DNA of 63,609 nucleotides, filler included. It is 6 parts of 6 records of this genome, joined end to end, with 100 filler letters (N's around TTAATTAATTAA, not from the genome) between each part and the next. Parts side by side here need not be neighbours in the genome. Positions count along the whole stretch, not along the records: positions 53,744 to 63,609 come from SRR31156797_18324; 5 more parts are not named here. The stretch is one strand, 5' to 3'. How positions within the stretch are numbered: the first letter of the stretch is position 1; every line of letters begins with the position of its first letter. The notes below the pieces were generated by a model. The model had not been told where the DNA came from. It was given only the letters and a program-made list of their open reading frames with translations, and searched no databases. Positions 1 to 63,609 of the stretch are shown here, one piece after another. The translations under genes and the position numbers were made by a program.

Positions 1-455
1 TCAAACTCATACTGATGATAGTTTGGTTCCATAAAGGTGCATAGTTTATAAAAGGTTTTGTCGTGTTGTTTCTCTTTTATGTGGGCTAGTTCATGTACTA
101 CAATCATTTGTAAAAACTCTTGGGGTACATTTTTAAAGATTGAGGCTATTCTTATTTCATTTTTACTTTTTAGTTTTCCACCTTGAACTCTTGAGATTAT
201 AGTGTGTAAGCCTAAGGCATCGTTTATTACATTTATTTTTCCATCATAGATTACTTTGCTCAAAGGCAATGATTTTTTTAGGTATTGGTTTTTTAAGTCC
301 ATTGTATATTCGTACAAAGCCTTGTCACTTTTGTATTCGTGACAAGTTTTGTATTTGTTTAGTAGATATTTGTCTAGCTTTTTTTCATCTATTAGTTTTT
401 GTATACTTTCTACATACTCTTTTGGGTAGTGGGCTAGATATTTTAGTTTACTCAT
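1..455 (-). CDS. ygjP: YgjP/DUF45 (M48-like) metal-dependent hydrolase, 3'-truncated by window edge
   Basis: Not in the ORF track; read manually from ATG at 455: MSKLKYLAHYPKEY...ALGLHTIISRVQGGKLKSKNEIRIASIF...QMIVVHELAHIKEKQHDKTFYKLCTFMEPNYHQYEF. HExxH motif; frame open to the edge. Confidence 0.85.
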   Translation of the reverse strand, partial: MSKLKYLAHYPKEYVESIQKLIDEKKLDKYLLNKYKTCHEYKSDKALYEYTMDLKNQYLKKSLPLSKVIYDGKINVINDALGLHTIISRVQGGKLKSKNEIRIASIFKNVPQEFLQMIVVHELAHIKEKQHDKTFYKLCTFMEPNYHQYEF

Positions 456-463
456 TTTAGATA

Positions 464-2185
464 CTAAATCTCATCTAGCTTTTTTTGGAACTCATCATTT
501 AACTTATCAAGTTGTTTTTGTAACTCTCTTAGTTCTTGTTCACATTTTGATTTTTCTGCACTACTTAAAGCTTCTATCTCTTCTATTCTTGTTCTTATAG
601 GTTTTGTTGCTTGGCTTTTTTCTGTTACGATTGCAGCTCTTAGTTTTTTTATCTCTTTTTTATTTCTTTTTGGTTTTTCAACTTTTTTCTCTTCTGTTGC
701 ATCATCTTCCCAACCAATCTTTTCTAAGAACTCATCATAAGTTCCATTGAAGTAATCTGCACCATCATTTGTAAATACAATCAATCTATCACATACAGCT
801 CTTAATAACTCTTCTGAGTGAGTTACAATCATACAAGAACCAGGGAAAGCTTTAATAGCATTTGTTAGGGCATCTATTGAATCTATATCAAGGTGGTTTG
901 TTGGCTCATCTAGGAAAAGTAGGTTTACATCTTGGGCGATGATTTTACCTAGCATTACTCTTGATTTTTCTCCCCCTGATAGAAGTGAGATTTTTTTCTT
1001 TGCATTATCACCACTAAACATCATAAGCCCACAAATACTTCTGATAAGTGCTTCAGGTAGTTTATGGTTTACACTATAAATCTCATCCATGATTGTATTG
1101 TCTTGATTTAGGTGTGAGATGTTTGTTTGTCCAAAGTGACCAAACTGGCATGAAGAGTGAAAATCTACACTTCCACTTAAAGCTTCAAGTTCACCTGCAA
1201 TAGTATTTAGTAAAGTTGATTTACCTTTACCATTTTTTCCTATGATTCCTATTGTTTCACCTCTTGATAGTGCAAAAGTGATATCTTTAAAAAGAATTTT
1301 ATCAGGTGTATATCCAAAAGATAAATCTTTAACTTCAACCAAAAACTTAGCAGCTGTATCTTTGTAGTTGAAATCAAAATTTAGGTTTGCATCATAATCC
1401 AAATCTTCTAGAATATCCATTTTTTCTAAGATTTTTACTTTTGATTGTGCTAGTGTAGCAGTTGCTGCTCTTGCTTTGTTTTTAGCGATAAATTCTTCTA
1501 AGTCTTTTATCTTTTTTTCTTGTGCTATTTTTTGCTTTTCGTGGTGCTCTTCATTTGCTAAGATTTGTTCATAGAACTTTCTTGTTCCACCTTGAATCAT
1601 AAATGCACTTTTTCTAACAATACCTAAAGTATGTGTACAAACACTATCCATAAAATCTCTATCGTGAGTGATTAAGATAACTTCCCCTTGGAAGTTCTTT
1701 AAGAAGTCTTTTAACCATCTAATAGACAAGATATCCAAGTAGTTTGTTGGCTCATCTAGAAGTAGCATATTTGGTTCTGTTAAAAGTAGTTTAGCTAGGT
1801 TGATTCTGATTTGATATCCACCAGAAAAAGATTTAGGGTCTTTTTCTAAATCTTCCATTGTAAAACCTAAACCAAAAAGTATTTTTTCAGCTTTGTAGAT
1901 TTCGTATTTGTCCTCTTCGCTTAGTGCAAGAGCTGTTTCATTTATTAAAGTTTTTTCAGTAAAATCAAAATACTGTTTTAAAGCACCTATTTTATATGCT
2001 TTTGGAAGTTTTATCTCTCCACTATCTTGATGCTCTTCACCAAGTATAAGTTTAAAAAGTGTTGATTTTCCTGTACCGTTTCTTCCTACAAGACCAACTT
2101 TGTCTTTGGCATTTAGTCTAAGATTTAAATCTCTATATAAATCATTTGTTGGATAACTTTTTGAAATGTTAACTAATTCAATCAT
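464..2185 (-). CDS. ABC-F family ATPase (ribosome-associated, two NBDs, no TM domain)
   Basis: Two Walker A (GRNGTGKS, GKNGKGKS), two signatures (FSGG, LSGGE), two LDEPTN motifs, C-terminal coiled coil. Confidence 0.95.
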   Translation of the reverse strand: MIELVNISKSYPTNDLYRDLNLRLNAKDKVGLVGRNGTGKSTLFKLILGEEHQDSGEIKLPKAYKIGALKQYFDFTEKTLINETALALSEEDKYEIYKAEKILFGLGFTMEDLEKDPKSFSGGYQIRINLAKLLLTEPNMLLLDEPTNYLDILSIRWLKDFLKNFQGEVILITHDRDFMDSVCTHTLGIVRKSAFMIQGGTRKFYEQILANEEHHEKQKIAQEKKIKDLEEFIAKNKARAATATLAQSKVKILEKMDILEDLDYDANLNFDFNYKDTAAKFLVEVKDLSFGYTPDKILFKDITFALSRGETIGIIGKNGKGKSTLLNTIAGELEALSGSVDFHSSCQFGHFGQTNISHLNQDNTIMDEIYSVNHKLPEALIRSICGLMMFSGDNAKKKISLLSGGEKSRVMLGKIIAQDVNLLFLDEPTNHLDIDSIDALTNAIKAFPGSCMIVTHSEELLRAVCDRLIVFTNDGADYFNGTYDEFLEKIGWEDDATEEKKVEKPKRNKKEIKKLRAAIVTEKSQATKPIRTRIEEIEALSSAEKSKCEQELRELQKQLDKLNDEFQKKLDEI

Positions 2186-2429
2186 GGATATTCTTCTTTG
2201 TGTGTTTTTTGAGTTTGGGATTATACGCTATGATGGGTTATAGCTTTATAAAATGACTTACTTTTTATAAGAACTGTACTAGATATCAAAAAGGGTTATT
2301 ATCTATACAATAATAGTTTTTTATATTAGATATAAATGATATACTGAATTAGAGCTTATTTTTATCTTTTTTGAATTAACCACTTGATTAATATTTTCTG
2401 CAGCTCAGTCTCAATAAGGAGCTGTATTT

Positions 2430-3488
2430 ATGAAAACATATTTTATATCAAACAAATCTCTGAACAAGAATCTGTATATACAAAAAGAAACTTCAACAGA
2501 ACCACTTTCTGCTGTTGCATATCATAGTTTAGGATTAATCTCAAAACAAAACAAAGAGTACAAAAAAGCACTTGAGTTTTTTAAAAAAGCAACAAAGTTA
2601 GATAGAAACTTTTATCTATGCCTTTATGATATGGCAATGACTTATGACAAACTCAACAAATATGAACTTTGTTTTTTCTACTTGGAAAAGGCAATAAAAA
2701 TCAACCCAGATTTTTATGAAGCGCTTTACTCTATGGCCCAATACTATAGAAAAATGAAAAATGAAAAAAAGATGCAAGAGTTTCTTATCAAAACTTTAGC
2801 AAAAAAACCAGAACACCCAGGTGCAAACCATTTATTGTCATCTTTAAACAATGAATCAAGTAGTTACTCTTTGGCTTATGCAAGAGACCTTTTTGATAGA
2901 TATGCTGAGTTTTTTGAAGACCATCTTGTTAATACTTTAAATTACAAAGTTCAACTTATTATATACGAAAAACTAAAAGCTTTAAATATTCCAAAGGATT
3001 CGAGGGTATTAGACTTAGGGTGTGGTACTGGACTTTTAGGAAAAACTATTTGTGAGAAATTCCCAAATTTAGTTGGTGTTGATATCTCTTCAAAGATGAT
3101 AGCTGAAACAAGAAAAAAAGATATCTATTCTGAACTTTATATTGATGATATCGATGCTTTTCTTTTAGAAAACAATCAAGAGTTTGATTTGATAATAGCA
3201 CCTGATGTTTTTATATATATTACCGATTTGAAAACTATTTTTTCATCAGTAAAAAAATCTCTTAGCGATAAAGGATATTTTATCTTTACAATAGAGCCTT
3301 TTATAGGAGAGAAACATCAAGGTTTCCATTTAGAAAAAAGTGGAAGGGTTGCGCATAGTGTAGAGTATATTAAGTCTTTGTGCAAAGATGTAGGGTTTGA
3401 ACTTGTAGAAAATGAAAATATAATCTTAAGAGAAGAGAACAAAATAGGGCAAGAGGGTGCTATATTTACTTTGAAAACTATCTCTTAA
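2430..3488 (+). CDS. TPR-repeat class I SAM-dependent methyltransferase
   Basis: N-terminal TPR-like helices; LFDRYAEFFEDHLV; VLDLGCGTG motif I. Confidence 0.9.
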   Translation: MKTYFISNKSLNKNLYIQKETSTEPLSAVAYHSLGLISKQNKEYKKALEFFKKATKLDRNFYLCLYDMAMTYDKLNKYELCFFYLEKAIKINPDFYEALYSMAQYYRKMKNEKKMQEFLIKTLAKKPEHPGANHLLSSLNNESSSYSLAYARDLFDRYAEFFEDHLVNTLNYKVQLIIYEKLKALNIPKDSRVLDLGCGTGLLGKTICEKFPNLVGVDISSKMIAETRKKDIYSELYIDDIDAFLLENNQEFDLIIAPDVFIYITDLKTIFSSVKKSLSDKGYFIFTIEPFIGEKHQGFHLEKSGRVAHSVEYIKSLCKDVGFELVENENIILREENKIGQEGAIFTLKTIS

Positions 3489-3491
3489 TAG

Positions 3492-3519
3492 TAAGTCATA
3501 GTTTTGATACTATGACTTA
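3492..3519. terminator. Hairpin between convergent genes, probable bidirectional terminator
   Basis: TAAGTCATAGT-6 nt-ACTATGACTTA perfect 11-bp inverted repeat between two stop codons. Confidence 0.7.
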
Positions 3520-3523
3520 AAAC

Positions 3524-5215
3524 TTATGATGAACAACTCACATGGGAAACACCAGCGATTCCGAAAAACTCATTTGCTTTTTTCTTGTAGTATTTCTCTT
3601 CTATCTCTTTTGATTGTTCGGCGTATGGATTTGTCATAATCTCTTGTAACTCATTGATTAACTCATAATCTCCATCTTGGGCATTTTGATAAGCAGGAAC
3701 TAAAATCCACTCTCTTAGCGTATATTTTGGATTTGTTTGTTTCATTTTAGATGAAAGCTTTTCTATAGACTCTTTTGAACTTGTATCTAGTTTAATTCTC
3801 CACTTTTGAAGCCAATTTTGCCATCTATTTTTAATAGCTTCATTTGTAGAAGTGTCATTATAAAAACTTTTTTCAAGTACTTTTATATCTTCAGGAATAC
3901 TTGAAAGTTCTCTAAAAAATATTGTGTAGTCAGCTTTTGTTTCTATTAGAAGATTGATAAGTTCATCAAACAACTCAAAATCAAACTTTTCAAGTCCAAG
4001 TTTATCTGCCCACATAGTTTCTATTTTTGTTTTTATAGTATTTGGAAACTCATTTTCAAGCTTGTTTAACTCTTCTAATTTTTCAGGCGAAGATTTAAGT
4101 ACTTGCTCTAATGCACTACAAAAAGATTGATAGTTTTCAAAAGCTGCTTGGGGTTGATTAAAAAATGAAAAATGCACTCCTCCACCAGTCCAAGATTGGT
4201 ATTTTGGGTCAAACATATCTATAAAACCAAATGGCCCATAATCAAGTGTAAAACCTCCAGCTGCACAGTTATCACTGTTGAAGTTTCCTTGACAGTAACC
4301 AACTCTTATCCAGTTTGCTACAAGTGAAGTTAGTCTATCTTGGTATTGTTTTACAAGTTCAATTGCCTTTTCTTCAAAGCTTAGTTCATCTTTGATAGTT
4401 TTGCTGTATTCTCTATCTATTAGATGTAAAACTAGTTTTTTTAACTCCTCTAAAGCTTCAGGGTATTCGTCTTTTCTTGCTCTTCTTCCAAATAGTTCAA
4501 GTTGTCCAACTCTTATAAAAGAGGGCGCAACTCTTGTAGTTATAGCTACATCTTCTTTTATCATAACTTCTGGGTCTCTTGAATAAGAGTTATCTCTAAA
4601 CCAAGGTCTAGTAACTTGCTCTTTTTTAGAAGTAAACAGTGTCAATGACCTAGAAGTAGGGATTCCAAGTGAATTCATATGCTCTTGAGCTAAAAACTCT
4701 CTAACACTTGATCTTAAAACTGCTCTACCATCCGCACCTCTACAGTATGGAGTTTGACCTCCACCTTTAAGTTGAAACTCCCATCTTTTTTCATTTGTAA
4801 CTACTTCTAAAACTGATATTGCTCTACCATCTCCATATCCATTTCCAGTTTGAAAAGGACATTGTGCATAGTATTCTGTACCATAAATTGATAAGGCATA
4901 TCCCGTTGCCCAACCTTTATTTTTCATTGGCTCTTTTATTGTTGACATATCACCTGAAAACAACTTTACAAAGTTTTCATCTTCTAAAAGAGTTTCATCA
5001 AACCCCAATTCCTTAAAAAAAATTTTACTGTGTGAAATATATATTGGGTCTTTAATTGGTGTTGGTTCTACTGGAACATAGTGTCCAGAAAAAACCTCTC
5101 TTGGTGATTTATTGTCACCATTATTTTTAGCATCTGGGTCACAATTTAGTGTATCAACAAATGAGTAATCAGCTGTTTTAGCAAGTTCATCAAATGTTTT
5201 TATATTTTCTTTCAT
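3524..5215 (-). CDS. selO: Protein adenylyltransferase SelO/YdiU family
   Basis: [49 protein letters not shown]-terminal SCSS. Confidence 0.93.
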
Positions 5216-5437
5216 TTTATTTATCCATTTATCTATATATCTTTTTAACTTTTAACATAACTACTTAAAAAGCATAGAAAAAATCCTAGTTAAAAGTTTT
5301 TATTAAGTGAAAAATAATCATTTAGGAAACCTATACTTTAAGTGTTTGGTTATCTAAAAATTTTTATATAGTATTAAATAGAACTAAGATAAATTTAAGT
5401 AGGATGTTTTTTTATTGGGTGAAATGGAGGGATTATC

Positions 5438-5932
5438 GTGCTTTCTTTGCTTCATTTACACATCATTACTTTGATAGTGATTTATATAAATGTTTTGATA
5501 TTCAAAAAAAATATGTTGGTTGATTTGGGTTCAAAATATTTTTTTATTAACTATATTTATCACAATCACAAGCAGATAAGTTGTTTTCTAATAACTTATC
5601 CTTTTTTTATTATTTTGCTATATTTTTTGCAAGAAAACCTTATTTTGGTTAGTTCTTTTTTTATATCAATTTTACATGTTTATTTTATTTATGAGATAAC
5701 TTCAAAAAAGAATATAAACAAAAGAGAAGCCTATATATCTTGGTACAAACAAAATGTAACCCATAGTCTTTCAATGCACACCTATGATATTTCAAAAAAA
5801 GATTTTAATTTCCTAAACGAAAGGATAAATCTAGCAACATTATTTAAATTTGAAATTATTTTATTTGTTTCAATAATAATTGAAAGTGAAGTGATGTATG
5901 AGGTTTTTACTTATATAGATAGTATGAAATGA
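5438..5932 (+). CDS. Hypothetical membrane protein
   Basis: 164-aa ORF with several hydrophobic segments, GGAGG upstream of a GTG start; very AT-rich. Confidence 0.55.
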   Translation: MLSLLHLHIITLIVIYINVLIFKKNMLVDLGSKYFFINYIYHNHKQISCFLITYPFFIILLYFLQENLILVSSFFISILHVYFIYEITSKKNINKREAYISWYKQNVTHSLSMHTYDISKKDFNFLNERINLATLFKFEIILFVSIIIESEVMYEVFTYIDSMK

Positions 5933-6010
5933 TTATTTATACTAATAAAAGCTAATAAAATATATGTTAAAATTAAAGATTAGATTTTTTATATTTGAAG
6001 GAAGAATTTA

Positions 6011-6403
6011 GTGGCAATTTATGCATTACAATCATTAGCTGGCGGCTTTCTAGATGAAGATTTAGAACATTTTAATAAACACTTTGATGACTGGTGTATT
6101 CAGTTTGAAAGTTATGATGAAGCTATGGATATAGTTCAAACTCTTGATAACCAAGAAGCTATAGATGTAGTAGAAATAACTCCTTTAAGTTATCCAAAGT
6201 ATTTTTTTAATTCTTTACAAGGAACTGTTTACGCAACAAGACAAATAGATGACAAAATAGTTTGTGTTGTAGAACCACACATGGGTGCAAGCTTTAAACT
6301 TGCAGTTTGTGACTTAAATACAAAACATGTAAGACTTTCAAAAACTACTTACAAAAATATCCCAAGTATCGAAACAGCATTTGCTAACTTTGGCGATAAC
6401 TAA
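6011..6403 (+). CDS. Hypothetical protein
   Basis: 130-aa ORF, AGGA RBS, normal protein composition; family not recognised. Confidence 0.75.
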   Translation: MAIYALQSLAGGFLDEDLEHFNKHFDDWCIQFESYDEAMDIVQTLDNQEAIDVVEITPLSYPKYFFNSLQGTVYATRQIDDKIVCVVEPHMGASFKLAVCDLNTKHVRLSKTTYKNIPSIETAFANFGDN

Positions 6404-6420
6404 AGTTTTTAATTTTTAGC

Positions 6421-6915
6421 TTATTTACTCCACCACAATTTTAGTTTTAAACTCAAACTTGATGTGTATCCAACATCAGTAAATTTTAGATTTTTATTTT
6501 TGTCATAAATTAAAGTTGTGGGATAGGCTTTTATGTTGAATCTATATGCGAAGTCATTGTAACTATCATCAAGTACATTAAAAGAAAGATTGTTTTCTTT
6601 TAGGTATTTTAAAATATCCTCTTTTGTACCCGATTGACTAGCTATTGTTATAACTTCATAATCTTTTGAAAGCTCTTGTATATTTGGAGATTGGTATTTA
6701 CAAATAGGACACCAAGTTGCCCAAAAATATACAAGTAAGGGGTTGTCTTGATTTACTTTATAAGTTTTACCGTCAATTAGTTCAAATGCATCGTACGGAA
6801 GATTCTCTTTATTTAAATCTTGTGATTTATAAAAACTTATTAGATTCATAGCAACTATAATAATAATCGAATATTTTAAAATCTCTTTTAGGTATTTTTT
6901 AACTTTTTCATTCAT
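6421..6915 (-). CDS. Membrane-anchored TlpA/redoxin thiol-disulfide oxidoreductase
   Basis: N-terminal TM, FWATWCPIC (CxxC), AYPTT cis-Pro motif. Confidence 0.9.
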   Translation of the reverse strand: MNEKVKKYLKEILKYSIIIIVAMNLISFYKSQDLNKENLPYDAFELIDGKTYKVNQDNPLLVYFWATWCPICKYQSPNIQELSKDYEVITIASQSGTKEDILKYLKENNLSFNVLDDSYNDFAYRFNIKAYPTTLIYDKNKNLKFTDVGYTSSLSLKLKLWWSK

Positions 6916-7063
6916 ACGATATTTTAGCTTTTCACTTTTTTAAGACACCTTAGTTATTGATTTTAAGTCTATATAACTCAATTTCATTGCTTTTTTTAAG
7001 TTAATTAAAATAACAAAGGCTATAATCTCTTTTAGAAAACATAAAATAAGGAAAGTCTAAAAG

Positions 7064-8950
7064 ATGTATGGTTTTTATAGAGTAGCTTCAAGCATTCCAA
7101 AAGTACAGATTGCAAATACAGATAAAAATATCCAAGAGATTATCAAAATATTTGAACAAGAAACTAAAAACGAAAGTTCAATTGTACTTTTCCCTGAACT
7201 GTGTATTACAGGATACACTGTAGGTGATCTTTTTTTAAACCAAAACTTATTAGACTCTCAGTATCAAGCCTTAGATAAACTATTATCAAAAAGTATAGGA
7301 TTCTCAACTATTGCAATAGTTGGAATAGTAGTATCTTTTGAACATAGACTCTACAACTGTGCAGCGGTAATTCAAGATGGAAGCATTTTAGGAATAGTTC
7401 CCAAAAGCTATCTTCCAAATAAAAATGAATTTTATGAAAAAAGATATTTCCAATCAGGGCTTAGAATAAAATCAAAAACACTAAAACTTTTAAATCAAGA
7501 GGTTCCTTTTGGGGTTGATTTATTATTTACAGATGAAAACAACATCACTTTTGGAATAGAGATTTGTGAAGATTTATGGTCAATTTTACCACCAAGTAAC
7601 CAAATGGCTATAAACGGTGCAAATATGATTTTCAATCTTTCAGCTTCAAATGAACTTGTTGGAAAATCTTCATATAGACAAGAGTTAGTGAAAACACAAA
7701 GTGCAAGATTGGTTTGTGCTTATATTTATAGCTCTTGTGGAGTAGGGGAATCAAGTTCTGATACTATTTTTGGTGGAGATGCACTGATTTGTGAATATGG
7801 CTCAACATTAGCAAAAAGTGAAAGATTTTCTTTAGAAAACCAAACTATAAGAGCAGATATAGACCTTGAAAAACTTATTTGGCTAAGAAACCATGAATCG
7901 TATTTTGGAGATAGTATTCCAAGTGAAGTAAGAATCATAAAAGTAAAATCAACTTCAAAAATATCAAGATTAGATAGATATATTGATAAACATCCTTTTG
8001 TACCATCAAATGAAAAGATGAAAAAAGAGGTTTGTGAAGAGATTACAAATATTCAAGCTCACGGTTTAATCAAAAGATTAACTCACATAAACTCAAAAAA
8101 AGTTGTGATAGGAATATCTGGTGGATTGGATTCTACTTTGGCACTTTTAGCTACATACAAAGCTTTTGAGATACTAAAGTTAGATGTAAAAGGTATTGTT
8201 GCTGTTACAATGCCAGGTTTTGGAACTACAAGTAGAACAAAATCAAATGCAATAAAACTTTGTGAAGCTTTAGGTGTAACAATAAAAGAGATACCAATTT
8301 CTGAAATATCTTTAAAAGAGTTTGAGGCTTTAGGACACGATAAAGATATTCATGATGTAACTTATGAAAATGTACAAGCAAGAGCTAGAACTTCTATTCT
8401 TATGAATTTAGCAAACAAAGAGGGTGCAATAGTTATAGGAACAGGAGACTTAAGTGAAATAGCACTTGGTTGGTGCACTTTCAATGGAGACCATATGAGT
8501 ATGTACTCTTTAAATAGTGGAATTCCAAAAACACTTATCTCATATCTTGTGGAGTATTTTACTTACAAAAAAGAGATTAAAGAGGTTTTAATAGATATTT
8601 TAAATACACCAATTTCGCCAGAACTTCTTCCTCACGATAGTGATAAAATCTCACAAGAAACAGAGAGTATAATTGGACCATATGAACTACATGACTTTTT
8701 CTTGTATCACTTTATAAGATATGGTGCAAAACCTTCAAAAATACTATTTTTGGCAAATACAGCTTTTGAAGAGTACTCAAAAGATGAGATTAAAAAATGG
8801 CTAGATATTTTTATCAAAAGATTTTTTACCCAACAGTTCAAAAGAAACGCTATGCCAGATGGTGTAAAAGTTGGGACAATTAGTCTAAGCCCAAGGGCTG
8901 ATTGGCGAATGCCAAGTGATGCTAGCTTTGAAGAGTGGTTAAACTATTAA
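7064..8950 (+). CDS. nadE: Glutamine-dependent NAD+ synthetase
   Basis: Nitrilase domain (FPEL, EICEDLW), GISGGLDS, ENVQARAR, PRADWRMPSDA. Confidence 0.97.
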   Translation: MYGFYRVASSIPKVQIANTDKNIQEIIKIFEQETKNESSIVLFPELCITGYTVGDLFLNQNLLDSQYQALDKLLSKSIGFSTIAIVGIVVSFEHRLYNCAAVIQDGSILGIVPKSYLPNKNEFYEKRYFQSGLRIKSKTLKLLNQEVPFGVDLLFTDENNITFGIEICEDLWSILPPSNQMAINGANMIFNLSASNELVGKSSYRQELVKTQSARLVCAYIYSSCGVGESSSDTIFGGDALICEYGSTLAKSERFSLENQTIRADIDLEKLIWLRNHESYFGDSIPSEVRIIKVKSTSKISRLDRYIDKHPFVPSNEKMKKEVCEEITNIQAHGLIKRLTHINSKKVVIGISGGLDSTLALLATYKAFEILKLDVKGIVAVTMPGFGTTSRTKSNAIKLCEALGVTIKEIPISEISLKEFEALGHDKDIHDVTYENVQARARTSILMNLANKEGAIVIGTGDLSEIALGWCTFNGDHMSMYSLNSGIPKTLISYLVEYFTYKKEIKEVLIDILNTPISPELLPHDSDKISQETESIIGPYELHDFFLYHFIRYGAKPSKILFLANTAFEEYSKDEIKKWLDIFIKRFFTQQFKRNAMPDGVKVGTISLSPRADWRMPSDASFEEWLNY

Positions 8951-8956
8951 CCCTCT

Positions 8957-9823
8957 TTAAACAACTTGTATTGGAATATAAAAATCTAAGATAAATTTTT
9001 TATCTTCTGAAAGAAAATGATTTTTCTCATATATTGCATAAGGCGGTAAAGTTTTCGCTTCATATCCACTATTTGGCAACCAAAAGTTATAGATATAAAC
9101 CATAAGTTTTACAGCATCTCCATAAACTCCCTCATAGTGAAAAACTGCACATAAAGACTCTTCAAGTTCAAGTTTACTTATTGAGTTAGTTGAGGTAAAG
9201 TTTTTATCAACCTCAATTGCAGCTATGTAACTGCATTTATTGTATTGGGTTATAACAGGTATATCGTGAAAAATTCCAATTTTTGTAGAATTATTTAATT
9301 CTCTTTCATAAGAGTAAGCCATTAGTCTTTTCCATGTATTTGCAACAGACCAATCATAACCTTTGTGTCTTATATATGCACAAACTCTTTTAGGAGCCAT
9401 TTTTATAAGTGGTTCTATCTCATAGAAGTCTTCATTTATCTCTATTATAAAAGTGTTGTTCTTTTTTGAAAACTCTAAATAACCATTTTGCTTCCATTTT
9501 GATGGGGTGTATCCAAATCTATTTTTAAAAGCTTTTATAAAAGATGAGTGGGAGCTATAACCACAAGATTCTCTAATCTCGCTTATTGTTGAGTATTTGT
9601 TGCTTATAAGTAGATTTGCTGCTTTTTGTAGTCTTATTGCACTTATTCTTTCAAATACATTTTCTTTGGTTTCCTCTTTAAATATTCTATGAAAATGAAA
9701 TTTACTTACACTGTTTAGTTTTGCTAACTCATTAAGTGTAATTTCTGTATCAATGTATTTATAAATATAAGCAAGTGATTTGTTTACTATATCAGCTCTT
9801 AAATGTTTGGTATCTTTTTTCAT
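8957..9823 (-). CDS. AraC-family regulator with C-terminal GyrI-like effector domain
   Basis: SKFHFHRIFK, CGYSSHSSFIKAFKNRFGYTPSKW; C-terminal CAVFHYEG..WLPNSGY. Confidence 0.9.
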   Translation of the reverse strand: MKKDTKHLRADIVNKSLAYIYKYIDTEITLNELAKLNSVSKFHFHRIFKEETKENVFERISAIRLQKAANLLISNKYSTISEIRESCGYSSHSSFIKAFKNRFGYTPSKWKQNGYLEFSKKNNTFIIEINEDFYEIEPLIKMAPKRVCAYIRHKGYDWSVANTWKRLMAYSYERELNNSTKIGIFHDIPVITQYNKCSYIAAIEVDKNFTSTNSISKLELEESLCAVFHYEGVYGDAVKLMVYIYNFWLPNSGYEAKTLPPYAIYEKNHFLSEDKKFILDFYIPIQVV

Positions 9824-9955
9824 AAGTTATTATAGCAAATAACAATAAAAAATATAAATAATAGCAATTTAGAGCATTTTTTTTGTGCTTTAAGAGAAAG
9901 ACTTCAAAAACTAAAAACTCTATAATTACAAGAAATTAAATACAAAGGAGTATTT

Positions 9956-10783
9956 ATGAAAGTAGAAAAGATATCTGCATTTTCCTATGAAGACCAAGGT
10001 GGAAACCCTGCAGGTGTAGTTTTTAGTGATGAGATGTTAAGTGATGAAAAGATGCTAGAGATTGCAAAAGAGGTAAACTTTTCAGAAACAGCATTTTTAG
10101 TAAAAGAAGATGAAAAGTTTAGAATAAGATATTTCTCTCCTGAAACAGAGATTGCTTTTTGTGGTCATGCAACAATTGCAAGTGGATATTGTATAGGACA
10201 AAAGTTTGGATTGGGAAAATATGATTTAGAGTTAAATAATGGTCAAATCCAAATAGACATTGAGGAAAAAGATGGTAAAAGTTTTGCAAGTATTAGTTCT
10301 GTAAACACTCACTCAAAAGATATTGATAAGGTATTTATAGAAAATGTACTTGAAGGATTTTCTTTAAAAAGAAGTGATTTAGATGAAAAATATCCTGTAA
10401 GAATTGCTTTTTCTGGAAACAATCATTTAATCATCTTTGTAAAAGATAAACAAAAACTTCAAGATATGGATTATGATTTTAAAAAAGTAAAAACTTTGAT
10501 GGAAAAAGAGCAAATAGTAACTATAAGTATTTTATGGCAAGAGAGTGAAAATCTTTTTCATTCTAGGAATGCTTTTGCTTATGGAGGAGTTTTTGAAGAC
10601 CCAGCAACAGGTTCAGCTGCAATTGCTTTAGGAGAATATTTAAGAGACAATGGTTTTAAAAAAGAAGGAGATATAGAAATACTTCAAGGTTTTGATATGA
10701 AACAACCTTGTCAACTTTTCGTTAGTTTTACAGCTGTACCTAATAGCTCAATAAAAGTATCAGGTACAAGTAGAGTTATGTAA
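9956..10783 (+). CDS. PhzF-family isomerase/epimerase
   Basis: GGNPAGV, FSETAF, FCGHATIA, EDPATGSA; divergent from the AraC gene. Confidence 0.93.
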   Translation: MKVEKISAFSYEDQGGNPAGVVFSDEMLSDEKMLEIAKEVNFSETAFLVKEDEKFRIRYFSPETEIAFCGHATIASGYCIGQKFGLGKYDLELNNGQIQIDIEEKDGKSFASISSVNTHSKDIDKVFIENVLEGFSLKRSDLDEKYPVRIAFSGNNHLIIFVKDKQKLQDMDYDFKKVKTLMEKEQIVTISILWQESENLFHSRNAFAYGGVFEDPATGSAAIALGEYLRDNGFKKEGDIEILQGFDMKQPCQLFVSFTAVPNSSIKVSGTSRVM

Positions 10784-10790
10784 TTTACTC

Positions 10791-12548
10791 CTATTCACCA
10801 AAAAGGATATTCTCTTTTTGGTGGATGATTTTAGAAGTAAAAATATTTACAACTAAAAGAGTTAATAAAGGAATCAATAAAAAGTAAAGACCTAAAATAT
10901 CTGCTCTAAAATCCCAATATGATTCAAAAAGTAAATCACTTACAAAATATGAACCAACACTTCCTAATATAATTCCCAAACTACTAGCAAAAATAGAAAT
11001 AAGACCAAACTCTAATAAAAATGAGTTTTTGATAGTTTTATTTTTTATACCAATCATTTTTAGTCTTAGTATATTGTTTTTTTGTAAGTTCATTTGGTAT
11101 TGAATAATAATAAAACTCATCAATAAACCAATAGTAATAGAGTATAAACTCATTTTTTCAGTTATTGAAGTTACATCTTTTACGATACTTGCAAAAGAGT
11201 CAAATAAACTTTTTACATCGATAACTGTTAGTGTAGGAAATTTGTCTGTAAGATTTAGAAGCATTTTTGAAGCCTCATAGTCTCCTTGCGAAATAGTTGC
11301 CAAAATAGTGTTTGGTGCATCATCAATTGAGCCTTTTTGAAGTATCAAAAAGAAGTTTGGTGTGAACTCTATCCATTTTACTGTTCTTATGTTTATAACT
11401 TTTGCTTCAAGTTCTAATCCTAAGATATCAAAAGTTACTCTATCTCCAAGTTTTATTCCTCTTCTTGTGGCATATCTTTGTTCTACACTTAGTTCAATTG
11501 GTTTACTAAAATTACTTGAATCATAATCTCCTCTAAAATCTCTACCTTCAACTATCTGCTCACTTTTCTTTAAAGAACCTCTATATGATAGGTTTACTGC
11601 AGCATCTCTTGCATTGTTTTGATTATTATCTGCGTTTTGTTCTTTGCCATTTATTGAAACAATTCTAGCTCTAACCATTGGTGCAATATTTTCTAGTTTT
11701 CCACCTATATTTTCAACCTCTTTTTTTATATCATCTAACTGCTCTTCTTTTGCATCAATTACAAAGAATCTTGGTCTTTCATTTACACTTTGTGATAAGG
11801 CAGTTGATAAAGAGGAACCAACTTGTGGAATAAGACTAAAAAATGCTGTACAAAGCAAAATAGCAGAAAAAAGAGTCAATGAAGTTCTTTTTTGTCTTGT
11901 AATATTTTTAATAGCTAAGGATAAAGCTAGATTATCAAAGTGTCCAGAAAAATTAAACTTTTTCAGTATCAAAGAACCAATAACAAAAAGTATTAGTATA
12001 AGAAAAAGTACTGCTAAAGCAAAGAAAAATCCAATATGTTTAGATGGTGTTACAAAGTGTGATAATGCAAGTAAAAACCCAATAAATGGAATAAAGCTTA
12101 TAATAGTTTTGGAAAACTTTCTTTTTTCTCTTTGCACTAAAGGTAATATCAAAGGTAAACCTATACTTAGACTAAGTGCAAAAAGTATAAGTGCTGATTT
12201 TAAGAAAAACATATAATCAAGTGAAAAATCAAAACTAAAATCAATATATCTTTGGATTATAGGTTCTAAAAACTGTGAAGTTAAAGCTATAAATGAAAAC
12301 ACAATCACACTTGAAACAAATATCAAAACAAAAAGATGAAGAAGATAAGTATAAATAAGATTTTTCTTACTAACTCCAATATCACTTAAAACTGTAATAT
12401 CTTTTTGGTGTTTTCTTAAAAAACCTGAATATAGATATATAAGTCCCACTAAACCTAAGAAAAATGAGATTAACGATACAAGTGATAAAAAGTTTGTAAG
12501 GAAGTTTAAAACTCTAAGAAGTCTATCTCTTCCATCATTTGGAGATAA
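10791..12548 (-). CDS. FtsX-like ABC transporter permease (YbbP-type), 5'-truncated
   Basis: Frame open to the contig edge; PMVRARIVSING, IRTVKWIEFTPNFF, multiple TMs. Confidence 0.85.
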   Translation of the reverse strand, partial: LSPNDGRDRLLRVLNFLTNFLSLVSLISFFLGLVGLIYLYSGFLRKHQKDITVLSDIGVSKKNLIYTYLLHLFVLIFVSSVIVFSFIALTSQFLEPIIQRYIDFSFDFSLDYMFFLKSALILFALSLSIGLPLILPLVQREKRKFSKTIISFIPFIGFLLALSHFVTPSKHIGFFFALAVLFLILILFVIGSLILKKFNFSGHFDNLALSLAIKNITRQKRTSLTLFSAILLCTAFFSLIPQVGSSLSTALSQSVNERPRFFVIDAKEEQLDDIKKEVENIGGKLENIAPMVRARIVSINGKEQNADNNQNNARDAAVNLSYRGSLKKSEQIVEGRDFRGDYDSSNFSKPIELSVEQRYATRRGIKLGDRVTFDILGLELEAKVINIRTVKWIEFTPNFFLILQKGSIDDAPNTILATISQGDYEASKMLLNLTDKFPTLTVIDVKSLFDSFASIVKDVTSITEKMSLYSITIGLLMSFIIIQYQMNLQKNNILRLKMIGIKNKTIKNSFLLEFGLISIFASSLGIILGSVGSYFVSDLLFESYWDFRADILGLYFLLIPLLTLLVVNIFTSKIIHQKENILFGE

Positions 12549-12549
12549 A

Positions 12550-12649
12550 NNNNNNNNNNNNNNNNNNNNNNNNNNNNNNNNNNNNNNNNNNNNTTAATTA
12601 ATTAANNNNNNNNNNNNNNNNNNNNNNNNNNNNNNNNNNNNNNNNNNNN
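12550..12649. other. Artificial contig spacer
   Basis: N-run + TTAATTAATTAA + N-run; composition changes sharply across it. Confidence 0.98.
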
Positions 12650-13690
12650 CCTGGAAAAAGCATCAATCTCGAATGCGCCCATGGGACCGTTCCAGATGAT
12701 CGTTTTGGCATTGGTCAGGGCTTCCGCGTAAAGGGACGCCGTGGCCGGCCCTATATCCGCGATCATCCAGTCCTCGGGCACTTCCTGCACCGTGGTGATC
12801 TTTGTCTCGGCCTTGCGGTCGAATTTGTCCGCGACTACGCAGTCCACGGGAATATAAAATTTAATTCCCTGGCGGCGGGCCTTTCTCATTATGGACCTAG
12901 CCTTTTCCACGAGTTCTTCCTCGACTATGGATTTGGACCCGATGTCGTAATAAATGGCCTTTAAAAAAGTGTTGGCCATGGCCCCGCCGATTATTATCTT
13001 GTCCGCGACCTGCATAAAATTTTCTATGGCCGATATCTTTGAAGACACCTTGGCGCCGCCTATTATCGCCACCAGCGGCCGAGCCGGATCTTCCATGGCC
13101 CTGTGGAAATAGACCAACTCGTTTTTCATCAAAAAGCCGGCCACACAGTCATTAAAAAACTTTGTTATGGCCGAGACGCTGGCATGGGCCCTGTGAGCCA
13201 CGGCAAAAGCGTCATTTACGTAAATGTCGGCCAGCGACGCCAGCTTCTTGGCAAATTCATCGTCGTTCATCTGTTCTTCAGGGTGAAACCGCAGATTTTC
13301 CAAAAGAATTATATCTCCGGTGTTCATTTCCCGGATCATTTTTTCAACTTCCGGGCCGATGCAATCCGGGGCCATGAGCACGTCCTTGTTCAAAAGGCGT
13401 CCCAAACGGCGGGAAACCGGCGCCAGGCTCAACTCGGGAACCACTTCTCCCTTGGGCCGGCCCATGTGCGAACACAGAACAACCTTGGCGCCTTCGTCAA
13501 GCGCATAATTAACCGTGGGTAAAATGGCGCGAATGCGATTGTCATCCGTTATATTCTGGTTATCATCATAAGGCACGTTCAAATCGGCCCTTACGAAAAC
13601 CGTTTTACCATTCAAATCGATATCATTTACGTACCGAAATCTCTCTTCCGGCGTGGCCATCATGGATACCAAGCCAAATCCGTCTACCAT
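12650..13690 (-). CDS. pgk: Phosphoglycerate kinase, 3'-truncated
   Basis: [53 protein letters not shown]; start chosen after GAGGAGG. Confidence 0.97.
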
Positions 13691-13935
13691 GGCTATCCGA
13701 ACCTCCTCGGAGTAAAATTCCATATCAAATTATTATCAAAGGGTTATTCCCTCATAATATATTCTATTTATATATTGCTCGGCGCGTCAAATGGTTTTTT
13801 ATGTGTTTTTGTATTATTTTAAAGAATACAGCTTGAATTGAAATTTGCCGGTTTAATAATATATAATATCTCTACCACGCACACAAAGGGGTGACGGTCC
13901 GGCCGCGTTTCGGATCGTAAAATGAGGAAGATAAA

Positions 13936-14577
13936 ATGAAGCGACGCCGTTTCCTTCGGAATATTGGAGCGCTGGCCGGAGCCGGCGCCGTTATGGGGCC
14001 TTCCGGCGCTTTAGCTCTGTTAAGATGCCAGGATTATCCCGGGCAGGGTATGCGCCAGTGCGAAGCCGGGATTGATTCCTCGGTTTTGCACGTCACCGCC
14101 GCGGCCGTAAAAGGGCAGCACATGGACCAATGGTGCTGGGCCGCATGCATAGAAATGATTTTTCGCTACTACGGTTATATCGTGCCCCAGGAAAGAATCG
14201 TCAGGTCGACCTGGGGGCAGATTTACAACATGCCCGCCGACTCGAGAACCATCCTCGGAAACCTCAACCGGGCCTGGCGGGATGATTATGGACGGCAGTT
14301 CAGCGTTCAGGGCGATTCCTATTCGGCCAACGTCCTTACCGCGGCCCACGATCTTTCCAATAACATGCCGCTGATTATCGGCACAATGGGTCACGCCATG
14401 GTGTTGACGTCCATGGTGTATTACTGCGCCGGATGGAACGGGTATCAATGGATGCAGTGCGGCGTAAACGCGGCCATTGTTCGCGATCCCTGGCCCGGAA
14501 AGGGGCGGCGGGTTTTAAGCCAGCAGGAATGGCAAAACACCATGTTTTTGGCAAGGGTCAGGGTTCAGGGGTATTAG
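13936..14577 (+). CDS. Tat-exported papain-fold cysteine peptidase (C39/C70-like)
   Basis: MKRRRFLRN Tat signal; QWCWAAC (Cys), GHAMVL (His), RDPW (Asp). Confidence 0.75.
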   Translation: MKRRRFLRNIGALAGAGAVMGPSGALALLRCQDYPGQGMRQCEAGIDSSVLHVTAAAVKGQHMDQWCWAACIEMIFRYYGYIVPQERIVRSTWGQIYNMPADSRTILGNLNRAWRDDYGRQFSVQGDSYSANVLTAAHDLSNNMPLIIGTMGHAMVLTSMVYYCAGWNGYQWMQCGVNAAIVRDPWPGKGRRVLSQQEWQNTMFLARVRVQGY

Positions 14578-14653
14578 TCGACCTTGGAGAAAATACCTCA
14601 TTTCTGGACAGACGTTTTACTAACAGTAGGCTGAAAGTAGAAAAATAACTCCG

Positions 14654-15109
14654 ATGAAGCGCTGTAAAAAAATAATCGCTGTCATGCTTTTTTTGTGTGG
14701 TTTTATTATTCCGGCCGCTTGTTCCATGGGGCCGATGAAAGGCGCCTGGAATTCCGACCAGCTAGGCGTGATCGAATCCTGGCGCAATCAGGCCAGGGCC
14801 GTTAAAAACAAGGACTTGCCCTTGTGGAAGTCAATAACCTCTCCCGTGATTATTTTTAACTGCCGCCACAAGGAAATGAGCGAAGTTCTTTACAGAAGGC
14901 TGGTCCTGGAAGCCAATTCAGATCCCAAAAGGCTGAATATCCTATACAATCCGGACAAGGTCGTCGCGGTAAAAATTAATGAAAAGCAGGCTTATCTGGA
15001 TGTTGTGGGCCCCAAGGGCAGGAAAATTACCAGGCATGATTTTCATAAGGAAAAAGAAGCCTGGAAGTGGGCCGGCTCGAAATTGAAAGATCTGAAATGC
15101 AAACCCTGA
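14654..15109 (+). CDS. Hypothetical lipoprotein
   Basis: Basic N-terminus, hydrophobic core, PAAC lipobox-like. Confidence 0.65.
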   Translation: MKRCKKIIAVMLFLCGFIIPAACSMGPMKGAWNSDQLGVIESWRNQARAVKNKDLPLWKSITSPVIIFNCRHKEMSEVLYRRLVLEANSDPKRLNILYNPDKVVAVKINEKQAYLDVVGPKGRKITRHDFHKEKEAWKWAGSKLKDLKCKP

Positions 15110-15119
15110 CCTCGAATAT

Positions 15120-15590
15120 TTAAAGGTGCAAGGTCATAAGCAGAGCGTCTTCCTTGTCCTCCGCATAATAATTCTTTCTAACCCCCGTGGTTTCAAACCC
15201 GGCGTTCTCATATAATTGCATGGCTCCTTTATTGGACGGGCGTACTTCCAGAAATATTTCCGTAACTCCGACTTCTTTTGCGTATTCAATAAGGTAATTC
15301 AGCATCAATTTACCCAACCCCATTCTTCTGATGTCGGGCTTGACCGCGATATTTAAAATATGGATCTCGGGCGTAATTAGCCAAAAAATAAGGTATCCGT
15401 ATACAATCGGCCCATGGCGCGCTATCAGGCAGATCGAAGGCTTTCTCTCCATTTCCGCCCTGAAGCCGCCGGGCTGCCACGGACGTTTGAACGAAGCCCT
15501 TTCAATGGCCGCAACCTGTTCCAAATCCCAATAGGTCATGGGCTCAATCGTTATGTTTTCCAAAATATCTTGATTTGACAACGAACTCAT
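15120..15590 (-). CDS. rimI: Ribosomal protein S18 alanine N-acetyltransferase
   Basis: HILNIAV..RRMGLG, FLEVRPSN, RKNYY..EDALLM; start overlaps the upstream stop (ATGA). Confidence 0.92.
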   Translation of the reverse strand: MSSLSNQDILENITIEPMTYWDLEQVAAIERASFKRPWQPGGFRAEMERKPSICLIARHGPIVYGYLIFWLITPEIHILNIAVKPDIRRMGLGKLMLNYLIEYAKEVGVTEIFLEVRPSNKGAMQLYENAGFETTGVRKNYYAEDKEDALLMTLHL

Positions 15591-16294
15591 AGGATGAGAA
15601 AAATTAAAATTCCCGCGAAACAAAGACCGAAAGACAGCTCCTTCCACTTGACGTTGATGGAGCTCAGAGCCGACGCAATGCCGATCAGGATGATAAGCGG
15701 AAACATGCCTTCCAGGGTTGTGGTAAAAAAAGAGGGGAGCAGGGGATAGACGGCGCCTATAATTACACAGACCGGAATCAGGCAGATGAAGATATAAAAA
15801 GCATTACCCAGGTAGTTCAAGGTCAGTCCAAAAAAATGCAGACGTGTTATTTCCGTCAGCCTTCCGGCCGCTGCCGCCGACGTTCCTCGCTCGGCAAGCC
15901 GGGCGAATGCTCTTCTCATTTGACGCTCAAGAATCGCCGCAATCCTGGCAATAGGCGGGGCAAACAAAAAGCCTAAAACAATCAGGGAACGCGGCGGTTC
16001 ATCCGTGCCGGCATGCACCAATATCACGGCCGCGCTGCACACTATGGCGGCCAGGCATTCGTTGGGCGGTAAATGGCCTCCCAGAGGATGGTCGCTGATC
16101 CAGATCAATTCCAACAAGGCGCCCATTACAATGCCGGCGGCCGGCTGTTGCAGTAGAAGGCCGATCAACGGGCCGGCCACAATAGGTCTTGATATCATAA
16201 ATTGAAAAGCCGCCGACCTGTCCAGAGCAATTAATCCTCCTGTCAGGCTGACCAGGAATATTTTGCCCCACAGTAAACTCATGCCGGCTCTCAA
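15587..16294 (-). CDS. PTS mannose/fructose/sorbose family IIC-like membrane protein
   Basis: QFMISRPIVAGPLIG, GALLELIW, GGHLPP. Confidence 0.85.
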   Translation of the reverse strand: MRAGMSLLWGKIFLVSLTGGLIALDRSAAFQFMISRPIVAGPLIGLLLQQPAAGIVMGALLELIWISDHPLGGHLPPNECLAAIVCSAAVILVHAGTDEPPRSLIVLGFLFAPPIARIAAILERQMRRAFARLAERGTSAAAAGRLTEITRLHFFGLTLNYLGNAFYIFICLIPVCVIIGAVYPLLPSFFTTTLEGMFPLIILIGIASALSSINVKWKELSFGLCFAGILIFLIL

Positions 16295-16782
16295 CCTTTA
16301 TGGTCGGGGCCGATTGTCGGCAGGATGCTGACCGAAGAATCCTGGGGAACGGCCCGGGCTTCAACCTGGATGCCGTATCTTCTTATGGCATGGAGGTGTT
16401 CCAGGTCCGTCTGGTCGATGGAAAGGGAGCACGTCACCTGGTGGATGTTCGAGGAACATGCGATGTTGCCTATGTTAAGGCTTGAATAATTCAGTCCGGT
16501 TTCATAGGAAAGAAGAGCGTCACCGCAGTTGGCGAAAAGCAAAATGGCCCTTTTGCCGGACCATTTCCCCTGACTTAAAAGACGCGCGGCCTCTTGTACT
16601 TCATGAATGGCGATCTCAACCGTGGGCGGGACGGCCATTTCCATGATGGACCGCTGTAAGAAATCATTGGCTGCTTCGTCATTGGCGACTATCAAACAAT
16701 TGGCCCGGGTGAAAGGAACCCAGGCCTCTATTATCTGACCATGTATCAATCGGCAATCAACCCTGACCAGAACCAATGACAT
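16291..16782 (-). CDS. PTS mannose-family IIB component
   Basis: RVDCRLIHGQ phospho-His motif, LNIGNI. Confidence 0.92.
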   Translation of the reverse strand: MSLVLVRVDCRLIHGQIIEAWVPFTRANCLIVANDEAANDFLQRSIMEMAVPPTVEIAIHEVQEAARLLSQGKWSGKRAILLFANCGDALLSYETGLNYSSLNIGNIACSSNIHQVTCSLSIDQTDLEHLHAIRRYGIQVEARAVPQDSSVSILPTIGPDHKG

Positions 16783-16799
16783 CTAATAAAAGCTCCGAA

Positions 16800-17210
16800 T
16801 TAAGGCTTGGGACGGCGGTTCAACATTTCGCCCGCGACATTAATTGCTTTTCGTCCATGATTCCCAATGGTTTCGGCCAATTCAGCCAGGGGCTTCTTGT
16901 CGCGGCACTGGACTAGTTTGATGATCATTGGCAGATTAACGCCGGTTAAAACTTCCAACTGGCCGCTGGCCAGAAACGATAAACTCAAATTGGAAGGAGT
17001 GCCACCGAACATATCGGTCAGCACTATGACTCCATTACCCTGATCCGTTGATTTTATAGCCTGTTCTATTTCTCTCCGCATCGATTCGGGCGATTTTTGG
17101 CCGTCTATGGAGACGGACTGGCAATGTTCAATACGTCCGAGGATGAACTCCGCGGTGTTGATTAGTTCAGCTCCAAGCTGACCATGTGTTACTACAACAA
17201 ATCCAATCAT
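16800..17210 (-). CDS. PTS mannose-family IIA component
   Basis: VVVTHG, TDMFGGTPSN, GVNLPM. Confidence 0.93.
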   Translation of the reverse strand: MIGFVVVTHGQLGAELINTAEFILGRIEHCQSVSIDGQKSPESMRREIEQAIKSTDQGNGVIVLTDMFGGTPSNLSLSFLASGQLEVLTGVNLPMIIKLVQCRDKKPLAELAETIGNHGRKAINVAGEMLNRRPKP

Positions 17211-18115
17211 TTTTCTTCGCGCCTTTGGATGATATCCCTGTGGCGAACCGTTAAATTACCTGTTAGTTCCTTCAACCTTTCGGCCATTTTCTCAACTATG
17301 GTTACGGATCGATGCTGTCCGCCTGTGCAACCGATCGCTATGGCCAGGTACGACTTACCCTCTCTTTTGTAGAGCGGAATCACATATTCAAGCAATGAAT
17401 ATAACTTATCCAAAAAGGACGAGCCTTCATCCCCGACCATCACATATTCTACTACCCTGTTGTCTCTGCCGTCAAGGTCGCGTAAATCGTCCAGGTAAAA
17501 CGGGTTGGGCAGAAACCTCACGTCCATCAGTATGTCCGCCTCAGAAGGCAAACCGTGCTTAAAACCGAAAGATATTATTTCAACCGACATATGCTGGCCG
17601 ACTCCGGCCTGCGCATACTTCTGAAAGAAAACTTCCCTCAACTTGTGAGTATTATATAACGTCGTGTCGACCACTTCCTGGGCCGCTTCACGAACGTTCG
17701 CCATTAATTCGCGCTCACGGCGGATTCCGTCAAGAAGACTGCCTTCTCCGGCCAGGGGATGAGGTCGCCTGGTTTCGGAAAAGCGCTTCACCAGCGTCGC
17801 ATCGGAAGCTTCCAGGAAAACTACATGCAAGTCGTAGTTCAAGGATTTTATTTGAGAAAAAGCGGTTTGAAAGCTGGATACGAATTCCTTTTCGCGCATG
17901 TCCATCACCACGCCGAGCTTCATTATCTCGGAATCCGATTCATCCCTCAAAGCCAGAAACTTGGGCAAAAGCATAACCGGAAGATTATCAATGCAGAAAA
18001 AACCGTTATCTTCCAATGCATTAAGCGCGGTTGATTTTCCGGAACCCGAAAGGCCGGTTATAATTATTATGCGGCCGTTATTCTGTTCAAGGCTCATAAC
18101 GCCACCAGCTTTCAA
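17207..18115 (-). CDS. rapZ: RNase adapter RapZ
   Basis: GLSGSGKS, DNLP, SETRRPHP, SFGFKHG, DVRFLPNP, GCTGGQHRSV. Confidence 0.96.
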   Translation of the reverse strand: MKAGGVMSLEQNNGRIIIITGLSGSGKSTALNALEDNGFFCIDNLPVMLLPKFLALRDESDSEIMKLGVVMDMREKEFVSSFQTAFSQIKSLNYDLHVVFLEASDATLVKRFSETRRPHPLAGEGSLLDGIRRERELMANVREAAQEVVDTTLYNTHKLREVFFQKYAQAGVGQHMSVEIISFGFKHGLPSEADILMDVRFLPNPFYLDDLRDLDGRDNRVVEYVMVGDEGSSFLDKLYSLLEYVIPLYKREGKSYLAIAIGCTGGQHRSVTIVEKMAERLKELTGNLTVRHRDIIQRREEK

Positions 18116-18122
18116 AGAAATA

Positions 18123-18150
18123 CGGCCCTAACCCCTTGGAGTCAGGGCCG
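18123..18150 (-). terminator. Intrinsic terminator-like hairpin between ptsN and rapZ
   Basis: Minus strand CGGCCCTGACTC-CAAG-GGGTTAGGGCCG (12 bp with G-U pairs) followed by TATTTCTTT. Confidence 0.6.
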
Positions 18151-18174
18151 CATGTGTAATTTATTGTTTGGAAA

Positions 18175-18633
18175 TTAGAAATCGCTGTCCCGCGAGGCGA
18201 TCAGCTCGTAAATATCCTCGGGCCCTCCCGCCGACATAAATTCCTGCCGAAAGGAACTGTCTTTCAGCAGGCGGGATATTTTGGCCAAAGCCTTCAAGTG
18301 TATTCCCGCCGAACTATCCGGGGCGATAAGCAGGAAAAAAATGGTTGTCGGCTTGCCGTCCATGGACTCAAAATCAACCCCGGCCGAGCTTCGGCCGCAA
18401 GCTATTAACAAGCTTTTGACATTATTGCTTTTACCGTGGGGAATGGCAATTCCGTCCCCTATACCGGTGCTGCCAAGTTTCTCCCGCTCAAGCAATACCT
18501 CCAAAAGCGGTTCTTTTTCAAGCCCTTCTATGTCAGCGACTTTCCGGCAGAGTTCTTCAAGAACTTCTTTCTTGTGCCGGGCCTTCAACTCGGAGATGAT
18601 CGCCTTTTGGGGCAGAATGTCCAACAGTTTCAT
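18175..18633 (-). CDS. ptsN: PTS IIA-Ntr
   Basis: REKLGSTGIGDGIAIPHGK, HLKALAKISRLL; in the rpoN operon. Confidence 0.95.
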   Translation of the reverse strand: MKLLDILPQKAIISELKARHKKEVLEELCRKVADIEGLEKEPLLEVLLEREKLGSTGIGDGIAIPHGKSNNVKSLLIACGRSSAGVDFESMDGKPTTIFFLLIAPDSSAGIHLKALAKISRLLKDSSFRQEFMSAGGPEDIYELIASRDSDF

Positions 18634-18658
18634 TAACTTATTCCAATCAGGTTGTTCA

Positions 18659-19207
18659 TTACTCTGTCATAGGCTCAATCAGACCGTAATGGCCGTCGTC
18701 GCGACGATAAAGTACGTTGATTTTTTCCGTGGCCGAATTGGTGAATACCATGAACTGATCCGAAGATAAGTCCAGTTGCATAACCGCTTCATCCAGATCC
18801 ATAGGCTTGGCGAAAATCTGGCGCGCCCTGACAACCTGAGGCGTACTGTCCGTCTCATCTTCATGTTCAGTGGAAATAACGTCAATCCGGACTTCCTTGG
18901 GCGATATGCTTTTGCCGCCCTTGCGGTTCTTGGTTTTCTGCCTGTATCGTTTAACCTGTCTTTCCAATTTGTCCACGACCATGTCAATGGCCGAATACAT
19001 ATCTTCAGTTTGTTCCTGTCCGTTTATCTTTAAACCGTTTGACAAAATTGTTACATCCGCAGTGTGTCTGTATTTTTGTACGGAAAGAACGACATTCGCC
19101 TCCATGGCTGCATCAAGGAATTTCTCAATCCTCGTTATCTTGTCTCTTGCATAGTCTTTTAAAGCGTCAGAAGGTTCCATGTGCCTGAATGTCACGGAAA
19201 TCTGCAT
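18659..19207 (-). CDS. hpf: Long ribosome hibernation promoting factor
   Basis: MQISVTFRH, DMYSAID, KPMDLDEAVMQL, LYRRDDGHYGLIE. Confidence 0.95.
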   Translation of the reverse strand: MQISVTFRHMEPSDALKDYARDKITRIEKFLDAAMEANVVLSVQKYRHTADVTILSNGLKINGQEQTEDMYSAIDMVVDKLERQVKRYRQKTKNRKGGKSISPKEVRIDVISTEHEDETDSTPQVVRARQIFAKPMDLDEAVMQLDLSSDQFMVFTNSATEKINVLYRRDDGHYGLIEPMTE

Positions 19208-19257
19208 ATTATCTCCCTCCCCTGGAGTGAGTGGTTAAGCCGCTTGGCTTGCGGCGG

Positions 19258-20709
19258 TTAATAATGCTTTTTCCTCTTGCTAGATGAATTAATACCCAGC
19301 ATTTCTCTATACTTTGCTACTGTCCGACGCGCTATGTCAATGTTCGAACCCCGTAATATTTCAACGATTCGTTGATCGGACAAGGGTTTCATCGGATCTT
19401 CGGCGCTAATTATCTGCTTGATTTTTTTCTTTACGCTTTCCGAGGCCAGCGACTCGCCCTGAAACCGGTTTATCGGACTGTCGAAAAAGAATTTCAACTC
19501 ATATATACCCTGAGGCGTATGCACATACTTGTTCGAAGTCACCCGGCTAATTGTGGACTCGTGCAACTCCAGGTCCTCGGCCACATCCCGCAGAACCAGC
19601 GGTTTCAGATACTCGACTCCCTTGTCGAGAAATTCCCTCTGAAACTTGCAAATTGAATCCGTGACCCGGTAAATGGTCCTTTGCCTCTGATGTATGCTGC
19701 GGATCAGCCACATTGCGTTTCTTAATTTACCCTGAATGTAATCCTTGGCCTGCCCGCCGACGTCGTCGTTGTCCGACAACATCTCCCTGTATTGCTGGCT
19801 GACTTTCAATTTGGGAAGTCCGTCTTCATTAAGCACTATTACATAGTCGTCGCCGTATTTATAAATATAGACGTCAGGGCTGATATACTGCGTTTCCTCC
19901 CCGCCGTATTGCCGGCCGGGCCGCGGCTCAAGATTCACAATAACTCTTTCCGCCGCAAAAACGCTGCCCTTGGCCACTTTAAGCTGCCGGGCTATTTTCT
20001 GGTAATTCTTGTTTTCCAGGTCGTGCAGGTGCTCCCTGACTATCCTGAAAGCAAGACTGTCGCCCAAGCCCAGATGTTCCAATTGGATTTCAAGGCATTC
20101 CTGCAAATCCCTGGCGGCAATGCCCACCGGGTCCAATTCCTGGATTTTGCGGAGCGTCGATTCCACAAATTCAGGCGAAACGTTTTCCAACTCCGCGATT
20201 TCTTCCACGCTGGCCTTTAAATAACCGTCGGCATTGAGATTTCCAATAATCTGCTGACCAATCTGATATTCTTCGGTGGTGATATCCGTCAATTGCAATT
20301 GCCAGGTCAAATGGTCGGTCAGCGATGTCTTGGCCGCGATGAAATTCTCGTAAGAAGGAGCTTCAACAGGAGCTTCATACATTTGAGGCGTGGAAGGACT
20401 CGAACTGTATTCACCCAGATAGTTTTCCCAGTCAAATTCGGAACGCATGTTCTCTTCAACCTTAACTTCGGAAAACTCTTCGGTTTTAGCCGCGGGTTCC
20501 TGGTCGCCGTCCGGCGATTCTCCCTTTTCGGAATCTGGTTCGTCAGCTGTTTGTCCTAATTCAAGTATTGGATTTTCTTCTAATTCTTGGCTTATTTCCT
20601 CGGCGAGTTCCAATCGGGATAGCTGCAGCAGTTTTATGGCCTGCTGCAACTGAGGCGTCATTACCAGTTGCTGTGTCAGCTTCAGACTTTGTTTTAATTC
20701 CAGTGCCAT
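19258..20709 (-). CDS. rpoN: RNA polymerase sigma-54 factor
   Basis: LQQAIKLLQLS region I, HESTISR, RpoN box ARRTVAKYRE. Confidence 0.99.
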   Translation of the reverse strand: MALELKQSLKLTQQLVMTPQLQQAIKLLQLSRLELAEEISQELEENPILELGQTADEPDSEKGESPDGDQEPAAKTEEFSEVKVEENMRSEFDWENYLGEYSSSPSTPQMYEAPVEAPSYENFIAAKTSLTDHLTWQLQLTDITTEEYQIGQQIIGNLNADGYLKASVEEIAELENVSPEFVESTLRKIQELDPVGIAARDLQECLEIQLEHLGLGDSLAFRIVREHLHDLENKNYQKIARQLKVAKGSVFAAERVIVNLEPRPGRQYGGEETQYISPDVYIYKYGDDYVIVLNEDGLPKLKVSQQYREMLSDNDDVGGQAKDYIQGKLRNAMWLIRSIHQRQRTIYRVTDSICKFQREFLDKGVEYLKPLVLRDVAEDLELHESTISRVTSNKYVHTPQGIYELKFFFDSPINRFQGESLASESVKKKIKQIISAEDPMKPLSDQRIVEILRGSNIDIARRTVAKYREMLGINSSSKRKKHY

Positions 20710-20724
20710 AGGATCGTTTCAGCT

Positions 20725-21519
20725 CTAAAGTGTAAATTTTTCGCCAAGATATATTCTTTTGGCGATTTCGCTGTTTGCAATTGACTGGGGGCTTCCTTCT
20801 TCCAGAACTATTCCCTCGCTCAATATATAAGCCCTGTCGCAAACGCCCAGTGTTTCCCTGACATTATGATCGGATATCAGAATGCCGATTCCTTTTTCCT
20901 TTAACTGCGTAATTATATTTTGTATATCAATGACCGCAATCGGGTCGATACCGGCAAAAGGCTCGTCAAGCAATATGAAAGAAGGGGAAGTGACCAAGGC
21001 CCGTGTGATTTCAACCCGGCGCCGCTCGCCTCCCGAAAGGGAAAATGCCTTGTTCTTGGCCAAATGGCTGATTCCCAACTCGTTTAACAAACTTTTTAAA
21101 CGCTTCTGCTCCTCCTCGCGGGACAGGCGCAGCGTTTCAAGGATGGCCAGAACGTTTTCCTCCACGGTCAGTTTCCTGAAGACGCTCGCCTCCTGGGGCA
21201 GATAGCATATTCCATGCCTGGCCCTCTTATACATTGGCATTCTGGTTATGTCGTCCGTATCCAGAAAAACATGTCCTTCATCCGGTTTTATCAGGCCCAC
21301 AGCCATGTAAAAAGTCGTGGTTTTTCCGGCGCCGTTCGGCCCCAGCAACCCGACAATTTCACTGCTGTTCACGGATAAATTCACCCGGTCGACAACACGC
21401 TTGCGGCCGTAGCTCTTAACCAGGCTTTCAAGGCGAAGCTGATGCCGAGGTATTTCCGACTCGCGAACCTTGTCCGCCCTGTCAGCCAGGGGAAACTCTA
21501 TTACCGGGGCAGGCTTCAA
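20725..21519 (-). CDS. lptB: LPS export ABC ATPase
   Basis: [40 protein letters not shown]. Confidence 0.97.
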
Positions 21520-22157
21520 TTCGTTCCTCCCTGCTGTTCTTCCTTAGCCGGTTTCCCTTCGCCCGAATAAAACAATGCGTTCACCCTTTGTTTCCCGCCG
21601 CCTTCAACTATACTTCTATTCTCGTCAAGAAAATACGTTATCTTCTTACCTGTCAAAAAGTCCCGGTTTCTCCAGATGCGAGGTTCGCCGGTAAGTATAA
21701 TCGTCCTGGGCACGGCTTTGGCAAGATATACTGCTTTTTCTCCCAATGCAACCCTGTCGCCTTGAGTTATTTTTACATTGCCGTTACATTCGATTCGGAT
21801 AATCTCGTTGTCGGTATCGGAAAACCCGGTCGCCGGGGCGTCCCCGCCGTCTCCGGGAGTCGCTTCGCCGGAGCCGCCGCTTTCTCCCGCGGTTTTTGAC
21901 TGGGGACTTTCTATCGGCTGGTAAAATACAAGCAAGGTGTTGCATGTAACCGTCACGTTCTGCTGCCGCGCAACTACATTCCCGGAAAAAGTGACCACCT
22001 TCTCCTTATCGTCAGCTTCCATCTGGTCGGCGCTTATGCTGATCGGCTGCTCCCCTCCGGGTTCGCGAGCCCGAACCATATCGGCGGACATAATAGTCGC
22101 TATTGCAAGCAAGCAAAAAATCAAAACAACATTGGTGTGGAAAAAAGCTTTTCTCAT
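21516..22157 (-). CDS. lptA: LPS transport periplasmic protein LptA
   Basis: Signal peptide, [18 protein letters not shown]; lies between lptC and lptB. Confidence 0.88.
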
Positions 22158-22177
22158 TAAAGAATCCGCTCTGTCGG

Positions 22178-22688
22178 CTATAGGAGATTCTTGACTGATT
22201 TAATCAAGAGGGTCGCCCCTTCAAGCACTTTGATTTTACCGTCTTTCGTAAATACCGATAATCCCTGGCCCTGTAAGTCAATCTTGGGACCGACCAGCTT
22301 GAAGCGGCCCGGGGCGATTAAAACGCTTGTTTTTACATCAAAGCTGACCTCTCGGGTCGATAATACCCGGCCAAAAGCATCGTTGGCTTTTACCTGGCCC
22401 ACCAACCGGACCTTCTGGGCGTTTTTGTCATAATACCCTGTGTCCCCTGTTACGTGCATCGGCCCGTCTTTACTGAAAAATGTAGCTCTGACGCGATCGA
22501 GAACCATAAGATTCCTGGCTTTAAAATAATGTAACGTGTCGGCCTTCATCGTCCATTCGCGGCCGCTTCGGGTGACTTCCGTAAAGTTGACTCCGGTCAA
22601 CTGCATGTCCACGTTTTGCGGCAAAGCATCCGTAATGTCAACAGGATTATAGTTCAACCGGCCGCCTTTAAAAAACATGGTTAAACTG
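22178..22688 (-). CDS. lptC: LPS export protein LptC, 5'-truncated
   Basis: EWTMKAD, beta-jellyroll-like pattern; synteny with lptAB. Confidence 0.8.
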
Positions 22689-22788
22689 NNNNNNNNNNNN
22701 NNNNNNNNNNNNNNNNNNNNNNNNNNNNNNNNTTAATTAATTAANNNNNNNNNNNNNNNNNNNNNNNNNNNNNNNNNNNNNNNNNNNN
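22689..22788. other. Artificial contig spacer
   Basis: N-run + TTAATTAATTAA + N-run. Confidence 0.98.
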
Positions 22789-22820
22789 AGAATGAGTCAA
22801 GAGTCGACTTGACCCCTTCA

Positions 22821-22957
22821 TTTGAAAATTTACCAGAAGCCATGACGGCCGACGAATTTAAAGCCTTGATGCCACAAAACGTGGATAAACATTTTCTGGA
22901 ATCCAACTATACAACACCCCGCCAGTCTTAAAAAGGTGCGGTTAATACACCGCTTAC
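22821..22957 (+). mobile_element. IS66-family right-end remnant (transposase C-terminus plus terminal inverted repeat)
   Basis: Reads FENLPEAMTADEFKALMPQNVDK...stop, resembling an IS66 TnpC tail; ends ...CACCGCTTAC (GTAAGCG terminus on the minus strand). Confidence 0.65.
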
Positions 22958-23075
22958 TTCTAAATCAACATTTTTGACCCTAAAAAATCGATTACAGTCA
23001 TAATATGGAGGGCATATTAAACCAAATTCAATTTATTTCAAGGAGTTAGGATGGCTCGACCCACCCAGATAAAAA

Positions 23076-23112
23076 TAGCCCCCTCAAGGCATTATATACC
23101 GAGAGGGGGCTA
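23076..23112 (-). terminator. Intrinsic terminator downstream of the S-layer gene
   Basis: TAGCCCCCTC...GAGGGGGCTA 10-bp stem, followed by a T-run on the minus strand. Confidence 0.75.
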
Positions 23113-23172
23113 AGTCTGTGCTTTAACCTAAACCACTGAACTGGCGTTAGGCATCCTTCTCAGAGAGAGGGA

Positions 23173-26100
23173 TTAGGCGATCTCTATTTCTGTAGTTGTT
23201 AATGCTTGATCTGATGTAATTACTCCCAAAAGAACAAGTTCACCAGCATCAACAGCGTTAGCACCTGTAGATCCGCCAGCTTCTGTATATGCGTACAGCG
23301 CATGGTCAGTAGCAGCATCACCAGCAATTAATGCCAATACAGTCCCGTTTGGAGCGGTTGTGAAGTCAAACATTCCATTTAATGCTGTAGCAACAGCAGC
23401 CATATCCCCCATATCAGCGTTTGATAGTGCAGTATTTGCTGTAGTACTAAACAACAATTCAGTTGTCGCTGCAGTAGCTACACCACCTGCAGCTCCTGTA
23501 GATGTATCAACCTCAAAAGTACCTGCACCTGCTAAATCAACAGCTGCTTTTAGGGCACCATCAATTGTGATTTTGTCTTCATTGCCAGCAGCCACAAAGG
23601 TAGTGATTGTATCTGCTGTTGCAAGAGAAGTTCCACCATCTGTAGTTGCATTAAACACAACAGAGTCGTTGGCCCCGGCACCTCCAAGCGTTATAACATC
23701 AGCACCTGCACCACCAGTGATTGTATCTCCACCGGTACCGCCATTTACAACATCATCGTTATCGGAACCAACAATAGTATTGTTTTGACCATCTTCAGCA
23801 TTCACAACAAAAGATGTTGCATTATCATCAACGCCAGTCAAATCTACATCGTTGTTTGCGTTTGCATTGTCAAGGTTAATTGTAACAGTGGCGTCGGCAT
23901 TGATGGCATCAAAATCTGTATCAACTTCATCAAACTCATCTTCCCTCAATGTCACTGCATTACTAGTAAAGTCAATCGTTGTAGCAGCAGCATTTGCAGC
24001 GGTATTGTTAAACTCAACTACTTGATCAACACCTGAATTGAGGTCATCGACTGTAATAGATGAAGCATCTTCCATACCATTCTTATTAGCAGCAACAGCT
24101 AGCGTCGCCCCTGCAAGTACCTCTGTAAGCCCATCAGAGATAGCAAATGTAGTCGTACCATTATTTGTAGCATCTGCAAGTACTTCAGCTTCAGCAACAG
24201 TAGCAGTATCTGCACCAACATCAATATTTGTAGCATTATTTAAGGTTGCACCAGCAGTCAAGTTATCAGCAGCATCACTTAAGCTGTATGTTTCAGTACC
24301 ACTATTTGTAGCAGCAAGAATGGTACTCATTTGTGCAACTGTTGCAGTACCTGTAACGGTAATATTAACCGCATTGTTAAGCTTATCACCAGCTGCAGCA
24401 AACAAGTTTGCAGCAGAATCTGTGAGGCTATAGCCATCTTCAGCAGGTGTTTGACCAGCAGCTACCAACGCATCATATTCTGCAATTGTCAGTTGGGTTG
24501 TTGGATCCACCTCAAGAGGTGTAATAGTTTCGCCTTCGTTAGCACCTATGGCACCGTCACCATTAGCATCATAAGTAAACGTTGCAGCATCATCGTCAAG
24601 GGCTTGAATCAAGTTATCTACATAACTTTCCCAAATAACGGTATTAGTTACGTTCAAGTTAACCGATGCACCGAAGTCCAGTGTTCCCAGATAAGTGGCA
24701 GCGTCGAACAGGTCATCATCAGCAATAGCGGAAGTTGATGTAGTTTCATCATTCACCGTATCCCAGTTTGATGTCAGGTGGAACACCATGTATTCACCTT
24801 CATTCTGATCGTTCTCAACCATGACAATGTGGTTCTCTTGGGAACCGACCAAATCCGGGTCGAGATTAGGCGTCAGCAAGTCACCGTCCAGGTTACCGAA
24901 ATCGGTAGTACCATCATCAGCGGCATCGTTCAATGCATCAATCAGAATGCTTGCAGTAAGATCTTCAAAATCATCGTCAGCCACAGCACTACCATCGAAA
25001 CGAATAATGTTTACACTGTTAGCTTCGGCAAGGTTGTCACCAACGACTGAATCACCAAACGCCGTTGCGCCAGTAACGTTATTAACAGTAGTAACGATAG
25101 CAGCTTCGGACTGGGAGTTCGGAGCGTTGTTAGAAACGTCTTCCGTATCATCCAAGAATGTGCTGAAATCCAGGGCATGCATGCCGACGTCTGCAGCATT
25201 CTCTACCAGATCAGTAGAAACATCATGGAAATTCACAACAGATGCTTGACCGAAAGCACCAGTAATTCTCAGCGTATTCGCACTTGTGTCACTGGAGTGC
25301 ATGACGATAATATCGTTTGAGCCAGGACCCAAGTCTATTGTAGACAGGTTAACACCTGTGGTAGAGTCGCTAGATCCGCCCAGATCGTACGCTTGATAAA
25401 GGTCTACATCCGGTGCTATGTCAAAAATATCAACACTAGCAGCATCGGGTACAGTTTCAGCTACGTCATTTGTGATGTCGGTGTATGTCACACCATTACC
25501 AACGCCGTTCTGATTGACTGAACCTTGAAGGTTGTTTGCCGCATCGTTCATCTCAGTGATGATCTCAGCGGTTGTGTCGACGTCTGTAGAGTCAGCGACT
25601 ACACCTGTGTTGATAAGACCTTGTGCCAAAGCAGTCTCATCGCCAGAAGCCAGAGAAACTTCACCGGCTGCCGGGTCAACCGTATCATCGGCTATATGCG
25701 GCTGATACAGAGCGATCGCCAGTGTGTTGGCACCACCGATGACAGAGTCAATCGTCAACTGTTGGCTGTCTGTGCCCAGTGCGTAATTCAACAAGTCGGT
25801 CAGCTCATGACTTTGATCAATTGCAGCCATGATAGCTTCATTGATGGTCATCTGGTCAGCAATAAAGTTACCTGCTATATCGGTATCGACATCTACAGTA
25901 CTTTCAAATCCAGCGAAAGATACGGTAAGCTCTGCTTTGTAAAGGACACGATCGCCGAAGGTGTCATCACCTGACGTTGCAGGGCCGAATACCCACTGGC
26001 CATCAGTTGCATTACCGTTATTTCCAGTTGCTAAAGAATTGATCTGGACAAAATCGCTGCCATCGCCGGTCTCAATGTGGAAGTTACCGTACGCATCCAG

Positions 26101-28290
26101 GTCGACCGTGTCAGCTCCGCTTCCGGTAGAGATACTCAGGTAGTCCAGGAAGGTATCCGTCTCATTATGAAGATCATCCATTGTCTGCTGAGACACACCA
26201 GCATCCATAGTGATGGTTACGTCATCATCACCACTACCAGCGGTAAGGCTAAAGCTTTCTCCAATTGTGTCAACAGAATCACCGTCCAGGTCAGCACGCA
26301 CGGTATTGTCACCATTACCCATAGAGATGCTGTACTCTTTACTGGAAGAAACGCCATCCAGTTCATCGGACTGCCAGTTATAGCTGTCATTTCCGGAACC
26401 AAAATTTGAGGTCAGAGCCTCCTGAAGACCAGTTACGACAGTGTTCATTGTGCCATCATTATCAACATCAAGAACCGACAGACCAAGAGCGAAGTCCCCT
26501 TCAAAATCCGTAGAGTCGATCAGTGTCAGTTCCTGACCGCCACCCAGCTGAGTACGTACAGTCAGGTCGGCCCATGTATCGTTCTCAGACTGTGCTGAAT
26601 CGATAATAACAGTGGTCAGAGTCTGATCGGTAGAACGGATTATACCAAGGTTGGACGGTTTATCTTCGCCGCCGAGCACAGTGATATTAAAAATTTCAAT
26701 TCCATCATTCTGGTCGACATCTACGTCGTCCGCAAGATTCTGGTCTTTACCGCCAATAATTAGGTCTCCACCCTCACCGTCACGGCCGACCTTTTCCAAT
26801 TCTACATTTATGGAAATCGGCAGGTCTTCAATTACAGGGGGTCTATCATCCTGGGAATATGCCAATGACCCATCACGTGAGCCATCCGCCAGGGCAAAGC
26901 TGCCTTCTATCAGTTCATCCGCCGCTGAGTTTGTAAGTATAAATGCTGTATAGTCAGGCCCAGCCTGATCACCAGCGTTAAATGTCGTATCAGTGTCTTC
27001 ATAATAGATATTTGTAGCAAAGAATGCAGGCTCAAGGTACTCAGTCACAGTTACAGTATCAATACCTGCAGCAGTTAATGCCGCCTCAATCAGGCCCTTA
27101 ACTTCAGAAAGTTCGTGACCTGCAACATCTACTGTAATTTCAGTTTCACCAACTGAGAAAGTAAAGCTTTCAAAACCTTCAATCAATGATAATGCTGAAT
27201 CTCCGTTAATTTCGTTAAGCCTGTTGTTCAGCGTATTGATCATATTGATTGTCAGCTGAGACCCCTGAGTTTCTGTAGTTCTATTCAGGTAATCCTCATC
27301 AAAGTATACCGTAAGATCGGAGGCGTCTCCATCACTGTTAAAGTTATCGGTATGGTCCATGGTGATCGTGATGGTGTTCGTATTACGGATCGCACCAGCG
27401 GATGTCAGGGTGGTCATATTTTCGATCACCAGGTCGCCGTCGGAGTAGGCGGAACCGATGTGGTCAATATCAGTGATATTTTTGGCGTCTATAGTGATAG
27501 CAAAATCAGCTGCAGCATTATCATCTTCATTATTATCCAGATTATTAGCCCAGACATCCATGGCTTCGAAATCAATGTCTTCAACGTTATGAATTTCAGG
27601 CTGAATATCCATCACGTTATCGCCGGTCACGCCGTAGAATTCAGGAACCAATTCCGCATAAAGGGAATCAGATCCTGCGCCACCGTCGATACTGTCGGCC
27701 GTGGACAGAGAGTTTGATACACCACCTGCCCAGGGATTCTGAACGATCGGTGCTTCAAAGGCTTCATCAGCGGAGGTGCCGACGAGGTCTTCTGTGTCTG
27801 CGGTCAGTGTAACGTCAACTTCACTTGACAACGCGGAATCAACGGCAGCCTTGCCATTTGTTACGCTGTCTTCAGTCTCGTCAATATCGTCAAGGGGAAA
27901 TTCAGCATTCCCGCCCTCGTCAGCGTAATAAAGGCCGACTTCGGCCTTATTTTCCAGGATGGTGGCATCTTCACCCTGGGCGCCGTTAATAAAAGCAAGG
28001 ATCGCAGTGCCTCTTGTAACCTGATCGTTATCCAGCGCACTTACCCAGTGATTATAACCTGCCGTGTCAGGAAGGCGGTCGAAAAGGTTTTTATAAATTG
28101 CAACGACGAAGGCTTCATTGCTGAGGTCTTCAGGATAAAGCTCCATGGCCTCTGGCTGGTCAAAGAAAGTCTTGGCAACCATTTCGAGGCTGAAATCCGG
28201 GCTGCTGGTCCAGTATTCAAGTCCATCAGCATCAGGCGCCCTGTTAAACGTTGCCACATAAAGTTTTGCTACATCCAAAGTCTCTACCAT
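23173..28290 (-). CDS. Large acidic S-layer protein (DUF4214-like N-terminus, RsaA/SapA-type, RTX-like repeats)
   Basis: LYVATFNRAPDADGLEYW and IYKNLFDRLPDTAGYNHW anchor repeats; D/T/A/G-rich; GGTGGDTITGGAGADVI nonapeptides; no Sec signal. Confidence 0.85.
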   Translation of the reverse strand: MVETLDVAKLYVATFNRAPDADGLEYWTSSPDFSLEMVAKTFFDQPEAMELYPEDLSNEAFVVAIYKNLFDRLPDTAGYNHWVSALDNDQVTRGTAILAFINGAQGEDATILENKAEVGLYYADEGGNAEFPLDDIDETEDSVTNGKAAVDSALSSEVDVTLTADTEDLVGTSADEAFEAPIVQNPWAGGVSNSLSTADSIDGGAGSDSLYAELVPEFYGVTGDNVMDIQPEIHNVEDIDFEAMDVWANNLDNNEDDNAAADFAITIDAKNITDIDHIGSAYSDGDLVIENMTTLTSAGAIRNTNTITITMDHTDNFNSDGDASDLTVYFDEDYLNRTTETQGSQLTINMINTLNNRLNEINGDSALSLIEGFESFTFSVGETEITVDVAGHELSEVKGLIEAALTAAGIDTVTVTEYLEPAFFATNIYYEDTDTTFNAGDQAGPDYTAFILTNSAADELIEGSFALADGSRDGSLAYSQDDRPPVIEDLPISINVELEKVGRDGEGGDLIIGGKDQNLADDVDVDQNDGIEIFNITVLGGEDKPSNLGIIRSTDQTLTTVIIDSAQSENDTWADLTVRTQLGGGQELTLIDSTDFEGDFALGLSVLDVDNDGTMNTVVTGLQEALTSNFGSGNDSYNWQSDELDGVSSSKEYSISMGNGDNTVRADLDGDSVDTIGESFSLTAGSGDDDVTITMDAGVSQQTMDDLHNETDTFLDYLSISTGSGADTVDLDAYGNFHIETGDGSDFVQINSLATGNNGNATDGQWVFGPATSGDDTFGDRVLYKAELTVSFAGFESTVDVDTDIAGNFIADQMTINEAIMAAIDQSHELTDLLNYALGTDSQQLTIDSVIGGANTLAIALYQPHIADDTVDPAAGEVSLASGDETALAQGLINTGVVADSTDVDTTAEIITEMNDAANNLQGSVNQNGVGNGVTYTDITNDVAETVPDAASVDIFDIAPDVDLYQAYDLGGSSDSTTGVNLSTIDLGPGSNDIIVMHSSDTSANTLRITGAFGQASVVNFHDVSTDLVENAADVGMHALDFSTFLDDTEDVSNNAPNSQSEAAIVTTVNNVTGATAFGDSVVGDNLAEANSVNIIRFDGSAVADDDFEDLTASILIDALNDAADDGTTDFGNLDGDLLTPNLDPDLVGSQENHIVMVENDQNEGEYMVFHLTSNWDTVNDETTSTSAIADDDLFDAATYLGTLDFGASVNLNVTNTVIWESYVDNLIQALDDDAATFTYDANGDGAIGANEGETITPLEVDPTTQLTIAEYDALVAAGQTPAEDGYSLTDSAANLFAAAGDKLNNAVNITVTGTATVAQMSTILAATNSGTETYSLSDAADNLTAGATLNNATNIDVGADTATVAEAEVLADATNNGTTTFAISDGLTEVLAGATLAVAANKNGMEDASSITVDDLNSGVDQVVEFNNTAANAAATTIDFTSNAVTLREDEFDEVDTDFDAINADATVTINLDNANANNDVDLTGVDDNATSFVVNAEDGQNNTIVGSDNDDVVNGGTGGDTITGGAGADVITLGGAGANDSVVFNATTDGGTSLATADTITTFVAAGNEDKITIDGALKAAVDLAGAGTFEVDTSTGAAGGVATAATTELLFSTTANTALSNADMGDMAAVATALNGMFDFTTAPNGTVLALIAGDAATDHALYAYTEAGGSTGANAVDAGELVLLGVITSDQALTTTEIEIA

Positions 28291-28376
28291 TGTTTTCTCC
28301 TTTTGAGTAATTGATTTTCCACCGCAGCAAAAAGCGGTCGAGGTATTGATAACACTTAGCTATGGCGATCAAGCTA

Positions 28377-28392
28377 TGCAAATAAAATGCCA
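28377..28392 (-). promoter_or_regulatory. Sigma-54 (-24/-12) promoter of the S-layer gene
   Basis: TGGCAT-TTTAT-TTGCA with consensus spacing, about 87 nt upstream of the ATG. Confidence 0.75.
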
Positions 28393-28431
28393 AAGCACTT
28401 CATATCTTCATCACTTTAGCAAAACAAGCAC

Positions 28432-28444
28432 TATCAAGGTCTTA
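28432..28444 (+). promoter_or_regulatory. IHF-binding site
   Basis: TATCAAGGTCTTA matches WATCAANNNNTTR, about 40 nt upstream of the sigma54 -24 box. Confidence 0.55.
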
Positions 28445-28636
28445 AATTCTATCTTTTCAAGGTGTTAGGCTGTTTTTCATCAATAGATAAAAATCAAACC
28501 CTTCCATGACCCCGCACACCAAAAGCCACTGTCTGGTCAAATATGGATAATTGTGGCTTGATTTGGCCTCATGGGGCCGGAGCGATTAAGCGCCTGTTTA
28601 AAAATTGACGAATCGGATATAAGTCGATCGCAAATT

Positions 28637-31600
28637 TCAGGTTACAAAATCACTGTATCTCACCTGCAATCCTAAGCCTATTTTTTCCAATAACAGCTTT
28701 GCACTCTGCTCCCAGGATAACCACTGAACGGAATTTGACTCAGGATGCGCGCCATTATCATATAGTTTTACCCATTTTTCTATATCTTTTTTAATATCGT
28801 CTGTAGAGCCACCACTAAAATAGAATGCTCCATTAGATGCAACCTCTCGAAATATCGGAATATTTCTTGCGATAATTGGGAGTTTGTGCTGTGCGGCTTC
28901 GATCAAGGGTAAGCCAAACCCCTCGGTCACCGAAGCGGCAATTAAAGCACTGCAACTGGAATATAGCCTATTTAAGTGGCTGTCAGATAAGCCTTCCAAC
29001 CAATGCAACTTGCTTCCCAATTCTTTATGATTTCTTATCCTTTTAGCAAGAGCGCTGATATTCCAACCTTCTTTTCCGACAAGTATTAAAGAATAATCCT
29101 TACCTTCATCCCAGATTTTATCAAACGCATCAAGCACATCATTATGCCCTTTCCTTGGCTCTATTGTACCTACCATTAAAAAAGTCTTAGCGTAAAAAGA
29201 GACGTCAAAAGAGAAATCGTCATTATCTTCACTGGAGGGCGTCCCTTTTTCATTGATAAAATCAGCACCTAAATGAAAATAATCCACCTGGGACGACGGA
29301 TAACTTATGGAATTTGTTTTAAACCAATTTCTCAACTCATGGGAAACCGTATCTGATATACAGATCAGACCATCGGAACAATTTGCCAAGGATCGAATCC
29401 AATCGGCAAATGCCACCGTAATGTTGTTCAAAGAAAACGTTGGGTAAATAAGGGGGATAATATCGTAAACAACGTAATAGACCCTGGCACCGGCTGTTCT
29501 GTATTGTTGTATATGATATTCAGCCCCAGGAAAAATGTGTGCGGTCAAGTCCAAACCTAAAAACAGATCCCCGGCTCTCACCACGATGGATTCATCGGAT
29601 TCAAATTCAGTGACCTGTGATCCAAACCTGTCGGTATATTTAAACCCTGTATCGCCATCAAAATAGATCAATTTGACAACATAATTATCCAAGTTGAAAT
29701 TTAAAATTTCATTGATTATATTCCTTACGACTCTTTGAATCCCTGTTTTAGAATCGCGTTCATATATTCTTGATATATCAATGAGCAGCTGCTTTGTCAC
29801 TTTTGATACAAAAGCGCTTTCCCGGTTTGTGCGTTCACCAATGGTAAGATTTTCAATTTTTCTTTCCCGGTTCAGAGAAGTCATCATGGAAAATAACCGG
29901 TCAGATATAACATCCCAGCTTCTGTCTTGAAGCCAAGATCGCTGTTTTTCAATAAGTGCCTGTCTGAGTTCACCGTCATTTTCGAGCTTTAAAACAGCAT
30001 CAACGATACTTTCTTCATGGGAATCGGCCATTTTCAATGTTACATTTTCCAGATCAGAAAATATATCCAAAGGGCTTACTATAACAGGCCTATTGGTCGA
30101 TAACCCAATCGTAACAGCAGCACTTGCACTTTCGTTGGTTTCTTTATACGGAAATACGATATAATCACAGACCTTTAGTATTTTCTGACATTGTTCTACC
30201 GCTTGAAAATCCGTAATCCAGTGAACCCGTGCCTCAACGCCCAGTTTCTTTGACAGGATTTTATATTTGCTGAGAAGCACATCGCTTCTTTTATCCAGTG
30301 AGGCGTGTTGAGCGATAAAGTATACCTTTTTCTGGGTTAGTTTTTCCAACTTTGAAATAGATTTAATGATTGTATCTATTCCTTTGTGCGCCAACATAAA
30401 CCCAAAAGAGCCTAATATTAAAGCATCTTCGGGCACTTGCAACCGTTCACGCTGGGCAATTGACAGCTCGTCTTGTACCGGAGCGATGACACCCAGGGGA
30501 AGCAACATGACGTTTCTATATAACCCCAGCTGAAGCAGATTATTTAAATCTTCAACTTTATGCACAACTATTCGATCCAGGATATTTAAATGCATTATCG
30601 AATTAGGGGATAAGCCATCTTCCCTTAGAAAAAACTTGGTGGCGTGCAGCTCCAAGATAACAACTTTGCCTTGTTTATGCAGTTCGGCCAATTGATGGGT
30701 TACCTGATCATCAAGCATAAACAACGAAGGTTGATGTTGTACCAACACAACATCAGATTTATCTGCAAGAATTTCTCTTAATGTATCATAGGCACTTTCC
30801 ACCTGGCCTAACTGCCAGGAATTTCGTCCTTTTTCAACATTAACGACTGTCCTTTTATCATAATAGATAAAAGAATCGACGCGATCATTACCAATGATGC
30901 TGCCAAGCAGCTTATCACTATACTCTGCTATACCACAGCGGCACTTCCATGGCGTAAGAACAGATAAAGATAAAGATTGTTCTTTATGATTCTTTGCCGC
31001 CTCATATATCTCAACACTGTTCATTATGCCCTGAGCACAGTTTGCCCAATTATAAACAGTGCGGATATGTTCCATAGCGACTCTCCTGGATAACTGCATT
31101 TCAGAATCACCATTTTCTATACGCTGCCTTACCTTTATCAGCTTCTCTTTCAAATCAACACAATCAGGTTCAATCCAGCATGCATCAGTTGCAGTTAAAT
31201 GGCTTTTCGAATTTGCAAAGGCAAAATTTATTAAGGTTGATGTGTAATTTGTGCAAAAATCAATGTGTGCACTTTGACCGGTGGCTATTACTGGAAGGCC
31301 AATGGCCATGGCTTCGGCTGCAGGTAAATTAAACCCCTCTCCCCTGCTGGGCAACACCATAACATGTGCGCTTTTGTACAGTTCAATTAAGCCATTATCA
31401 TCCAAAGGGCTGTCATCAATCACAACTTTTGCAGCACAATCCCGATTCTTGGTAAGCGCAGCCACTATCGAATGTACGTTATTATGTGGATTGGGGAATG
31501 TCTTTATGTATAGTTCGACCGGATCATTGCCGTCGAAAGCTTCCAAATAAGCGTATAGCAATACATCCACACCTTTTCGCTCAAATGCAGATGATATATG

Positions 31601-33310
31601 CAAAAAACGAAACCGTCCCTTTTCAGGAACTGACAGGTGCTCTATGGGTTTAACATCTTCGCTTATCAGGTGATCAACGCCAATGGGAACTATAAATACA
31701 GGCAGATTACAACCCGAATTGATCAACGCGTTTTTTACTGAAGATGAAGCAACCCAAATAATGTCGAACTGATTATTTAATTGTTTGACCATTTCAAAGG
31801 GTATTGATGTCTCTTCCCAAAAAAATATAATTCCTTTTAATCCTGCAACTTGGGTATCATCAATAATTGGATAGTGATGTACAATAGAGACGACTTGTTC
31901 TTTTTCTCCTGAAGGGATCTCCCGATTGATTGTATCAATTAAAGCATCCTGCCTGGCCGGAATATCGTAATTTCCTTTCAGGTTTGGTTGTCCATGGTAA
32001 GGAAAAAAACTGAATTTCTGATCCAGGCAGTTATCCAAAGCACTTGCCAGCCCTCTATTAACTATGGCTAAACTATAATGTCCTTCCAGGTGCCCAACCA
32101 ACCGATACCAATTTTTTTTATCTTTGTTTGATCCCGGCAGCAAGACAGTTTCCGGATAATGGGGGACAGACGGCAATATACTGGCATCGAATTTTAAGTT
32201 GGTTCGATAATTTTTAACAGCGTATTTTTTATTTTTGTTTTGATTCAGGTGATACAAATTTAATATTTTTGTTTTTAACCAGGGAATCCGATTTAAAAAG
32301 CGCAATAAGTTTAATCGTAAAACATGATCAAACAAGCTTAAACTTAAATCCTTAAGTTTTTGTTTTGGAGAACACGCATTCCCATTATTATAAGATAACT
32401 TCATTTCATGGATCATATGACGCAAAGGTGATGTTAGACGCCAAGATGTACTGGAGAGAATTGATTCCAACTCAGATTTTAGCCATTCAATCTCTCTATT
32501 AAGCCTTGCCTCAGATTCTATATACCTTTGTGTTTCTTTTAGATATCTTTGTGTTTCTTTTAGTTGATTTTCTCTTTCTTTTTGATGAATTATCGCTTGT
32601 TTTTCGTTTTCTTCTTCTGCTAATTGCAAATCCAATATTTTAAAATCATCAAAAATATTCGGCGGATATAAAAATGCGTCTTTCAATGAGGCATGCTCTG
32701 CCGATACATAGTATCGATTTAAACCGTCACTATATACATGTTGATACTTTGAACCCAATAAAATGGACTCCCAAACTGAATAGCTATCCTCTTTAGTGTC
32801 AGGCACTGTCGCTTCGACGATGACAAGCCATGGACGGAACTTCAAAAAATCCATCCCTTCCAACACAAATTTTTCATACCCTTCAACATCAATCTTCAAA
32901 AAATGAATATCACCATCAACGTGATCTTCACAAATTTGCAAAAGTGTGTCCATGGGAACCTTTGTATATTCGCCTTCACACCCTTTGGCCTGGTGGATCT
33001 TTATTGTATCAGACGAAACCGTCGCCCAGCCTTGGGTCTCTGGTTCCCAAATCTCAATTTCCCCACAACTGCTACCCACTGCCAACTGTAAATTAATATC
33101 TCTGGGACGCTCTGCCACTAAAGACAAATAGTGTTTTTCAACAGGCTCAACATTAATTCCACGCCATCCGTTATCATAAAAGTGCTTTGTGACTGAATGA
33201 AATTCCGGGTCATTGGCACCGACATCTATATAGAAGCCATTTAAAATATGTTTAAGTGCCCTCCACAAGATGATGTCTTCACCATTTTGCGCGTAAGAAA
33301 TATTTGTCAT
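28637..33310 (-). CDS. FkbM methyltransferase - coiled coil - three GT-B/GT4 glycosyltransferase fusion (glycan polymerase/terminator)
   Basis: YIDVGANDP, LKIDVEGYE; coiled coil ending SWRLTSPLR; GT motifs RGEGFNLPAAEA, ESASAAVTIGL, TEGFGLPLIEAA. Confidence 0.88.
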   Translation of the reverse strand: MTNISYAQNGEDIILWRALKHILNGFYIDVGANDPEFHSVTKHFYDNGWRGINVEPVEKHYLSLVAERPRDINLQLAVGSSCGEIEIWEPETQGWATVSSDTIKIHQAKGCEGEYTKVPMDTLLQICEDHVDGDIHFLKIDVEGYEKFVLEGMDFLKFRPWLVIVEATVPDTKEDSYSVWESILLGSKYQHVYSDGLNRYYVSAEHASLKDAFLYPPNIFDDFKILDLQLAEEENEKQAIIHQKERENQLKETQRYLKETQRYIESEARLNREIEWLKSELESILSSTSWRLTSPLRHMIHEMKLSYNNGNACSPKQKLKDLSLSLFDHVLRLNLLRFLNRIPWLKTKILNLYHLNQNKNKKYAVKNYRTNLKFDASILPSVPHYPETVLLPGSNKDKKNWYRLVGHLEGHYSLAIVNRGLASALDNCLDQKFSFFPYHGQPNLKGNYDIPARQDALIDTINREIPSGEKEQVVSIVHHYPIIDDTQVAGLKGIIFFWEETSIPFEMVKQLNNQFDIIWVASSSVKNALINSGCNLPVFIVPIGVDHLISEDVKPIEHLSVPEKGRFRFLHISSAFERKGVDVLLYAYLEAFDGNDPVELYIKTFPNPHNNVHSIVAALTKNRDCAAKVVIDDSPLDDNGLIELYKSAHVMVLPSRGEGFNLPAAEAMAIGLPVIATGQSAHIDFCTNYTSTLINFAFANSKSHLTATDACWIEPDCVDLKEKLIKVRQRIENGDSEMQLSRRVAMEHIRTVYNWANCAQGIMNSVEIYEAAKNHKEQSLSLSVLTPWKCRCGIAEYSDKLLGSIIGNDRVDSFIYYDKRTVVNVEKGRNSWQLGQVESAYDTLREILADKSDVVLVQHQPSLFMLDDQVTHQLAELHKQGKVVILELHATKFFLREDGLSPNSIMHLNILDRIVVHKVEDLNNLLQLGLYRNVMLLPLGVIAPVQDELSIAQRERLQVPEDALILGSFGFMLAHKGIDTIIKSISKLEKLTQKKVYFIAQHASLDKRSDVLLSKYKILSKKLGVEARVHWITDFQAVEQCQKILKVCDYIVFPYKETNESASAAVTIGLSTNRPVIVSPLDIFSDLENVTLKMADSHEESIVDAVLKLENDGELRQALIEKQRSWLQDRSWDVISDRLFSMMTSLNRERKIENLTIGERTNRESAFVSKVTKQLLIDISRIYERDSKTGIQRVVRNIINEILNFNLDNYVVKLIYFDGDTGFKYTDRFGSQVTEFESDESIVVRAGDLFLGLDLTAHIFPGAEYHIQQYRTAGARVYYVVYDIIPLIYPTFSLNNITVAFADWIRSLANCSDGLICISDTVSHELRNWFKTNSISYPSSQVDYFHLGADFINEKGTPSSEDNDDFSFDVSFYAKTFLMVGTIEPRKGHNDVLDAFDKIWDEGKDYSLILVGKEGWNISALAKRIRNHKELGSKLHWLEGLSDSHLNRLYSSCSALIAASVTEGFGLPLIEAAQHKLPIIARNIPIFREVASNGAFYFSGGSTDDIKKDIEKWVKLYDNGAHPESNSVQWLSWEQSAKLLLEKIGLGLQVRYSDFVT
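32522..32563. repeat. 21-bp tandem duplication (LKETQRY x2) in the coiled coil
   Basis: ATACCTTTGTGTTTCTTTTAG / ATATCTTTGTGTTTCTTTTAG, one mismatch. Confidence 0.9.
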
Positions 33311-34530
33311 AATAACTCAATTCCAATTTCCGGCTCAATCCAGGCAACACCCGTAAACTCCACTTTACTGCTGTTCACCACGTTAAACAGCAAAGCAAGA
33401 TCCCGCCATTCATAGTTGTCCTCCAGGTGAGTATCACCACTTACCAACGCCGTTTGTACAGAGTAGCTGCCCGGCCCGATATTCGCATCAAACCAGCAAT
33501 TGAAAACAACCTCCTGTCCGTCCTGCAGGTCATTCAATATTTGCTTTTTATAACTGGTATTTGTCCCATATATAACCTGTCCAAGACGATCTTTTATTCC
33601 GTATCCCAATACCAGCTTTTCCAGATACTGCCGTACTTCAACGACAACCCTCAAGTTTACACGCTGCCCCACATTTATGCATTCAACTTTCTTTTCATTT
33701 TCATCGTATAGTGCAATATCCTTTACATTGGCTTCTTCAGTTCCGGAAATTGTTTGAACGTCACCATGCGCGTTCTCAATTTGCGTAATATTTTGATCTT
33801 GATGATCTGCCAAAAGCGCATTGTAATAATCCATGACAGCCTCTGGCTTTCCTTCCAGTTCAACCCTACCATTATTCAATAAAATGGCTTTATCACATAT
33901 GCTTTGTATCGCCTGTTTGTCGTGCGATACGATTAAAAGCGTTGTCCCTTCTTTCCGGTATTTTCTGATTCTCTCAAAACTTTTATGCTGGAAATAGGCG
34001 TCACCTACCGATAGGGCCTCATCAATGATTAATATATCAGGCCGAATGGCGGTGGCCACACTAAAGGCTAACCGCACCTGCATACCACTGGAGTAAACTC
34101 TCATGGGCTGGTCAATATAATCGCCAATCTCAGCAAACGCTTCTATTTCGGGCATCAATGCTTGGATTTGTTTCTTCTCAATACCTAATAGTTGGGATGC
34201 CATCAGCGCATTTTGCCGGCCTGTAAATTCCGGATGGAACCCCATTCCAAGCTCCAGTAAGGCAGCGATCCGCCCATTTAGTTCTATACTGCCGTTGGTC
34301 GGGCGGGTGGTTCCGCAAATCATCTTAAGCAAGGTACTTTTCCCCGCCCCGTTCACTCCAATTATTCCAACAGCCTCTCCGGACTTAACCGAAAAACTTA
34401 CATCCTGCAGTATCCACATAAGTGAATGGGCGTTATGAGATCCTGGGCTTACCCACTCTATCAATCTCGACCATTTTGAAGGATATTGCTTATACGCCTT
34501 ACCGAGGTTATTTACAACAATACAACCCAT
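33307..34530 (-). CDS. wzt: Polysaccharide ABC exporter ATPase with C-terminal carbohydrate-binding domain
   Basis: GVNGAGKSTLL, YSSGMQVRLAFS, DEALSVGD, Wzt_C-like C-terminus. Confidence 0.95.
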   Translation of the reverse strand: MGCIVVNNLGKAYKQYPSKWSRLIEWVSPGSHNAHSLMWILQDVSFSVKSGEAVGIIGVNGAGKSTLLKMICGTTRPTNGSIELNGRIAALLELGMGFHPEFTGRQNALMASQLLGIEKKQIQALMPEIEAFAEIGDYIDQPMRVYSSGMQVRLAFSVATAIRPDILIIDEALSVGDAYFQHKSFERIRKYRKEGTTLLIVSHDKQAIQSICDKAILLNNGRVELEGKPEAVMDYYNALLADHQDQNITQIENAHGDVQTISGTEEANVKDIALYDENEKKVECINVGQRVNLRVVVEVRQYLEKLVLGYGIKDRLGQVIYGTNTSYKKQILNDLQDGQEVVFNCWFDANIGPGSYSVQTALVSGDTHLEDNYEWRDLALLFNVVNSSKVEFTGVAWIEPEIGIELL

Positions 34531-35324
34531 TAGAATTCATCAACCATGTCCATAATATGTTTTTTGTATAAGTAAGCGGCCAGCAGGCAAAATAAAATTG
34601 ACAGGACACATACAGGCAACAAGCCCCCCCAATCCGGGGATTTTTGGTACACAAATATTGCCTGGTATCCGGAAATTATTCTGGCCATAGGATTGAGCAT
34701 AACGTATTTAACAGCCCACCCGGGAATAATATTAATTGTATATACGACAGGTGTTGCCCAAAATAAAAATTGCAAGCTGACATCAACTATCATGCTGATG
34801 TCACGAAAGAATACATTGAGCACCCCTAATGTTAATCCAATCCCTATGGTCAGTGTCACTTGAACAAACAAAACCGGAAAGAAATCCAAAAATACCCATC
34901 CGGGAAAATTATTCGATACCACTAAAAAAAGAACAAACAAACAAAATATTATCAAAAAATTCAGCAACGATGAAAATGAGATAATAATTGGCAGGCAAAG
35001 CCTGGGAAAATTCATCTTTTTTATCAAATTGGCATTGTCTATAAATACATTTTTGCAACGACCTAAAAGCTCGCCGAAAAACCCCCAGGTAAGCACCCCC
35101 GAACATAAATAGATACTATATGAAAAGGCTCCCGTATCTCCAGGAAGGCGGGCTCTCATTACTTGAGAAAATACCAATGTATATACCAATATCATTGAAA
35201 GCGGTTGTAAAATTAACCAAGCAGCACCAAGCATACTTCGCTGATATCGAGTCTGAAAATCCCGCTTTACACTACCGAGGATAAATCCTCTATATTGATA
35301 CACCGATACTAATAGAGCTTTCAT
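34530..35324 (-). CDS. wzm: Polysaccharide ABC exporter permease
   Basis: RYQRSMLGAAWLILQPL, FFRDI, FWATPVVY, LNPM; start trimmed to MKALL. Confidence 0.95.
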   Translation of the reverse strand: MKALLVSVYQYRGFILGSVKRDFQTRYQRSMLGAAWLILQPLSMILVYTLVFSQVMRARLPGDTGAFSYSIYLCSGVLTWGFFGELLGRCKNVFIDNANLIKKMNFPRLCLPIIISFSSLLNFLIIFCLFVLFLVVSNNFPGWVFLDFFPVLFVQVTLTIGIGLTLGVLNVFFRDISMIVDVSLQFLFWATPVVYTINIIPGWAVKYVMLNPMARIISGYQAIFVYQKSPDWGGLLPVCVLSILFCLLAAYLYKKHIMDMVDEF

Positions 35325-35445
35325 TTGATGATCTTTTAAACACCTCAAAGGTTTGCCAGGCAATTTTGCTTCAGGTAAAGCGCGCTGCAGATCCCCGGCC
35401 CTTTTTCACAAGCACTTGCCCTTACCTGACTGTCGTGAACAATGG

Positions 35446-35475
35446 TTTATATGGACAGAAGACTCTTTTTGTCAA
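35446..35475 (-). promoter_or_regulatory. Possible sigma-70 promoter for wzm-wzt-GT
   Basis: TTGACA-18 nt-TATAAA upstream of wzm. Confidence 0.45.
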
Positions 35476-35802
35476 GAAAAGTATAAAAAATTATATAAGC
35501 GTTCTATACCCCCCATCTTTCATGGATTCGCAAGCCGTGCGATGGTGGGGCCATCTTTCACCGAACAAATAAAAAAGGGGGCTTGCTACAGCATGAAAGA
35601 CAGACCATGGGGCCTTTATCGGCAAGATAGTCATGAGTCTGCTCCACACTTGCAAATTAGGGACACTTTATTATGAGGGAAAACGGCCACAATAAAGTGG
35701 AGAAGGGGAAAGCAGGTTCGGGCCGGTGACACCTGCGACGATTGATATTCAGGTAGCTTCATAAAACAGTTAAACGATAAATAGTTTAGAGCCTGTAAAA
35801 AG

Positions 35803-37200
35803 TTAGGGGGCAGGGGTAACGGGAGGGTAATAAGCCAATTTAACAAATTGATCATCGGCAGTGATGGGAATAAATTCCCAGCTGGAAGGCACACCTTGTA
35901 TAGTTGCTGTAAAAAAATACTGCCGGTTGGCGTCCAGTGTCATGGAAAAATGACCTGCATTATCGGTAACAGCTTCAACTTCAATTGCTTTCGTCTCATC
36001 ATCATAAGCCGTATAAGCCGTTACAGTTTGTTGAATAATTTCCTCTCCCGGAGCGTAGAGTTCGTCTCCGTCATCCGAAAAGAGGACGCCATATATCCTT
36101 GAAGTTTGCTCATTATTACTGCTGCTCTCGCCGCTACTGGTGTTGAAGGCGTTTCTCCCCACGATAAAAGACGGCACCGAAACATCGTATGGATCACCTC
36201 GCTGAGAAGCAACACTATATCCAACATCCTGAAAATCCTTTAAAAAAACGACGAAACTCAAGGGAGATGCGCTGAGTTCTTTTTTTATCACATGTTTAAA
36301 GAGCGAGTCCACAGGCAGATCACTCTCTTCTGGTAAAGAGTAAACAGGGGAGCCAATTTTTTCTTGAACAGCTTCACCTTCATAACCATAATAACCAGCC
36401 CTTTCAAGAGGCGTAGTTTTCTCTGACAAATATTCCGGATATTTTTTGGTAAACACATAATCGGAATAATCCTGGGCAAATTCGCTCAAAGAGGCATTAA
36501 AGAAAAGAGGTTTGTACTCGGCAACCAAGGAATCAGAAATATTCGGGTTTAGAGTAGAAGCTTCCTCCTCATTCAATTGCGTATATTCCCATAAATTTTC
36601 CGGATTAGCCCGGACCTGGTTGATCAAATTTAACATCTGAATTTCAGATACAAGTTCGGAAGAACGAAGGCAGATTGCAACAAACCACGCATTTCCCGAT
36701 CCTACCTTTCCGGCTGATATGGCAATACCGGCAGAGGAATATTCTTTGGATAGAATATAACTTGGGGACTCATTGGCTGGATCAAGTTCTTTTTTGAAAA
36801 GATAATCTATAACGATCTTAAAGGCCGTATTCCGGGGCATAAAATTAAAGAAAGAGACCACGCCCCCTGTTGATGCGGTAAAACGATAGACAGGAGGTTC
36901 GGTTTCTTCTGACTCCGAAATATTTTCTCCGGCCATCATTTGGCTTTCATTTTCGGCCATTTCGGTTAAGCCTTCATCCAGCGTATAGGGCTCAAGGTGT
37001 ATGTCAGAATCAATTCCCTTGGCGATTAAATCCTCATGGGTATATTCTAAACCCCTAGCGTAATCATAAGGGGCATTTCTAATTACGTTGATCATATCCA
37101 GAAAAGATTGATTGTCTTCAGCGGACAGTGCGACTGCAGGGCTGTAAACACCCCAGAAAACCATTACCGAAATAATTGTGTGTATAAAATGCTTTTTCAT
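35803..37200 (-). CDS. Secreted acidic protein with two CAP/SCP-like repeats and an SdrD-like C-terminal domain
   Basis: Signal peptide; repeats FLDMINVIRNAP / MLNLINQVRANP; ERAGYYGY; DDGDELYAPGE..VTDNAGHFS. Confidence 0.65.
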   Translation of the reverse strand: MKKHFIHTIISVMVFWGVYSPAVALSAEDNQSFLDMINVIRNAPYDYARGLEYTHEDLIAKGIDSDIHLEPYTLDEGLTEMAENESQMMAGENISESEETEPPVYRFTASTGGVVSFFNFMPRNTAFKIVIDYLFKKELDPANESPSYILSKEYSSAGIAISAGKVGSGNAWFVAICLRSSELVSEIQMLNLINQVRANPENLWEYTQLNEEEASTLNPNISDSLVAEYKPLFFNASLSEFAQDYSDYVFTKKYPEYLSEKTTPLERAGYYGYEGEAVQEKIGSPVYSLPEESDLPVDSLFKHVIKKELSASPLSFVVFLKDFQDVGYSVASQRGDPYDVSVPSFIVGRNAFNTSSGESSSNNEQTSRIYGVLFSDDGDELYAPGEEIIQQTVTAYTAYDDETKAIEVEAVTDNAGHFSMTLDANRQYFFTATIQGVPSSWEFIPITADDQFVKLAYYPPVTPAP

Positions 37201-37215
37201 AATGTAGACAAATAA

Positions 37216-37231
37216 AGCAAAATATATACCA
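37216..37231 (-). promoter_or_regulatory. Possible sigma-54 promoter of the CAP-like gene
   Basis: TGGTAT-ATATT-TTGCT with correct spacing, but only 15 nt from the ATG. Confidence 0.45.
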
Positions 37232-37433
37232 CATCACGAAACCGGCCTAAAAAACAATGAAACTTGACCAGAGAAATCAACCAGAAGGGCCGACGGTTGT
37301 GCTTTCTTTATTTTTTCTTTTGGGTATTTTCCTTGTTTCCGGGTATACAAAAAGTCGTGCCGAAAAATCAGATAACTGGTCAATTTTGATCATACCTGGC
37401 CCAAGTTGGCCATTGAAGTCTTTTTCTGATTAC

Positions 37434-37460
37434 ACCATGAAGTACATGAAGAGCATGAAG
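37434..37460 (+). repeat. Left arm of inverted repeat (3 x 9-bp CATGAAG units) flanking GxxExxY
   Basis: ACCATGAAGTACATGAAGAGCATGAAG. Confidence 0.85.
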
Positions 37461-37462
37461 AT

Positions 37463-37834
37463 TTAAAGGACGAAACTCTTAAGCCCTTTCTTTAATTGTC
37501 GAACATTGAAGTTGATTAAAAAGCCCTGACTTATTCCGGCCAGTTTCATGTAAGTCAACAGCTGTGCCTCGTGTATCCCTTTCAAGGTCTCAACACTCTT
37601 TAACTCCAGAAGAATCTCGTCTTCGACCAGAATATCAACGCGATATCCGCAGTCTAACCGGACGCCCTTGTATTCCACCGGCAATGGGTGTTGAATTTTA
37701 AAATTGATACCATTCAAGTTCAACTCGTGTGCGAGACACTGTTCGTAAGTGGATTCCAACAGCCCGGGACCCAACTTTCGGTGAACCTCAATCGCACACC
37801 CGATAACACGATTTGAAAGCTCACTAAATTTCAT
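37463..37834 (-). CDS. GxxExxY protein (PD-(D/E)xK nuclease-like fold)
   Basis: LGPGLLESTYEQCL, YRVDILVED, ELKSV, AQLLTYMKL, GFLINF. Confidence 0.95.
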   Translation of the reverse strand: MKFSELSNRVIGCAIEVHRKLGPGLLESTYEQCLAHELNLNGINFKIQHPLPVEYKGVRLDCGYRVDILVEDEILLELKSVETLKGIHEAQLLTYMKLAGISQGFLINFNVRQLKKGLKSFVL

Positions 37835-37835
37835 T

Positions 37836-37862
37836 CTTCATGTCCTTCATGCTCTTCATGGT
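37836..37862 (-). repeat. Right arm of inverted repeat flanking GxxExxY
   Basis: Reverse complement ACCATGAAGAGCATGAAGGACATGAAG; 23/27 identical to the left arm; contig ends exactly here. Confidence 0.85.
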
Positions 37863-37962
37863 NNNNNNNNNNNNNNNNNNNNNNNNNNNNNNNNNNNNNN
37901 NNNNNNTTAATTAATTAANNNNNNNNNNNNNNNNNNNNNNNNNNNNNNNNNNNNNNNNNNNN
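37863..37962. other. Artificial contig spacer
   Basis: N-run + TTAATTAATTAA + N-run. Confidence 0.98.
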
Positions 37963-38220
37963 GTAGTTGATGAACTGCTGATAGACCATGGCAATGCTCC
38001 GTTTTCGAACGGATTTGCCCGTAACGTCTACCCCGTTCACCAGCACCCGCCCGGAAGTGGGCCGGTCGAGGCCTGCCATCAATCGAAGAAGGGATGTTTT
38101 GCCGGCCAGGGTTCGGCCGAGGAGGATATTGCGGCTTCCGGTTTCGAAGGAGAGGCTGACATTGTCAATATGGGTTTCCCGTCCAACCTTTTTGGTAATT
38201 CCCTCTAAAGATAAGGACAT
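37963..38220 (-). CDS. Glycerol ABC transporter ATP-binding subunit (GlpS-like), 3'-truncated
   Basis: LLGRTLAGKTSLLRLMAGLDRPTSG, AMVYQQFINY; downstream of glpAB. Confidence 0.85.
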
Positions 38221-38341
38221 AATAAACGCATCCTCGCACTATTTGGGTCTTTTACCACCTGGTTCACAACGGCAGATCAAGAATATAACAAAACGGTCTT
38301 TGTGCCGCAATCATGTCAAATTGTAAGGAGATGCTGACGCC

Positions 38342-39649
38342 TCATCCCCTCGTATTTGAAAACGCCTTCACTGCCGCATAAGCACTGCTGATGGCCAGAC
38401 CTGAACCGCATTTCATTCGCATCCAATCCTGATGGGCCAGTATGGAACCGGCTGCAAACAGGTTTTCCAATGCCGGCTCACCCGAACGGTTAAGGGGACG
38501 GAATTGATTATCAATGGTCAAACCGGTCCGATTGGCCGGGTGTCCCCGCAAATCCAGGAAATCCTCCCGGTGCCATTCATCTCTCCTCTCCGGCTGATGG
38601 ACCGGGAGGTCAAAGAGGGGTTCCCGGATCTTGTCCCGATCGGCTCTGAGCCCGTGGGCCCAGAACCGCCCCGTTGCCAGAATGACCCCTTCAGTCCTGA
38701 TCCATTTCTTCCGCGGGCCCTGGCCCATGGCCAGAAGAATGCTTCCGTCGTTACCGTTCTCCCACGAAAGGATTCTTTCCGGAAAAAAGAGTTTGACGCC
38801 TCTTTCCGCCAAGCCTTGCGTGAACACTTCATTTAACCTGAGGCCGGGAACGGAAAGGGGTGTTGTGGGGATTTCAAACACCTTTGTACCCAGTTCGCGG
38901 GACAGGTTTTCAATGATTTCCCGGGACCGTCTCATTCCGAGTACGGCTGGTAAACCAACGGTTTCAGCGTTCTTGACATGGGGCCCTATGAGATGGATCA
39001 GTTTTTCCATGGTTTGCGGCGTCTCCAAATCCCGGGCCAGGATATCACCGGAAACAAGGGAAGATCCTTTCGCCATTCCCTTCAAACTGATGTTCAGCCG
39101 GCGAAGGCCGGGCCATCGGCCCATCAATCCCCGTGCCACACGGACGGCACTGAAATCCTTCAGTTCGTGAAACCCGACGATGAGGCACGGACGCTTTTCC
39201 TTGAGTGCGGAAACCCCTTCCCACATGGTTTCCGGGATATAATAGCTGGTTTTAATGGTGCCAAGCTGGGTCATGAGTTCTGAATTATTGTCACCGCTTT
39301 TCTCATAAGAAAGACCCTTTTTTCCCAGAAAAGAAACCACCTGTCCCAGTGATTCCTTGATGATGTCCTGCGTAAGCCGCGCGTAGGGGTGATTCGGTAT
39401 GTCATTTGAAACTGCATGGATGGCGGCCCATGGGTCTGTCCACCCATGTCCCGTTTCAATGGGATGGGTTCCCATCACATCCAGGAGACCGGTGGCAAAA
39501 ATCATTCCCCCGGAGACACCGGCCTGAACCGTGGAAAACCCTCTTTCAGTGGCAAAAAATGCTGCCGCCATACCCGAAAGACCGCATCCGATGATGGCCA
39601 GATCGCATTTTATTGCCGTATCTTTGGTTGTTACCGTACTACCCATCAC
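38342..39649 (-). CDS. glpB: Anaerobic glycerol-3-phosphate dehydrogenase subunit B
   Basis: IIGCGLSG, PAVLG, FEIPTTPLSVPGLRL, ILATGRF, LFAAGSIL, GSGLAISSA. Confidence 0.93.
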   Translation of the reverse strand: MMGSTVTTKDTAIKCDLAIIGCGLSGMAAAFFATERGFSTVQAGVSGGMIFATGLLDVMGTHPIETGHGWTDPWAAIHAVSNDIPNHPYARLTQDIIKESLGQVVSFLGKKGLSYEKSGDNNSELMTQLGTIKTSYYIPETMWEGVSALKEKRPCLIVGFHELKDFSAVRVARGLMGRWPGLRRLNISLKGMAKGSSLVSGDILARDLETPQTMEKLIHLIGPHVKNAETVGLPAVLGMRRSREIIENLSRELGTKVFEIPTTPLSVPGLRLNEVFTQGLAERGVKLFFPERILSWENGNDGSILLAMGQGPRKKWIRTEGVILATGRFWAHGLRADRDKIREPLFDLPVHQPERRDEWHREDFLDLRGHPANRTGLTIDNQFRPLNRSGEPALENLFAAGSILAHQDWMRMKCGSGLAISSAYAAVKAFSNTRG

Positions 39650-41190
39650 CCACTCGTTTCCAGGTTAAAAGCGCCGCAATAGAGGGCTTCTTTGAGTTCC
39701 GCCTGCATCATCTGACCGTGCCACAGTACCGGACGCTCCCCGGTCCAGCGACCTTGCAAAAAGGATTTGATATCATAGATGCTGTCATAGGGTTTTGTCT
39801 GGTCGCTCTCCTCCAGAAATGCCGAAACCCGTTTCCCGCAGAATGTCCCCTGGCAGGCTCCCTTTCCCACCCGGCTTCGAACACCGATGGCTTGCAGGCT
39901 GGGGTCCCCGTCTTTGTCTCTGATGGACCGAACAACGCTTTTTACGGTGCTTTCAGGTACCATCTCACACTCACAGAGGATCGGGTCGTTATCATGGTTT
40001 CCGAACCAGTGTTTCGGTCCCAGGGTCGGTTCGGTCCATTTTCCGGAAGAAGAGGCGGGGAGGGGTTTTGTATGCGTTACGCACGGTGCGTGGATGCCCA
40101 GTTTTTCACATATGAGATCAGCGGTTTTCTCCGCCATGAAACGGAAAGTGGTCAATTTTCCGGATGGAATGGTGGCGAAATTCTCTAAGCCCTCACGCGC
40201 GTGATCCAGCAGGGTGAATCCGCGACTCACGGAACGGTCATCCAGGCTTGAACCCATTTTCAGAAGCGGACGTACGCCGGCATAGGACCGGATATAGCGG
40301 AGGCCTTTCAAGGTGGGGATCATTCCGGATCCTTCATTCACAATCAGGTCCACCTCTTTAATGGTCGGGGTGATCAGGTCGGGAGAATCAATTCTGACGG
40401 AAGTGGTCCCCAGGAGGGAGACGGTACCGCCCGGAACAAGAATGTCCCCGTCTCCGGGGCTGCGCAGCCTGTTGACCACCCGCTCCGTAACCCTGTGCGC
40501 AGTCACAAGCAGGGTTCCCTTGGAATAGAGCATCTCTATTTCGAGCCCCGCCAGTGCCGCCACTTTTCCTACCCAGGGCCCGGCTGCGTTGACCACTTGC
40601 ACCGGTTGCACAATCCTTTCTTCACCGGTGTGCACATCGGCCAGATGGACCTTAATGATTCGACGGTTTTCTTTTTCAACCCTGACCACTTTGGTGTTGC
40701 ACAGAAGGGTACCGCCCAGTTCCTGGGCGTGGGCCATATTTTCAAGGGAGAGTTTGAAAGGATCGACCGCGGCATCATCTACCCGGTATGCGGCAATGAT
40801 TCTGCTGGAAAGGGAAGGTTCAAGATCTCTGGCTTCAACGGGATCAATCGGCTCACAGGGGATGCCGCATTGGTGGCAAAGGAACGGAAATTGGGCGGCA
40901 TAGGTTTCATCATCACCTTCAACGGCCACAAAGAGCCCGCCCGTATCCTCGATGCAGTGGGGTGCCACCCGTTTCAGTATTTCATTTTCCTGGTGACACT
41001 CTTTGGCAGCCTCCGGGTCAGTGGAAACATAACGTGCGCCGCTGTGGAGCAGTCCGTGGTTTCTCCCCGAGGCACCCGCATTGACATCCCTTTGTTCAAC
41101 CACCAGAACCCGCACCCCACGCAGTGCCAGATCCCTCGCGAGCCCGGTACCCGTAACACCCCCACCAATGATGAGCGCTTCAGTGTCCAA
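39646..41190 (-). CDS. glpA: Anaerobic glycerol-3-phosphate dehydrogenase subunit A
   Basis: GGGVTG, GRNHGLLHSGARY, YAGVRPL, GKLTTFR, C-terminal CECE...CQGTFC; TTG start with AGGAGG. Confidence 0.95.
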   Translation of the reverse strand: MDTEALIIGGGVTGTGLARDLALRGVRVLVVEQRDVNAGASGRNHGLLHSGARYVSTDPEAAKECHQENEILKRVAPHCIEDTGGLFVAVEGDDETYAAQFPFLCHQCGIPCEPIDPVEARDLEPSLSSRIIAAYRVDDAAVDPFKLSLENMAHAQELGGTLLCNTKVVRVEKENRRIIKVHLADVHTGEERIVQPVQVVNAAGPWVGKVAALAGLEIEMLYSKGTLLVTAHRVTERVVNRLRSPGDGDILVPGGTVSLLGTTSVRIDSPDLITPTIKEVDLIVNEGSGMIPTLKGLRYIRSYAGVRPLLKMGSSLDDRSVSRGFTLLDHAREGLENFATIPSGKLTTFRFMAEKTADLICEKLGIHAPCVTHTKPLPASSSGKWTEPTLGPKHWFGNHDNDPILCECEMVPESTVKSVVRSIRDKDGDPSLQAIGVRSRVGKGACQGTFCGKRVSAFLEESDQTKPYDSIYDIKSFLQGRWTGERPVLWHGQMMQAELKEALYCGAFNLETSG

Positions 41191-41341
41191 CGAACACCTC
41201 CTGTTTTAGGTGGCTGAATTGAAAGGGGCCATTGCCTTCACAAGAATTTCAGGTTGAATTCATAGCCCTAAAATTCATATTTCAGGCGCATGTTTTTGTC
41301 AATAAAAAAGTTGCGGTTTCATACGGATTTTTGTATTTTAA

Positions 41342-41355
41342 TTTCGATAACGAAA
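41342..41355. promoter_or_regulatory. Putative GlpR operator
   Basis: TTTCGATAACGAAA near-palindrome like the GlpR box TTCGATAACGAA, between divergent glpA and glpR; weaker copy TTTCGGTTGTGAAA near 41423. Confidence 0.6.
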
Positions 41356-41515
41356 ATAATTCGGCAAATATTCGCCTTTATGCGCGATTTGAAAATAATA
41401 TTTTTTAACCTATTGATAAAAATTTCGGTTGTGAAACTTTTCTTTTAGGCCTGAAAGTCATATGATTATCTCCTTAAGAACAAAGCCATGGAGGTCGAAA
41501 GTGTCTGGAGAAACA

Positions 41516-42328
41516 ATGAATGGAAATGATGCCGCCAAAGTTCGCGGAAAATCGGTTTTTCTCCGCCAAAGGAAAATCGTTGATCTGGTCAAATCCCTCG
41601 GATTTGTTTCAATCGAGAGCCTGGCAACAAACTTCTCAGTGACACCACAGACCATACGGCGGGACATCAACGAACTGACCCAGGCCGGACAGCTTCAACG
41701 CCATCACGGGGGGGCCGGTCTCCCCTCCAGTGTGAAAAACGTGGCCTATACGGCCCGCAAAGTGATGTGCATGCCGGAAAAAAGACGAATCGCCCGCCTG
41801 CTGGCCCGGCACATCCCCGACAATGCATCTCTCTTTATTGATATCGGAACCACCACGGAAGAAGTGGCCAATGCCCTGATTCATCACAAAGGCCTCAGGG
41901 TTATCACCAACAATCTGAATGTGGCCACCATTCTGAGTGAGAATGAAAACTTTGAGGTCATTGTGGCCGGCGGCGTGGTGCGAAGCCGGGACAGGGGCAT
42001 TACGGGAAAGGCAACGGCTGACTTCATCCGGCGGTTTAAAATCGATTTCGGCATTATCAGTGTGAGCGGAATCGATTCTGAAGGGTGTCTACTGGACTTC
42101 GATTTCCAGGAGGTCGGTGTGGGGCAGACCATCATTTCAAATTCCAGAAAGGTCTACCTTGCGGCGGATCACACAAAATTCGGCCGTGAGGCCATGGTGC
42201 GCCTCTGCAACCTGCGGGATATGGATGCGCTTTTTACGGATCAAATGCCGGGGCCGGACATTTGCCGGATGCTATCCGAAGCCAATGTTCCCCTCCATGT
42301 GGCGGAACCCCATGAGACGCCCGCCTGA
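41516..42328 (+). CDS. glpR: DeoR-family glycerol-3-phosphate regulon repressor
   Basis: VTPQTIRRD, RHHGGA, IDIGTTTE, ITNNL, LDFDFQEV, ADHTKF. Confidence 0.93.
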   Translation: MNGNDAAKVRGKSVFLRQRKIVDLVKSLGFVSIESLATNFSVTPQTIRRDINELTQAGQLQRHHGGAGLPSSVKNVAYTARKVMCMPEKRRIARLLARHIPDNASLFIDIGTTTEEVANALIHHKGLRVITNNLNVATILSENENFEVIVAGGVVRSRDRGITGKATADFIRRFKIDFGIISVSGIDSEGCLLDFDFQEVGVGQTIISNSRKVYLAADHTKFGREAMVRLCNLRDMDALFTDQMPGPDICRMLSEANVPLHVAEPHETPA

Positions 42329-42480
42329 TTCTGTTTGGTGCCGCTGTGCTGCGCCATGGTTGTCATGTGTGGGCCTCTGTGAACCTTCGCTTTATGGTTG
42401 CGCCCGAAACGGTAATATGAGACAGTAAAAAAGGGGTGATCACGGACTTTGAGCCATGAATTGAACCGAACCTTCATTTC

Positions 42481-43026
42481 ATGAAAAGTGGGTGTGCCAT
42501 GCAGGAAAATTTTACGGATGCTTCATTTTTTGCTTTGAACCGGCTTATCGACGTCATATACCGGGATGAAGAAGATATCGGGGATATCCTTTTTTATATG
42601 GTGTCTCTGGCTGCTGAAGTCATGGGTGCCAGGGGAAGCACCATCAGGATTTTGGAACAGGGGACCTTCCATCTCAAATTGGCCTCCTCTTACGGCCTCA
42701 CAAAATCCTACCTGAATTCAGGGGCCATTGATTTTGGCAAGAGTGTTACCGAAATTATGGCCGGCGATATCATCATCATCAACGATTTTGAAAATGATTC
42801 ACGTATTCAAAACCTGAAGGCGGCCAGAAAGGAAGGCTTAAAGTCGGTGATCGGACTTCCTTTCACCGTAAATGAAACCACCTATACCATCCTGAGGGTC
42901 TATTTTGCTTCAAGAAAGGTGCCGACCCAAGACGAAATATATTTTCTGAACAGCCTTGGAAAATTGAGTTGTCTGGCCATTGAACGGGCCGCTATCAATC
43001 ATTTGCGGGCCGGGTTAAAGATTTGA
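42481..43026 (+). CDS. Stand-alone GAF-domain protein
   Basis: LKLASSYGLTKSYL, AARKEGLKSVIGLP, LSCLAIE. Confidence 0.8.
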   Translation: MKSGCAMQENFTDASFFALNRLIDVIYRDEEDIGDILFYMVSLAAEVMGARGSTIRILEQGTFHLKLASSYGLTKSYLNSGAIDFGKSVTEIMAGDIIIINDFENDSRIQNLKAARKEGLKSVIGLPFTVNETTYTILRVYFASRKVPTQDEIYFLNSLGKLSCLAIERAAINHLRAGLKI

Positions 43027-43046
43027 AACCCTTGATAGTCAGGAAG

Positions 43047-43352
43047 TTAATTTTCTTCAAGGTATTTAACGGCCTTTTCAGAAGAGACGGTGTGGATGCG
43101 GATGGTCTTGTTCCTTGCATGCTCTCCTGAGACGATTTGGATTTTTCTTTTGGGAAGTCCTGTTTTTTTTGCGAGAAAATTGATTAGCGCTTTGTTGGCC
43201 TTTCCTTCCATGGGTGGTGCCGTGAGTTTTATTCTGTAAACGCCGTCCGTTTTACCCACAATTTCGGTCTTTGAAGAACGGGGTAGCACCTTTACCCGTA
43301 TCACAGCCCCCACGGGGTTTTCCGCGTCCTTGTTTTGCGCCTGCAATGTCAC
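43047..43352 (-). CDS. yggU: DUF167/YggU family protein
   Basis: VKVLPRSSK, LTAPPMEGKANKALINFLAK, VSGEHARNK; GTG start overlapping the yggT stop. Confidence 0.9.
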   Translation of the reverse strand: MTLQAQNKDAENPVGAVIRVKVLPRSSKTEIVGKTDGVYRIKLTAPPMEGKANKALINFLAKKTGLPKRKIQIVSGEHARNKTIRIHTVSSEKAVKYLEEN

Positions 43353-43654
43353 TACCCTCCCATCCGCATTGCCATTTCCGCGAGACTTGTCACCAGGAAG
43401 CGTTGCACGAAGACAATGATGAGAAGTACGAGGATCGGTGAAAAGTCGATGCCCCCGAAACTGATGGGCAGCCGCCGCCGGACCTGGTAGAGCACCGGTT
43501 CCGTGACAGCATTCAAAAACCGTATGATGGGGTTGTAGGGATCCGGGTTGACCCAGGAAACCACGGCCCGGGCGATAATGATCCACATGTACAGGGTTAA
43601 AGCAATGTCGAGTATTTTAGCGATGGCAGCCAGAAAATTTCCGATGACAAACAT
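43352..43654 (-). CDS. yggT: YggT family membrane protein
   Basis: SWVNPDPYNPIIRFL..TEPVL, GGIDFSP. Confidence 0.95.
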   Translation of the reverse strand: MFVIGNFLAAIAKILDIALTLYMWIIIARAVVSWVNPDPYNPIIRFLNAVTEPVLYQVRRRLPISFGGIDFSPILVLLIIVFVQRFLVTSLAEMAMRMGG

Positions 43655-43729
43655 GGAATTCGTCCCCCTTCACGAGTCAAGAATTGTTTTAGAACCGTGA
43701 ACTGTAAACTGTTATTATCCATACGCCAA

Positions 43730-43829
43730 NNNNNNNNNNNNNNNNNNNNNNNNNNNNNNNNNNNNNNNNNNNNTTAATTAATTAANNNNNNNNNNNNNNN
43801 NNNNNNNNNNNNNNNNNNNNNNNNNNNNN
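43730..43829. other. Artificial contig spacer
   Basis: N-run + TTAATTAATTAA + N-run. Confidence 0.98.
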
Positions 43830-44431
43830 AGTCTTCGACGAAGCAGTCTCGTATAATTAACTGAAATAGCTTGGCTTTAACCTCAGACTGTTTTTAGTGT
43901 CCTTAGGAGTGGTTAAATCTGGTAATTGGCTTTTAAATGGTAAATCGCGTTACGATGCCTGCCTCGTAACGCCCTGTCTTGTCGGCTCTGCGGCCTCTTT
44001 ATCTTTCTGAAGTTCAAATGCATTTTCCTTTACCTTGGAGTGCATGATCTGCCTCATTGTCATTTCCCTATTAGAGTGATATCAATTAGTCTCTATTAAG
44101 GAGCAATCTCGGCGTGTCTGCTGGTCTCTTGCGGCGCCGCAAAAGGTTGCTCCTTATTTTTTTTGTAATAGACAAATATTTGACATCCAACATGAATAAA
44201 TTCGCTAAAACCTCAACATGGATTCACTTCTCAATGTCTTTTTTACTTATGAATTAATGATTTAAACCTGAAACATGTAAAAAATAAGATAATTATACAA
44301 TTTTACTCTATACGTAGCCAACCTGTAAGGGTGAGGAGTAATTATCCCTTTATGGACGCATAACCCTTCTACATCATGTATAAAAATGGGTGTCAAAATA
44401 AATTTGCTTGCATTATTACAAGTGTATGATA

Positions 44432-44450
44432 CATTTGTTCGAAACAAATG
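44432..44450. promoter_or_regulatory. Putative TetR autoregulatory operator
   Basis: CATTTGTT-CGA-AACAAATG perfect 8-bp inverted repeat 19 nt upstream of the TetR ATG. Confidence 0.7.
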
Positions 44451-44469
44451 ACCTGATAGGTGAACGATT

Positions 44470-45138
44470 ATGGGAACGCTAAAAGACTCCGAAGCAACAC
44501 GCGCCAGGCTTATCGAAGCCGCGGGGCGGCTTTTTGCCGAAAAAGGCATGAATGGAGTGACAGTCAGGGATATAGCCAAGGAAGCTGAAACGCATCTGAG
44601 CGCTCTGAACTACCACTTTAGAACCAAGGAAGCCCTATATCGGGAAGTGGTTATGCACGCCTGCCAAACAGCAGTCATGACTCCGGAAGAACAAAAGGCA
44701 TTGCTACAACTCGAACCCGGCGAAGCGTTGTTTATACTAATAAAGGAATCGCTCAGACAATATGCCGAGCAATCGCAGTCGAATTGGCGCCTGGCTGTTA
44801 TCACCAGGGAAACCTGGGAGCCGAGCCCTGTTTTCGATGAGGTTTTAAGAGATTATTACAAGCCGGAGGCGGATTTTGTAGCAAGTATCATCGGCCGGGC
44901 CGTTAATCAGCCGCCGGACTCCGACCCGGTGCGCTTTGCCGTGGTAACGCTTTCCGGGTTGCTGGACACTTTTGGTCTTTATGGGCATTATATCGACGCG
45001 ATCGCGCCGGGTCTTATGGATAACAAGTCCGGAGATGACCGGATAGCCAAAAAGATCGCACATATCGTAATTGAAGCAGCCAAGCCGTCCGCCGGCGACT
45101 GTCATGATGTTTCTAATCTGAAGAAAGGGCGACAATAA
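44470..45138 (+). CDS. TetR-family regulator (CecR/YbiH-like)
   Basis: TRARLIEAAGRLFAEKG..TVRDIA..LNYHFRTKEALY. Confidence 0.92.
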   Translation: MGTLKDSEATRARLIEAAGRLFAEKGMNGVTVRDIAKEAETHLSALNYHFRTKEALYREVVMHACQTAVMTPEEQKALLQLEPGEALFILIKESLRQYAEQSQSNWRLAVITRETWEPSPVFDEVLRDYYKPEADFVASIIGRAVNQPPDSDPVRFAVVTLSGLLDTFGLYGHYIDAIAPGLMDNKSGDDRIAKKIAHIVIEAAKPSAGDCHDVSNLKKGRQ

Positions 45139-45468
45139 ATGAAATGGATATGGCTCGCTAGCTCAATCATTCTGGAAGTTGCAGGAACAACAGCGTTAAA
45201 GGTAGCCTCGCAAGGAGGCAAGTATGCAATATTGTGGGGTGTTTCCGTTATCGGCTTTTATGCATCCTGCTTCTTTTTCATGGGCGTGGCCTTTCGTCAT
45301 TTTGACTTGGGCCTGGTTTACGCTGTCTGGTCAGGCGTAGGCACGTCTATGATTGCGATTATCGGAGTGCTGTTCTTTGGAGACGGCATGAGCCTGATGA
45401 AGATCGCTTCAATCACTTTAATCATCATTGGCATCGTCGGCCTCAACATGGCCGGCGTCCAACATTAA
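45139..45468 (+). CDS. SMR family small multidrug efflux protein
   Basis: WIWL...LEVAGTTALK (Glu14 equivalent), YAVWSGVG, four TMs. Confidence 0.93.
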   Translation: MKWIWLASSIILEVAGTTALKVASQGGKYAILWGVSVIGFYASCFFFMGVAFRHFDLGLVYAVWSGVGTSMIAIIGVLFFGDGMSLMKIASITLIIIGIVGLNMAGVQH

Positions 45469-45487
45469 CTTTTTTGGTGAGACAAAA

Positions 45488-47029
45488 ATGAAAGTATACC
45501 TAATCAAGGCGTCGGCCCCTGGACCTTTCAAGGAATATAAAAAAGCCATGGGCGCGCCGCCTCAGAATATTTTTTCCGTCGCGGCCGCCACACCGGCCGG
45601 CGTGGATATTGTTCTGTGCGATGAAACCATCGGCATGAAACCGAAAATAAACATGGACGCAGACATTGTCGCCTTGTTTTTTCATACTCCGGACGCCGTG
45701 CACGCGTACGCCCTTGCCGGCAAATTCAAATCCAGAGGCGTGACCGTCGTATTGGGCGGCCTGCATCCTTCGTTCAAACCCGATGAAGCAGCGGAAAGCG
45801 CGGACGCGGTCATGATCGGGGAAGCCGAAGGAATATGGGAAGAGTTGATTTCGGATGTAGAGCAAGGAACTCTGAAAAAATTCTACCAGCGAAAAGAACC
45901 CGTCGACCTGGCGGAAGTAAAACCTTATCCGACAAATCTGATCCCGCCGTCAAAGTATGATAATTTCTGGTCGGTGCTGGTTTCGCGGGGATGCGTCCAT
46001 CGTTGCGAATATTGCGCCGTCCCGCCGTTTTTCCAGGGAAAATACAGACTGCGCCCAATCGAAAACATTGTGGCTGAAATAAAGGCCGCGCCCGGGGATT
46101 GCTGGTTTGAACTTCATGCCGACAACCTGACCGCGAATCGCGATTATGCCTTGAACCTGTTTAAGGCGCTTAAGCCTCTTAAAATAAATTGGATGGGAGA
46201 GGCGACCATCAAACTGGCCGATGATGACGAGCTTTTGCAGGCTGCCGCTGAAAGCGGATGCAAAGGCCTGTTGATCGGAATAGAGACGCCGTCCCAGGCC
46301 GCACTCAGCGAGTCTGGAAAGGGGTTTGTTGACCCGGACGAGGTGAAGGACAAGATCCGAAAATTTCATGATTACGGAATCCAGATCACTTCTTCAATGA
46401 TATTTGGATTCGACAACCATACAACAGGCATTTTCCAGGAAAGCGTTGATTTCTGCCGTTATATCGAGATTGATGAAGTTGAATCAGTCCTTTTGATACC
46501 CTTTCCCGGAAATCCGCTTTACAAGCGGCTGGAAGAAGAAAGCAGGATCCTGACCAGGGACTGGTCTTTGTACGACGGCGATAACGTGGTGTTCCAGCCA
46601 AAAAAAATGAGCCCTGAAGATCTTAAAAACGGCCAGGTCTGGTTTTGGAATGAAATTCGGAAAAAAAGACCGTCCAGGCCGTTTGCACCTCTGAATTCAA
46701 ATAACGGTCAAAAGGAGTCGCCTCCTTCATCCGGGCCTGCCTTGACCACGGGCGGCGCCGGAATCATACGCTGGAAGTCCATCCTGGCGCTTGCGTTGAT
46801 CGGCATCGGCCTGGTTTTTGACCTGTACTGGATTTGGGGCGTTCTTTTTGTGATATGGGCGCTCAACGACCTGCGTAACCGGTCCACATATCTGCTCGAC
46901 TACATCCCCAGGTCCGATTCGCCGGTACTCTACTGGATTGTAGTCATAATGTGGCTGGTATTGGGCATATGGACCCTTGTTTTTTCACCAGTATCGTACT
47001 GGGCGTTAAGTAAAGGTATGTTGGTCTGA
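45488..47029 (+). CDS. B12-binding radical SAM protein with C-terminal membrane domain
   Basis: VLGGLHPS, GEAE, SRGCVHRCEYC (CxxxCxxC), GIET, IFGFD; hydrophobic C-terminal tail of about 90 aa. Confidence 0.9.
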   Translation: MKVYLIKASAPGPFKEYKKAMGAPPQNIFSVAAATPAGVDIVLCDETIGMKPKINMDADIVALFFHTPDAVHAYALAGKFKSRGVTVVLGGLHPSFKPDEAAESADAVMIGEAEGIWEELISDVEQGTLKKFYQRKEPVDLAEVKPYPTNLIPPSKYDNFWSVLVSRGCVHRCEYCAVPPFFQGKYRLRPIENIVAEIKAAPGDCWFELHADNLTANRDYALNLFKALKPLKINWMGEATIKLADDDELLQAAAESGCKGLLIGIETPSQAALSESGKGFVDPDEVKDKIRKFHDYGIQITSSMIFGFDNHTTGIFQESVDFCRYIEIDEVESVLLIPFPGNPLYKRLEEESRILTRDWSLYDGDNVVFQPKKMSPEDLKNGQVWFWNEIRKKRPSRPFAPLNSNNGQKESPPSSGPALTTGGAGIIRWKSILALALIGIGLVFDLYWIWGVLFVIWALNDLRNRSTYLLDYIPRSDSPVLYWIVVIMWLVLGIWTLVFSPVSYWALSKGMLV

Positions 47030-47109
47030 AACATAATTATCTGAAAATGTAATTATAATTTAAGATTCATGATGTAATTTGAGTGGGTCTTGCTCCCGTT
47101 TACGCGGCC

Positions 47110-47143
47110 TTGACATTTTTACCGGGTACTGGTATGACCTCTT
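47110..47143 (+). promoter_or_regulatory. Sigma-70 promoter overlapped by a FadR-type operator
   Basis: TTGACA-17 nt-TATGAC; TACTGGTATGACCTCTT resembles the FadR box AACTGGTCNGACCAGTT and covers the -10. Confidence 0.65.
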
Positions 47144-47159
47144 ACCAGAGCCAGGAGAA

Positions 47160-47867
47160 ATGAACATGCTAAACGAACCCGTGCTGCTGAAACCGACTCA
47201 ATATGCGGAAAAACAGCTTATTTCCAAAATTCTTGACGGCACATTTCCGCCGGGCGGATTCCTGCCGGCCGAAAGAATGCTTGCTTCCCAACTCAAAGTC
47301 ACCAGGCCGACCCTGCGTGAAACAATACAACGCCTGGCCCGTGAAGGCTGGCTGACTATCAGGCATGGAAAACCGACCAGGGTGAATAATTACCTGACCG
47401 AGGGCGGACTTGGCGTGCTCAGCACCATGGCCGGATACGGGCATCATTTGGGCCCGGACACGGTCCTGCATATGCTGCAGGTCAGGGACGCGCTGATTCC
47501 TTCCGCCGCGAGAATGGCTGCGGAAAATGAACCGGAACAATTAATCGCCCATCTTGCCAAGGCGGAAACCCTGTCCGACGACCCCTTTGAATTCGCTTCC
47601 TTTGACTGGGAACTCCAGATCCTCATGACCCGCTTGTCTGGCAATTCAGTTTTTTCCATGATTTTCAACGATTTTGAAAATGTATACCTGCTTATGGCCC
47701 ATGGATATTTTATAAGTGAGCAATCGCGCCGACTGTCCCGCAATTACTATGACAAACTACTCGATCATCTCACCAACCGAAAGCCGGGCCTGGAAGACGT
47801 GGTTCAGGAAACAATGGAAAAAGTCAATTCCTTTTGGCGGGAATTGATGGAAGAAGACCGGGGCTGA
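47160..47867 (+). CDS. fadR: Acyl-CoA-responsive FadR (GntR HTH + FadR C-terminal domain)
   Basis: LPAERMLA..VTRPTLRETIQRLAREGWLTIRHGKPTRVNNYLTEGGL, the E. coli-type FadR signature. Confidence 0.88.
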   Translation: MNMLNEPVLLKPTQYAEKQLISKILDGTFPPGGFLPAERMLASQLKVTRPTLRETIQRLAREGWLTIRHGKPTRVNNYLTEGGLGVLSTMAGYGHHLGPDTVLHMLQVRDALIPSAARMAAENEPEQLIAHLAKAETLSDDPFEFASFDWELQILMTRLSGNSVFSMIFNDFENVYLLMAHGYFISEQSRRLSRNYYDKLLDHLTNRKPGLEDVVQETMEKVNSFWRELMEEDRG

Positions 47868-47894
47868 ACAAATCCCCGACCCGTGGAGGATATC

Positions 47895-49523
47895 ATGATC
47901 GATCTTCACAACATACCGGAAGAATGGGACCTGATCGTAATCGGCGGCGGCGTCACCGGGGCCGGGGTCCTGAACGAAGCCGCCAAAATGAACCTGCGAG
48001 CGCTTTTAATAGAACAAAACGATTTTGCCTGGGGGACTTCAAGCCGGTCTTCCAAATTGGTGCACGGCGGTTTGAGGTACCTTAAACAGGGGAAATTCTC
48101 CCTGACCCTGGCTTCGGTCAGGGAACGGGAGCGCCTTATAAAAGAATCCGGCGGCCTGGTCAAACCCATAAACTTCCTTGCTCCGGTTTACGATGATTTC
48201 GGTCCCGGTAAATGGACCGTGGAAGCCGGTTTGCGCATTTACGACTTTATGGCCGGAGAAAAGCAGCACCGCTATTTCCACAGGCAGGCCTGCCTGGACC
48301 TTGAACCCGGTATAAGGCAGGAGCATCTGCAGGGGGGATTCAGCTTTAAGGATGCTGATGTGGACGACGCACGCCTGGTGCTTCGCCTGATAAATGAAGC
48401 ATCGGCCCGCGGCGGCGCCGCCCTGAATTATGTCAAGGCGACTGAAATTTTGCGGGACCAGTCGGGCAGTGTCGTCGGCGTGGGCGCCCTGGATGTGGAA
48501 ATGGGAATCTACAGGGAACTGAAAACCAGGGTCGTGGTCAACGCTTCAGGCGCCTGGGCCGAGCAACTCCACCCCAGCCCCGAGTCCGGCCGGCATATAA
48601 GGCCCTTGAGAGGCAGCCATCTAATAATCAGCAGATCCGTGCTGCCCGTTTCTTTTGCGGTTAGTTTCGCCCATCCGGATGATGGACGCCCCATCTTTGT
48701 CCGCCCCTGGGAAAACGCGGTGCTGGTCGGAACCACGGATGTGGATCACGATAAATCCATGAACGATGAGCCGCATGTTTCAACTGAAGAAGCCGAATAC
48801 ATGATCAAGGGCGTCCGGTTCATGTTCCCCGAGGCGGTGATAGAAAATGAGGATATGCTTTCCTGCATGGCCGGGGTCCGGCCGGTAATTAGCAGGGGCA
48901 AGGCCGATCCGTCGGAAGAATCCAGGGAGCATGCGGTTTGGGAAGATAAAGGGCTGGTAACGGTCACCGGCGGTAAGCTGACCACTTTTCGCAAGACGGC
49001 CCGCGAAGTTTTGAAAACCGCTCAATCCGGTCTTGGCGGAGCATCCCTGGCCAGCGACCACGAACCTGTTTTCTTCAAGTTCAGGCCTTCCGCGGGCAAG
49101 CGTTATAATCTGCCGGACCATCAGCTAAGGAGGCTGTTTTCGAGATACGGCTTCCATGGGGGAGAAGCAATCGCTTCCGCGCCCATGCTGGATTTGGAAA
49201 CCGCGCCTGGATGCGATACGTTATGGGCCGAACTAGCTTATGCGGCCCGGTTCGAACAAGTCAGACATCTTTCCGATTTACTGCTCAGGAGGACCCGGGT
49301 CGGTCTGCTGACTCCTGACGGCGGGCGGGAATTCCTGGACCGGGTTCACCAGGCCTGCGCGCCCTACCTTGACTGGGGCCCGGATAAATGGCGGCGCGAA
49401 AAGGATTTATACCTGGAAACCTGGCAAAGGTATTATTCCCCTCCCATTACAGGCGCCGGTCAATTGGAATATGTTGCGGAAAGCGATGAGACTCCGGAAC
49501 AGCTGTTGATCGCCGCCTCATAA
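47895..49523 (+). CDS. FAD-dependent glycerol-3-phosphate dehydrogenase/oxidase (GlpD-like)
   Basis: GGGVTGAG, GTSSRSSKLVHGGLRYL, DDARL, GTTD, AGVRP, GGKLTTFR, LLRRTR. Confidence 0.92.
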   Translation: MIDLHNIPEEWDLIVIGGGVTGAGVLNEAAKMNLRALLIEQNDFAWGTSSRSSKLVHGGLRYLKQGKFSLTLASVRERERLIKESGGLVKPINFLAPVYDDFGPGKWTVEAGLRIYDFMAGEKQHRYFHRQACLDLEPGIRQEHLQGGFSFKDADVDDARLVLRLINEASARGGAALNYVKATEILRDQSGSVVGVGALDVEMGIYRELKTRVVVNASGAWAEQLHPSPESGRHIRPLRGSHLIISRSVLPVSFAVSFAHPDDGRPIFVRPWENAVLVGTTDVDHDKSMNDEPHVSTEEAEYMIKGVRFMFPEAVIENEDMLSCMAGVRPVISRGKADPSEESREHAVWEDKGLVTVTGGKLTTFRKTAREVLKTAQSGLGGASLASDHEPVFFKFRPSAGKRYNLPDHQLRRLFSRYGFHGGEAIASAPMLDLETAPGCDTLWAELAYAARFEQVRHLSDLLLRRTRVGLLTPDGGREFLDRVHQACAPYLDWGPDKWRREKDLYLETWQRYYSPPITGAGQLEYVAESDETPEQLLIAAS

Positions 49524-49567
49524 AAGCCATGCCCTAATCGGGCCGGAAGTTACACCATCCGGGAGGA

Positions 49568-51271
49568 ATGACCATGACGCATAAACCAGATAATCCTTTT
49601 TCGCCCGAATGGAACGCCCAGGCGCCTCCTGAAAAAAGCTTCCGTTCCATTTTCAAATGGGGCGATCCTGATTCGTTCAAACATCCCAACCAACGGCTTT
49701 ACAGCATGCTCAAGGAAACCCTGGAACTGAACGACAATGATTTCAGTCGGCGTCGGAATGAAGGGTTGGAAGAAGTCAGGGCCGCCGGGCCGTCAGCCAT
49801 GAACCGGGAAGACGTTGAAGCGTTTTCCCAAATCGTGGGCAGGGACAATGTTGGGTTGTCTGATTTTGAACGGGTAAAATACGCTCATGGCCAGACAATG
49901 GAAGAAAGTATGAACCTGAGGTCCGGCCTGACAAAAGATTTACCCGACCTGGTTCTGCATCCAAAAAGCAAACAGGATGTTGTTGAAATTCTGGCCTTGT
50001 GTCATAACAGACGCATTCCCGTCTATGTCTACGGCGGCGGTTCTTCGGTCAACATGGGTTTTTCCCCGGTCAGGGGCGGCGTGACCCTGGTCATGCAGAC
50101 CCATATTAACCGCTTGCTGGAATTCAATGAAAAAAACCAGACCGCTTCGGTTCAGGCCGGCATCATGGGGCCGGTGTATGAAAAGCTGCTCAATGAAGCC
50201 CCGGCCTTTTTCAATGCTTCAAGGGCCTATACCTGCGGCCACTTTCCCCAGTCATTCGAATACTCCACGGTTGGTGGATGGATCGCCGCCCTGGGCTCCG
50301 GGCAGCAATCGTCCTATTACGGGGACGCGGCCGACCTGGTAATAAGCCAGGAATACGCGACTCCGGCCGGAACGTTCGTCACCAGGGAATTCCCGGCCGC
50401 AGCCAACGGTCCCGACGTAGGGGCCATGATGAAAGGCAGCGAAGGGACTTACGGGGTTATGGTTTCAGCGGTCATGAAAGTCTTTCGACACATGCCGGAA
50501 AACACAAGGCGGTTTGCATATATTTTTCCTAGTTGGGAAGCGGCTGTTGATGCGGCCAGGGAAATATCCCAGGGTGAATTCGGCATGCCGTCCGTCTTCA
50601 GGATTTCCGACCCGGAAGAAACTGCCGTGGCCCTCAAACTTTACGGCGTGGAAGGAAGCCCCCTGGAAAAAATAATACAGTGGCGGGGCTTGAAGCCGAT
50701 GCAGCGCTGCCTTTTCATCGGGCAGGCTGACGGCCAGGCCGACTTCACCCGTGTGGTGCAAAAGAACGTCAAGAAAATATGCCGGCGTCAAAAAGGTTTG
50801 AACATCACCGGGTATCCGGTAAAAAAATGGGCCCACGGCCGGTACACCGATCCATATCTGCGGGATTCCCTGGGCGACTACGGCATTGTCATCGACACTC
50901 TGGAAACGACCGTCAACTGGAATAACCTCCACCAGGTTCACCAGGCGGTCCGTTCGTTTATCAAGGAACGGCCGCGAACGGTTTGCATGACCCACTCTTC
51001 GCATTTCTATCCCCAGGGGACAAACCTTTATTTCATTTTTATCGCCGCCATGAAATCGGTTGAAGAATACCGGACTTTTCAACACGGCATAATCGACCGG
51101 ATCGAGCAGAGCGGGGGCTCTCTGAGTCATCACCACGGCGTGGGCAAGATGATCGGGCCGTGGATGGAACGGTATTTGTCCCCGACGGAAATGGGGGCCT
51201 TGCGCGCTCTGAAGAATTACTTTGATCCCAATGGAATTATGAATCCGGGCGGAACCCTGGGGCTGGACTGA
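49568..51271 (+). CDS. FAD-linked oxidase, alkyl-dihydroxyacetonephosphate synthase (ADPS)-like
   Basis: PDLVLHP, YGGGSSV, GHFPQSFEYSTVGGW, GSEG, HSSHFY, SHHHGVG, DPNGIMNPG. Confidence 0.88.
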   Translation: MTMTHKPDNPFSPEWNAQAPPEKSFRSIFKWGDPDSFKHPNQRLYSMLKETLELNDNDFSRRRNEGLEEVRAAGPSAMNREDVEAFSQIVGRDNVGLSDFERVKYAHGQTMEESMNLRSGLTKDLPDLVLHPKSKQDVVEILALCHNRRIPVYVYGGGSSVNMGFSPVRGGVTLVMQTHINRLLEFNEKNQTASVQAGIMGPVYEKLLNEAPAFFNASRAYTCGHFPQSFEYSTVGGWIAALGSGQQSSYYGDAADLVISQEYATPAGTFVTREFPAAANGPDVGAMMKGSEGTYGVMVSAVMKVFRHMPENTRRFAYIFPSWEAAVDAAREISQGEFGMPSVFRISDPEETAVALKLYGVEGSPLEKIIQWRGLKPMQRCLFIGQADGQADFTRVVQKNVKKICRRQKGLNITGYPVKKWAHGRYTDPYLRDSLGDYGIVIDTLETTVNWNNLHQVHQAVRSFIKERPRTVCMTHSSHFYPQGTNLYFIFIAAMKSVEEYRTFQHGIIDRIEQSGGSLSHHHGVGKMIGPWMERYLSPTEMGALRALKNYFDPNGIMNPGGTLGLD

Positions 51272-51555
51272 TCCGGAATTATCAGAACACGTAAATTAAA
51301 TTCCCTGCCTGTAGACCGGTAGTCGCCGCTTGTTTCTTTTGCGACCAATCCCCGTATATCCATATTTTTAGGGGGCGGCGGCCGCTGCTCCCCTAAATAT
51401 CTTTGAATCCAGAAGAAAACTATTGGGCGCTTTTTCAATATTTGCTATAATACTCCAATTCTAAAAGCAGCTTTTTAAAAAACGGTGTTTGTTTAAGTGC
51501 AACTGAATCGCGATGTTTGGGCGTGTACTCATGCGGATTGAGGGAGGTTGGATCC

Positions 51556-52941
51556 ATGAGCGCTGGAAAGGGATTATTGCATCTGGACATGAACCGTCGC
51601 CAGGCCCTGGGCGCTATCGGCGGCGCCCTGGCTGCTTGCGCGACAGGTTTGAACTGGCCGGCATTGGCGAGTGAAACGAAGCGGCCCAATGTTATTTTTA
51701 TTCTGGTCGACGACCAGAGGTGGGACCACATGGGCAACATGGGACACCCGTTTCTGAAAACGCCCAACATGGACCGCCTGGCCCGGGAAGGCGTCCGCTT
51801 TGATAACGCTTTTGTCACTACTTCATTATGCAGCCCTTCCAGGGCGAGTTTTCTGACCGGCCAATACGCCCACACCCACGGCGTCAAAAACAACCTAACT
51901 CCATGGAGCAATGACAACGAGACTTACCTGGAACATTTTAAAAAAGCGGGCTATGACACCGCCTTTATCGGCAAGTGGCACATGCCCGGAAAACTGCCTG
52001 AATTAAGGGGAGTGGACAAGTTCATCACCTTTACGGCCCAGGCCGGGCAGGGGCAGTATTTTGATTGCCCGCTTATTGTTGACGGCAAGGAGGAGCCGTC
52101 CAGAAAAAAATACATAACCGAAGAACTGACGGACAGGGCCCTTGAATATTTGGAAGAGCGTACGGACAAGCCTTTTTGCCTGTACCTGTCGCACAAGGCC
52201 GTGCATCACCCGTTTTTACCGCCTTCGGACCTGGACAAGCTATACGAAAATGAAAAACTGCCCCTGCCGGATGAATACGATTCCTGGGTTTCATGGTTTA
52301 ACGGCTTGGTTTTTTCAGGCGTTCTGGGTCCGCTTGAAAGAGTTTATCGTAATTATTGCGAAGCGCTTGTCTCGGTGGATCGCCAGGTTGGTCGCGTATT
52401 GGACTGGCTGGATAAAAACGGGCTGGCTGAAGACACTATAGTTGTTTATGCCGGGGATAACGGATATTTCTGGGGCGAACACCGGTTGGTGGACAAGCGT
52501 TGGCCTTACGAAGAATCCATTCGCGTGCCTCTGATTATCAGGCATCCCCGTTCAGTCGCCAATGCCGGGCAGAGTGCTCCGCAAATGGCTTTAAACCTGG
52601 ATGTGGCGCCCACCATCATGGAAATGACCGGCCTGCCTATTCCCGAAAAAATGGAAGGCCAAAGCCTGGCCCCTGTTTTGAAAGACAGGAACGCCCCTGG
52701 CCGCAAAGCCTGGCTTTATGAATATTTCAAGGATTTTCCCTATAATGTTCCGGAACTCAAGGCCGTTCGCACCGACAGGTATAAGTATGTTAAATATGAA
52801 GGCAAGAGACCGGACGAATTGTTCGACCTGAAAAGCGACCCCCGGGAAAAAAACAACCTTATGGGAACAGAGGAAGGAAAAAAGGTCCTTCCCTTGCTTA
52901 CCTCCATGCTTGACGACCTGAACAAGGGGGTGAAATTATGA
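51556..52941 (+). CDS. Tat-exported Cys-type sulfatase
   Basis: NRRQALG Tat motif; DDQR, LCSPSRASFLTG (CxPxR), GKWH, GDNG. Confidence 0.95.
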   Translation: MSAGKGLLHLDMNRRQALGAIGGALAACATGLNWPALASETKRPNVIFILVDDQRWDHMGNMGHPFLKTPNMDRLAREGVRFDNAFVTTSLCSPSRASFLTGQYAHTHGVKNNLTPWSNDNETYLEHFKKAGYDTAFIGKWHMPGKLPELRGVDKFITFTAQAGQGQYFDCPLIVDGKEEPSRKKYITEELTDRALEYLEERTDKPFCLYLSHKAVHHPFLPPSDLDKLYENEKLPLPDEYDSWVSWFNGLVFSGVLGPLERVYRNYCEALVSVDRQVGRVLDWLDKNGLAEDTIVVYAGDNGYFWGEHRLVDKRWPYEESIRVPLIIRHPRSVANAGQSAPQMALNLDVAPTIMEMTGLPIPEKMEGQSLAPVLKDRNAPGRKAWLYEYFKDFPYNVPELKAVRTDRYKYVKYEGKRPDELFDLKSDPREKNNLMGTEEGKKVLPLLTSMLDDLNKGVKL

Positions 52942-53516
52942 TCCGGACAAACAATCCGGTCAAAAAGCAAAATTTCCTTATAAGGGTTATCCTGACTCCG
53001 GCCCCTGTTTTCATCCTTTTTTTTGCGGCCTTATACCTTCATAATAATCTGTGGCGGTACGGCCTGCCGCCGGTAACCAGAATCGGCGGGCATATTTCTT
53101 TTTTTATTTTTCTGATCTGCTACTTTTTCGGCGCCTTTTACGTTTATCCTAAAGCATATTTTCGAGGCGCCGGGCCGATTGAAAGGATCTTTGCGGGTCT
53201 TGTCACCCCTGTAACATTTATCGTTTACGAAATTGTCAGGGTCAGCGAGTTTTTTACCTTGGGTGAATCGGTATATTACGGCTTCAGCACAATCGGCCTT
53301 TTGCCGATTACTGTCAATATAGGTTTTATGGGATTGGCTGAAATGATTTGCCGGGCGCGGGTTCGTCGCCTTGACTACCCGATTCCGGTTGTCGCTCCGC
53401 TTCCCCTTTTCGCCTTCGCCCTGCTGCCTGCCGGCGTTTACGTTATGTTCATATGGGGAATGGGAACTCATTGGTTTTATATTTATCAAGAAGGGTATAA
53501 ATTTCTTTTTCACTGA
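52938..53516 (+). CDS. Hypothetical integral membrane protein
   Basis: About five hydrophobic helices; ATGA overlap with the sulfatase stop. Confidence 0.75.
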   Translation: MIRTNNPVKKQNFLIRVILTPAPVFILFFAALYLHNNLWRYGLPPVTRIGGHISFFIFLICYFFGAFYVYPKAYFRGAGPIERIFAGLVTPVTFIVYEIVRVSEFFTLGESVYYGFSTIGLLPITVNIGFMGLAEMICRARVRRLDYPIPVVAPLPLFAFALLPAGVYVMFIWGMGTHWFYIYQEGYKFLFH

Positions 53517-53581
53517 TTATTGAGTTCAACCACCGGCTCTGCCGTTTCCTGCATGTGCAACAATCTTTGGGTCGAGAAAAG

Positions 53582-53616
53582 GGGTCAGGAGCCTTAAAAT
53601 AAAAGGCTCCTGACCC
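53582..53616. repeat. 14-bp perfect inverted repeat (terminator or REP-like palindrome)
   Basis: GGGTCAGGAGCCTT-7 nt-AAGGCTCCTGACCC near the contig end. Confidence 0.7.
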
Positions 53617-53643
53617 AATACTGTCCGGAACGGAAATTGAATA

Positions 53644-53743
53644 NNNNNNNNNNNNNNNNNNNNNNNNNNNNNNNNNNNNNNNNNNNNTTAATTAATTAAN
53701 NNNNNNNNNNNNNNNNNNNNNNNNNNNNNNNNNNNNNNNNNNN
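53644..53743. other. Artificial contig spacer
   Basis: N-run + TTAATTAATTAA + N-run. Confidence 0.98.
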
Positions 53744-54066
53744 TGCCACGCAATCTGCCACTACTCATACAATCAACCGTGAATTATATTTTTAAAAGCT
53801 TGTAATGTCTTATATATCTGGCTAATATGGGGTTTGTGTAGTAGGGTGAGGAAATACAATTTACCATACAAATGGATAAACTAAACACCTAATAAATATC
53901 AAAAAAACTGTTGATAACTTTTATATATTTTTATTTGCTGAGAGGCTAATTTATGATGTTTTGCAGGGAAAAAGACTTTTATTGCAATCTAGGAGAGTAA
54001 CAATTCAATAAAAAGTTCGTTTGAATGTAATAGATAATAAATTAACCTCATTCAAAATATCTATTC

Positions 54067-55374
54067 ATGAAAATATTCCTAACAACTTTAATAATTGCAT
54101 TATCATTAACTGTTAATGCGCAAAAACTATTGCCGGAAAGTACAACTATTCCATGCTGTGATAACAAATACCATCTTTCAAATGAACCTATTACGAATAG
54201 AGAGTATATAACCTATTTGAATTGGTTAGAGTCCGTTTATAACAGCTTCCCTTTATTGAATAAACAAGTTTATGAAGCATTACCAGGAATCCTTTCGGAT
54301 GATATTAATAAGGATTTCAAAAATAGTAATGATTTTATCTACCATGTAACAGTCAATTTTCCGAATGCAAAACTATCCTCATTTGAGGATAAAACTGTGA
54401 GAAACCAGCTTATAAAGTCGAACAACAAAGCTGTAAAAACCAAAGACTTCAAATGGCCATACACATATTTCGAAGGAGATGGTAAAAAACAAGTTTACAA
54501 GCTTCATAAGTCTCTATACTTGGAAAATGCAACAAACTATGTAAAGGATTACATGTTTAATCCTAAATACCTTGATTACCCAGTTGTTGGTCTATCTCAA
54601 CTTCAAGCTTTAAAATATTTAAAGTGGTTAAGTGACCGATATAACGAATCTCAGCTTTTTGATAAAAAGCTACTACATTTTGACTCCAACCAATTAGGCG
54701 AAAACTGTTTTGTGACAGAGGCATACTTGGCAGAACAATATGCTGGTATACCTTCTGAAAAACATCCAGAGCATAACCTAAAATGGAATTCTGGCTTATT
54801 TCTTCCTTCTTTTCGTTTGCCTTGTGCCTATGAGCTAAATAAAAGGGATGATAAGATTGAATTTAAGGAGTATAAGAAAGATAAACTTAAGTTCTTAAAA
54901 CCTTGGTTATTTGAATTGAACATGAAAAGAGAAGAATATAAAATCACCTACTCAGAATACAATATAGAAATTGGTTTAAATTTATTCTCCTCTTTTAATA
55001 AGGAGTTTGAACTAGATTATTTTGAAAAAGAGATACTAACTCTTAATAGTCCTAATAATCAAGCTGAAAAAAATTATCTAAATCTTTTAGCCGATTTAGG
55101 CTATCCCGTAATCTCAATAAAGAAATTTCTTGATTCAGAAGGTTATGAGATTGAAAAAAATGCAGATGGCAACATGTGGTACACCATCATTGATGCGGAC
55201 GAAAGTGGTACGCTTACTTATATAGATAATTTTAAAACTCAAGAGTTTTTTGAAGCATCTAAAGATAAAGGTTGGAAATATAGAAATGAATATTTTAAAC
55301 TTCCATTAAAGCATGAAATTAATGATGATTTAAGGCCAGTTAAATTTGTGTTTACAACAATTCTTAATAATTAA
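54067..55374 (+). CDS. Secreted protein with degenerate FGE-sulfatase (GldJ/GldK-like) domain
   Basis: Signal peptide ending NAQ; EPITNREY, YMFNPKYLDYPVVGLSQLQALKYLKWLSDRYNE, FRLP. Confidence 0.65.
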   Translation: MKIFLTTLIIALSLTVNAQKLLPESTTIPCCDNKYHLSNEPITNREYITYLNWLESVYNSFPLLNKQVYEALPGILSDDINKDFKNSNDFIYHVTVNFPNAKLSSFEDKTVRNQLIKSNNKAVKTKDFKWPYTYFEGDGKKQVYKLHKSLYLENATNYVKDYMFNPKYLDYPVVGLSQLQALKYLKWLSDRYNESQLFDKKLLHFDSNQLGENCFVTEAYLAEQYAGIPSEKHPEHNLKWNSGLFLPSFRLPCAYELNKRDDKIEFKEYKKDKLKFLKPWLFELNMKREEYKITYSEYNIEIGLNLFSSFNKEFELDYFEKEILTLNSPNNQAEKNYLNLLADLGYPVISIKKFLDSEGYEIEKNADGNMWYTIIDADESGTLTYIDNFKTQEFFEASKDKGWKYRNEYFKLPLKHEINDDLRPVKFVFTTILNN

Positions 55375-55377
55375 ATA

Positions 55378-56403
55378 ATGATAATTGTTCTTAATCAATT
55401 AAATATGAATATAAGATTAGTTCTTATCCTGATTGTGTTATCTATCAGCTCAATCCCTGCATATAGTGAGACTACCTTTGAGCGTGGCTTTAAAGATGGT
55501 TACAAAGAAGGTTATTGTTACAACGATTATGGTTGTATTGCACCGATTCCTCCAATAGCACCAATTCCCAATGTTAACGAAAGTAAAGATAACTACCAAG
55601 ATGGTTATAATAGAGGCTTTAAGCGTGGCATGGAAGATAAAACAAGAGACTTAAAAAAGAAGCAAAATCAGGCAACTCCTAACACACAACAATTAAATAA
55701 TCATAAATTCAAAGATTTCACAGGAGCAGATATGAGTGGAACTTTACAAGCTCTGCCTGAAGTTGAGATGCCATCACAATCATCTATAAATAGAAAGCTA
55801 TGGGAACAAAATAGAAGCAGCGCAATTGCTATTGAGCAAAGCTATAGGTCTTTTAATTCATACCCTTCAAGCATTTCAAATGGCTGGCATAATGTTATCT
55901 GTGTAAGTAAACAAACAAACCAAAGAATTTCTGCAAAGGTACTTGTGTCATCCAATTTAATTAAAGATATAGAACCAGGAAAAAAGGCGGCTCATATCGA
56001 TATGAGTGTCACATACCCTACAAAAATTAATAACGCAAAAACATCCTTGCAATTAACATGGAACTATGATGGAAGTATTAAGGTTTTTGATGTTTACTTT
56101 TTTGAATATCTAAATAACCCAAATTCTTCTGCCACGCCACCATTAAAGAAAGGAAAAGTTAGTTTTTGGACTAATTGGAAGAAAGCAATAGGAACTAAAA
56201 TTTATATAGAGGATGAATATATTGGTACTTTCTATGGATACTTTACTGATGGAGAACCCAATTGTGGACAAGAAGGTACTGTAACATATGAAAACAAAGC
56301 TGGCAAATACTCTTTTAAAGCTTATTCCAAAAAGAAAGGCAATTGGGCTGGCACTATAGAAATCAAAGAAGAGGACTGCTCTACGATATTACTAGGTGAA
56401 TAA
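55378..56403 (+). CDS. Hypothetical secreted protein
   Basis: Signal peptide; GFKDGYKEGY/GYNRGF repeats around PIPPIAPIP; beta-rich C-terminus with Cys pair. Confidence 0.7.
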   Translation: MIIVLNQLNMNIRLVLILIVLSISSIPAYSETTFERGFKDGYKEGYCYNDYGCIAPIPPIAPIPNVNESKDNYQDGYNRGFKRGMEDKTRDLKKKQNQATPNTQQLNNHKFKDFTGADMSGTLQALPEVEMPSQSSINRKLWEQNRSSAIAIEQSYRSFNSYPSSISNGWHNVICVSKQTNQRISAKVLVSSNLIKDIEPGKKAAHIDMSVTYPTKINNAKTSLQLTWNYDGSIKVFDVYFFEYLNNPNSSATPPLKKGKVSFWTNWKKAIGTKIYIEDEYIGTFYGYFTDGEPNCGQEGTVTYENKAGKYSFKAYSKKKGNWAGTIEIKEEDCSTILLGE

Positions 56404-56513
56404 AGCTATCTGTGCATTAGATTATAATTCGAATAATCTTTAAAAAACTATAGTTGTAAGCTATCTAATAGCATATAACTTATTTCATTAAAATATGCTT
56501 ATCACGAAATAAA

Positions 56514-56915
56514 ATGAAAGGTGAATTTATGGAGAAAAAGGAAGAATTTTCTAAATCAGAACTTGAGAAAATACTGGTAATGTATAGTGAATTGAAAGTC
56601 TTATTTGATTCAGTTGAATATAAAGGTCTTGATTTTAAGGCTAAAAACGATGTAACATTTAAGGGCTATAGTGGCACGACAGAAAAGGAATGTGTTGAGT
56701 ACACTGAGGAAGTAATTAAAAATTTTGGTGATACCATTTATATTCATGAAGATGAACCTAATCAGGAAATGTTACCAATTTACAGAGATATGTATTTGCG
56801 CTTTATTGAGAAAAGAACTTCATCAATCTTTAATAGGTTAGAATCATCAGAACAACAAAGAAAAGAATTCATTGACTTTGTTGTGTATGGCGATACTAAA
56901 TTAAGCTGTAAATAA
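56514..56915 (+). CDS. YfbU-like protein
   Basis: ILVMYSEL..FKGYSGTTE..EMLPIYRDMY resembles the YfbU C-terminal part. Confidence 0.5.
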   Translation: MKGEFMEKKEEFSKSELEKILVMYSELKVLFDSVEYKGLDFKAKNDVTFKGYSGTTEKECVEYTEEVIKNFGDTIYIHEDEPNQEMLPIYRDMYLRFIEKRTSSIFNRLESSEQQRKEFIDFVVYGDTKLSCK

Positions 56916-56976
56916 GTTAAAATACTTTTTAGTTGTAGAGTGATAGAGCTCGGCAAACAAATAAAAATAATATTTA

Positions 56977-57852
56977 ATGATTTTTCCCGATAATAAAGAT
57001 TACCCAATATTCGCCGAAGGTATTGGAGACTTCAAAAATTTTGAAATACGACTTAATAAAGACCCTAAAGACATTGATTACGGTGATAGAATACTAATTT
57101 ACCATTGGAAACACCTAGCTGATTATAGATACTTGATTGTTGTAGGAAATAAAATTCCCCAAGGTGGTGGATATAGGAGGGCAAAATTAACATTTGATAA
57201 TCCTAAAGGGGAAAAGACCGTTGAAACTCAAGTAAAATTTGAAGAGGGTGTTTTACATACCAAGCTCCCTAATATTAGAGAAATTTCATTATTAGCTATT
57301 CAAAATATTTCTATTCGATACTCTTTTAGGAGCTATAATAAATATATTCAAAGAGAACTAGAAAGAAGCCGCAAAATTAAAGATTATGAAAAAGCGGAAA
57401 AAGAAAAAAGAGAAAAATACTGGAACAGTCCAGAAGGAAAGCACATTTTGAAATTGTTTAATGATGAACAGGAACAACTCAAAAAAGATAAGTTGGAAAA
57501 AAAGCGTGAAGCATGGTCTTGGTTTAACAGGTCTTTTTTACTTTATCTTGATGCAATAAAAATTTGGGATGCTAAGAAAGAACCATTTATTGATGAAATT
57601 TTAGAGCTTAAAAAGCAAAGAAGAAATTTAGGCGGTGAGGATAAAAAGAAGCAAAAAGAGTTATTTGAAAAAACTAACAACCTTAGGCGTGCTTTGCGAA
57701 AAGAACAAAATGATTTCATGAGTAAATACCAATGGCCTCGCACTATTTGGGGTAATTTGAAGTATTGCCCTCCTGAGTTAGAACAAGAAATTCGTACTTA
57801 CGTAAATAAGCACAATATCCCAATTAGACCACAAGTGGATATCGATAGTTAA
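56977..57852 (+). CDS. Hypothetical protein with charged helical C-terminus
   Basis: 291-aa ORF, family not recognised. Confidence 0.7.
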   Translation: MIFPDNKDYPIFAEGIGDFKNFEIRLNKDPKDIDYGDRILIYHWKHLADYRYLIVVGNKIPQGGGYRRAKLTFDNPKGEKTVETQVKFEEGVLHTKLPNIREISLLAIQNISIRYSFRSYNKYIQRELERSRKIKDYEKAEKEKREKYWNSPEGKHILKLFNDEQEQLKKDKLEKKREAWSWFNRSFLLYLDAIKIWDAKKEPFIDEILELKKQRRNLGGEDKKKQKELFEKTNNLRRALRKEQNDFMSKYQWPRTIWGNLKYCPPELEQEIRTYVNKHNIPIRPQVDIDS

Positions 57853-57856
57853 TATG

Positions 57857-57901
57857 GCTATTTTTCCAGTAAATGTTTACGTTATTTGTTGGAAAAATAG
57901 C
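57857..57901. terminator. Bidirectional terminator between cargo genes and the lysis cassette
   Basis: GCTATTTTTCCA...TGGAAAAATAGC 12-bp perfect stem, extendable with G-U pairs, between convergent stops. Confidence 0.75.
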
Positions 57902-57912
57902 ACATATTTTAT

Positions 57913-58473
57913 TTAATGAATAAATAAAATTGCATCAATCCTTCTCAACCACCCTTTCAAAAATTTATGATTCTGACCTTTCTGAGCAATGGTGTTGTAA
58001 TAATGGATGCGAGCAGATTTAATAGCATTAAATAATGATTCCGGGTGACATGAATTAATCGCCTTAACCGTATTCCTTCCAATAATACCATCCAATTTAA
58101 GGTCATATTCAAAAAAACGGTTCAATACTTTTTGAACTCCACAGCTACCCCAGTAACCACTATTTACGCACCAATCAAAAATGATTTCTTGCAAAGGACC
58201 AGAAACAATATAGCCTATTTTATATTTATCGTAGAAGTTATGCTTGTAGAAATCCTTAACCAATTCCGTTAATCCTGGAATATCTAGCTTTGTATTCCGC
58301 TTTATTTCTCCAAACGCTTGTTTGTATTCATCAATAAGCTGCCAACCATCCCAATTAGGATGTAAGTTCCGGGCTACACCCATATAGGTTTCACCACCTT
58401 TATCTCCGATTACGTTGGCATAATAGCCTTCATGTTTGATTACACCATCAAACAATTCATCAAAAGTCTTCAT
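57913..58473 (-). CDS. Glycoside hydrolase family 108 endolysin with C-terminal peptidoglycan-binding domain
   Basis: HEGYYAN..DKGGETYMGV, FDWCVNSG, DGIIGRNT, FLKGWLRR. Confidence 0.92.
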   Translation of the reverse strand: MKTFDELFDGVIKHEGYYANVIGDKGGETYMGVARNLHPNWDGWQLIDEYKQAFGEIKRNTKLDIPGLTELVKDFYKHNFYDKYKIGYIVSGPLQEIIFDWCVNSGYWGSCGVQKVLNRFFEYDLKLDGIIGRNTVKAINSCHPESLFNAIKSARIHYYNTIAQKGQNHKFLKGWLRRIDAILFIH

Positions 58474-58882
58474 TCTTACGTTTGGTTTTAAGTTTTACAT
58501 TGTTTACTCCTGATATTGCACCACCGAAGAGAAAGTCAATAATGGTGCTTAGTTTGGTGGATATTCCACCGTTGATACTGCTTATGAAAGCTATTTGCCA
58601 ATCCTGCAATTCAATTGTTTGAAAAACAAAATAGTTGAGCATAATGAAGGTCAGACCACACCATGCAACCAGGAAGAAGATTGCAAATGTTTTTTGCAGC
58701 AAGCTGTCCTGTGCATACATGGTTCTTGCTGAATCTCGGTCGGCAACCGCCATTTTAAAAAGCTCCATTTTTCCCTGGAGCTTTTCTTCCTGAGTAGTAA
58801 AAATCTCATCAATGAGTTTTGTACCAACCTTGAGTGTTTCCGTAACTCCGGCATTGGTTAGTTTTCCAAATATCTTTCTCAT
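58460..58882 (-). CDS. Holin (3TM/GTA-release-holin-like)
   Basis: TTQEEK..ADRDSARTMY, two TMs, IIDFLFGG; overlaps the endolysin start. Confidence 0.7.
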   Translation of the reverse strand: MRKIFGKLTNAGVTETLKVGTKLIDEIFTTQEEKLQGKMELFKMAVADRDSARTMYAQDSLLQKTFAIFFLVAWCGLTFIMLNYFVFQTIELQDWQIAFISSINGGISTKLSTIIDFLFGGAISGVNNVKLKTKRKNEDF

Positions 58883-59211
58883 CGCTCTACAAATTTTAAG
58901 ATGGTATCTAGCTTCTCATTAAGCTGCTTAATTGTTTGGTGAAACAGCTCCTTACTAACATAAATTTCTTTTGAGCTATCTCTTAAATCAGAAACACGCT
59001 TATGCAGTATGGCAAACTTGTTTTCAGCTCCTTCCAATTCTTTAGTAAGGTGTTGAATATCCTTCTCAAGTAAATCGGTCTTAGCATCAACGGTTTCTTT
59101 AGTGGCATTTTTAGAAATAGCATTGCGGATTATGTATGAGAGTACACCTACTGTGAGAGAACTCAATCCGGCTATAACCACCCAATAGAATTTAATTGTC
59201 ATTTCTTCCAT
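58879..59211 (-). CDS. Membrane-anchored coiled-coil protein of the lysis cassette
   Basis: True start likely MEEMTIKF at 59211, right after the ATPase stop; one N-terminal TM then a coiled coil ending KLDTIL. Confidence 0.7.
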   Translation of the reverse strand: MEEMTIKFYWVVIAGLSSLTVGVLSYIIRNAISKNATKETVDAKTDLLEKDIQHLTKELEGAENKFAILHKRVSDLRDSSKEIYVSKELFHQTIKQLNEKLDTILKFVER

Positions 59212-59212
59212 G

Positions 59213-59845
59213 CTAAAAGATTTTAATGGTTTCTGTACTACCCTCCGGAAAGCGGTTTTTCTCCATCGTTGCACTTTGATTTTCAATGTGCATAATAGCA
59301 TCCACAAGATGTTCGTATTTCGTTCCACCTTTAGATGTCCCGTCACGGTTTGCTTGATTGATGATTACAAATGAGGTATAGAGATATTGTTTCTTCAGCT
59401 CAACAAGTTCCTCGTGCGATACTTCAGTAGTTTGTGTACTATCAATAAATACCACATCGTAATCCTTGAATAGTTTCGGATTGTAATCTTCAATTATTCC
59501 AATCGGACTGTTAATCCCAAGTCTTACTACTTTCTCCTGCATTGTTCCTTTTGCACCTTCTTCATTGGCTACATACAGGACTTTATAACCATGCTGTTTT
59601 ACCAATTCATCGGCAAACATCAAGGCTACGGTACTCTTGCCATGAAAGCGTGAGCCGTAAATCATTATATAGAATGGGATATACAGCTTGCCTAATAGTT
59701 TACCGAATCTTCCCCTAATGGAGATGGTCTTAAAATTCATCTTGGCAAGGTCGTTTGCTAAAACAACCTGGTCGGATGCGATGACTGCGGTTCTCGTGGT
59801 GCCGGGATTGAATGCCCTGTTTTGTGAGCCACTACTTTTGGGCAT
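59213..59845 (-). CDS. RecA-superfamily (RadA/Sms-like) P-loop ATPase, probably made as a frameshift fusion
   Basis: Walker A GSRFHGKS, VLYVANEEG, Walker B VVFIDS, NQANRDG..GGTKYEHLVD, EKNRF. Confidence 0.85.
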   Translation of the reverse strand: MPKSSGSQNRAFNPGTTRTAVIASDQVVLANDLAKMNFKTISIRGRFGKLLGKLYIPFYIMIYGSRFHGKSTVALMFADELVKQHGYKVLYVANEEGAKGTMQEKVVRLGINSPIGIIEDYNPKLFKDYDVVFIDSTQTTEVSHEELVELKKQYLYTSFVIINQANRDGTSKGGTKYEHLVDAIMHIENQSATMEKNRFPEGSTETIKIF

Positions 59846-59869
59846 GGAAGTAGTGGCATTTACTTTCCC
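59812..59869 (-). other. -1 programmed ribosomal frameshift signal: G GGA AAG plus H-type pseudoknot
   Basis: Slip site 59869-59863; spacer TAAAT; S1 GCCACTACTT/AAGTAGTGGC; S2 ATGCCC/GGGCAT; -1 frame open into the ATPase. Confidence 0.85.
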
Positions 59870-60726
59870 AATCCGGCAATGCCTTGTAGCCCTTTTAACT
59901 GAACATTGGTAACAAGCAGCTTGTCACTCTCCAGATAATCATGTAAATGCTTTTGGACGTTTTTCACCTGTTCAAATTCTTTGTCGGACTTGTTGACCTT
60001 ACCGTTTTTCAATGAATTGGTAACTGTAGTAAGTAAGCGTTGGGCTTTTGCTTTTGTGATATTGCCATATAAATTGATAAACCTTTTAATCAATGCAACT
60101 GCCGGAGTAACACCATAGTCATCCACAATCTTTTTAAGCTTTGTGTATAGTGAATCCGGAACTTCAAACTTGCAAGTACCATTCATTTCTTTGTAGGTCT
60201 TAATCAAGTCATTACTTATGCTTTTAATTTCAGAGGCGTACTTGCTTGATTTGCGAATGGTCTTTTCGGTAGCAGCCTTTTGAATCACCTTATACAATAG
60301 CGATACCTGACGTTCTGTTACCTTCTTATTGTGGAAGTTCAGATAACGCCTGATTACCTTAATCTCCAACGGCATCAAATCAACCTCAATGGGTTTTCGT
60401 TGTGCTTTTTTTGGTACTGCCATTTTCTTTGTTGCTGTCCGTTTGGGTGAAGCTTTCTTTGTCACATTTTTTGTTGATTTTTGAGACAAGGTAGTCTTCT
60501 TCTTCGCTGATGTTTTCTTTGGTGCAGGGCTTTTCTTTTCTGAATCCTTTAGGTAAGGTTCAACGATTTTGAAATGATTATCCAACATCTCTTTTATATC
60601 CTTATCCTCATTGTAGAAATCGGCAAATGAATCGAACTCTTTATGTGCTTCCTGTGCTGCTTCCGGCAACTTTTTGAAGTCAATATTTTTGGTGGCTTCC
60701 TTGTAGTTTTTGATTGTTAATTTCAT
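59860..60726 (-). CDS. Basic hypothetical protein with histone-H1-like linker and duplicated helical domain
   Basis: SPAPKKTSAKKK..KKASPKRTATKK linker; IRRYLNFHNK / IKRFINLYGN internal repeat; ends GIAGLGK. Confidence 0.85.
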   Translation of the reverse strand: MKLTIKNYKEATKNIDFKKLPEAAQEAHKEFDSFADFYNEDKDIKEMLDNHFKIVEPYLKDSEKKSPAPKKTSAKKKTTLSQKSTKNVTKKASPKRTATKKMAVPKKAQRKPIEVDLMPLEIKVIRRYLNFHNKKVTERQVSLLYKVIQKAATEKTIRKSSKYASEIKSISNDLIKTYKEMNGTCKFEVPDSLYTKLKKIVDDYGVTPAVALIKRFINLYGNITKAKAQRLLTTVTNSLKNGKVNKSDKEFEQVKNVQKHLHDYLESDKLLVTNVQLKGLQGIAGLGK

Positions 60727-60760
60727 ACTATTTGATATTAAGTTTTTAGTACACTATTTA

Positions 60761-63091
60761 TTATTCGCTGCCCTTCGCAAGGGCTTGTTTCTGTTTAATG
60801 CGAATTGCTTTAGCCCTGATTTTGGCAAGTTTCAGTTTGCGTTCTTTGCCCACTATCACACCTTTGTTCACGCTGCCTTTTTCGGTCAGGTCGATGTATT
60901 CATCGGCTCGTTTATCGGTAAATGGTTCAAATGATTTTATGGATAAATACTCCTTGATTGCATAAATCAGGTTATCAAAGCACTTGTTGATGTAAATGCG
61001 TTCCTGACCCTGCGGATAAACAGGATGAGAAAACATACCTCCTGATACCAAGTAGTTATTTACCCGGTCCTTTTCCTTTAGCTTGTCGTACACATAACAT
61101 TCAAAGCTTCGAGCAAACATCTCAGCGATGTTTTTCCAATAGGCACCTTGAAGTTTGGAGTAGTGATACAGGTAGCTATCGGTCGGTCGCTTTTTAGAGC
61201 CATTAGAATTGAAATTATCATAGCTCACACAGATACCGCCTTCTGCACCGTAATAACCAAATCTAAGCATGACGATTAATTGCGCAATGCTCTGATGAAG
61301 GACTGTTTTAGGAACGTCATCTTCTAAAACAACCTTTAATATCGACTTGAACCAATCTTTTGTTGGGGAGGATTTACTGCCAATGAAATACTTCTTGCGA
61401 TACCCTAAACTTTCAATGATGGTATTCAGATAGCTTTCTGAACGCAATGGTTTGGTTGATAATTCTAAACCATTCAAATAATGGTCAAAGAAATGCCCCC
61501 ACTCATGGGCTACCGAACCGTCACCGTTACGTTTGGTCAGGTTGATGAGCTGCCGTGTTGGGTAATAAGTAGCCATTGCTTTACCACCACGACCGAATGC
61601 ACCGAATGCAATAGCCAGGGCTTCGTTTATGGATAGGTTGATGTCAAGTACCTCGCATAAATCAACGATGGCTGCAACAAAGTGGCGAATGTGTTCCCTG
61701 GCTTCATCATCCTTCACATAGTTTCCTAATGTGAGCGATTTAAAATGAAGCTTTTTGATAACCGTATTTTCATCCGCTTCTTCAATTAATAAACCTCCTG
61801 TGCGTTTGATATATGATAGCGGTACGGCTTCTATTTTAGGCTTGCTGCTGCTTTTTGATTTGCTTGCTTTCTTTGTTTCTGCCCAGCTCCAATCAGGTTT
61901 AAATTCCTTGTATGGAAATTGCTCTTTTTTCTGGTTATATTCACGTTTGGCATCATTTATAAATCGGGTACAAACCTGAGTGACATACCTTACATAGTCT
62001 TCTACAGTTCTAACGCTGCTCAACATTCCACCCCTAAACGTGAGGTCGGTTTGCTTGTGACGTTTCATATCTGCTGTTGAAATGATTTGGTGAGCTGAAT
62101 CAATACAATCGTTCTGACGTTTGATTTTCATTTCCATCAAGTGTTTCAACTTTGCAGCATGAGGCTCTGCCTGCTCCTTTGTTACTCCTGAATAGTGATG
62201 GGCTTTCATGTAGGTTTCCTTAACCGCATTGGTTGTGCGGTAGCCCTTAATGGTAAAGACAATGTTGCGCAGAGCCTTCCCAAATATTAATCCAAAATCA
62301 TACTTGCCAACAATTTCACCATTATTGGCGATGGTTTCGAGTTGTTGTAAATTAGTAATTGTAATGGCATCATGCAGAACTCTTACAAAAGCCTCTGCCA
62401 TTCTCACATATTGCTCCCTGGCTTCTTTGGTAGCTTTATGTGGCTTGGGTGGGAATGCCTGACGAATCTTTACTTTCAGGAATGCACACCCAGCATCTGT
62501 ACCATTTTCTTTTTCTGCTTGTGGGTCAATCTTTGGAAATACCTTATCCTTTTTGACCAGCTCGATGGCGGTAGCTTCGTCCTGTTCGATGCTGTTTAAA
62601 TCGCTACTACTAATTAGTTTGTTGTACATGGCTTGTTCCTTTCTGGAACCATGAACACGCTTCCCGGCATCCTTAAATTCCCGGTTCTTTTGCTTCTCCT
62701 GTAAAGCTTTCTCGACTTCCGTGTCAATATCCCCAAGATTTTCATTGGGGGTTGCTAAGTTGGCGCAATAGTTTTCGTATAAAGACCATTCATCGCTGAT
62801 AATAAAGAATCCATCATTGGGATTAGGTTTGTAACCTTGCTTTGTTTTGTAGCCATTCCGACCTTCAACGAATCCTTGTTTGGGTAGAATCCAAACGAAG
62901 TCACCTTTTCTCGATTTATATCGGGTTGCAATAATATCGGTTGCTTTCTCAAAACCTTTATAGATGGGCAAAGCATTGACATTAACGCCCTCTTTAAAAC
63001 CATTGGCTAATATGGAAACCTTTGATTTTCCTTTGGTGCGAATATCCTTGTGAATGGCTTTATACTTTTTATAAAACTCCTTTTCCGTCAT
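60761..63091 (-). CDS. Polyvalent protein with zincin-like metallopeptidase and LPD1-like domains
   Basis: DAGKRVHGSRKE, LAIAFGAFGRGG, GSVAHEWGHFFD (HExxH), EMFARSFECYVYDKL..NNYL..YPQGQER. Confidence 0.8.
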   Translation of the reverse strand: MTEKEFYKKYKAIHKDIRTKGKSKVSILANGFKEGVNVNALPIYKGFEKATDIIATRYKSRKGDFVWILPKQGFVEGRNGYKTKQGYKPNPNDGFFIISDEWSLYENYCANLATPNENLGDIDTEVEKALQEKQKNREFKDAGKRVHGSRKEQAMYNKLISSSDLNSIEQDEATAIELVKKDKVFPKIDPQAEKENGTDAGCAFLKVKIRQAFPPKPHKATKEAREQYVRMAEAFVRVLHDAITITNLQQLETIANNGEIVGKYDFGLIFGKALRNIVFTIKGYRTTNAVKETYMKAHHYSGVTKEQAEPHAAKLKHLMEMKIKRQNDCIDSAHQIISTADMKRHKQTDLTFRGGMLSSVRTVEDYVRYVTQVCTRFINDAKREYNQKKEQFPYKEFKPDWSWAETKKASKSKSSSKPKIEAVPLSYIKRTGGLLIEEADENTVIKKLHFKSLTLGNYVKDDEAREHIRHFVAAIVDLCEVLDINLSINEALAIAFGAFGRGGKAMATYYPTRQLINLTKRNGDGSVAHEWGHFFDHYLNGLELSTKPLRSESYLNTIIESLGYRKKYFIGSKSSPTKDWFKSILKVVLEDDVPKTVLHQSIAQLIVMLRFGYYGAEGGICVSYDNFNSNGSKKRPTDSYLYHYSKLQGAYWKNIAEMFARSFECYVYDKLKEKDRVNNYLVSGGMFSHPVYPQGQERIYINKCFDNLIYAIKEYLSIKSFEPFTDKRADEYIDLTEKGSVNKGVIVGKERKLKLAKIRAKAIRIKQKQALAKGSE

Positions 63092-63609
63092 AGTATGGTC
63101 TTGATTTTAGGATGAGTACCAAGCCCGGCAACTGCCCGAAGCTGTTTCTGCTTAATCAGGATTGCCTTTGCACGGAGCTTCACAAGCTTCAATTGTTTAC
63201 CTGTGTCAATGCTTACCTTTTTACCTTTAGGTGCGGATTGCTTTTGTTTGGCCAGTCGTTTGGGAAATTCCTTTTTGTCTTGCTCAAACATCTTCATCGC
63301 CTCATTGGTAAGGCTATCGGTGGAGTTGCTTCGCTTTGTTCCCTTATCCAAAAACTCATCGTAGTAATGGCGTGGGATTTTAACCGAAAGGCTAAACCGC
63401 TCACCAAGCAGATTAAGAAGTTTGGGCATCTTTCTTTCTTCAACCGAAGCCCTCATATTTCCCGAAACCATTTCAAATCCATCCCGATTATTAACCAGAA
63501 GCTTCACTACATTTTTATCGGTATAAATGGGAATGTGAGTTTTGGTTTTAGGCATGATGACCTTAAAAGTGCCATCATAATGCCTGGCTATTGTAATCCT
63601 GTTTTCGGT
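63088..63609 (-). CDS. C-terminal part of a larger protein, 5'-truncated by the window edge
   Basis: Frame open upstream of the ORF-track Met (TENRITIARHYDGTFKVIMPK...) to position 63609; ends with the shared basic tag. Confidence 0.8.
   Translation of the reverse strand, partial: TENRITIARHYDGTFKVIMPKTKTHIPIYTDKNVVKLLVNNRDGFEMVSGNMRASVEERKMPKLLNLLGERFSLSVKIPRHYYDEFLDKGTKRSNSTDSLTNEAMKMFEQDKKEFPKRLAKQKQSAPKGKKVSIDTGKQLKLVKLRAKAILIKQKQLRAVAGLGTHPKIKTIL

Follow-up and report, generated by a model that had tools for sequence, protein, structure and literature searches.

Related systems

In the late operon of phage lambda, a -1 frameshift at the heptamer G_GGA_AAG yields the tail-assembly chaperones G and GT, a short and an extended product, at a fixed ratio. 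RadA/Sms proteins form a DNA-handling family, and the ATPase used by known jelly-roll viruses is of the FtsK/HerA type. The Salisaeta phage SSIP-1 is described in published accounts as a tailless, membrane-containing virus with T=49 and possibly a single jelly roll (PMC6260650, PMC6356626, PMC4958249). Among the polyvalent proteins of phages and conjugative elements, Iyer et al. (2017) catalogue LPD1, zincin peptidase, the methylase-helicase dyad and the SMS/RadA domain as modules, the latter being ascribed mainly to conjugative elements or plasmids (PMC5512222).

The locus described here (positions 57,913-63,609) probably represents the promoter-distal part of an operon with virion and lysis genes, carried by a temperate virus that is integrated in Bacteroidota genomes and whose particle is predicted. 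The element would be about 45-57 kb in size and lies, in one copy, beside a tRNA-Ser gene. It appears to belong to an undescribed and widespread family of integrated Bacteroidota viruses of the tailless type, for which SSIP-1, judged by sequence similarity, is the nearest cultured relative.

Gene organization of the locus

The window, i.e. the whole stretch of 63,609 nt that was analyzed, was put together from six unrelated contigs with N44-TTAATTAATTAA-N44 spacers between them, and the seven-gene run is located on one 9.9-kb contig (positions 53,744-63,609). All seven minus-strand ORFs of the preliminary description (P1 to P7) are present. Recomputation of ORFs and junctions confirmed that they are co-oriented and tightly packed, with, from P1 to P7, an overlap of 4 nt, gaps of 34, 14 and 1 nt and overlaps of 4 and 14 nt. 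The gene names given there agree with the family matches (P2 LPD1, P4 ATPase, P6 holin, P7 GH108). It was also stated that no tail, terminase, portal or capsid gene adjoins the lysis genes. Within the window this is uninformative because the window is a join of six contigs, but complete relatives also lack a match to such hallmark genes.

P1 (63,088-63,609; 173 codons) is cut by the contig end. It had been introduced as a tagged protein; the tag is there, but P1 is the mere 3' end of the gene for an Sbno-like SF2 helicase, which in a complete relative comprises 1315 aa with AAA_34 and Helicase_C_4 domains. The tag RAKAILIKQKQ (63,142-63,174) is followed by AGLG (63,118-63,129). P2 (60,761-63,091; 776 aa) is a polyvalent-type protein with a CLCA_X-like zincin domain (motif HEWGH at 61,493-61,507) and LPD1 (E 5e-19), which matches phrog_18947 (E 1.4e-69) and carries the tag RAKAIRIKQKQ at its module end (60,785-60,817). 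It is optional in the family and was found in 38 of 68 loci. The C-terminal tag proposed to be shared by P1 and P2 is retained in relatives, where a basic helix [KR]x[KR]A-I-x-I-K-Q-K-Q occurs at each polyvalent module end, no matter whether the modules are separate or fused. The motif has 136 matches, which come from 59 of 70 sources and without exception lie on the operon strand; 110 of them are 30 residues or less from the ORF end. The remaining 26 are internal; in all of those listed, the motif closes one part of a methyltransferase ORF and more protein follows. We read the helix as a candidate signal for incorporation or processing common to these proteins. The helicase, P2 and the methyltransferases, which in relatives are located further upstream of helicase and P2, would be built into the particle, delivered with the DNA and blunt restriction. 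This role as invasion cargo is suggested by analogy with phage P1 DarB and with the structural protein gp43 of SSIP-1.

The lysis cassette starts with P5 (58,879-59,211, from an internal ATG), a membrane-anchored coiled-coil protein of i-spanin-like architecture with a transmembrane segment at residues 6-24 (phrog_462, 4.8e-5; Rz-like spanin weakly, 0.008). P6 (58,460-58,882) is a putative holin with one strong transmembrane segment and a charged C-terminus (phrog_3427 holin, 2.2e-5), and P7 (57,913-58,473) is a GH108 muramidase with a PG_binding_3 domain, matching endolysins (phrog_315, 5.3e-29). By family membership, the i-spanin-like protein, the holin and the GH108 endolysin would free the particles. 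As described before, a terminator-like hairpin follows P7 (57,857-57,901); it has a 19-bp stem and is located between convergent genes, facing both directions. The rest of the contig (53,744-57,852) carries four accessory genes on the plus strand, with ORFs of 435, 341, 133 and 291 aa, to which a family search assigned no firm family. They are probably variable cargo of the element, and the 291-aa ORF resembles a cargo gene of the relative G001, inverted relative to it.

Predicted frameshift between P3 and the ATPase

P3 (59,860-60,726; 288 aa, pI 9.9) is a basic protein with a Lys/Ala/Thr-rich linker and the C-terminus ...AGLGK, for which family searches gave no match. The slippery heptamer G_GGA_AAG (59,863-59,869, minus strand) abuts its stop codon (59,860-59,862), and 5 nt past the heptamer a predicted stimulatory hairpin begins (59,828-59,857; dG -14.5 kcal/mol, z -2.37), whose stem comprises 10 bp and whose 10-nt loop holds the ATG of P4. 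Heptamer, stop codon and the 5' arm of the stem form a site that was found in 65 sources, one of them with G_GAA_AAG. In the hairpin alignment 89.4% of the cells are paired vs 27-62% in slid controls, and compensatory changes affect 4 of the 10 stem pairs (10 cells), a value equalled by none of 500 shuffles. In all 63 parsed loci the P4 frame is -1 relative to P3. An ATG at the P4 start of the window is missing in 25 of these 63, the first in-frame ATG being located 38-125 nt past the P3 stop, and in many of them the protein similarity still begins at residue 2. Natural in-frame fusions of P3 and the ATPase exist as well (491 and 724 aa). The -1 ATPase fusion of the preliminary description is thus borne out by the heptamer, the covarying hairpin, the start-less relatives and the in-frame fusions, and a programmed -1 frameshift joining P3 to the ATPase is well supported at the sequence level. 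Frameshifting at G_GGA_AAG would give P3 and a P3-ATPase fusion of about 504 aa at a fixed ratio.

P4 (59,213-59,845; 210 aa) is a RadA/Sms-type ATPase of the RecA superfamily, predicted to be made alone and as the -1 fusion. It matches phrog_6891 ("ATPase", 8.8e-20) and RadA, as well as KaiC/AAA_24 weakly, and is not of the FtsK/HerA type. In a genome whose small elements share the capsid-like family, this ATPase was not found elsewhere. Both observations count against the viral reading favoured here. P4 would be a virion-borne, DNA-handling ring ATPase. We slightly favour a delivered module that would circularise or integrate the incoming genome; alternatively, it may be a packaging motor, as proposed for gp40 of SSIP-1. 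The earlier suggestion that the ATPase helps to load tagged proteins is not favoured.

Relatives and layout of the complete element

The relative G001, a 44,997-bp IMG/VR provirus (CheckV completeness 98%), shows 83% nucleotide identity over positions 57,919-63,609. In genomes, 68 loci with the ATPase were identified, mostly in Marinilabiliaceae, and synteny is maintained in them, with neighbours in the same order around the ATPase. The loci were found by an ATPase search, hence the ATPase is present in 68 of 68 by design; P3, the transmembrane protein, the holin and the GH108 protein of G001 occur in 64, 66, 65 and 59 of them, respectively. The layout in relatives runs from a primase over a structural block rich in membrane proteins, a spike-like protein and the split polyvalent array to P3 and the ATPase, the lysis cassette, cargo and an integrase, which adjoins tRNA-Ser in one copy. 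An integrase, suggested earlier as something to look for, is present in the complete relatives. The spike-like protein (833 aa) contains a beta-helix and fibre-like 49-residue repeats, and the structural block also encodes a membrane-anchored lytic transglycosylase. Several copies of the element occur per genome.

Among the 38 ORFs of G001 outside the run (the seven genes were scanned separately, as the window's own proteins), PHROGs and Pfam at E<=1e-3 gave no match to a terminase, portal, HK97 capsid or tail-tube/sheath protein. One transglycosylase domain of G001 weakly matches families named head, tape-measure or tail-injection. In a genomic copy, the flanks contain RteC together with a type I R-M system and no structural genes. 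The ordinary tailed-phage module that might have been expected upstream was not found in the relatives.

Jelly-roll protein of the structural block

The most conserved protein of the family has 281 aa and is 77-100% identical across five genomes, vs 55-93% for the ATPase. Its model (pLDDT 76.6) contains a jelly roll of 190 residues and not an HK97 fold. The best Foldseek match is the capsid protein of SPV1 (6oj0_A, E 3.3e-5, probability 1.0). In the VIA comparison Z is 8.8 (rmsd 3.4-3.6 over 147-148 aligned residues), barely above the Z 7-8 usual for models that have no clear match. The next structural neighbours are the capsid jelly rolls of PBCV-1, EhV, Faustovirus, SGIV, PRD1 P3, HCIV-1, SH1 and P23-77, and almost all top neighbours are capsid proteins; of the 108 BFVD matches with E<=1e-3, many are capsid proteins as well. 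Jelly rolls occur in non-capsid proteins, too. A second protein, of 127 aa, was modelled as a generic beta sandwich only, and a sequence search against solved chains found no similarity for either protein. In IMG/VR the capsid-like gene occurs in two contigs, and since both are classed as proviruses it is unseen in free-virus data. A capsid fold, suggested earlier as a target for structure search, may be represented by this jelly roll, and we assign the 281-aa protein with moderate confidence, on a moderate fold match, as a single-jelly-roll capsid-like protein.

Nature of the element

One of the two earlier proposals was that these genes form the late operon of a provirus that is unusual, possibly tailless, and has tagged internal proteins. 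It gained support from the integrated relatives of about 45 kb and the lysis cassette, and its tailless aspect further from the lack of any Caudoviricetes match, the jelly-roll protein and the ATPase homologous to gp40.

A much less probable reading is an integrative element that is not a virus and is mobilisable, carried by vesicles or moved by another route. Its polyvalent proteins would escort the DNA as in conjugative transposons, the jelly roll would not be a capsid protein, and the lysis genes would either be left over or serve for release. The regulatory end with RteC and HTH_17 resembles Bacteroidota conjugative transposons. The several copies per genome, the SMS/RadA domains ascribed mainly to conjugative elements (PMC5512222), the lack of a free-virus record in IMG/VR and the moderate jelly-roll match point the same way. 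Against this stand the complete holin-endolysin cassette, with which the operon ends in no fewer than 59 of the 68 loci, the ATPase and a second protein that match proteins annotated as structural in the SSIP-1 record, the top structural neighbours of the 281-aa protein, almost all of them capsid proteins, and the 38 further ORFs of G001, in which Pfam detected no relaxase, coupling protein or Tra family.

It is unlikely that the element is an ordinary tailed prophage, so divergent that profile searches miss its terminase, portal, capsid and tail genes. The beta-helix and fibre-like repeats of the 833-aa protein, the tape-measure and tail-injection matches of the transglycosylase and the IMG/VR classification of relatives as proviruses would fit it. 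However, large-terminase ATPases are usually recognisable, the gap of about 13 kb between primase and transglycosylase holds no ORF that matched a terminase or portal type, the only ATPase is small and RadA-like, and the most conserved protein is a jelly roll. The other earlier proposal, a holin/peptidoglycan-hydrolase release system, which would be type 10-like and export the tagged proteins, is very improbable. Holin and GH108 adjoin large tagged proteins without signal peptides, and there is a weak match of P7 to the model for holin-associated muramidases, but with 42.6 bits vs a cutoff of 240. P7 resembles the endolysins of SSIP-1 and phrog_315 just as much, and the genes close the structural operon of a mobile element with integrase and primase.

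Comparison with known systems

The integrated virus favoured here shares with SSIP-1 a similar genome size (43.8 kb circular in SSIP-1, roughly 45 kb here), an integrase, a homologous ATPase, a GH108-type endolysin and methyltransferase modules, present in SSIP-1 as the giant virion polyvalent protein gp43. P4 matches gp40, annotated as structural ATPase in the SSIP-1 record (tblastn E 3e-5; profile E 3.2e-17; hhalign 97.3%). Among the other proteins, one of 836 aa matches gp34, a structural membrane protein of transglutaminase-like type (E 1.7e-4), the methyltransferase of the family matches structural gp43 (E 2.6e-4) and P7 the gp31 endolysin (23% identity, 197 aligned columns, E 5e-6), three of these four links being weak and coming from small-database BLAST. 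The 281-aa and 127-aa proteins show no sequence similarity to any SSIP-1 protein by BLAST or profile comparison. On inspection, gp43 contains no tag motif and the gp39/gp40 junction no heptamer. Gene order differs, SSIP-1 has one polyvalent protein of 2319 aa whereas the modules here are split and tagged, and the hosts are Salisaeta vs Marinilabiliaceae and Flavobacteriales.

In structure, the beta domain of the 281-aa protein comes closest to SPV1 VP4 (Portogloboviridae) and to the vertical jelly-roll capsids of PRD1-like and giant viruses. This likeness does not go beyond the fold (about 10% identity), the 281-aa protein adds an N-terminal acidic helix and an Arg-rich helix, and the family is without the FtsK/HerA-type ATPase of known jelly-roll viruses. 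With the polyvalent proteins catalogued in PMC5512222 it shares the module types of P2, the helicase, the methyltransferases and the ATPase. Here, in contrast, most modules have a gene of their own, all share a basic helix at the C-terminus, and a predicted ribosomal frameshift links the RadA module to its partner; neither the helix nor the frameshift was found in passages of that paper. As in lambda G/GT, the same heptamer would give a short and an extended product at a fixed ratio in a late operon, but the proteins are unrelated, the extended product here gains an ATPase, and the heptamer lies directly at the stop codon, upstream of a hairpin.

The seven-gene run and its contig

The window consists of six pieces (1-12549, 12650-22688, 22789-37862, 37963-43729, 43830-53643 and 53744-63609), which are joined by N44-TTAATTAATTAA-N44 spacers at 12550-12649, 22689-22788, 37863-37962, 43730-43829 and 53644-53743. 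The GC content swings between 29% and 55% along the window because six separate contigs were joined, and the gene content also differs strongly from piece to piece. The run under study therefore sits on a contig of 9,866 bp with contig ends on both sides, and neighbourhood arguments across the spacers are invalid. The rpoN-lptABC-PTS cluster at 14-22 kb lies on another contig and is no neighbour of the run.

The ORF listing revealed seven minus-strand ORFs from 63609 to 57913 (P1 to P7), all in one orientation. With the start of P5 taken at an internal ATG (59211), the junctions from P1 to P7 are, in order, an overlap of 4 nt, gaps of 34, 14 and 1 nt and overlaps of 4 and 14 nt. The preliminary description of a co-oriented run with overlaps or gaps of at most 34 nt was thereby borne out. 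P1, the 3' end of a helicase gene, is truncated by the contig end. P2 combines an LPD1 domain (E 5e-19) with a HEWGH zincin motif and matches phrog_18947. P3 is a basic protein (pI 9.9) with no family match and no usable match in the ESM Atlas. P4 is a small P-loop ATPase, for which KaiC and AAA_24 were found below the Pfam cutoffs, phrog_6891 (“ATPase”) at E 8.8e-20, RadA in a PDB profile search at E 1.5e-5 and TIGR00416 (sms) at E 7.9e-6. The last three genes resemble a lysis cassette, of which the endolysin P7 (GH108 and PG_binding_3) is firm and the holin P6 is weak (phrog_3427, E 2.2e-5; one strong TM segment). P5 resembles an i-spanin solely in its architecture, a single TM segment at the N-terminus and a coiled coil (Rz-like phrog, E 0.008). 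A hairpin with a 19-bp stem (57857-57901) is located between P7 and a convergent gene. In the probable source run X1, the contig 53744-63609 has a word depth of about 2,190, its first ~35 bases have a depth of 7,569 with several different continuations, and a diverged variant contig covers 61067-61448 at a depth of 31; these figures are not copy numbers.

The complete element in relatives

Via P2, a single close relative was found in IMG/VR. This record (G001) comprises 44,997 bp, is classed as a provirus with a CheckV completeness of 98% and aligns to window 57919-63609 with 83% nucleotide identity. It was mapped over its complete length by PHROGs, Pfam and protein sequences. The map starts with an HTH_17 excisionase-like protein, DUF4406, a 1039-aa DnaG-type primase, a YhgA-like transposase and DUF4248, followed by proteins of 261, 402 (PLD-like) and 313 aa (HA-domain). 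Next are an 836-aa protein (9384-11894) with TM segments at both ends, a 221-aa membrane protein (11929-12594) and a 281-aa protein (12681-13526), whose N-terminus is acidic, whose C-terminal part is beta-rich and which also contains an Arg-rich stretch. After them come proteins of 144 (127 from ATG), 278, 116, 366 (coiled coil; 15184-16284) and 102 aa. Then there are a lytic transglycosylase of 214 aa with a TM anchor (phrog_873, E 2.6e-35) and a protein of 833 aa that matches a beta-helix weakly and contains fibre-like repeats of 49 residues. A 603-aa DNA methyltransferase, a 226-aa C5-methylase fragment and a 1315-aa Sbno-like helicase (AAA_34 and Helicase_C_4), of which P1 is the end, lead to the homologues of P2 to P7. 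Behind these, cargo genes fill about 12 kb and encode MORN, TPR, DUF6946, Abi_alpha and CoiA-like proteins; the map closes with a tyrosine integrase of the Bacteroidota type, encoded on the opposite strand. The only hints of a tailless, icosahedral particle with an internal membrane are TM segments, which were seen by eye in the 836-, 221-, 366- and 214-aa proteins; P5 and P6 were covered by a TM scan. Pfam searches at E ≤ 1 added nothing for P3, P5, P6 or the 836-, 221-, 278-, 116- and 366-aa proteins.

With a profile of the ATPase (A1), 68 loci were found in species-representative genomes. They occur in Saccharicrinis, Carboxylicivirga, Plebeiibacterium, Marinilabilia, Breznakibacter and Gaoshiqia as well as in several Bacteroidales MAGs and a few Flavobacteriales MAGs. 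Frequently a genome contains several of them, and frequently they are located at the end of a contig. A comparison by tblastn with the proteins of G001 showed that synteny is kept over the 68 loci, the constant order being 366-aa protein, 102-aa protein, transglycosylase, 833-aa protein, methyltransferase, (226-aa fragment), helicase, (P2), P3, ATPase, TM protein, holin and GH108. P3 was detected at 64 of the 68 loci, the TM protein P5 at 66, the holin at 65, GH108 at 59, the helicase at 50 and P2 at 38, all counts being limited by the flank and by contig ends. One compact locus (L084) runs from the structural block directly into P3 and the ATPase, without methyltransferase, helicase and P2. 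These three therefore represent optional cargo.

In a genomic copy of the element (G002:C20), genes for tRNA-Trp and tRNA-Ser lie directly beside the integrase. An att repeat of the tRNA-Ser end was not found in 20 kb on the other side, and past the opposite end there are RteC and a type I R-M system but no structural genes. The gene of this RteC-family regulator (L099:5755-6357, minus strand) lies just outside the IMG/VR provirus boundary and adjoins the HTH_17 gene. RteC beside HTH_17 is a regulatory pairing that is known from Bacteroides conjugative transposons. With RteC outside the boundary, IMG/VR may therefore have drawn the provirus too short. Between endolysin and integrase, the cargo varies, with ~12 kb in G001 and ~27 kb in G002:C20. 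On the window contig, a 291-aa ORF (56977-57852, plus strand) is related to a cargo gene of G001 (35156-36139) and inverted relative to the operon. A 435-aa cargo protein (54067-55374, plus strand) starts like a signal peptide and contains a short segment with weak similarity to GldJ/GldK (E 4.8e-12, far below cutoff). Many draft assemblies break in or beside the element, some genomes have three or four copies and one MAG chromosome has four loci, which suggests recent activity.

Hallmarks of an ordinary tailed phage, considered for the upstream region in the preliminary description, gave no match there: at the sensitivity of sequence profiles, with structure models for two proteins, none of the 38 additional ORFs scanned in the 45-kb relative had a PHROG or Pfam match at E ≤ 1e-3 to a terminase, portal, HK97 capsid, tail-tube or sheath protein. 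The run is probably the late operon of an unusual, possibly tailless provirus, and this part of the earlier proposal is the best-supported reading. The second proposal, release of proteins by a holin and a peptidoglycan hydrolase (type 10 secretion), was rejected, as P7 reaches 42.6 bits with the holin-associated muramidase equivalog NF040573 at a cutoff of 240.

The capsid-like protein

The 281-aa protein is encoded by the best-conserved gene of the element, with 77-100% identity in five genomes compared to 55-93% for the ATPase. It has 111 close homologues, all of them without a name and without a Pfam domain. An AlphaFold model was calculated from a 23-row alignment (A2) that included 27%-identical paralogues. 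The model (pLDDT 76.6) consists of two long N-terminal helices, the first acidic and the second Arg-rich, and an eight-stranded sandwich. In a Foldseek search against the PDB, the capsid entry 6oj0_A of the portoglobovirus SPV1 was the top match (E 3.3e-5, probability 1.0). An independent run of VIA-align also placed 6oj0 first (Z 8.8, rmsd 3.6, 148 residues aligned), followed by PBCV-1 (8.7), EhV-201 (8.4), Faustovirus (7.8), SGIV (7.7), PRD1 P3 (7.0), ASFV p72 (6.8), HCIV-1 (6.7), SH1 (6.3) and P23-77 VP17 (6.0), where Z values of 7-8 are common according to the tool's own note. The BFVD gave 108 matches at E ≤ 1e-3, including SPV1 VP4 and capsid proteins of giant viruses and CRESS viruses. 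With a deep profile of the family (A5), no solved chain scored better than E 0.26. Taken at the level of the fold, the model gives moderate support for a vertical jelly-roll of the capsid type. Ahead of the jelly roll, the model pairs the acidic helix with the Arg-rich helix RSRRRRRRRSRRGRRR, and this pair looks like a masked DNA-binding arm.

The family is widespread in sequence collections. Out of 1.84 billion cluster representatives, the profile matched 686 at E ≤ 1e-3, none of them annotated, and still 348 at 1e-10. In the host order, 17 of 201 sampled genomes encode the protein. Virus catalogues hardly register it, with only two IMG/VR contigs, both proviruses, and no match in 50,697 phage records. 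In a Flavobacteriales MAG (G006) there are three further copies of a 209-aa capsid-like homologue with 28% identity. The copy that was mapped (L103, G006:C1:1331000-1350999) belongs to a second, much smaller type of element of ~13 kb, which occurs three times in this MAG and encodes a VapE-like helicase, a TM coiled-coil protein, a 963-aa protein with zincin, LPD1 and transglutaminase-like (PF04473) domains, the 209-aa homologue, small proteins of 61, 115, 101 and 113 aa and an M15 endolysin.

The 127-aa protein was considered as evidence for a penton and dropped. Its model is a generic jelly roll with no Foldseek match at E ≤ 1e-3, and VIA-align placed a GOLD domain on top (Z 8.2) with capsid proteins at 6.5-7.2. 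In the ESM Atlas it matched unnamed clusters only. Since it has no specific match, it was left out of the evidence for a virus. By hhalign, the 281-, 127- and 258-aa proteins and the 101- and 113-aa proteins of the small element showed no paralogy to one another.

A conserved signal for a probable frameshift between P3 and the ATPase

P3 ends with GGA TTG GGA AAG TAA, which contains the heptamer G_GGA_AAG (59869..59863, minus strand). After a 5-nt spacer follows a 10-bp stem (59857..59848 pairing with 59837..59828), whose loop holds the ATG of P4 (dG -14.5 kcal/mol, z -2.37). The features expected of a programmed -1 frameshift, namely a slippery X_XXY_YYZ in the zero frame, a spacer of 5-9 nt and a downstream structure, are all present. 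Slippage by -1 would yield a product of ~504 aa, reading AGLGK-VNATTS-MPKSSG across the junction.

P4 is in the -1 frame relative to P3 at all 63 parsed loci, a count that leaves out one mis-parsed locus. At 25 of them there is no ATG at the start position of the window, and the first in-frame ATG is located 38-125 nt beyond the P3 stop; in many of these, the tblastn similarity to P4 nonetheless begins at residue 2. The heptamer, the stop codon and the 5' arm of the stem were found in 65 sources (50 distinct sequences), one with G_GAA_AAG. Over 49 distinct sequences, 89.4% of the cells pair, versus 27-62% when the partner is slid. Compensatory changes were observed in four of the ten stem pairs (10 cells), a result reached by none of 500 shuffles; one other measure, that of further pair types, was not above the shuffles. 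There are also natural in-frame variants. P0210 (491 aa) joins a P3-like part to the ATPase and reads through GVAGIG, P0209 (724 aa) joins a duplicated P3-like part to it in frame, and P0211 (369 aa) is a fusion of LPD3 and ATPase. Together, the sequence comparisons strongly support a predicted programmed -1 frameshift that would join P3 to the P4 ATPase.

The helix at module ends

P1 ends with RAKAILIKQKQ and P2 with RAKAIRIKQKQ. A loose pattern of this C-terminal basic helix, searched in 2,325 stop-to-stop ORFs of 70 sources, occurs 136 times in 59 sources and always on the operon strand. 110 of the occurrences are within 30 residues of the ORF end, in helicase, P2, C5-methylase and short methyltransferase genes. 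The other 26 are internal. In all of those listed, the motif closes one stretch of a methyltransferase ORF, usually with L-S-L-G-K-L-P behind it, and another 65-287 residues follow. The helix thus marks the ends of modules, whether fused or split, and since it is also present in loci without P2, it is independent of the P2 zincin.

After the tag, the helicase continues with AVAGLG (AGLG at window 63118-63129), and P3 ends with IAGLGK exactly at the frameshift junction (AGLG at 59866-59877). The motif [ILVM]xG[LIM], counted in the proteins of the relative, is enriched in four of them: the 836-aa protein (11 observed, 3.7 expected), the 221-aa protein (4 and 1.2), the 366-aa protein (8 and 1.1) and P3 (3 and 0.3). 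This motif, including AGLG, may represent sites of a maturation protease. The tag itself could serve as a protease site or as a capsid-targeting signal.

Role of the ATPase

P4 could be a delivered DNA-handling module, or it could be the packaging motor; the former is slightly favoured. The polyvalent modules catalogued by Iyer et al., an LPD domain with a zincin peptidase, a methylase-helicase dyad and an SMS/RadA module, are all present in the elements, with LPD1 and HEWGH in P2, the methyltransferases and the Sbno-like helicase upstream in relatives, the RadA-type P4 and the LPD3 fusion of P0211. These authors (PMC5512222) count SMS/RadA among the polyvalent-protein domains of Bacteroidetes, with a suggested role in “circularization or integration”. 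A delivered module would also fit an ATPase that comes after the polyvalent array and is fused to exchangeable partners. In addition, the ~13-kb element has a capsid-like homologue, and profile A1 found no RadA-type ATPase in it or elsewhere in the MAG beyond that of the large element.

[quoted passage not shown] This role is consistent with the ATPase gene being kept in the compact locus L084. An FtsK/HerA packaging ATPase, one of the possibilities raised earlier, was not found, and the only small ATPase in the relative, of KaiC/AAA_24 and RadA type, has no other candidate beside it. The idea that the ATPase loads the tagged proteins, which formed part of the preliminary description, found no support and was set aside because RadA-type ATPases act on DNA.

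Relation to Salisaeta icosahedral phage 1

A tblastn search of P4 against 50,697 phage records matched eight, two of which are records of the one SSIP-1 genome. The match is gp40, with 25.7% identity over 82% of P4 (E 3e-5); profile A1 (E 3.2e-17) and hhalign (97.3% probability) agree, and P4 is thus a counterpart of the gp40-type virion ATPase. The SSIP-1 record annotates gp40 as “ATPase, structural protein”, gp43 (2319 aa) as “DNA methyltransferase, structural protein” and gp34 as a structural protein. By BLASTP, the 836-aa protein matches gp34 (E 1.7e-4), the methyltransferase gp43 (E 2.6e-4) and GH108 the endolysin gp31 (E 5e-6). A common Cys/His/Asp transglutaminase-like motif, which the BLASTP match spans, was seen by eye in the 836-aa protein and gp34; with Pfam empty for the former, this reading draws on the weak gp34 match and on PF04473 in the 963-aa protein of the small element. 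Neither the capsid-like profile (A2) nor that of the 127-aa protein (A3) matched any of the 57 SSIP-1 proteins by profile search or hhalign, no tag motif was seen in gp43 and no frameshift site at gp39/gp40.

Our literature searches returned no description of such elements. As far as these searches reach, the family seems to be new to the literature, and so do the module tag, the frameshift and the capsid-like protein. Polyvalent domains and the SSIP-1 kind of virus are already known. If particles are confirmed, the elements would represent temperate viruses of a kind that is common among Bacteroidota of marine habitats and sediments but has been overlooked, and provide a genetic handle on the addressing of large enzymes into a capsid. 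They would also contribute a bacterial -1 frameshift signal that is clean and conserved and has both fused and unfused variants in nature. Carriers in culture include Saccharicrinis, Carboxylicivirga, Plebeiibacterium and Breznakibacter xylanolyticus DSM 6779, and the readings are therefore directly testable.

We tentatively propose, as a possibility that is rather unlikely in its full extent, that the elements and SSIP-1 form a large unrecognised lineage of tailless, membrane-containing temperate viruses of Bacteroidota. Their single jelly-roll capsid would be SPV1-like, the first bacterial counterpart of the archaeal portoglobovirus type, and their ATPase of the RadA and not the FtsK/HerA type. 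Separately encoded anti-restriction enzymes would be loaded via the C-terminal helix, as a capsid-targeting or protease-processing tag, and the ATPase, carried along as a frameshift fusion, would be set free at the AGLG junction. SSIP-1 has stood alone since 2012 and is classed by NCBI as an unclassified dsDNA phage. It is outlined in PMC6260650 as a tailless, membrane-containing virus of ~100 nm with T=49, a 44 kb circular dsDNA genome and a “single jelly roll?”, and PMC6356626 and PMC4958249 assign it two types of capsid protein.

Follow-up and report, generated by a model that had tools for sequence, protein, structure and literature searches.

A probable programmed -1 ribosomal frameshift joining a 288-aa protein to a RadA/Sms-like ATPase domain in a Bacteroidota provirus

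A two-gene cassette in a provirus of Marinilabiliaceae-type Bacteroidota very probably encodes a programmed -1 ribosomal frameshift. The cassette occupies the minus strand of the window, i.e. the whole 63,609-nt stretch of DNA that was analysed. The initial annotation had proposed that slippage at the heptamer G_GGA_AAG, aided by a downstream stimulator, fuses a 288-aa protein to an ATPase. This proposal is supported by the conservation of the heptamer, by covariation in the downstream RNA, by homologs in which the two parts are fused and by loci that have no AUG at the start of the ATPase. The main support is comparative, and does not come from the chance statistics of the heptamer or of the fold.

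In the proposed mechanism, the ribosome would arrive at G_GGA_AAG with tRNA-Gly on GGA and tRNA-Lys on AAG, while a 10-bp stem located 5 nt downstream, probably pseudoknotted, would resist unwinding at the mRNA entrance. A fraction of the ribosomes would then re-pair one base back, on GGG AAA, and read through the structure into the RadA/Sms-like domain, yielding a fusion of about 504 aa; the remaining ribosomes would terminate at the UAA after the heptamer and release the 288-aa protein. Both the slippage itself and its efficiency are what we infer from sequence. The short form would presumably be abundant and the fusion minor, at a fixed ratio. Because the fusion is the ordinary single-ORF form of the family, what the cassette would add is a short, ATPase-less isoform at a set ratio. 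We guess that it serves to control the stoichiometry of a DNA translocase module in the polyvalent, possibly virion-delivered, protein set of the element.

The junction and its two proteins

All elements of the junction lie on the minus strand. The upstream zero-frame ORF (59860-60726; 288 aa) ends TTG GGA AAG TAA. The heptamer (59863-59869) is in the X_XXY_YYZ register, with GGA and AAG as the zero-frame codons, and the stop codon TAA (59860-59862), directly 3' of it, forms the first three nucleotides of the 5-nt spacer UAAAU (59858-59862) that separates the heptamer from stem 1. The 5' arm of stem 1, GCCACUACUU (59848-59857), makes 10 perfect pairs with the 3' arm AAGUAGUGGC (59828-59837), which is inside the ATPase frame as the codons K-S-S-G. 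Between the two arms is the loop CCAUGCCCAA, which contains AUGCCC (59840-59845), the 5' arm of stem 2. The complementary 3' arm GGGCAU (59812-59817) follows the 3' arm of stem 1 across the A-rich 10-nt loop UCACAAAACA (59818-59827). The initial annotation had described the ORF end, the heptamer, the spacer, the 10-bp stem and the AUGCCC/GGGCAU complementarity, and each is found on the minus strand at the position given there. The AUG that opens the ATPase ORF, said to be buried in stem 2, is indeed part of its 5' arm.

The -1 frame is already open upstream of the heptamer and, as had been claimed, reads GKVNATTSMPKSSGSQ... directly into the ATPase ORF (59213-59845, -1 frame; 210 aa from the AUG). 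The predicted length of the fusion, 288+6+210 = 504 aa, matches the earlier figure. Taken by itself, the heptamer occurs in the window at chance frequency (10 copies vs 11.0 +/- 3.3 expected). The 91-nt region folds at -26.9 kcal/mol, compared with -18.85 +/- 3.06 kcal/mol for its shuffles (z = -2.63), one of 200 shuffles being as good. An intrinsic terminator at stem 1 was ruled out, as no U-run is present 3' of the stem. Contigs of four public runs carry no indel at the site, one of them spanning 59724-59880 with 0 differences, and the same gene arrangement is found in dozens of independent assemblies, isolates among them. The frame relation is not an assembly error.

In the 288-aa protein, a lysine-rich disordered linker (residues ~62-116) separates a helical N-terminal region from a helical C-terminal domain, the latter with an internal repeat, and the sequence ends in ...GIAGLGK before the stop. 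Its AlphaFold2 model has a mean pLDDT of 70.9, with residues 62-116 below 50. It is conserved among 18 aligned homologs. No family in Pfam or NCBIfam was matched, Foldseek comparison of the model with the PDB returned no match at E<=0.001, and the ESM Atlas gave no usable match. PHROGs yielded one weak match (0.0014), and a tblastn search of 50,697 phage records none. The protein thus shows the lysine-rich linker but no fold that could be recognised, and the DNA-binding character suggested in the initial annotation is putative.

The 210-aa ORF encodes a minimal RadA/Sms-like, RecA-fold P-loop ATPase domain. It contains the Walker A motif GSRFHGKS (~59633-59656), VVFIDS and, at its end, the motif KNRF (~59249-59260), which is invariant in 18 sequences and is a defining motif of RadA. 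Matches to Pfam are weak (KaiC and AAA_24), PHROG 6891 'ATPase' is matched at 8.8e-20, and NCBIfam TIGR00416 sms at 7.9e-6, with 24.9 bits against a cut-off of 403. The family profile matches the solved RadA chains 5lkm_A and 8rxc_D at ~2e-4, KNRF being aligned to the RadA KNRF-GS, so that the RecA/RadA-like identity put forward in the initial annotation holds at the profile level, KNRF included. The Walker A, Walker B and KNRF(G) core is aligned over residues 44-208. Since the protein ends right after KNRF, it lacks the part of RadA beyond the alignment, which ends at residue 263 of the 452-residue chain. RadA is built of a zinc finger, the ATPase and a Lon-like domain. With neither this full architecture nor a score reaching the family cut-off, the protein counts as RadA-like and not as a RadA orthologue. 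The AlphaFold2 model of the ATPase is poor and was left out of the fold search because its pLDDT is only 59.

Slip site, reading frame and RNA structure among relatives

Among 67 distinct related sequences, the heptamer G_GGA_AAG is identical in 66, the exception being L063 with GGAAAAG. GGA is used in 66 and AAG in all 67, and the third-codon positions at the slip site are G, A and G in every sequence. The codon before GGA is variable (TTG, GTG, CTG, TCG, ATG), yet its final base is G every time. In the same ORFs, GGA accounts for 25% of the Gly codons and AAG for 47% of the Lys codons, and the Gly codons near the slip site use all four synonyms. A stop follows the heptamer directly in 67 of 67 (TAA in 65, TGA and TAG in one each). 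The conservation that the initial annotation had asked for among homologous gene pairs is thus found as a freezing of synonymous sites, implying that the heptamer is kept beyond the needs of the protein.

The ATPase is in the -1 frame relative to the upstream ORF in every one of the 61 distinct two-gene loci (63 rows minus 2 duplicates; 4 further loci are cut at contig ends). The AUG at the start of the ATPase is missing from 21 of 62 loci, which have AAG, ACG, UCG, CAG, CCG or AAA there instead, and metagenome loci supply additional examples. In three of the 21 (L045, L056 and L059), the stretch from the slip site to a Met 35 codons on contains no AUG, GUG or UUG. In the AUG-less loci, the linker codons show pN/pS of 0.16-0.85 in 31 of 31 pairs, and both other frames are interrupted by stops in every pair, which indicates that these codons are under purifying selection. 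The peptide that the -1 frame encodes over the 5' arm of stem 1 is also conserved among loci. From these comparisons, the -1 frame is open across the site and appears to encode a conserved product that depends on the shift.

These data bear on the alternative that the pair consists of two separately initiated genes, in which the ATPase would start from its own AUG or from the Met 35 codons in, the hairpin would regulate initiation or mRNA stability, and GGGAAAG would be kept for the GLGK end of the upstream protein. The clade of the window does have an in-frame AUG 15 nt past the stop, so that some free ATPase may be made from the AUG in the stem 1 loop. Public records name 210-aa proteins, and the sequence cluster of the ATPase includes a public protein of 175 aa. 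The AUG-less loci retain a conserved Met (in LAKM) upstream of Walker A, and 175 aa would be the length expected for a start at this residue. Stand-alone ATPases of ~200-215 aa also occur among more distant relatives. However, the AUG in the loop is dispensable, being absent from 21 of 62 loci, and in those 21 the linker is nevertheless under purifying selection. Separate initiation would leave the 5' arm of stem 1 without a coding role, although the peptide read from it in the -1 frame is conserved; neither the frozen synonymous sites of the heptamer nor the constant G ending of the variable codon before it fits this alternative, and the prevalence of the fused form in the family, described below, also speaks against it. 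We consider two separate genes improbable.

The RNA downstream of the slip site was compared in 59 distinct sequences representing 32 structural types. In the per-sequence analysis, a stem 1 of 8-12 bp is present in 59 of 59, starting 2-6 nt, and mostly 5 nt, past the heptamer. Its sequence changes on both sides: a U-A pair is replaced by C-G in the L001 group, the L054 group has the 11-bp variant GCCACUUCUAC/GUAGGGGUGGC, and L060 has CCGCUAU/AUAGCGG. In an alignment of 72 sequences, which was fitted to stem 1 with the structure taken from one member sequence, so that both choices lean the counts toward the structure, 92.7% of the cells of stem 1 and 79% of those of stem 2 are paired, and two-sided changes are seen in 5 of 10 and 3 of 6 pairs, respectively. 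For the whole structure, 8 pairs show two-sided changes, compared with 3.4 +/- 1.2 in shuffles, and 0 of 500 shuffles reach 8. Controls in which the partner was slid by 1-3 columns are paired in only 27-46%, and a MAFFT alignment gives a similar picture. In the L049/L053/L054/L078/L079 group, the 3' arm is wrongly placed by both the MAFFT and the covariance-model alignments. The counts from the MAFFT and 72-sequence alignments therefore understate the pairing there, and the per-sequence analysis was used for this group instead. The comparison points to a stable RNA structure, placed downstream at a 5-nt spacing and backed by covariation.

The second helix is also variable by lineage, as UGUCC/GGACA in L036, where the encoded amino acids are altered too, AGCCC/GGGCU in L043 and UGCCUAA/UUAGGCA in L060. 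In the L054 and L079 groups, the register is shifted to CCCUUG/CAAGGG. Compensatory changes, which the initial annotation had named as a check, are therefore found in both helices, stem 2 being less secure than stem 1. An H-type pseudoknot formed by AUGCCC and GGGCAU probably locks stem 1. The pseudoknot is less certain than the hairpin because stem 2 is short (4-7 bp, with 4 bp in many lineages) and essentially absent from L056, and because its nearly invariant CCC/GGG core doubles as codons for Pro and Arg-Ala.

The same properties underlie the most substantial of the alternatives, namely that the -1 frameshift is real but is stimulated by the stem 1 hairpin alone, with AUGCCC/GGGCAU as a by-product of conserved Met-Pro and Arg-Ala codons. 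An almost invariant core lying in coding sequence, only 3 bp in L056 and only 4 bp in several lineages, and a pairing frequency of helix 2 lower than that of helix 1 all speak for it. Against it, both arms of stem 2 have changed together in L036, L043 and L060, and the register is shifted in the L054/L079 groups. Wherever the pairing is retained, 7-14 nt separate stem 1 from the 3' arm of stem 2, and the intervening loop is A-rich. On balance, stimulation by the hairpin alone seems unlikely, but it is the alternative to which we give the most weight.

An outer helix, GCCGGAUUG/CAAUCCCGGC, appears in the minimum-energy fold. Its pairing of 71% is due only to the dominance of the close clade, and it is not kept in divergent members; it was rejected. 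A ribosome at the slip site would melt this helix anyway.

Fused relatives and genomic setting

In-frame fused homologs, another of the checks named in the initial annotation, are present and represent the family norm. Over residues 1-275, P0002 (491 aa) shares 71% identity with the upstream ORF; it then continues into the ATPase, and fused relatives are found at 71-77% identity. Of the best 150 representatives matched by the ATPase profile, 127 are at least 295 aa long with a C-terminal ATPase, and 107 also match the profile of the upstream ORF, with that module on the N-terminal side. In a sample of 401 Bacteroidia genomes, with one unpublished genome (G396) excluded, 56 of 62 matches are in open frames of at least 400 aa. 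A single in-frame fused protein is thus the norm of the wider family.

With fused relatives this close, the split arrangement may have arisen from a fused gene, and the cassette might be a once-fused gene that was broken by a one-base deletion and is now decaying, with no recoding involved. In such a gene, both halves would not be expected to stay intact, as they do here: across 61 loci, they are conserved at 58-100% identity, with several copies per genome. Moreover, the break is always at a canonical slippery heptamer followed by a covarying structure, pN/pS is below 1 downstream of it, and neither relaxed selection nor scattered further frameshifts are seen in the ATPase part across the clade. 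Decay is accordingly a very improbable explanation.

Three distant split relatives carry runs of A9-A10 at the same junction. Tracts of this type support polymerase slippage, and the frame could in principle be changed in the RNA or DNA, through slippage during transcription or a variable tract length, instead of by the ribosome. In the clade of the window, however, GGGAAAG offers just three consecutive A's, and indel variants are absent from the site in the contigs of the four runs. The conserved spacing to the downstream structure is a feature of ribosomal, not of polymerase, slippage. We regard a change at the RNA or DNA level as highly improbable for this cassette, and retain ribosomal -1 frameshifting as the preferred reading.

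Window positions 57919-63609 align to positions 26123-31804 of a 45-kb provirus record (G001) at 83% identity. The upstream neighbour (60761-63091, minus strand) encodes a 776-aa protein with an LPD1 domain (Pfam PF18796, 5e-19; PHROG 18947, 1.4e-69). Since LPD1 is a marker of polyvalent proteins, the gene pair can be placed in a polyvalent-protein gene row. Downstream in the same provirus is a set of lysis-like genes with Pfam and PHROG matches (57913-59211, minus strand), comprising a TM/coiled-coil protein (58879-59211), a holin-like protein (58460-58882) and an endolysin with GH108 and PG_binding_3 (57913-58473). Relatives of the ATPase are fused to LPD3, RadC, ART-PolyVal, MuF_C and Helicase_C_4. 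These matches indicate that the ATPase belongs to the polyvalent-protein repertoire of Bacteroidota mobile elements.

Comparison with known systems and implications

The closest likeness at the slip site is to lambda G/GT, which uses the identical heptamer. As in lambda, the slip in the cassette would be at the very end of the upstream ORF, and a short product would be made together with a C-terminally extended one from a phage genome. In the cassette, however, the proteins are unrelated to tail chaperones and, at 288 + 216 aa, much larger; the added part is a P-loop ATPase, a stem or pseudoknot is conserved downstream, and the host is a member of the Bacteroidota. The pair matches no tail-chaperone family in Pfam or PHROGs, and its neighbours are polyvalent-protein and lysis genes. 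G_GGA_AAG is listed as highly shift-prone in E. coli in a review (PMC5009743).

In insertion sequences of the IS3 family, such as IS911, OrfA has close to its end a heptamer whose last bases are A_AAG, followed by a stem-loop or pseudoknot, and the OrfA/OrfAB fusion adds a catalytic domain to a small basic protein. The cassette resembles them in the A_AAG ending, the downstream structure and the predicted addition of an enzymatic domain by fusion. It differs in having G_GGA_AAG instead of A_AAA_AAG, and in being part of the gene row of a 45-kb provirus, not of an insertion sequence. Neither ORF matches a transposase or DDE family in Pfam, PHROGs or NCBIfam. The initial view that the context is neither a tail chaperone nor a transposase thus agrees with the searches for both.

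Recoding in dnaX, like that proposed here, gives two isoforms, tau and gamma, of a DNA-transaction ATPase protein at a set ratio, and related organisms use a poly-A tract for it, comparable to the A9-A10 relatives here. The polarity is reversed in the cassette, in which the shifted product would be full-length and the unshifted one truncated, making the ATPase domain optional.

Iyer et al. 2017 (PMC5512222) describe an SMS/RadA domain of the RecA superfamily in Bacteroidetes polyvalent proteins and place it mainly in conjugative elements and plasmids; the word 'frameshift' is absent from their paper. The ATPase resembles that domain in its RadA-profile match, the retained KNRF, the LPD1 neighbour and the polyvalent-domain fusions of its relatives; it differs in residing in a provirus with lysis genes, and its attachment by recoding would be new. 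The nearest named phage protein is gp40 of Salisaeta icosahedral phage 1, with 25.7% identity over 82% of the query. It is labelled 'ATPase; structural protein' by GenBank annotation and adjoins a giant methyltransferase structural protein, but is very distant, separately encoded and 320 aa long.

The initial annotation had not recognised the cassette as a described recoding case, and no description of this frameshift was found in the literature searched or in public protein names. The cassette reads as a new, well-supported case within the known class of -1 frameshifts. To our knowledge, bacteria and their viruses have few established programmed -1 frameshifts beyond tail chaperones, insertion sequences and dnaX. 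Tail chaperones make up nearly all of the annotated phage cases; in the PRFect training set, they account for 2397 of 2476 (PMC10885494). The case would add a new protein family to the examples and a compact, covarying stimulator usable as a reporter. It would also offer a test case of recoding on the ribosomes of Bacteroidota, which initiate without Shine-Dalgarno pairing. Annotation would be corrected as well: the public ATPase proteins examined are named hypothetical protein, P-loop NTPase, "predicted ATP-dependent serine protease" or RadA, and none of these names mentions a frameshift.

The cassette further suggests that polyvalent-protein gene rows tune the dose of an enzymatic module by recoding. 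Tentatively, and with more doubt than confidence, we propose that the ATPase boundary is a family-wide recoding hot spot in the polyvalent proteins of Bacteroidota mobile elements. Other lineages carry A9-A10 tracts at this boundary, both split and fused forms being represented. A heptamer plus pseudoknot would be used in one clade and these tracts elsewhere, each giving a short, scaffold-like protein and a long DNA-translocase form in fixed proportions. If so, the arrangement would resemble Gag/Gag-Pol as a means of bringing a small number of motor molecules into a particle or onto incoming DNA.

Proposed slip site and downstream RNA structure

The 288-aa upstream ORF (59860-60726, minus strand) ends TTG GGA AAG TAA, which places the heptamer G_GGA_AAG (59863-59869, minus strand) in the X_XXY_YYZ register, and the 210-aa ATPase ORF (59213-59845, minus strand) starts 15 nt past the upstream ORF in the -1 frame. 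On the same strand, a 5-nt spacer, UAAAU, separates the heptamer from stem 1, a perfect 10-bp helix (59848-59857 with 59828-59837). Its loop, CCAUGCCCAA, contains AUGCCC, which is complementary to GGGCAU (59812-59817), located directly 3' of the stretch UCACAAAACA; this second helix, stem 2, would complete an H-type pseudoknot. Re-reading of the minus strand reproduced all positions that the initial annotation had assigned to slip site and structure. The heptamer by itself is at chance level, with 10 copies in the window versus 11.0 +/- 3.3 expected, and the 91-nt region folds more stably than its shuffled versions (z -2.63). The minimum-energy fold also contains an outer helix, GCCGGAUUG/CAAUCCCGGC (59790-59880, minus strand), which surrounds the slip site and the entire pseudoknot and is conserved in the close clade only.

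An indel error in the raw data was one of the alternatives raised by the initial annotation. The contigs of four runs contain no indel at the slip site, and the best-covering run spans 59724-59880 without a difference.

For comparison, we gathered 62 genome, 2 viral and 16 metagenome loci, mostly from Carboxylicivirga, Saccharicrinis, Plebeiibacterium and other Marinilabiliaceae, with many isolates and often several loci per genome; four loci end at contig edges. All 61 distinct loci holding both genes have the ATPase in the -1 frame. GGGAAAG is conserved in 66 of 67 distinct sequences, and the stop codon follows it directly in 67/67. The third positions of the three heptamer codons are invariant, while the first codon varies (TTG, GTG, CTG, TCG, ATG), Gly codons nearby use all four synonyms, and elsewhere in the same ORFs GGA and AAG account for 25% of Gly and 47% of Lys codons, respectively. 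The exception, locus L063, has GGAAAAG, changing Gly to Glu (protein end AGLEK), and otherwise keeps the stop, spacer and both helices; slippage at its heptamer may be weaker or involve a single tRNA.

Stem 1 (8-12 bp) is present in 59/59 distinct sequences examined and begins 2-6 nt, mostly 5 nt, 3' of the heptamer. In a 72-sequence alignment fitted to stem 1, with the tested structure taken from one of its own sequences, 92.7% of cells in helix 1 and 79% in helix 2 are paired, and both sides are altered in 5 of 10 and 3 of 6 pairs, respectively. The total of 8 both-sided changes compares with 3.4 +/- 1.2 in shuffles (0/500 shuffles), slid controls are only 27-46% paired, and a MAFFT alignment gives a similar pairing picture. 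Individual lineages illustrate the compensation in stem 1: the L001 group has C-G in place of U-A, an 11-bp variant occurs in the L054 group, and the stem of L060 is almost wholly different (CCGCUAU/AUAGCGG). Stem 2 is compensated in L036 (UGUCC/GGACA), L043 (AGCCC/GGGCU) and L060 (UGCCUAA/UUAGGCA) and shifted in register in the L054 and L079 groups (CCCUUG/CAAGGG); in many lineages it is limited to 4 bp, and in L056 it is almost missing. The stem 1 hairpin is considered secure, and the pseudoknot probable.

The two proteins and translation of the linker

The downstream ORF encodes a P-loop ATPase, which matches KaiC and AAA_24 weakly, a PHROG 'ATPase' family at 8.8e-20 and RadA/Sms below threshold. 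With a profile built from 18 homologs, the best PDB relatives are solved RadA chains (~2e-4), and the invariant KNRF of the family aligns to the KNRF-GS of RadA, bearing out the RadA-likeness originally proposed. The C-terminal end falls directly after KNRF. Judging from its sequence, the protein is a minimal RadA-like core and no RadA orthologue. Database names are 'hypothetical protein', 'P-loop NTPase', 'predicted ATP-dependent serine protease' and 'RadA'; the protease name, carried by several members of the ATPase cluster (P0161), is inherited from RadA/Sms, and the protease domain is absent.

Separate initiation of the ATPase was examined through its AUG, which is missing in 21 of 62 loci and replaced by AAG, ACG, UCG, CAG, CCG or AAA. 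Three of these (L045, L056 and L059) have no AUG, GUG or UUG ahead of a Met 35 codons downstream, and L060 lacks the Met found there elsewhere. The -1 frame peptide from the heptamer onward, GKV(N/K/T)AT..., is conserved among these loci. Where the AUG is missing, pN/pS of the linker codons is 0.16-0.85 in 31/31 pairs and both other frames contain stops, indicating that the stretch between stop and ATPase core is translated even without a start codon. The P0161 cluster includes a public 175-aa protein, the length expected if an AUG-less locus starts at the internal Met.

The model of the upstream protein is helical at the N-terminus and in a C-terminal domain and has a disordered, lysine-rich stretch at residues 62-116. 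DNA binding, suggested by the initial annotation, stays a guess because no family was found and Foldseek and protein atlas searches gave no match. The C-terminal domain (59860-60370, minus strand) has two similar segments, IKVIRRYLNFH... and LIKRFINLYG.... C-terminal ends recur along the gene row: ...LRAKAILIKQKQLRAVAGLG... in the 63088-63609 ORF, which runs off the window end, IRAKAIRIKQKQALAKGSE in the 776-aa LPD1 protein, and GIAGLGK in the 288-aa protein. These motifs, common to successive genes (60761-63609, minus strand), are possibly module boundaries or processing sites.

Fused relatives and module boundaries

A search for longer proteins found in-frame fusions. P0002 (491 aa) matches residues 1-275 of the upstream ORF at 71% identity and continues into the ATPase, P0003 joins LPD3 to the ATPase, and P0001 carries the entire upstream module twice ahead of it. 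The ATPase profile gave 2523 matches at E<=0.001 among 1.84 billion representatives; of the best 150, 127 are at least 295 aa with a C-terminal ATPase, 22 are at most 260 aa, and 107 also match the upstream-ORF profile. Some fused relatives have additional RadC, ART-PolyVal, MuF_C or Helicase_C_4 domains. In a 301-genome sample of the order, the close clade accounts for 6 matches in open frames of 227-236 aa, and the more distant matches are mostly in frames of 287-878 aa; in a 401-genome sample of the class, counted without the unpublished G396, frames of at least 400 aa hold 56 of 62 matches. A single fused ORF is thus the family norm, and the clade of the window carries the same protein broken at a conserved slippery site.

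A9-A10 runs occur at the same module boundary in three distant split relatives (L094, L098, L099), where the tract is followed by the ATPase in the -1 frame, and in frame in 5 of 28 fused genomic relatives (L091, L095, L111, L112, L121); 8 of 28 fused ORFs have at least 7 A's there. The A9-A10 tracts lie directly 3' of the conserved LNGL.GI.G motif closing the upstream module and could reflect slippage of the polymerase or of the ribosome, variation in phase, or homopolymer-length assembly errors.

Provirus context and proposed recoding

Positions 57919-63609 are 83% identical to part of a 45-kb record, a provirus per IMG/VR (completeness ~98%). The gene order is large polyvalent-type proteins, LPD1 protein, 288-aa ORF, ATPase, holin-like gene and endolysin gene. 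Among the 20 largest ORFs of the provirus, 13 have no PHROG match and none was assigned to a terminase, capsid or tail family; the provirus also has a primase and a transposase-like gene. The closest named phage protein is gp40 of Salisaeta icosahedral phage 1, an annotated structural ATPase with an identity of only 25.7%. An SMS/RadA domain is described within Bacteroidetes polyvalent proteins by Iyer et al. 2017 (PMC5512222), where the term 'frameshift' is absent.

The window has three composition blocks: 1-12000 (~29% GC), 12600-54000 (40-55% GC; genes resembling those of ABC transporters, a regulator gene, and two long ORFs, 1705 and 1557 aa, that are not phage-like by PHROGs), and 54000-57900 (31% GC), with plus-strand ORFs and adjoining the endolysin. 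Homology to the provirus begins only at 57919. Several genomes carry multiple element copies (L017, L021, L027, L047 and others; one chromosome record has four loci), and loci are frequently at contig ends in draft assemblies, as expected for an active repeated mobile element.

Frame, slip site, covariation, AUG-less loci and fused relatives together back the frameshift originally proposed, and we consider a programmed -1 ribosomal frameshift at G_GGA_AAG very likely. The heptamer is rated highly shift-prone in E. coli in a review (PMC5009743). The majority of ribosomes would stop at the UAA right after the heptamer, yielding the 288-aa protein, and some would slip to GGG AAA, helped by stem 1 and probably the pseudoknot, yielding a fusion of ~504 aa, the usual full-length form of the family. 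We infer the product ratio and the purpose of the ATPase-less isoform. None of the public ATPase names examined mentions frameshifting, and a literature search outside supplementary lists of predicted frameshifts found nothing on this one. We read the site as a new case within a known class of recoding signals, found in a new protein family and in a host phylum that has been little studied.

Follow-up and report, generated by a model that had tools for sequence, protein, structure and literature searches.

A conserved peptide core of 13 residues (K-L-R-A-K-A-I-x-I-K-Q-K-Q) is found on every polypeptide encoded by a split polyvalent array of the DarB kind, which occurs in about 45 prophage loci of Marinilabiliaceae, and two copies of this core are present in the window, the whole stretch of 63,609 nucleotides that was analysed here. 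The array contains an N6-methylase, which comes with or without a second methylase domain, a C5-methylase, a helicase and an LPD1-zincin, and it belongs to a prophage of marine Bacteroidota. What is the task of a short peptide that is placed on every one of these enzymes? The reading that we prefer, to which a probability of around 0.4 can be given, is that the tag acts as an element-specific docking handle for one common partner, most likely for the loading of the enzymes into the virion.

Two copies of the tag in the window

The first copy, KLKLAKIRAKAIRIKQKQ (60785..60838, minus strand), is followed after seven further residues by the stop codon of the LPD1/HExxH protein P0001 (776 aa; 60761..63091, minus strand), which therefore ends ...KLKLAKIRAKAIRIKQKQ-ALAKGSE. 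The second copy, QLKLVKLRAKAILIKQKQ (63142..63195, minus strand), lies 17 residues before the stop of P0002, a 5'-open ORF on the minus strand (63088..63609) with the C-terminus ...QLKLVKLRAKAILIKQKQ-LRAVAGLGTHPKIKTIL, where the post-tag extension LRAVAGLGTHPKIKTIL (63091..63141, minus strand) constitutes a glycine-containing junction. The two DNA strings bear out the original observation that 14 of the 18 residues are identical and that nine of these 14 are specified by different codons. The best 18-mer identity between P0001 and P0002 is indeed 14, compared with a mean of 7.2 and a maximum of 10 after shuffling of both proteins, and 14 identities were reached in none of 300 such shuffles. 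It also holds that the two proteins have no other apparent similarity, the best blastp match outside the motif having E = 0.14, and within the window a six-frame scan finds the motif at these two sites only. The match that was described as an 18-residue tag is real, but the conserved unit is the core of 13 residues rather than the full 18, and what was called the upstream protein is merely the last 173 residues of a helicase of 1,315 aa that runs out of the window.

P0001 is a polyvalent-protein module with the sequence HEWGH at residues 529-533. It matches Pfam LPD1 at E = 5e-19 and its PHROG matches fall within profiles of 1,500-2,900 aa. No variation is seen at H529, E530 or H533 among 42 sequences, and the segment around HEWGH has the lowest pN/pS within the LPD1 gene. 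Pfam MPTase-PolyVal (PF18818) is not matched by P0001, and a Foldseek search gave no matches at E <= 1e-3, with the weak rows being mostly collagenase, thermolysin and other zinc peptidases. P0002 (63088..63609, minus strand) is the C-terminal 173 aa of a Strawberry-notch-like SF2 helicase, the full-length orthologue of which (L001:6057-10004, 1,315 aa) matches Pfam AAA_34, Helicase_C_4 and ResIII as well as phrog_14770.

The array is flanked on one side by a virion transglycosylase and a fibre-like gene and on the other by a holin and an endolysin. In the window the latter form a lysis cassette (57913..58882, minus strand), which consists of a holin-like protein (58460-58882) and a GH108 endolysin (57913-58473) with Pfam matches to Glyco_hydro_108 and PG_binding_3, and PHROG calls both the endolysin and the holin. 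The presence of a lysis cassette beside the array indicates that the array belongs to the late region, and the link that had been drawn to virion-delivered anti-restriction proteins is strengthened in that such a late-gene context is typical of these proteins. No T4SS family was matched in Pfam scans of 52 window and 32 provirus proteins, and PADLOC gave no match for seven window proteins.

A polyvalent protein in pieces

In all 25 of the long loci the array is divided by stops into four to five separate ORFs, the only fused pair being the N6-methylase and the second methylase (13 of 24 loci). After inspection of these 25 loci the tag was counted on 23 of 24 N6-methylases, 11 of 11 C5-methylases, 25 of 25 helicases, 25 of 25 LPD1-zincins and the single separate second methylase (1/1), and on none of 45 other ORFs of at least 150 aa. 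The five domains of the full L001 array have no pairwise match better than E = 0.11, and by this comparison the tag-bearing domains are unrelated.

A number of hallmarks of polyvalent proteins are present, including LPD1, the AAA_34/Helicase_C_4/ResIII helicase and the HExxH motif, and the NPPF methylase and the helicase both match phrog_14770. The N6-methylase and the helicase match different portions of one PHROG profile of 3,427 aa, which points to the array being the split form of one giant protein. Polyvalent proteins are defined by many domains in one polypeptide, whereas the domains here are on separate polypeptides; the array is a split derivative. The motif is found in none of 120 fused giant helicase homologues, an absence that fits with a need for the tag arising once the pieces have separated and that rules out a generic inter-domain linker of polyvalent proteins. 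Only the five closest of these 120 giants end in related alternating tails. Among the fused relatives, the terminal tails of P0086 and P0087 are mixed, acidic first and then basic, and P0089 contains two identical tags in one polypeptide, together with an MPTase-PolyVal domain, with its internal tag being followed by ANGGALG.

Selection on the peptide and its confinement

When the tags of one locus are compared with each other (82 pairs) pS is 0.96 and pN is 0.10, and between orthologues the pN/pS of the core is 0.02-0.06. For instance, among 28 orthologous copies the helicase tag is encoded by 26 distinct DNA sequences that give only 6 distinct peptides (core pN/pS = 0.018). In the LPD1/zincin orthologues the tag segment has a pN/pS of 0.070 against 0.197 gene-wide and ranks 89 of 650 within the gene for constraint. 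Synonymous sites that are saturated, in combination with so low a pN, exclude both DNA-level homogenisation and neutral drift, and the view that selection acts on the peptide, rather than the similarity reflecting a recent DNA duplication, is therefore upheld.

Profile matches at E < 0.01 all lie in prophage arrays, within four host genomes of 4.9-6.8 Mb and one complete provirus of 45 kb, and in the latter all four matches are in the array. No tag core was found elsewhere in the provirus or the four host genomes. Among 1.84 billion representative proteins only seven match at E <= 1e-3, each of them a fragment of the same array proteins. Support was to come from a profile scan that finds the motif on diverse proteins within a single element family, and this is the outcome, with the motif on four to five unrelated domains and confined to that family. 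The unbiased counts are those of the profile searches, as the lysine-type cores were collected by regular expressions in which some positions are fixed, such that the invariance of the lysine-type core is partly by construction. The label of provirus rests on IMG/VR and CheckV, and terminase, portal and capsid genes were not recognised in its 45 kb with PHROGs or Pfam. Relatives of P0062 and P0063 were not found in viral contigs, and at the P0074 loci the tails are not clearly common.

Position, charge and predicted structure

The tag is usually C-terminal, as was originally described, but in the N6-methylase fusions it is internal, and L057 and the L062/G009 elements have it at the N-terminus. 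It lies no more than 12 residues from the natural stop in 55 of 92 N6-methylase homologues. In the fusions the internal tags are placed exactly at module boundaries, and a Gly follows within seven residues in 32 of the 35 internal tags of N6-methylase homologues (LSLGK, SLGG, AGLG). Directly after the tag there is either a stop or one of several domains, of 65, 107 or 228 aa.

The basic character that was ascribed to the tag is not necessary, since sister elements have acidic versions on the same apolar scaffold, which makes a generic basic signal for export or DNA binding less likely. All tags are of the lysine type in L001 (4/4) and in the window, L099 and G027 (2/2 each), and of the glutamate type in L062, L063 and L064 (3/3 each), G009 (2/2) and within P0089 (2/2). 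The net charge per 18 residues is +4 to +8 here compared with -3 to -5 in L062; between the two types the apolar positions are retained and the charged positions flip. Acidic versions also occur in a clade, P0320-P0325, that is nested inside the lysine-type radiation. Searches for the loci of this clade gave at best 73% identity in 133 genomes of the family, no matches at 1e-165 among 401 genomes of the order, two loci in a viral scan, both of the lysine type, and seven loci in a metagenome scan, all at 71% identity or less. A mixture of lysine and glutamate tags in one element was not seen in the split arrays, and a single charge sign per element would be expected from a shared complementary receptor, whereas direct pairing between tags predicts mixed signs.

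In the AlphaFold2 model of P0001 the tag is in an undocked helix (residues 751-775, block pLDDT 52-63), and in that of an internal tag it forms a helix (residues 354-377) between two domains with linkers of pLDDT below 50 on both sides. In both settings, C-terminal and internal, the tag is predicted to be an isolated helix that is flanked by low-confidence linkers. The conserved apolar residues make up two opposite stripes, L2-A6-I9-Q13 and A4-I7-Q11. The hydrophobic moment is 0.10-0.17 at 100 degrees and peaks at 150 degrees (0.52-0.86), a periodicity that arises because two opposite stripes on a helix give such a spacing. The alternating pattern could also be read as a beta-strand; the composition (A, L, K, R, E, Q) and the two AlphaFold2 models favour the helix. 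A classical amphipathic helix, serving as a membrane or DNA anchor, is ruled out by the low 100-degree moment in combination with the acidic variants.

What the tag may do

As a docking handle the tag would mark every separately encoded piece of the split DarB-like array. The helix would stand clear of its enzyme domain on flexible linkers and present the two conserved apolar stripes, flanked by charged stripes, to one common partner, itself a product of the element, which would clamp it. Specificity would come from the charged stripes, of the lysine type here and of the glutamate type in sister elements. All of the pieces could in this way be handled together, most likely through loading into the virion and delivery with the DNA, a process that may be likened to that of P1 DarB and the T4 internal proteins with their targeting sequences. 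We infer both the virion packaging of the tagged proteins and the existence and identity of the partner. A number of observations do not sit easily with a handle: the two tags in P0089 are not required by a pure logic of one address per polypeptide, and the acidic-then-basic tails of P0086 and P0087 suit self-pairing and count against it. So does the N6-methylase of L062, which additionally has a weakly lysine-type C-terminal end, and so do the known capsid-targeting sequences of T4 and P1, which, as far as the cited passages describe them, are N-terminal and free of a consensus.

A more elaborate and rather doubtful proposal is that the tags and a putative receptor constitute a private, charge-coded address by which each phage lineage loads its own anti-defence enzymes only. 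The receptor patch would be acidic where the tags are of the lysine type and basic where they are of the glutamate type, and new enzyme modules would join the injected arsenal by gaining a helix of 13 residues at either end. The sole candidate for the receptor, suggested by one independent contrast between sequences, is a protein of 116 aa from the structural region, orthologous to L094:14826-15173, in which the acidic patch IDELEMIS of lysine-type elements is replaced by the basic ARLRIRS in glutamate-type elements. A homologue of this protein was not detectable beside the lysine-type array of G027, and Atlas look-ups of it and of an 836-aa protein yielded nothing of use. A patch in the N-region of the helicase that covaries with the charge of the tail was also considered and is unpersuasive (r = -0.28 over 46 proteins, with P0088 as a lysine-type exception).

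An unlikely alternative is that the tags bind to each other, or to a small hub, such that the enzymes re-form a non-covalent polyvalent complex, with virion loading being secondary or absent. Two opposite apolar stripes with small Ala positions would suit lateral helix-helix packing, there is one tag per module even in the fused P0089 with its identical pair, the tails of P0086 and P0087 would be self-complementary if paired in an antiparallel manner, and the motif is missing from the 120 fused giants. Against this, tags that have the same sign throughout an element (+4 to +8 here and -3 to -5 in L062) would repel one another in a bundle, direct pairing would favour the mixture of lysine and glutamate tags that the split arrays do not have, and a pattern search of the provirus found no tag-like segment of opposite charge. 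It is improbable that the helix and its glycine junction serve as an end-of-module mark that a maturation protease, be it a prohead protease or the zincin of the array itself, recognises or cuts. A processing role has been proposed, in general terms, for the metallopeptidase domains of polyvalent proteins (passages of PMC5512222), and the exact placement of the fusion tags at module boundaries, the Gly within seven residues in 32 of 35 internal tags, the ANGGALG and MPTase-PolyVal domain of P0089 and the HExxH protein within the array are all consistent with it. Yet cleavage at the 55 of 92 N6-methylase-homologue tags that lie close to a stop would release nothing, and these are as constrained as the internal tags. 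The L099 tags are kept on the N6-methylase and the helicase though no LPD1-zincin gene follows the array, and G009 is likewise tagged without such a gene in the ORF listing of 38 kb around its array. N-terminal tags (L057, L062) misfit a site for the end of a module, and P0001 has neither a Pfam MPTase-PolyVal match nor a significant Foldseek match to a peptidase.

The charge of +4 to +8 in 18 residues, together with the action of every tagged enzyme on DNA, could also suggest a generic binder of polyanions, with a basic helix that holds the enzymes on DNA or on an anionic membrane. This is very hard to reconcile with the acidic versions, both in sister elements and in the clade nested within the lysine-type radiation, and with a 100-degree moment (0.10-0.17) that is not that of a membrane-type amphipathic helix. 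Least credible is that the tag has no function of its own, being either what remains of an inherited linker or a joint at which recombination shuffles modules. Very different modules do occur directly after the tag, which indicates that shuffling takes place at this joint, but the gap between pS and pN among copies (0.96 and 0.10) and the constraint rank of 89 of 650 in the LPD1 gene speak against it.

Relation to known systems

The polyvalent proteins, with P1 DarB and its methylase-helicase dyad as archetype, have the same domain inventory in the passages of Iyer, Burroughs, Anand, de Souza and Aravind (2017, PMC5512222), namely an adenine methylase with an SF2/Strawberry-notch-like helicase, an HExxH domain and LPD1, and the same placement among late and virion genes. 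The difference is that here there are four to five polypeptides, each with a common peptide; shared tails are not mentioned in those passages, and the supplementary alignments of the paper may show such tails. The capsid targeting sequences are short peptides that address anti-restriction or internal proteins to the head, and this is, by analogy, the behaviour proposed for the tag. For P1, parts of PMC9024508 describe how a targeting sequence, the N-terminal 30 residues of DarB, is enough for both DarB and a reporter to be loaded into P1 heads; the CTS of T4 IPIII is cited there, and the P1 authors state that the N-termini of the Dar proteins have no consensus. These sequences are N-terminal, whereas in this element the tag is at the C-terminus or internal. 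Unlike the Dar proteins, all cargo here has one conserved sequence, and the likeness to DarB is one of description only.

Among recognition peptides of other kinds, encapsulin cargo-loading and microcompartment encapsulation peptides are short, occur on unrelated enzymes, are separated by linkers and may be at either terminus. The tag is likewise one short peptide on unrelated proteins that is set off by linkers; however, it does not form an amphipathic alpha-helix of the microcompartment type (100-degree moment 0.10-0.17), and encapsulin and microcompartment shell families are absent from the Pfam matches of the 52 window and 32 provirus proteins. Double-glycine leader peptides, which are cut by C39 peptidases, have a helix that is followed by a Gly-Gly or Gly-x junction. 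In the tag this order is reversed, with the tag staying with the upstream module, and many tags run up to a stop codon with no glycine at all; the Pfam scans, which covered window and provirus proteins, matched no C39 peptidase. The ionic self-assembling peptides of the EAK16 type have a pattern of alternating apolar and charged residues. The tag alternates in a similar manner, and in P0086 and P0087 the acidic-then-basic tails are reminiscent of self-complementary designs, but the composition of the tag and AlphaFold2 favour a helix, and there is one sign per element.

To our knowledge, how a phage chooses the proteins that are carried inside its particle is known for very few cases, and no description of a shared tag on polyvalent or anti-restriction proteins was found in the open-access literature. 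The tag provides a sequence-defined signature of 13 residues on all pieces of an anti-restriction toolkit, and its natural charge-swapped variants are ready-made controls of specificity. If it is a handle for loading or assembly, it would account for the break-up of a giant polyvalent protein into several genes whose products are still delivered in a coordinated manner. It would also give a simple rule by which to spot injected cargo in uncultured Bacteroidota phages, and a portable tag with which chosen proteins could be put into phage particles in laboratory strains.

Genes that follow the array

Directly after the array comes an untagged, lysine-rich protein of 288 aa (59860..60726, minus strand), for which no family was found with Pfam or PHROG; it adjoins the array in all 25 long loci and has the tag in none. 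A RecA/AAA_24-like ATPase of 210 aa (59213..59845, minus strand; phrog_6891 at E = 9e-20) is also conserved after the array, and in L062 this ATPase and a part that resembles the 288-aa protein are present as a single fusion. In L001 the 288-aa protein ends in ...GIAGLGK.

Composition of the window and its two tag copies

Both C-terminal peptides on which the original prediction was built are present as described when the window is translated, one on the LPD1/HExxH (zincin) protein and the other on the helicase C-terminus. The window DNA bears out their 14/18 identity, with 9 of the 14 identical residues using different codons, and beyond this motif the two proteins are indeed unrelated. In a shuffle test 14 identities were reached in 0/300 cases, the maximum being 10.

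From position 1 to about 53,500 the window carries ordinary chromosomal genes, including those for sigma-54, Lpt, PTS, ABC transporters and a sulfatase. The final 10 kb is a prophage edge, read on the minus strand as the helicase C-terminus (63088-63609), the LPD1/HExxH protein (60761-63091), an untagged 288-aa protein (59860-60726, counterpart L001:12354-13220 in a related provirus), a RecA-like ATPase, two small proteins, one of them holin-like, and a GH108 endolysin (57913-58473). Only two tags lie inside the window. Named homologues come from Carboxylicivirga, Saccharicrinis and other Marinilabiliaceae. The C-terminus of the 288-aa protein (…LKGLQGIAGLGK) is reminiscent of the AGLG found after the helicase tag (…LRAVAGLGTHPKIKTIL). 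Four plus-strand genes (54067-57852; 435, 341, 133 and 291 aa) separate the lysis cassette from the chromosomal sulfatase; they have no PHROG or PADLOC match and a sub-threshold YfbU hit as their sole Pfam match. This right arm, which shows no integrase, differs from the 13-kb right arm of provirus G005. The N runs (12550-12649, 22689-22788, 37863-37962, 43730-43829 and 53644-53743), all intergenic, are five pairs of 44 bases with 12 bases between members, 440 N in total, the last pair coinciding with the apparent prophage/chromosome border.

The complete array

The region past the window end is covered by a provirus (L001/G005) of 44,997 bp, 86% identical and rated 98% complete. Here a fibre-like gene and a transglycosylase precede four array genes, which encode a 603-aa N6-adenine methylase with a second methylase domain, a 226-aa C5-methylase, a 1,315-aa Strawberry-notch-like helicase and the LPD1 protein. 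The motif is found on all four, lying between the two domains of the 603-aa protein. Since different stretches of a single 3,427-residue PHROG profile are hit by the N6-methylase and by the helicase, the array is, judged by these matches, a DarB-like polyvalent protein in split form.

The 833-aa fibre-like protein directly upstream (L001:1043-3544) contains about 10 tandem repeats of a roughly 47-aa unit (…GADWEQNVQNKPVTISPEQAEAIE…SYPQ.DEDKLSGIE…). The cargo region (L001:20289-21699) holds DUF6946 and Abi_alpha (abortive-infection) genes, likely a prophage-encoded defence. PHROGs and Pfam recognise neither a terminase nor a portal or major capsid family in the 45-kb provirus (L094:5930-16964, L001:1-950). 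The prophage occurs more than once per genome (2-4 or more array copies in G001-G004, G023, G033, G034, G087, G090), and many assemblies break exactly at the array genes, leaving contigs of about 3 kb with the LPD1 gene alone (L018, L023, L028, L035, L038).

Distribution of the tag

A pattern scan of 93 loci returned 102 family instances and 2 chance matches in unrelated GC-rich loci, a count that shares with all pattern-based counts the bias of regular expressions that fix some positions of the lysine-type core. With near-miss cases inspected in the 25 long loci, the tag is on 23/24 N6-methylases, 11/11 C5-methylases, 25/25 helicases, 25/25 LPD1 proteins and the single free-standing second methylase (1/1), and on 0/45 other ORFs of at least 150 aa. 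A 30-column profile (A2) run against four host genomes and the provirus at E < 0.01 matches prophage arrays only, and among 1.84 billion representative proteins there are 7 matches at E <= 1e-3, all fragments of the array proteins.

By pattern, 92/120 N6-methylase homologues carry one tag; the remaining 28, read by eye, are mostly either truncated or equipped with a variant or charge-flipped tag. In the 92, the tag is followed by a stop within 12 residues (55), a stop at 13-30 residues (1), a domain of 31-120 residues (16) or one of more than 120 (20). In some related arrays (L099:9977-15876; L131/L132 of G009), made up of N6-methylase and helicase only, the interval from the helicase to the 288-aa-type gene lacks an LPD1-zincin gene, and the tags remain matched.

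Position, charge and selection

Across the sequences compared, the tag varies freely in position and charge but not in its apolar pattern. An N-terminal tag occurs on the separate second methylase of L057 and, in the L062/L063/L064 and G009 elements, on the N6-methylase orthologue; in those elements every array protein has an acidic tag (…ALELEMEMEFEF). In L062 (11930-12060), and equally in L064, two acidic tags adjoin across a gene boundary: the LPD1 protein ends …AKALELEMEMAFEF* and the following gene, the N6-methylase, opens MKTAKVTLTILSIALALELETEMEFSF…. One N6-methylase clade (P0320-P0325), nested within the lysine-type radiation with support of 100/96, ends …LELEAEAIIILQMQ, keeping the scaffold but with E or apolar residues in place of K/R. 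When the tag is plotted on a helical wheel, its conserved residues form two opposite stripes, positions 2, 6, 9, 13 and 4, 7, 11, with charged residues between, which accounts for a hydrophobic moment that is small at 100 degrees and reaches its maximum near 150 degrees. AlphaFold2 predicts, at low confidence, a helix unpacked against any domain both at the LPD1 C-terminus (751-775, pLDDT 52-63) and for the internal tag between two methylase domains (354-377, unpacked, flanks below 50).

The 43 copies of the LPD1 tag comprise 30 different DNA sequences, which encode 8 different peptides; for the 28 copies of the helicase tag the corresponding figures are 26 and 6. In the core, the helicase tag has the lowest pN/pS (0.018), followed by those of the N6-methylase (0.047), LPD1 (0.057) and the C5-methylase (0.27, n=4). 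Between different tags within one locus pS is 0.96 and pN 0.10 (82 pairs). Over the whole LPD1 gene pN/pS is 0.197; the tag window stands at 0.070, ranking 89/650 for constraint, and the strongest constraint falls on the HExxH site. On these substitution rates the conservation of the tag is old and at the peptide level, and is not gene conversion.

What does the tag do?

The sequence comparisons point to the tag being a handle that would be read by one common partner encoded in the same element, because one matched peptide sits on each separately encoded module, its position is free, the two apolar stripes are strictly conserved, its charge changes in concert between elements and the fused giants are without the motif. 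The late-gene context and the DarB precedent (PMC9024508) make virion loading the most likely purpose of this putative handle, with a probability of roughly 0.4.

Assembly of the array enzymes through tag-tag contacts is rather unlikely, being weakened by a charge that is uniform within elements. Less probable still is a protease signal, for which the glycine junction after 32/35 internal tags speaks, but most tags adjoin natural stops, N-terminal tags occur, and tags are retained in arrays that lack an adjacent LPD1-zincin gene. Polyanion binding is disfavoured by the hydrophobic-moment profile and by charge-flipped tags on the same scaffold, and a neutral remnant is disfavoured by the pS/pN evidence.

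A candidate partner and a wider class of tails

If the tag is a handle, what might read it? Homologous proteins of the lysine-type provirus G005 and the glutamate-type L062 were compared over 3,546 windows of 15 aa, of which seven, in two regions, are acidic in G005 and basic in L062, with the reverse pattern in 0/3,546. One region belongs to a 116-aa protein of the structural region; its patch is IDELEMIS or EEMELVS where the element is lysine-type and ARLRIRS or ARLTIRS where it is glutamate-type, a difference that amounts to one independent contrast only. Near the array of G027, which is lysine-type, no homologue of the 116-aa protein is detectable. For the other region, which lies in the helicase, the tracking of tail charge among 46 proteins is not convincing. 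The 116-aa protein is a candidate tag partner, a lead rather than a finding.

Related alternating tails, either acidic, basic or acidic-then-basic, are found at the C-termini of the five nearest fused homologues, whose final domain is the helicase. In one protein (P0089) a single acidic tail sequence occurs in two copies, an internal one preceding an MPTase-helicase module and another at the protein end, and more distant LPD1 homologues also have C-termini with alternating tails. By these comparisons the exact motif is lineage-specific, and the tail device is broader.
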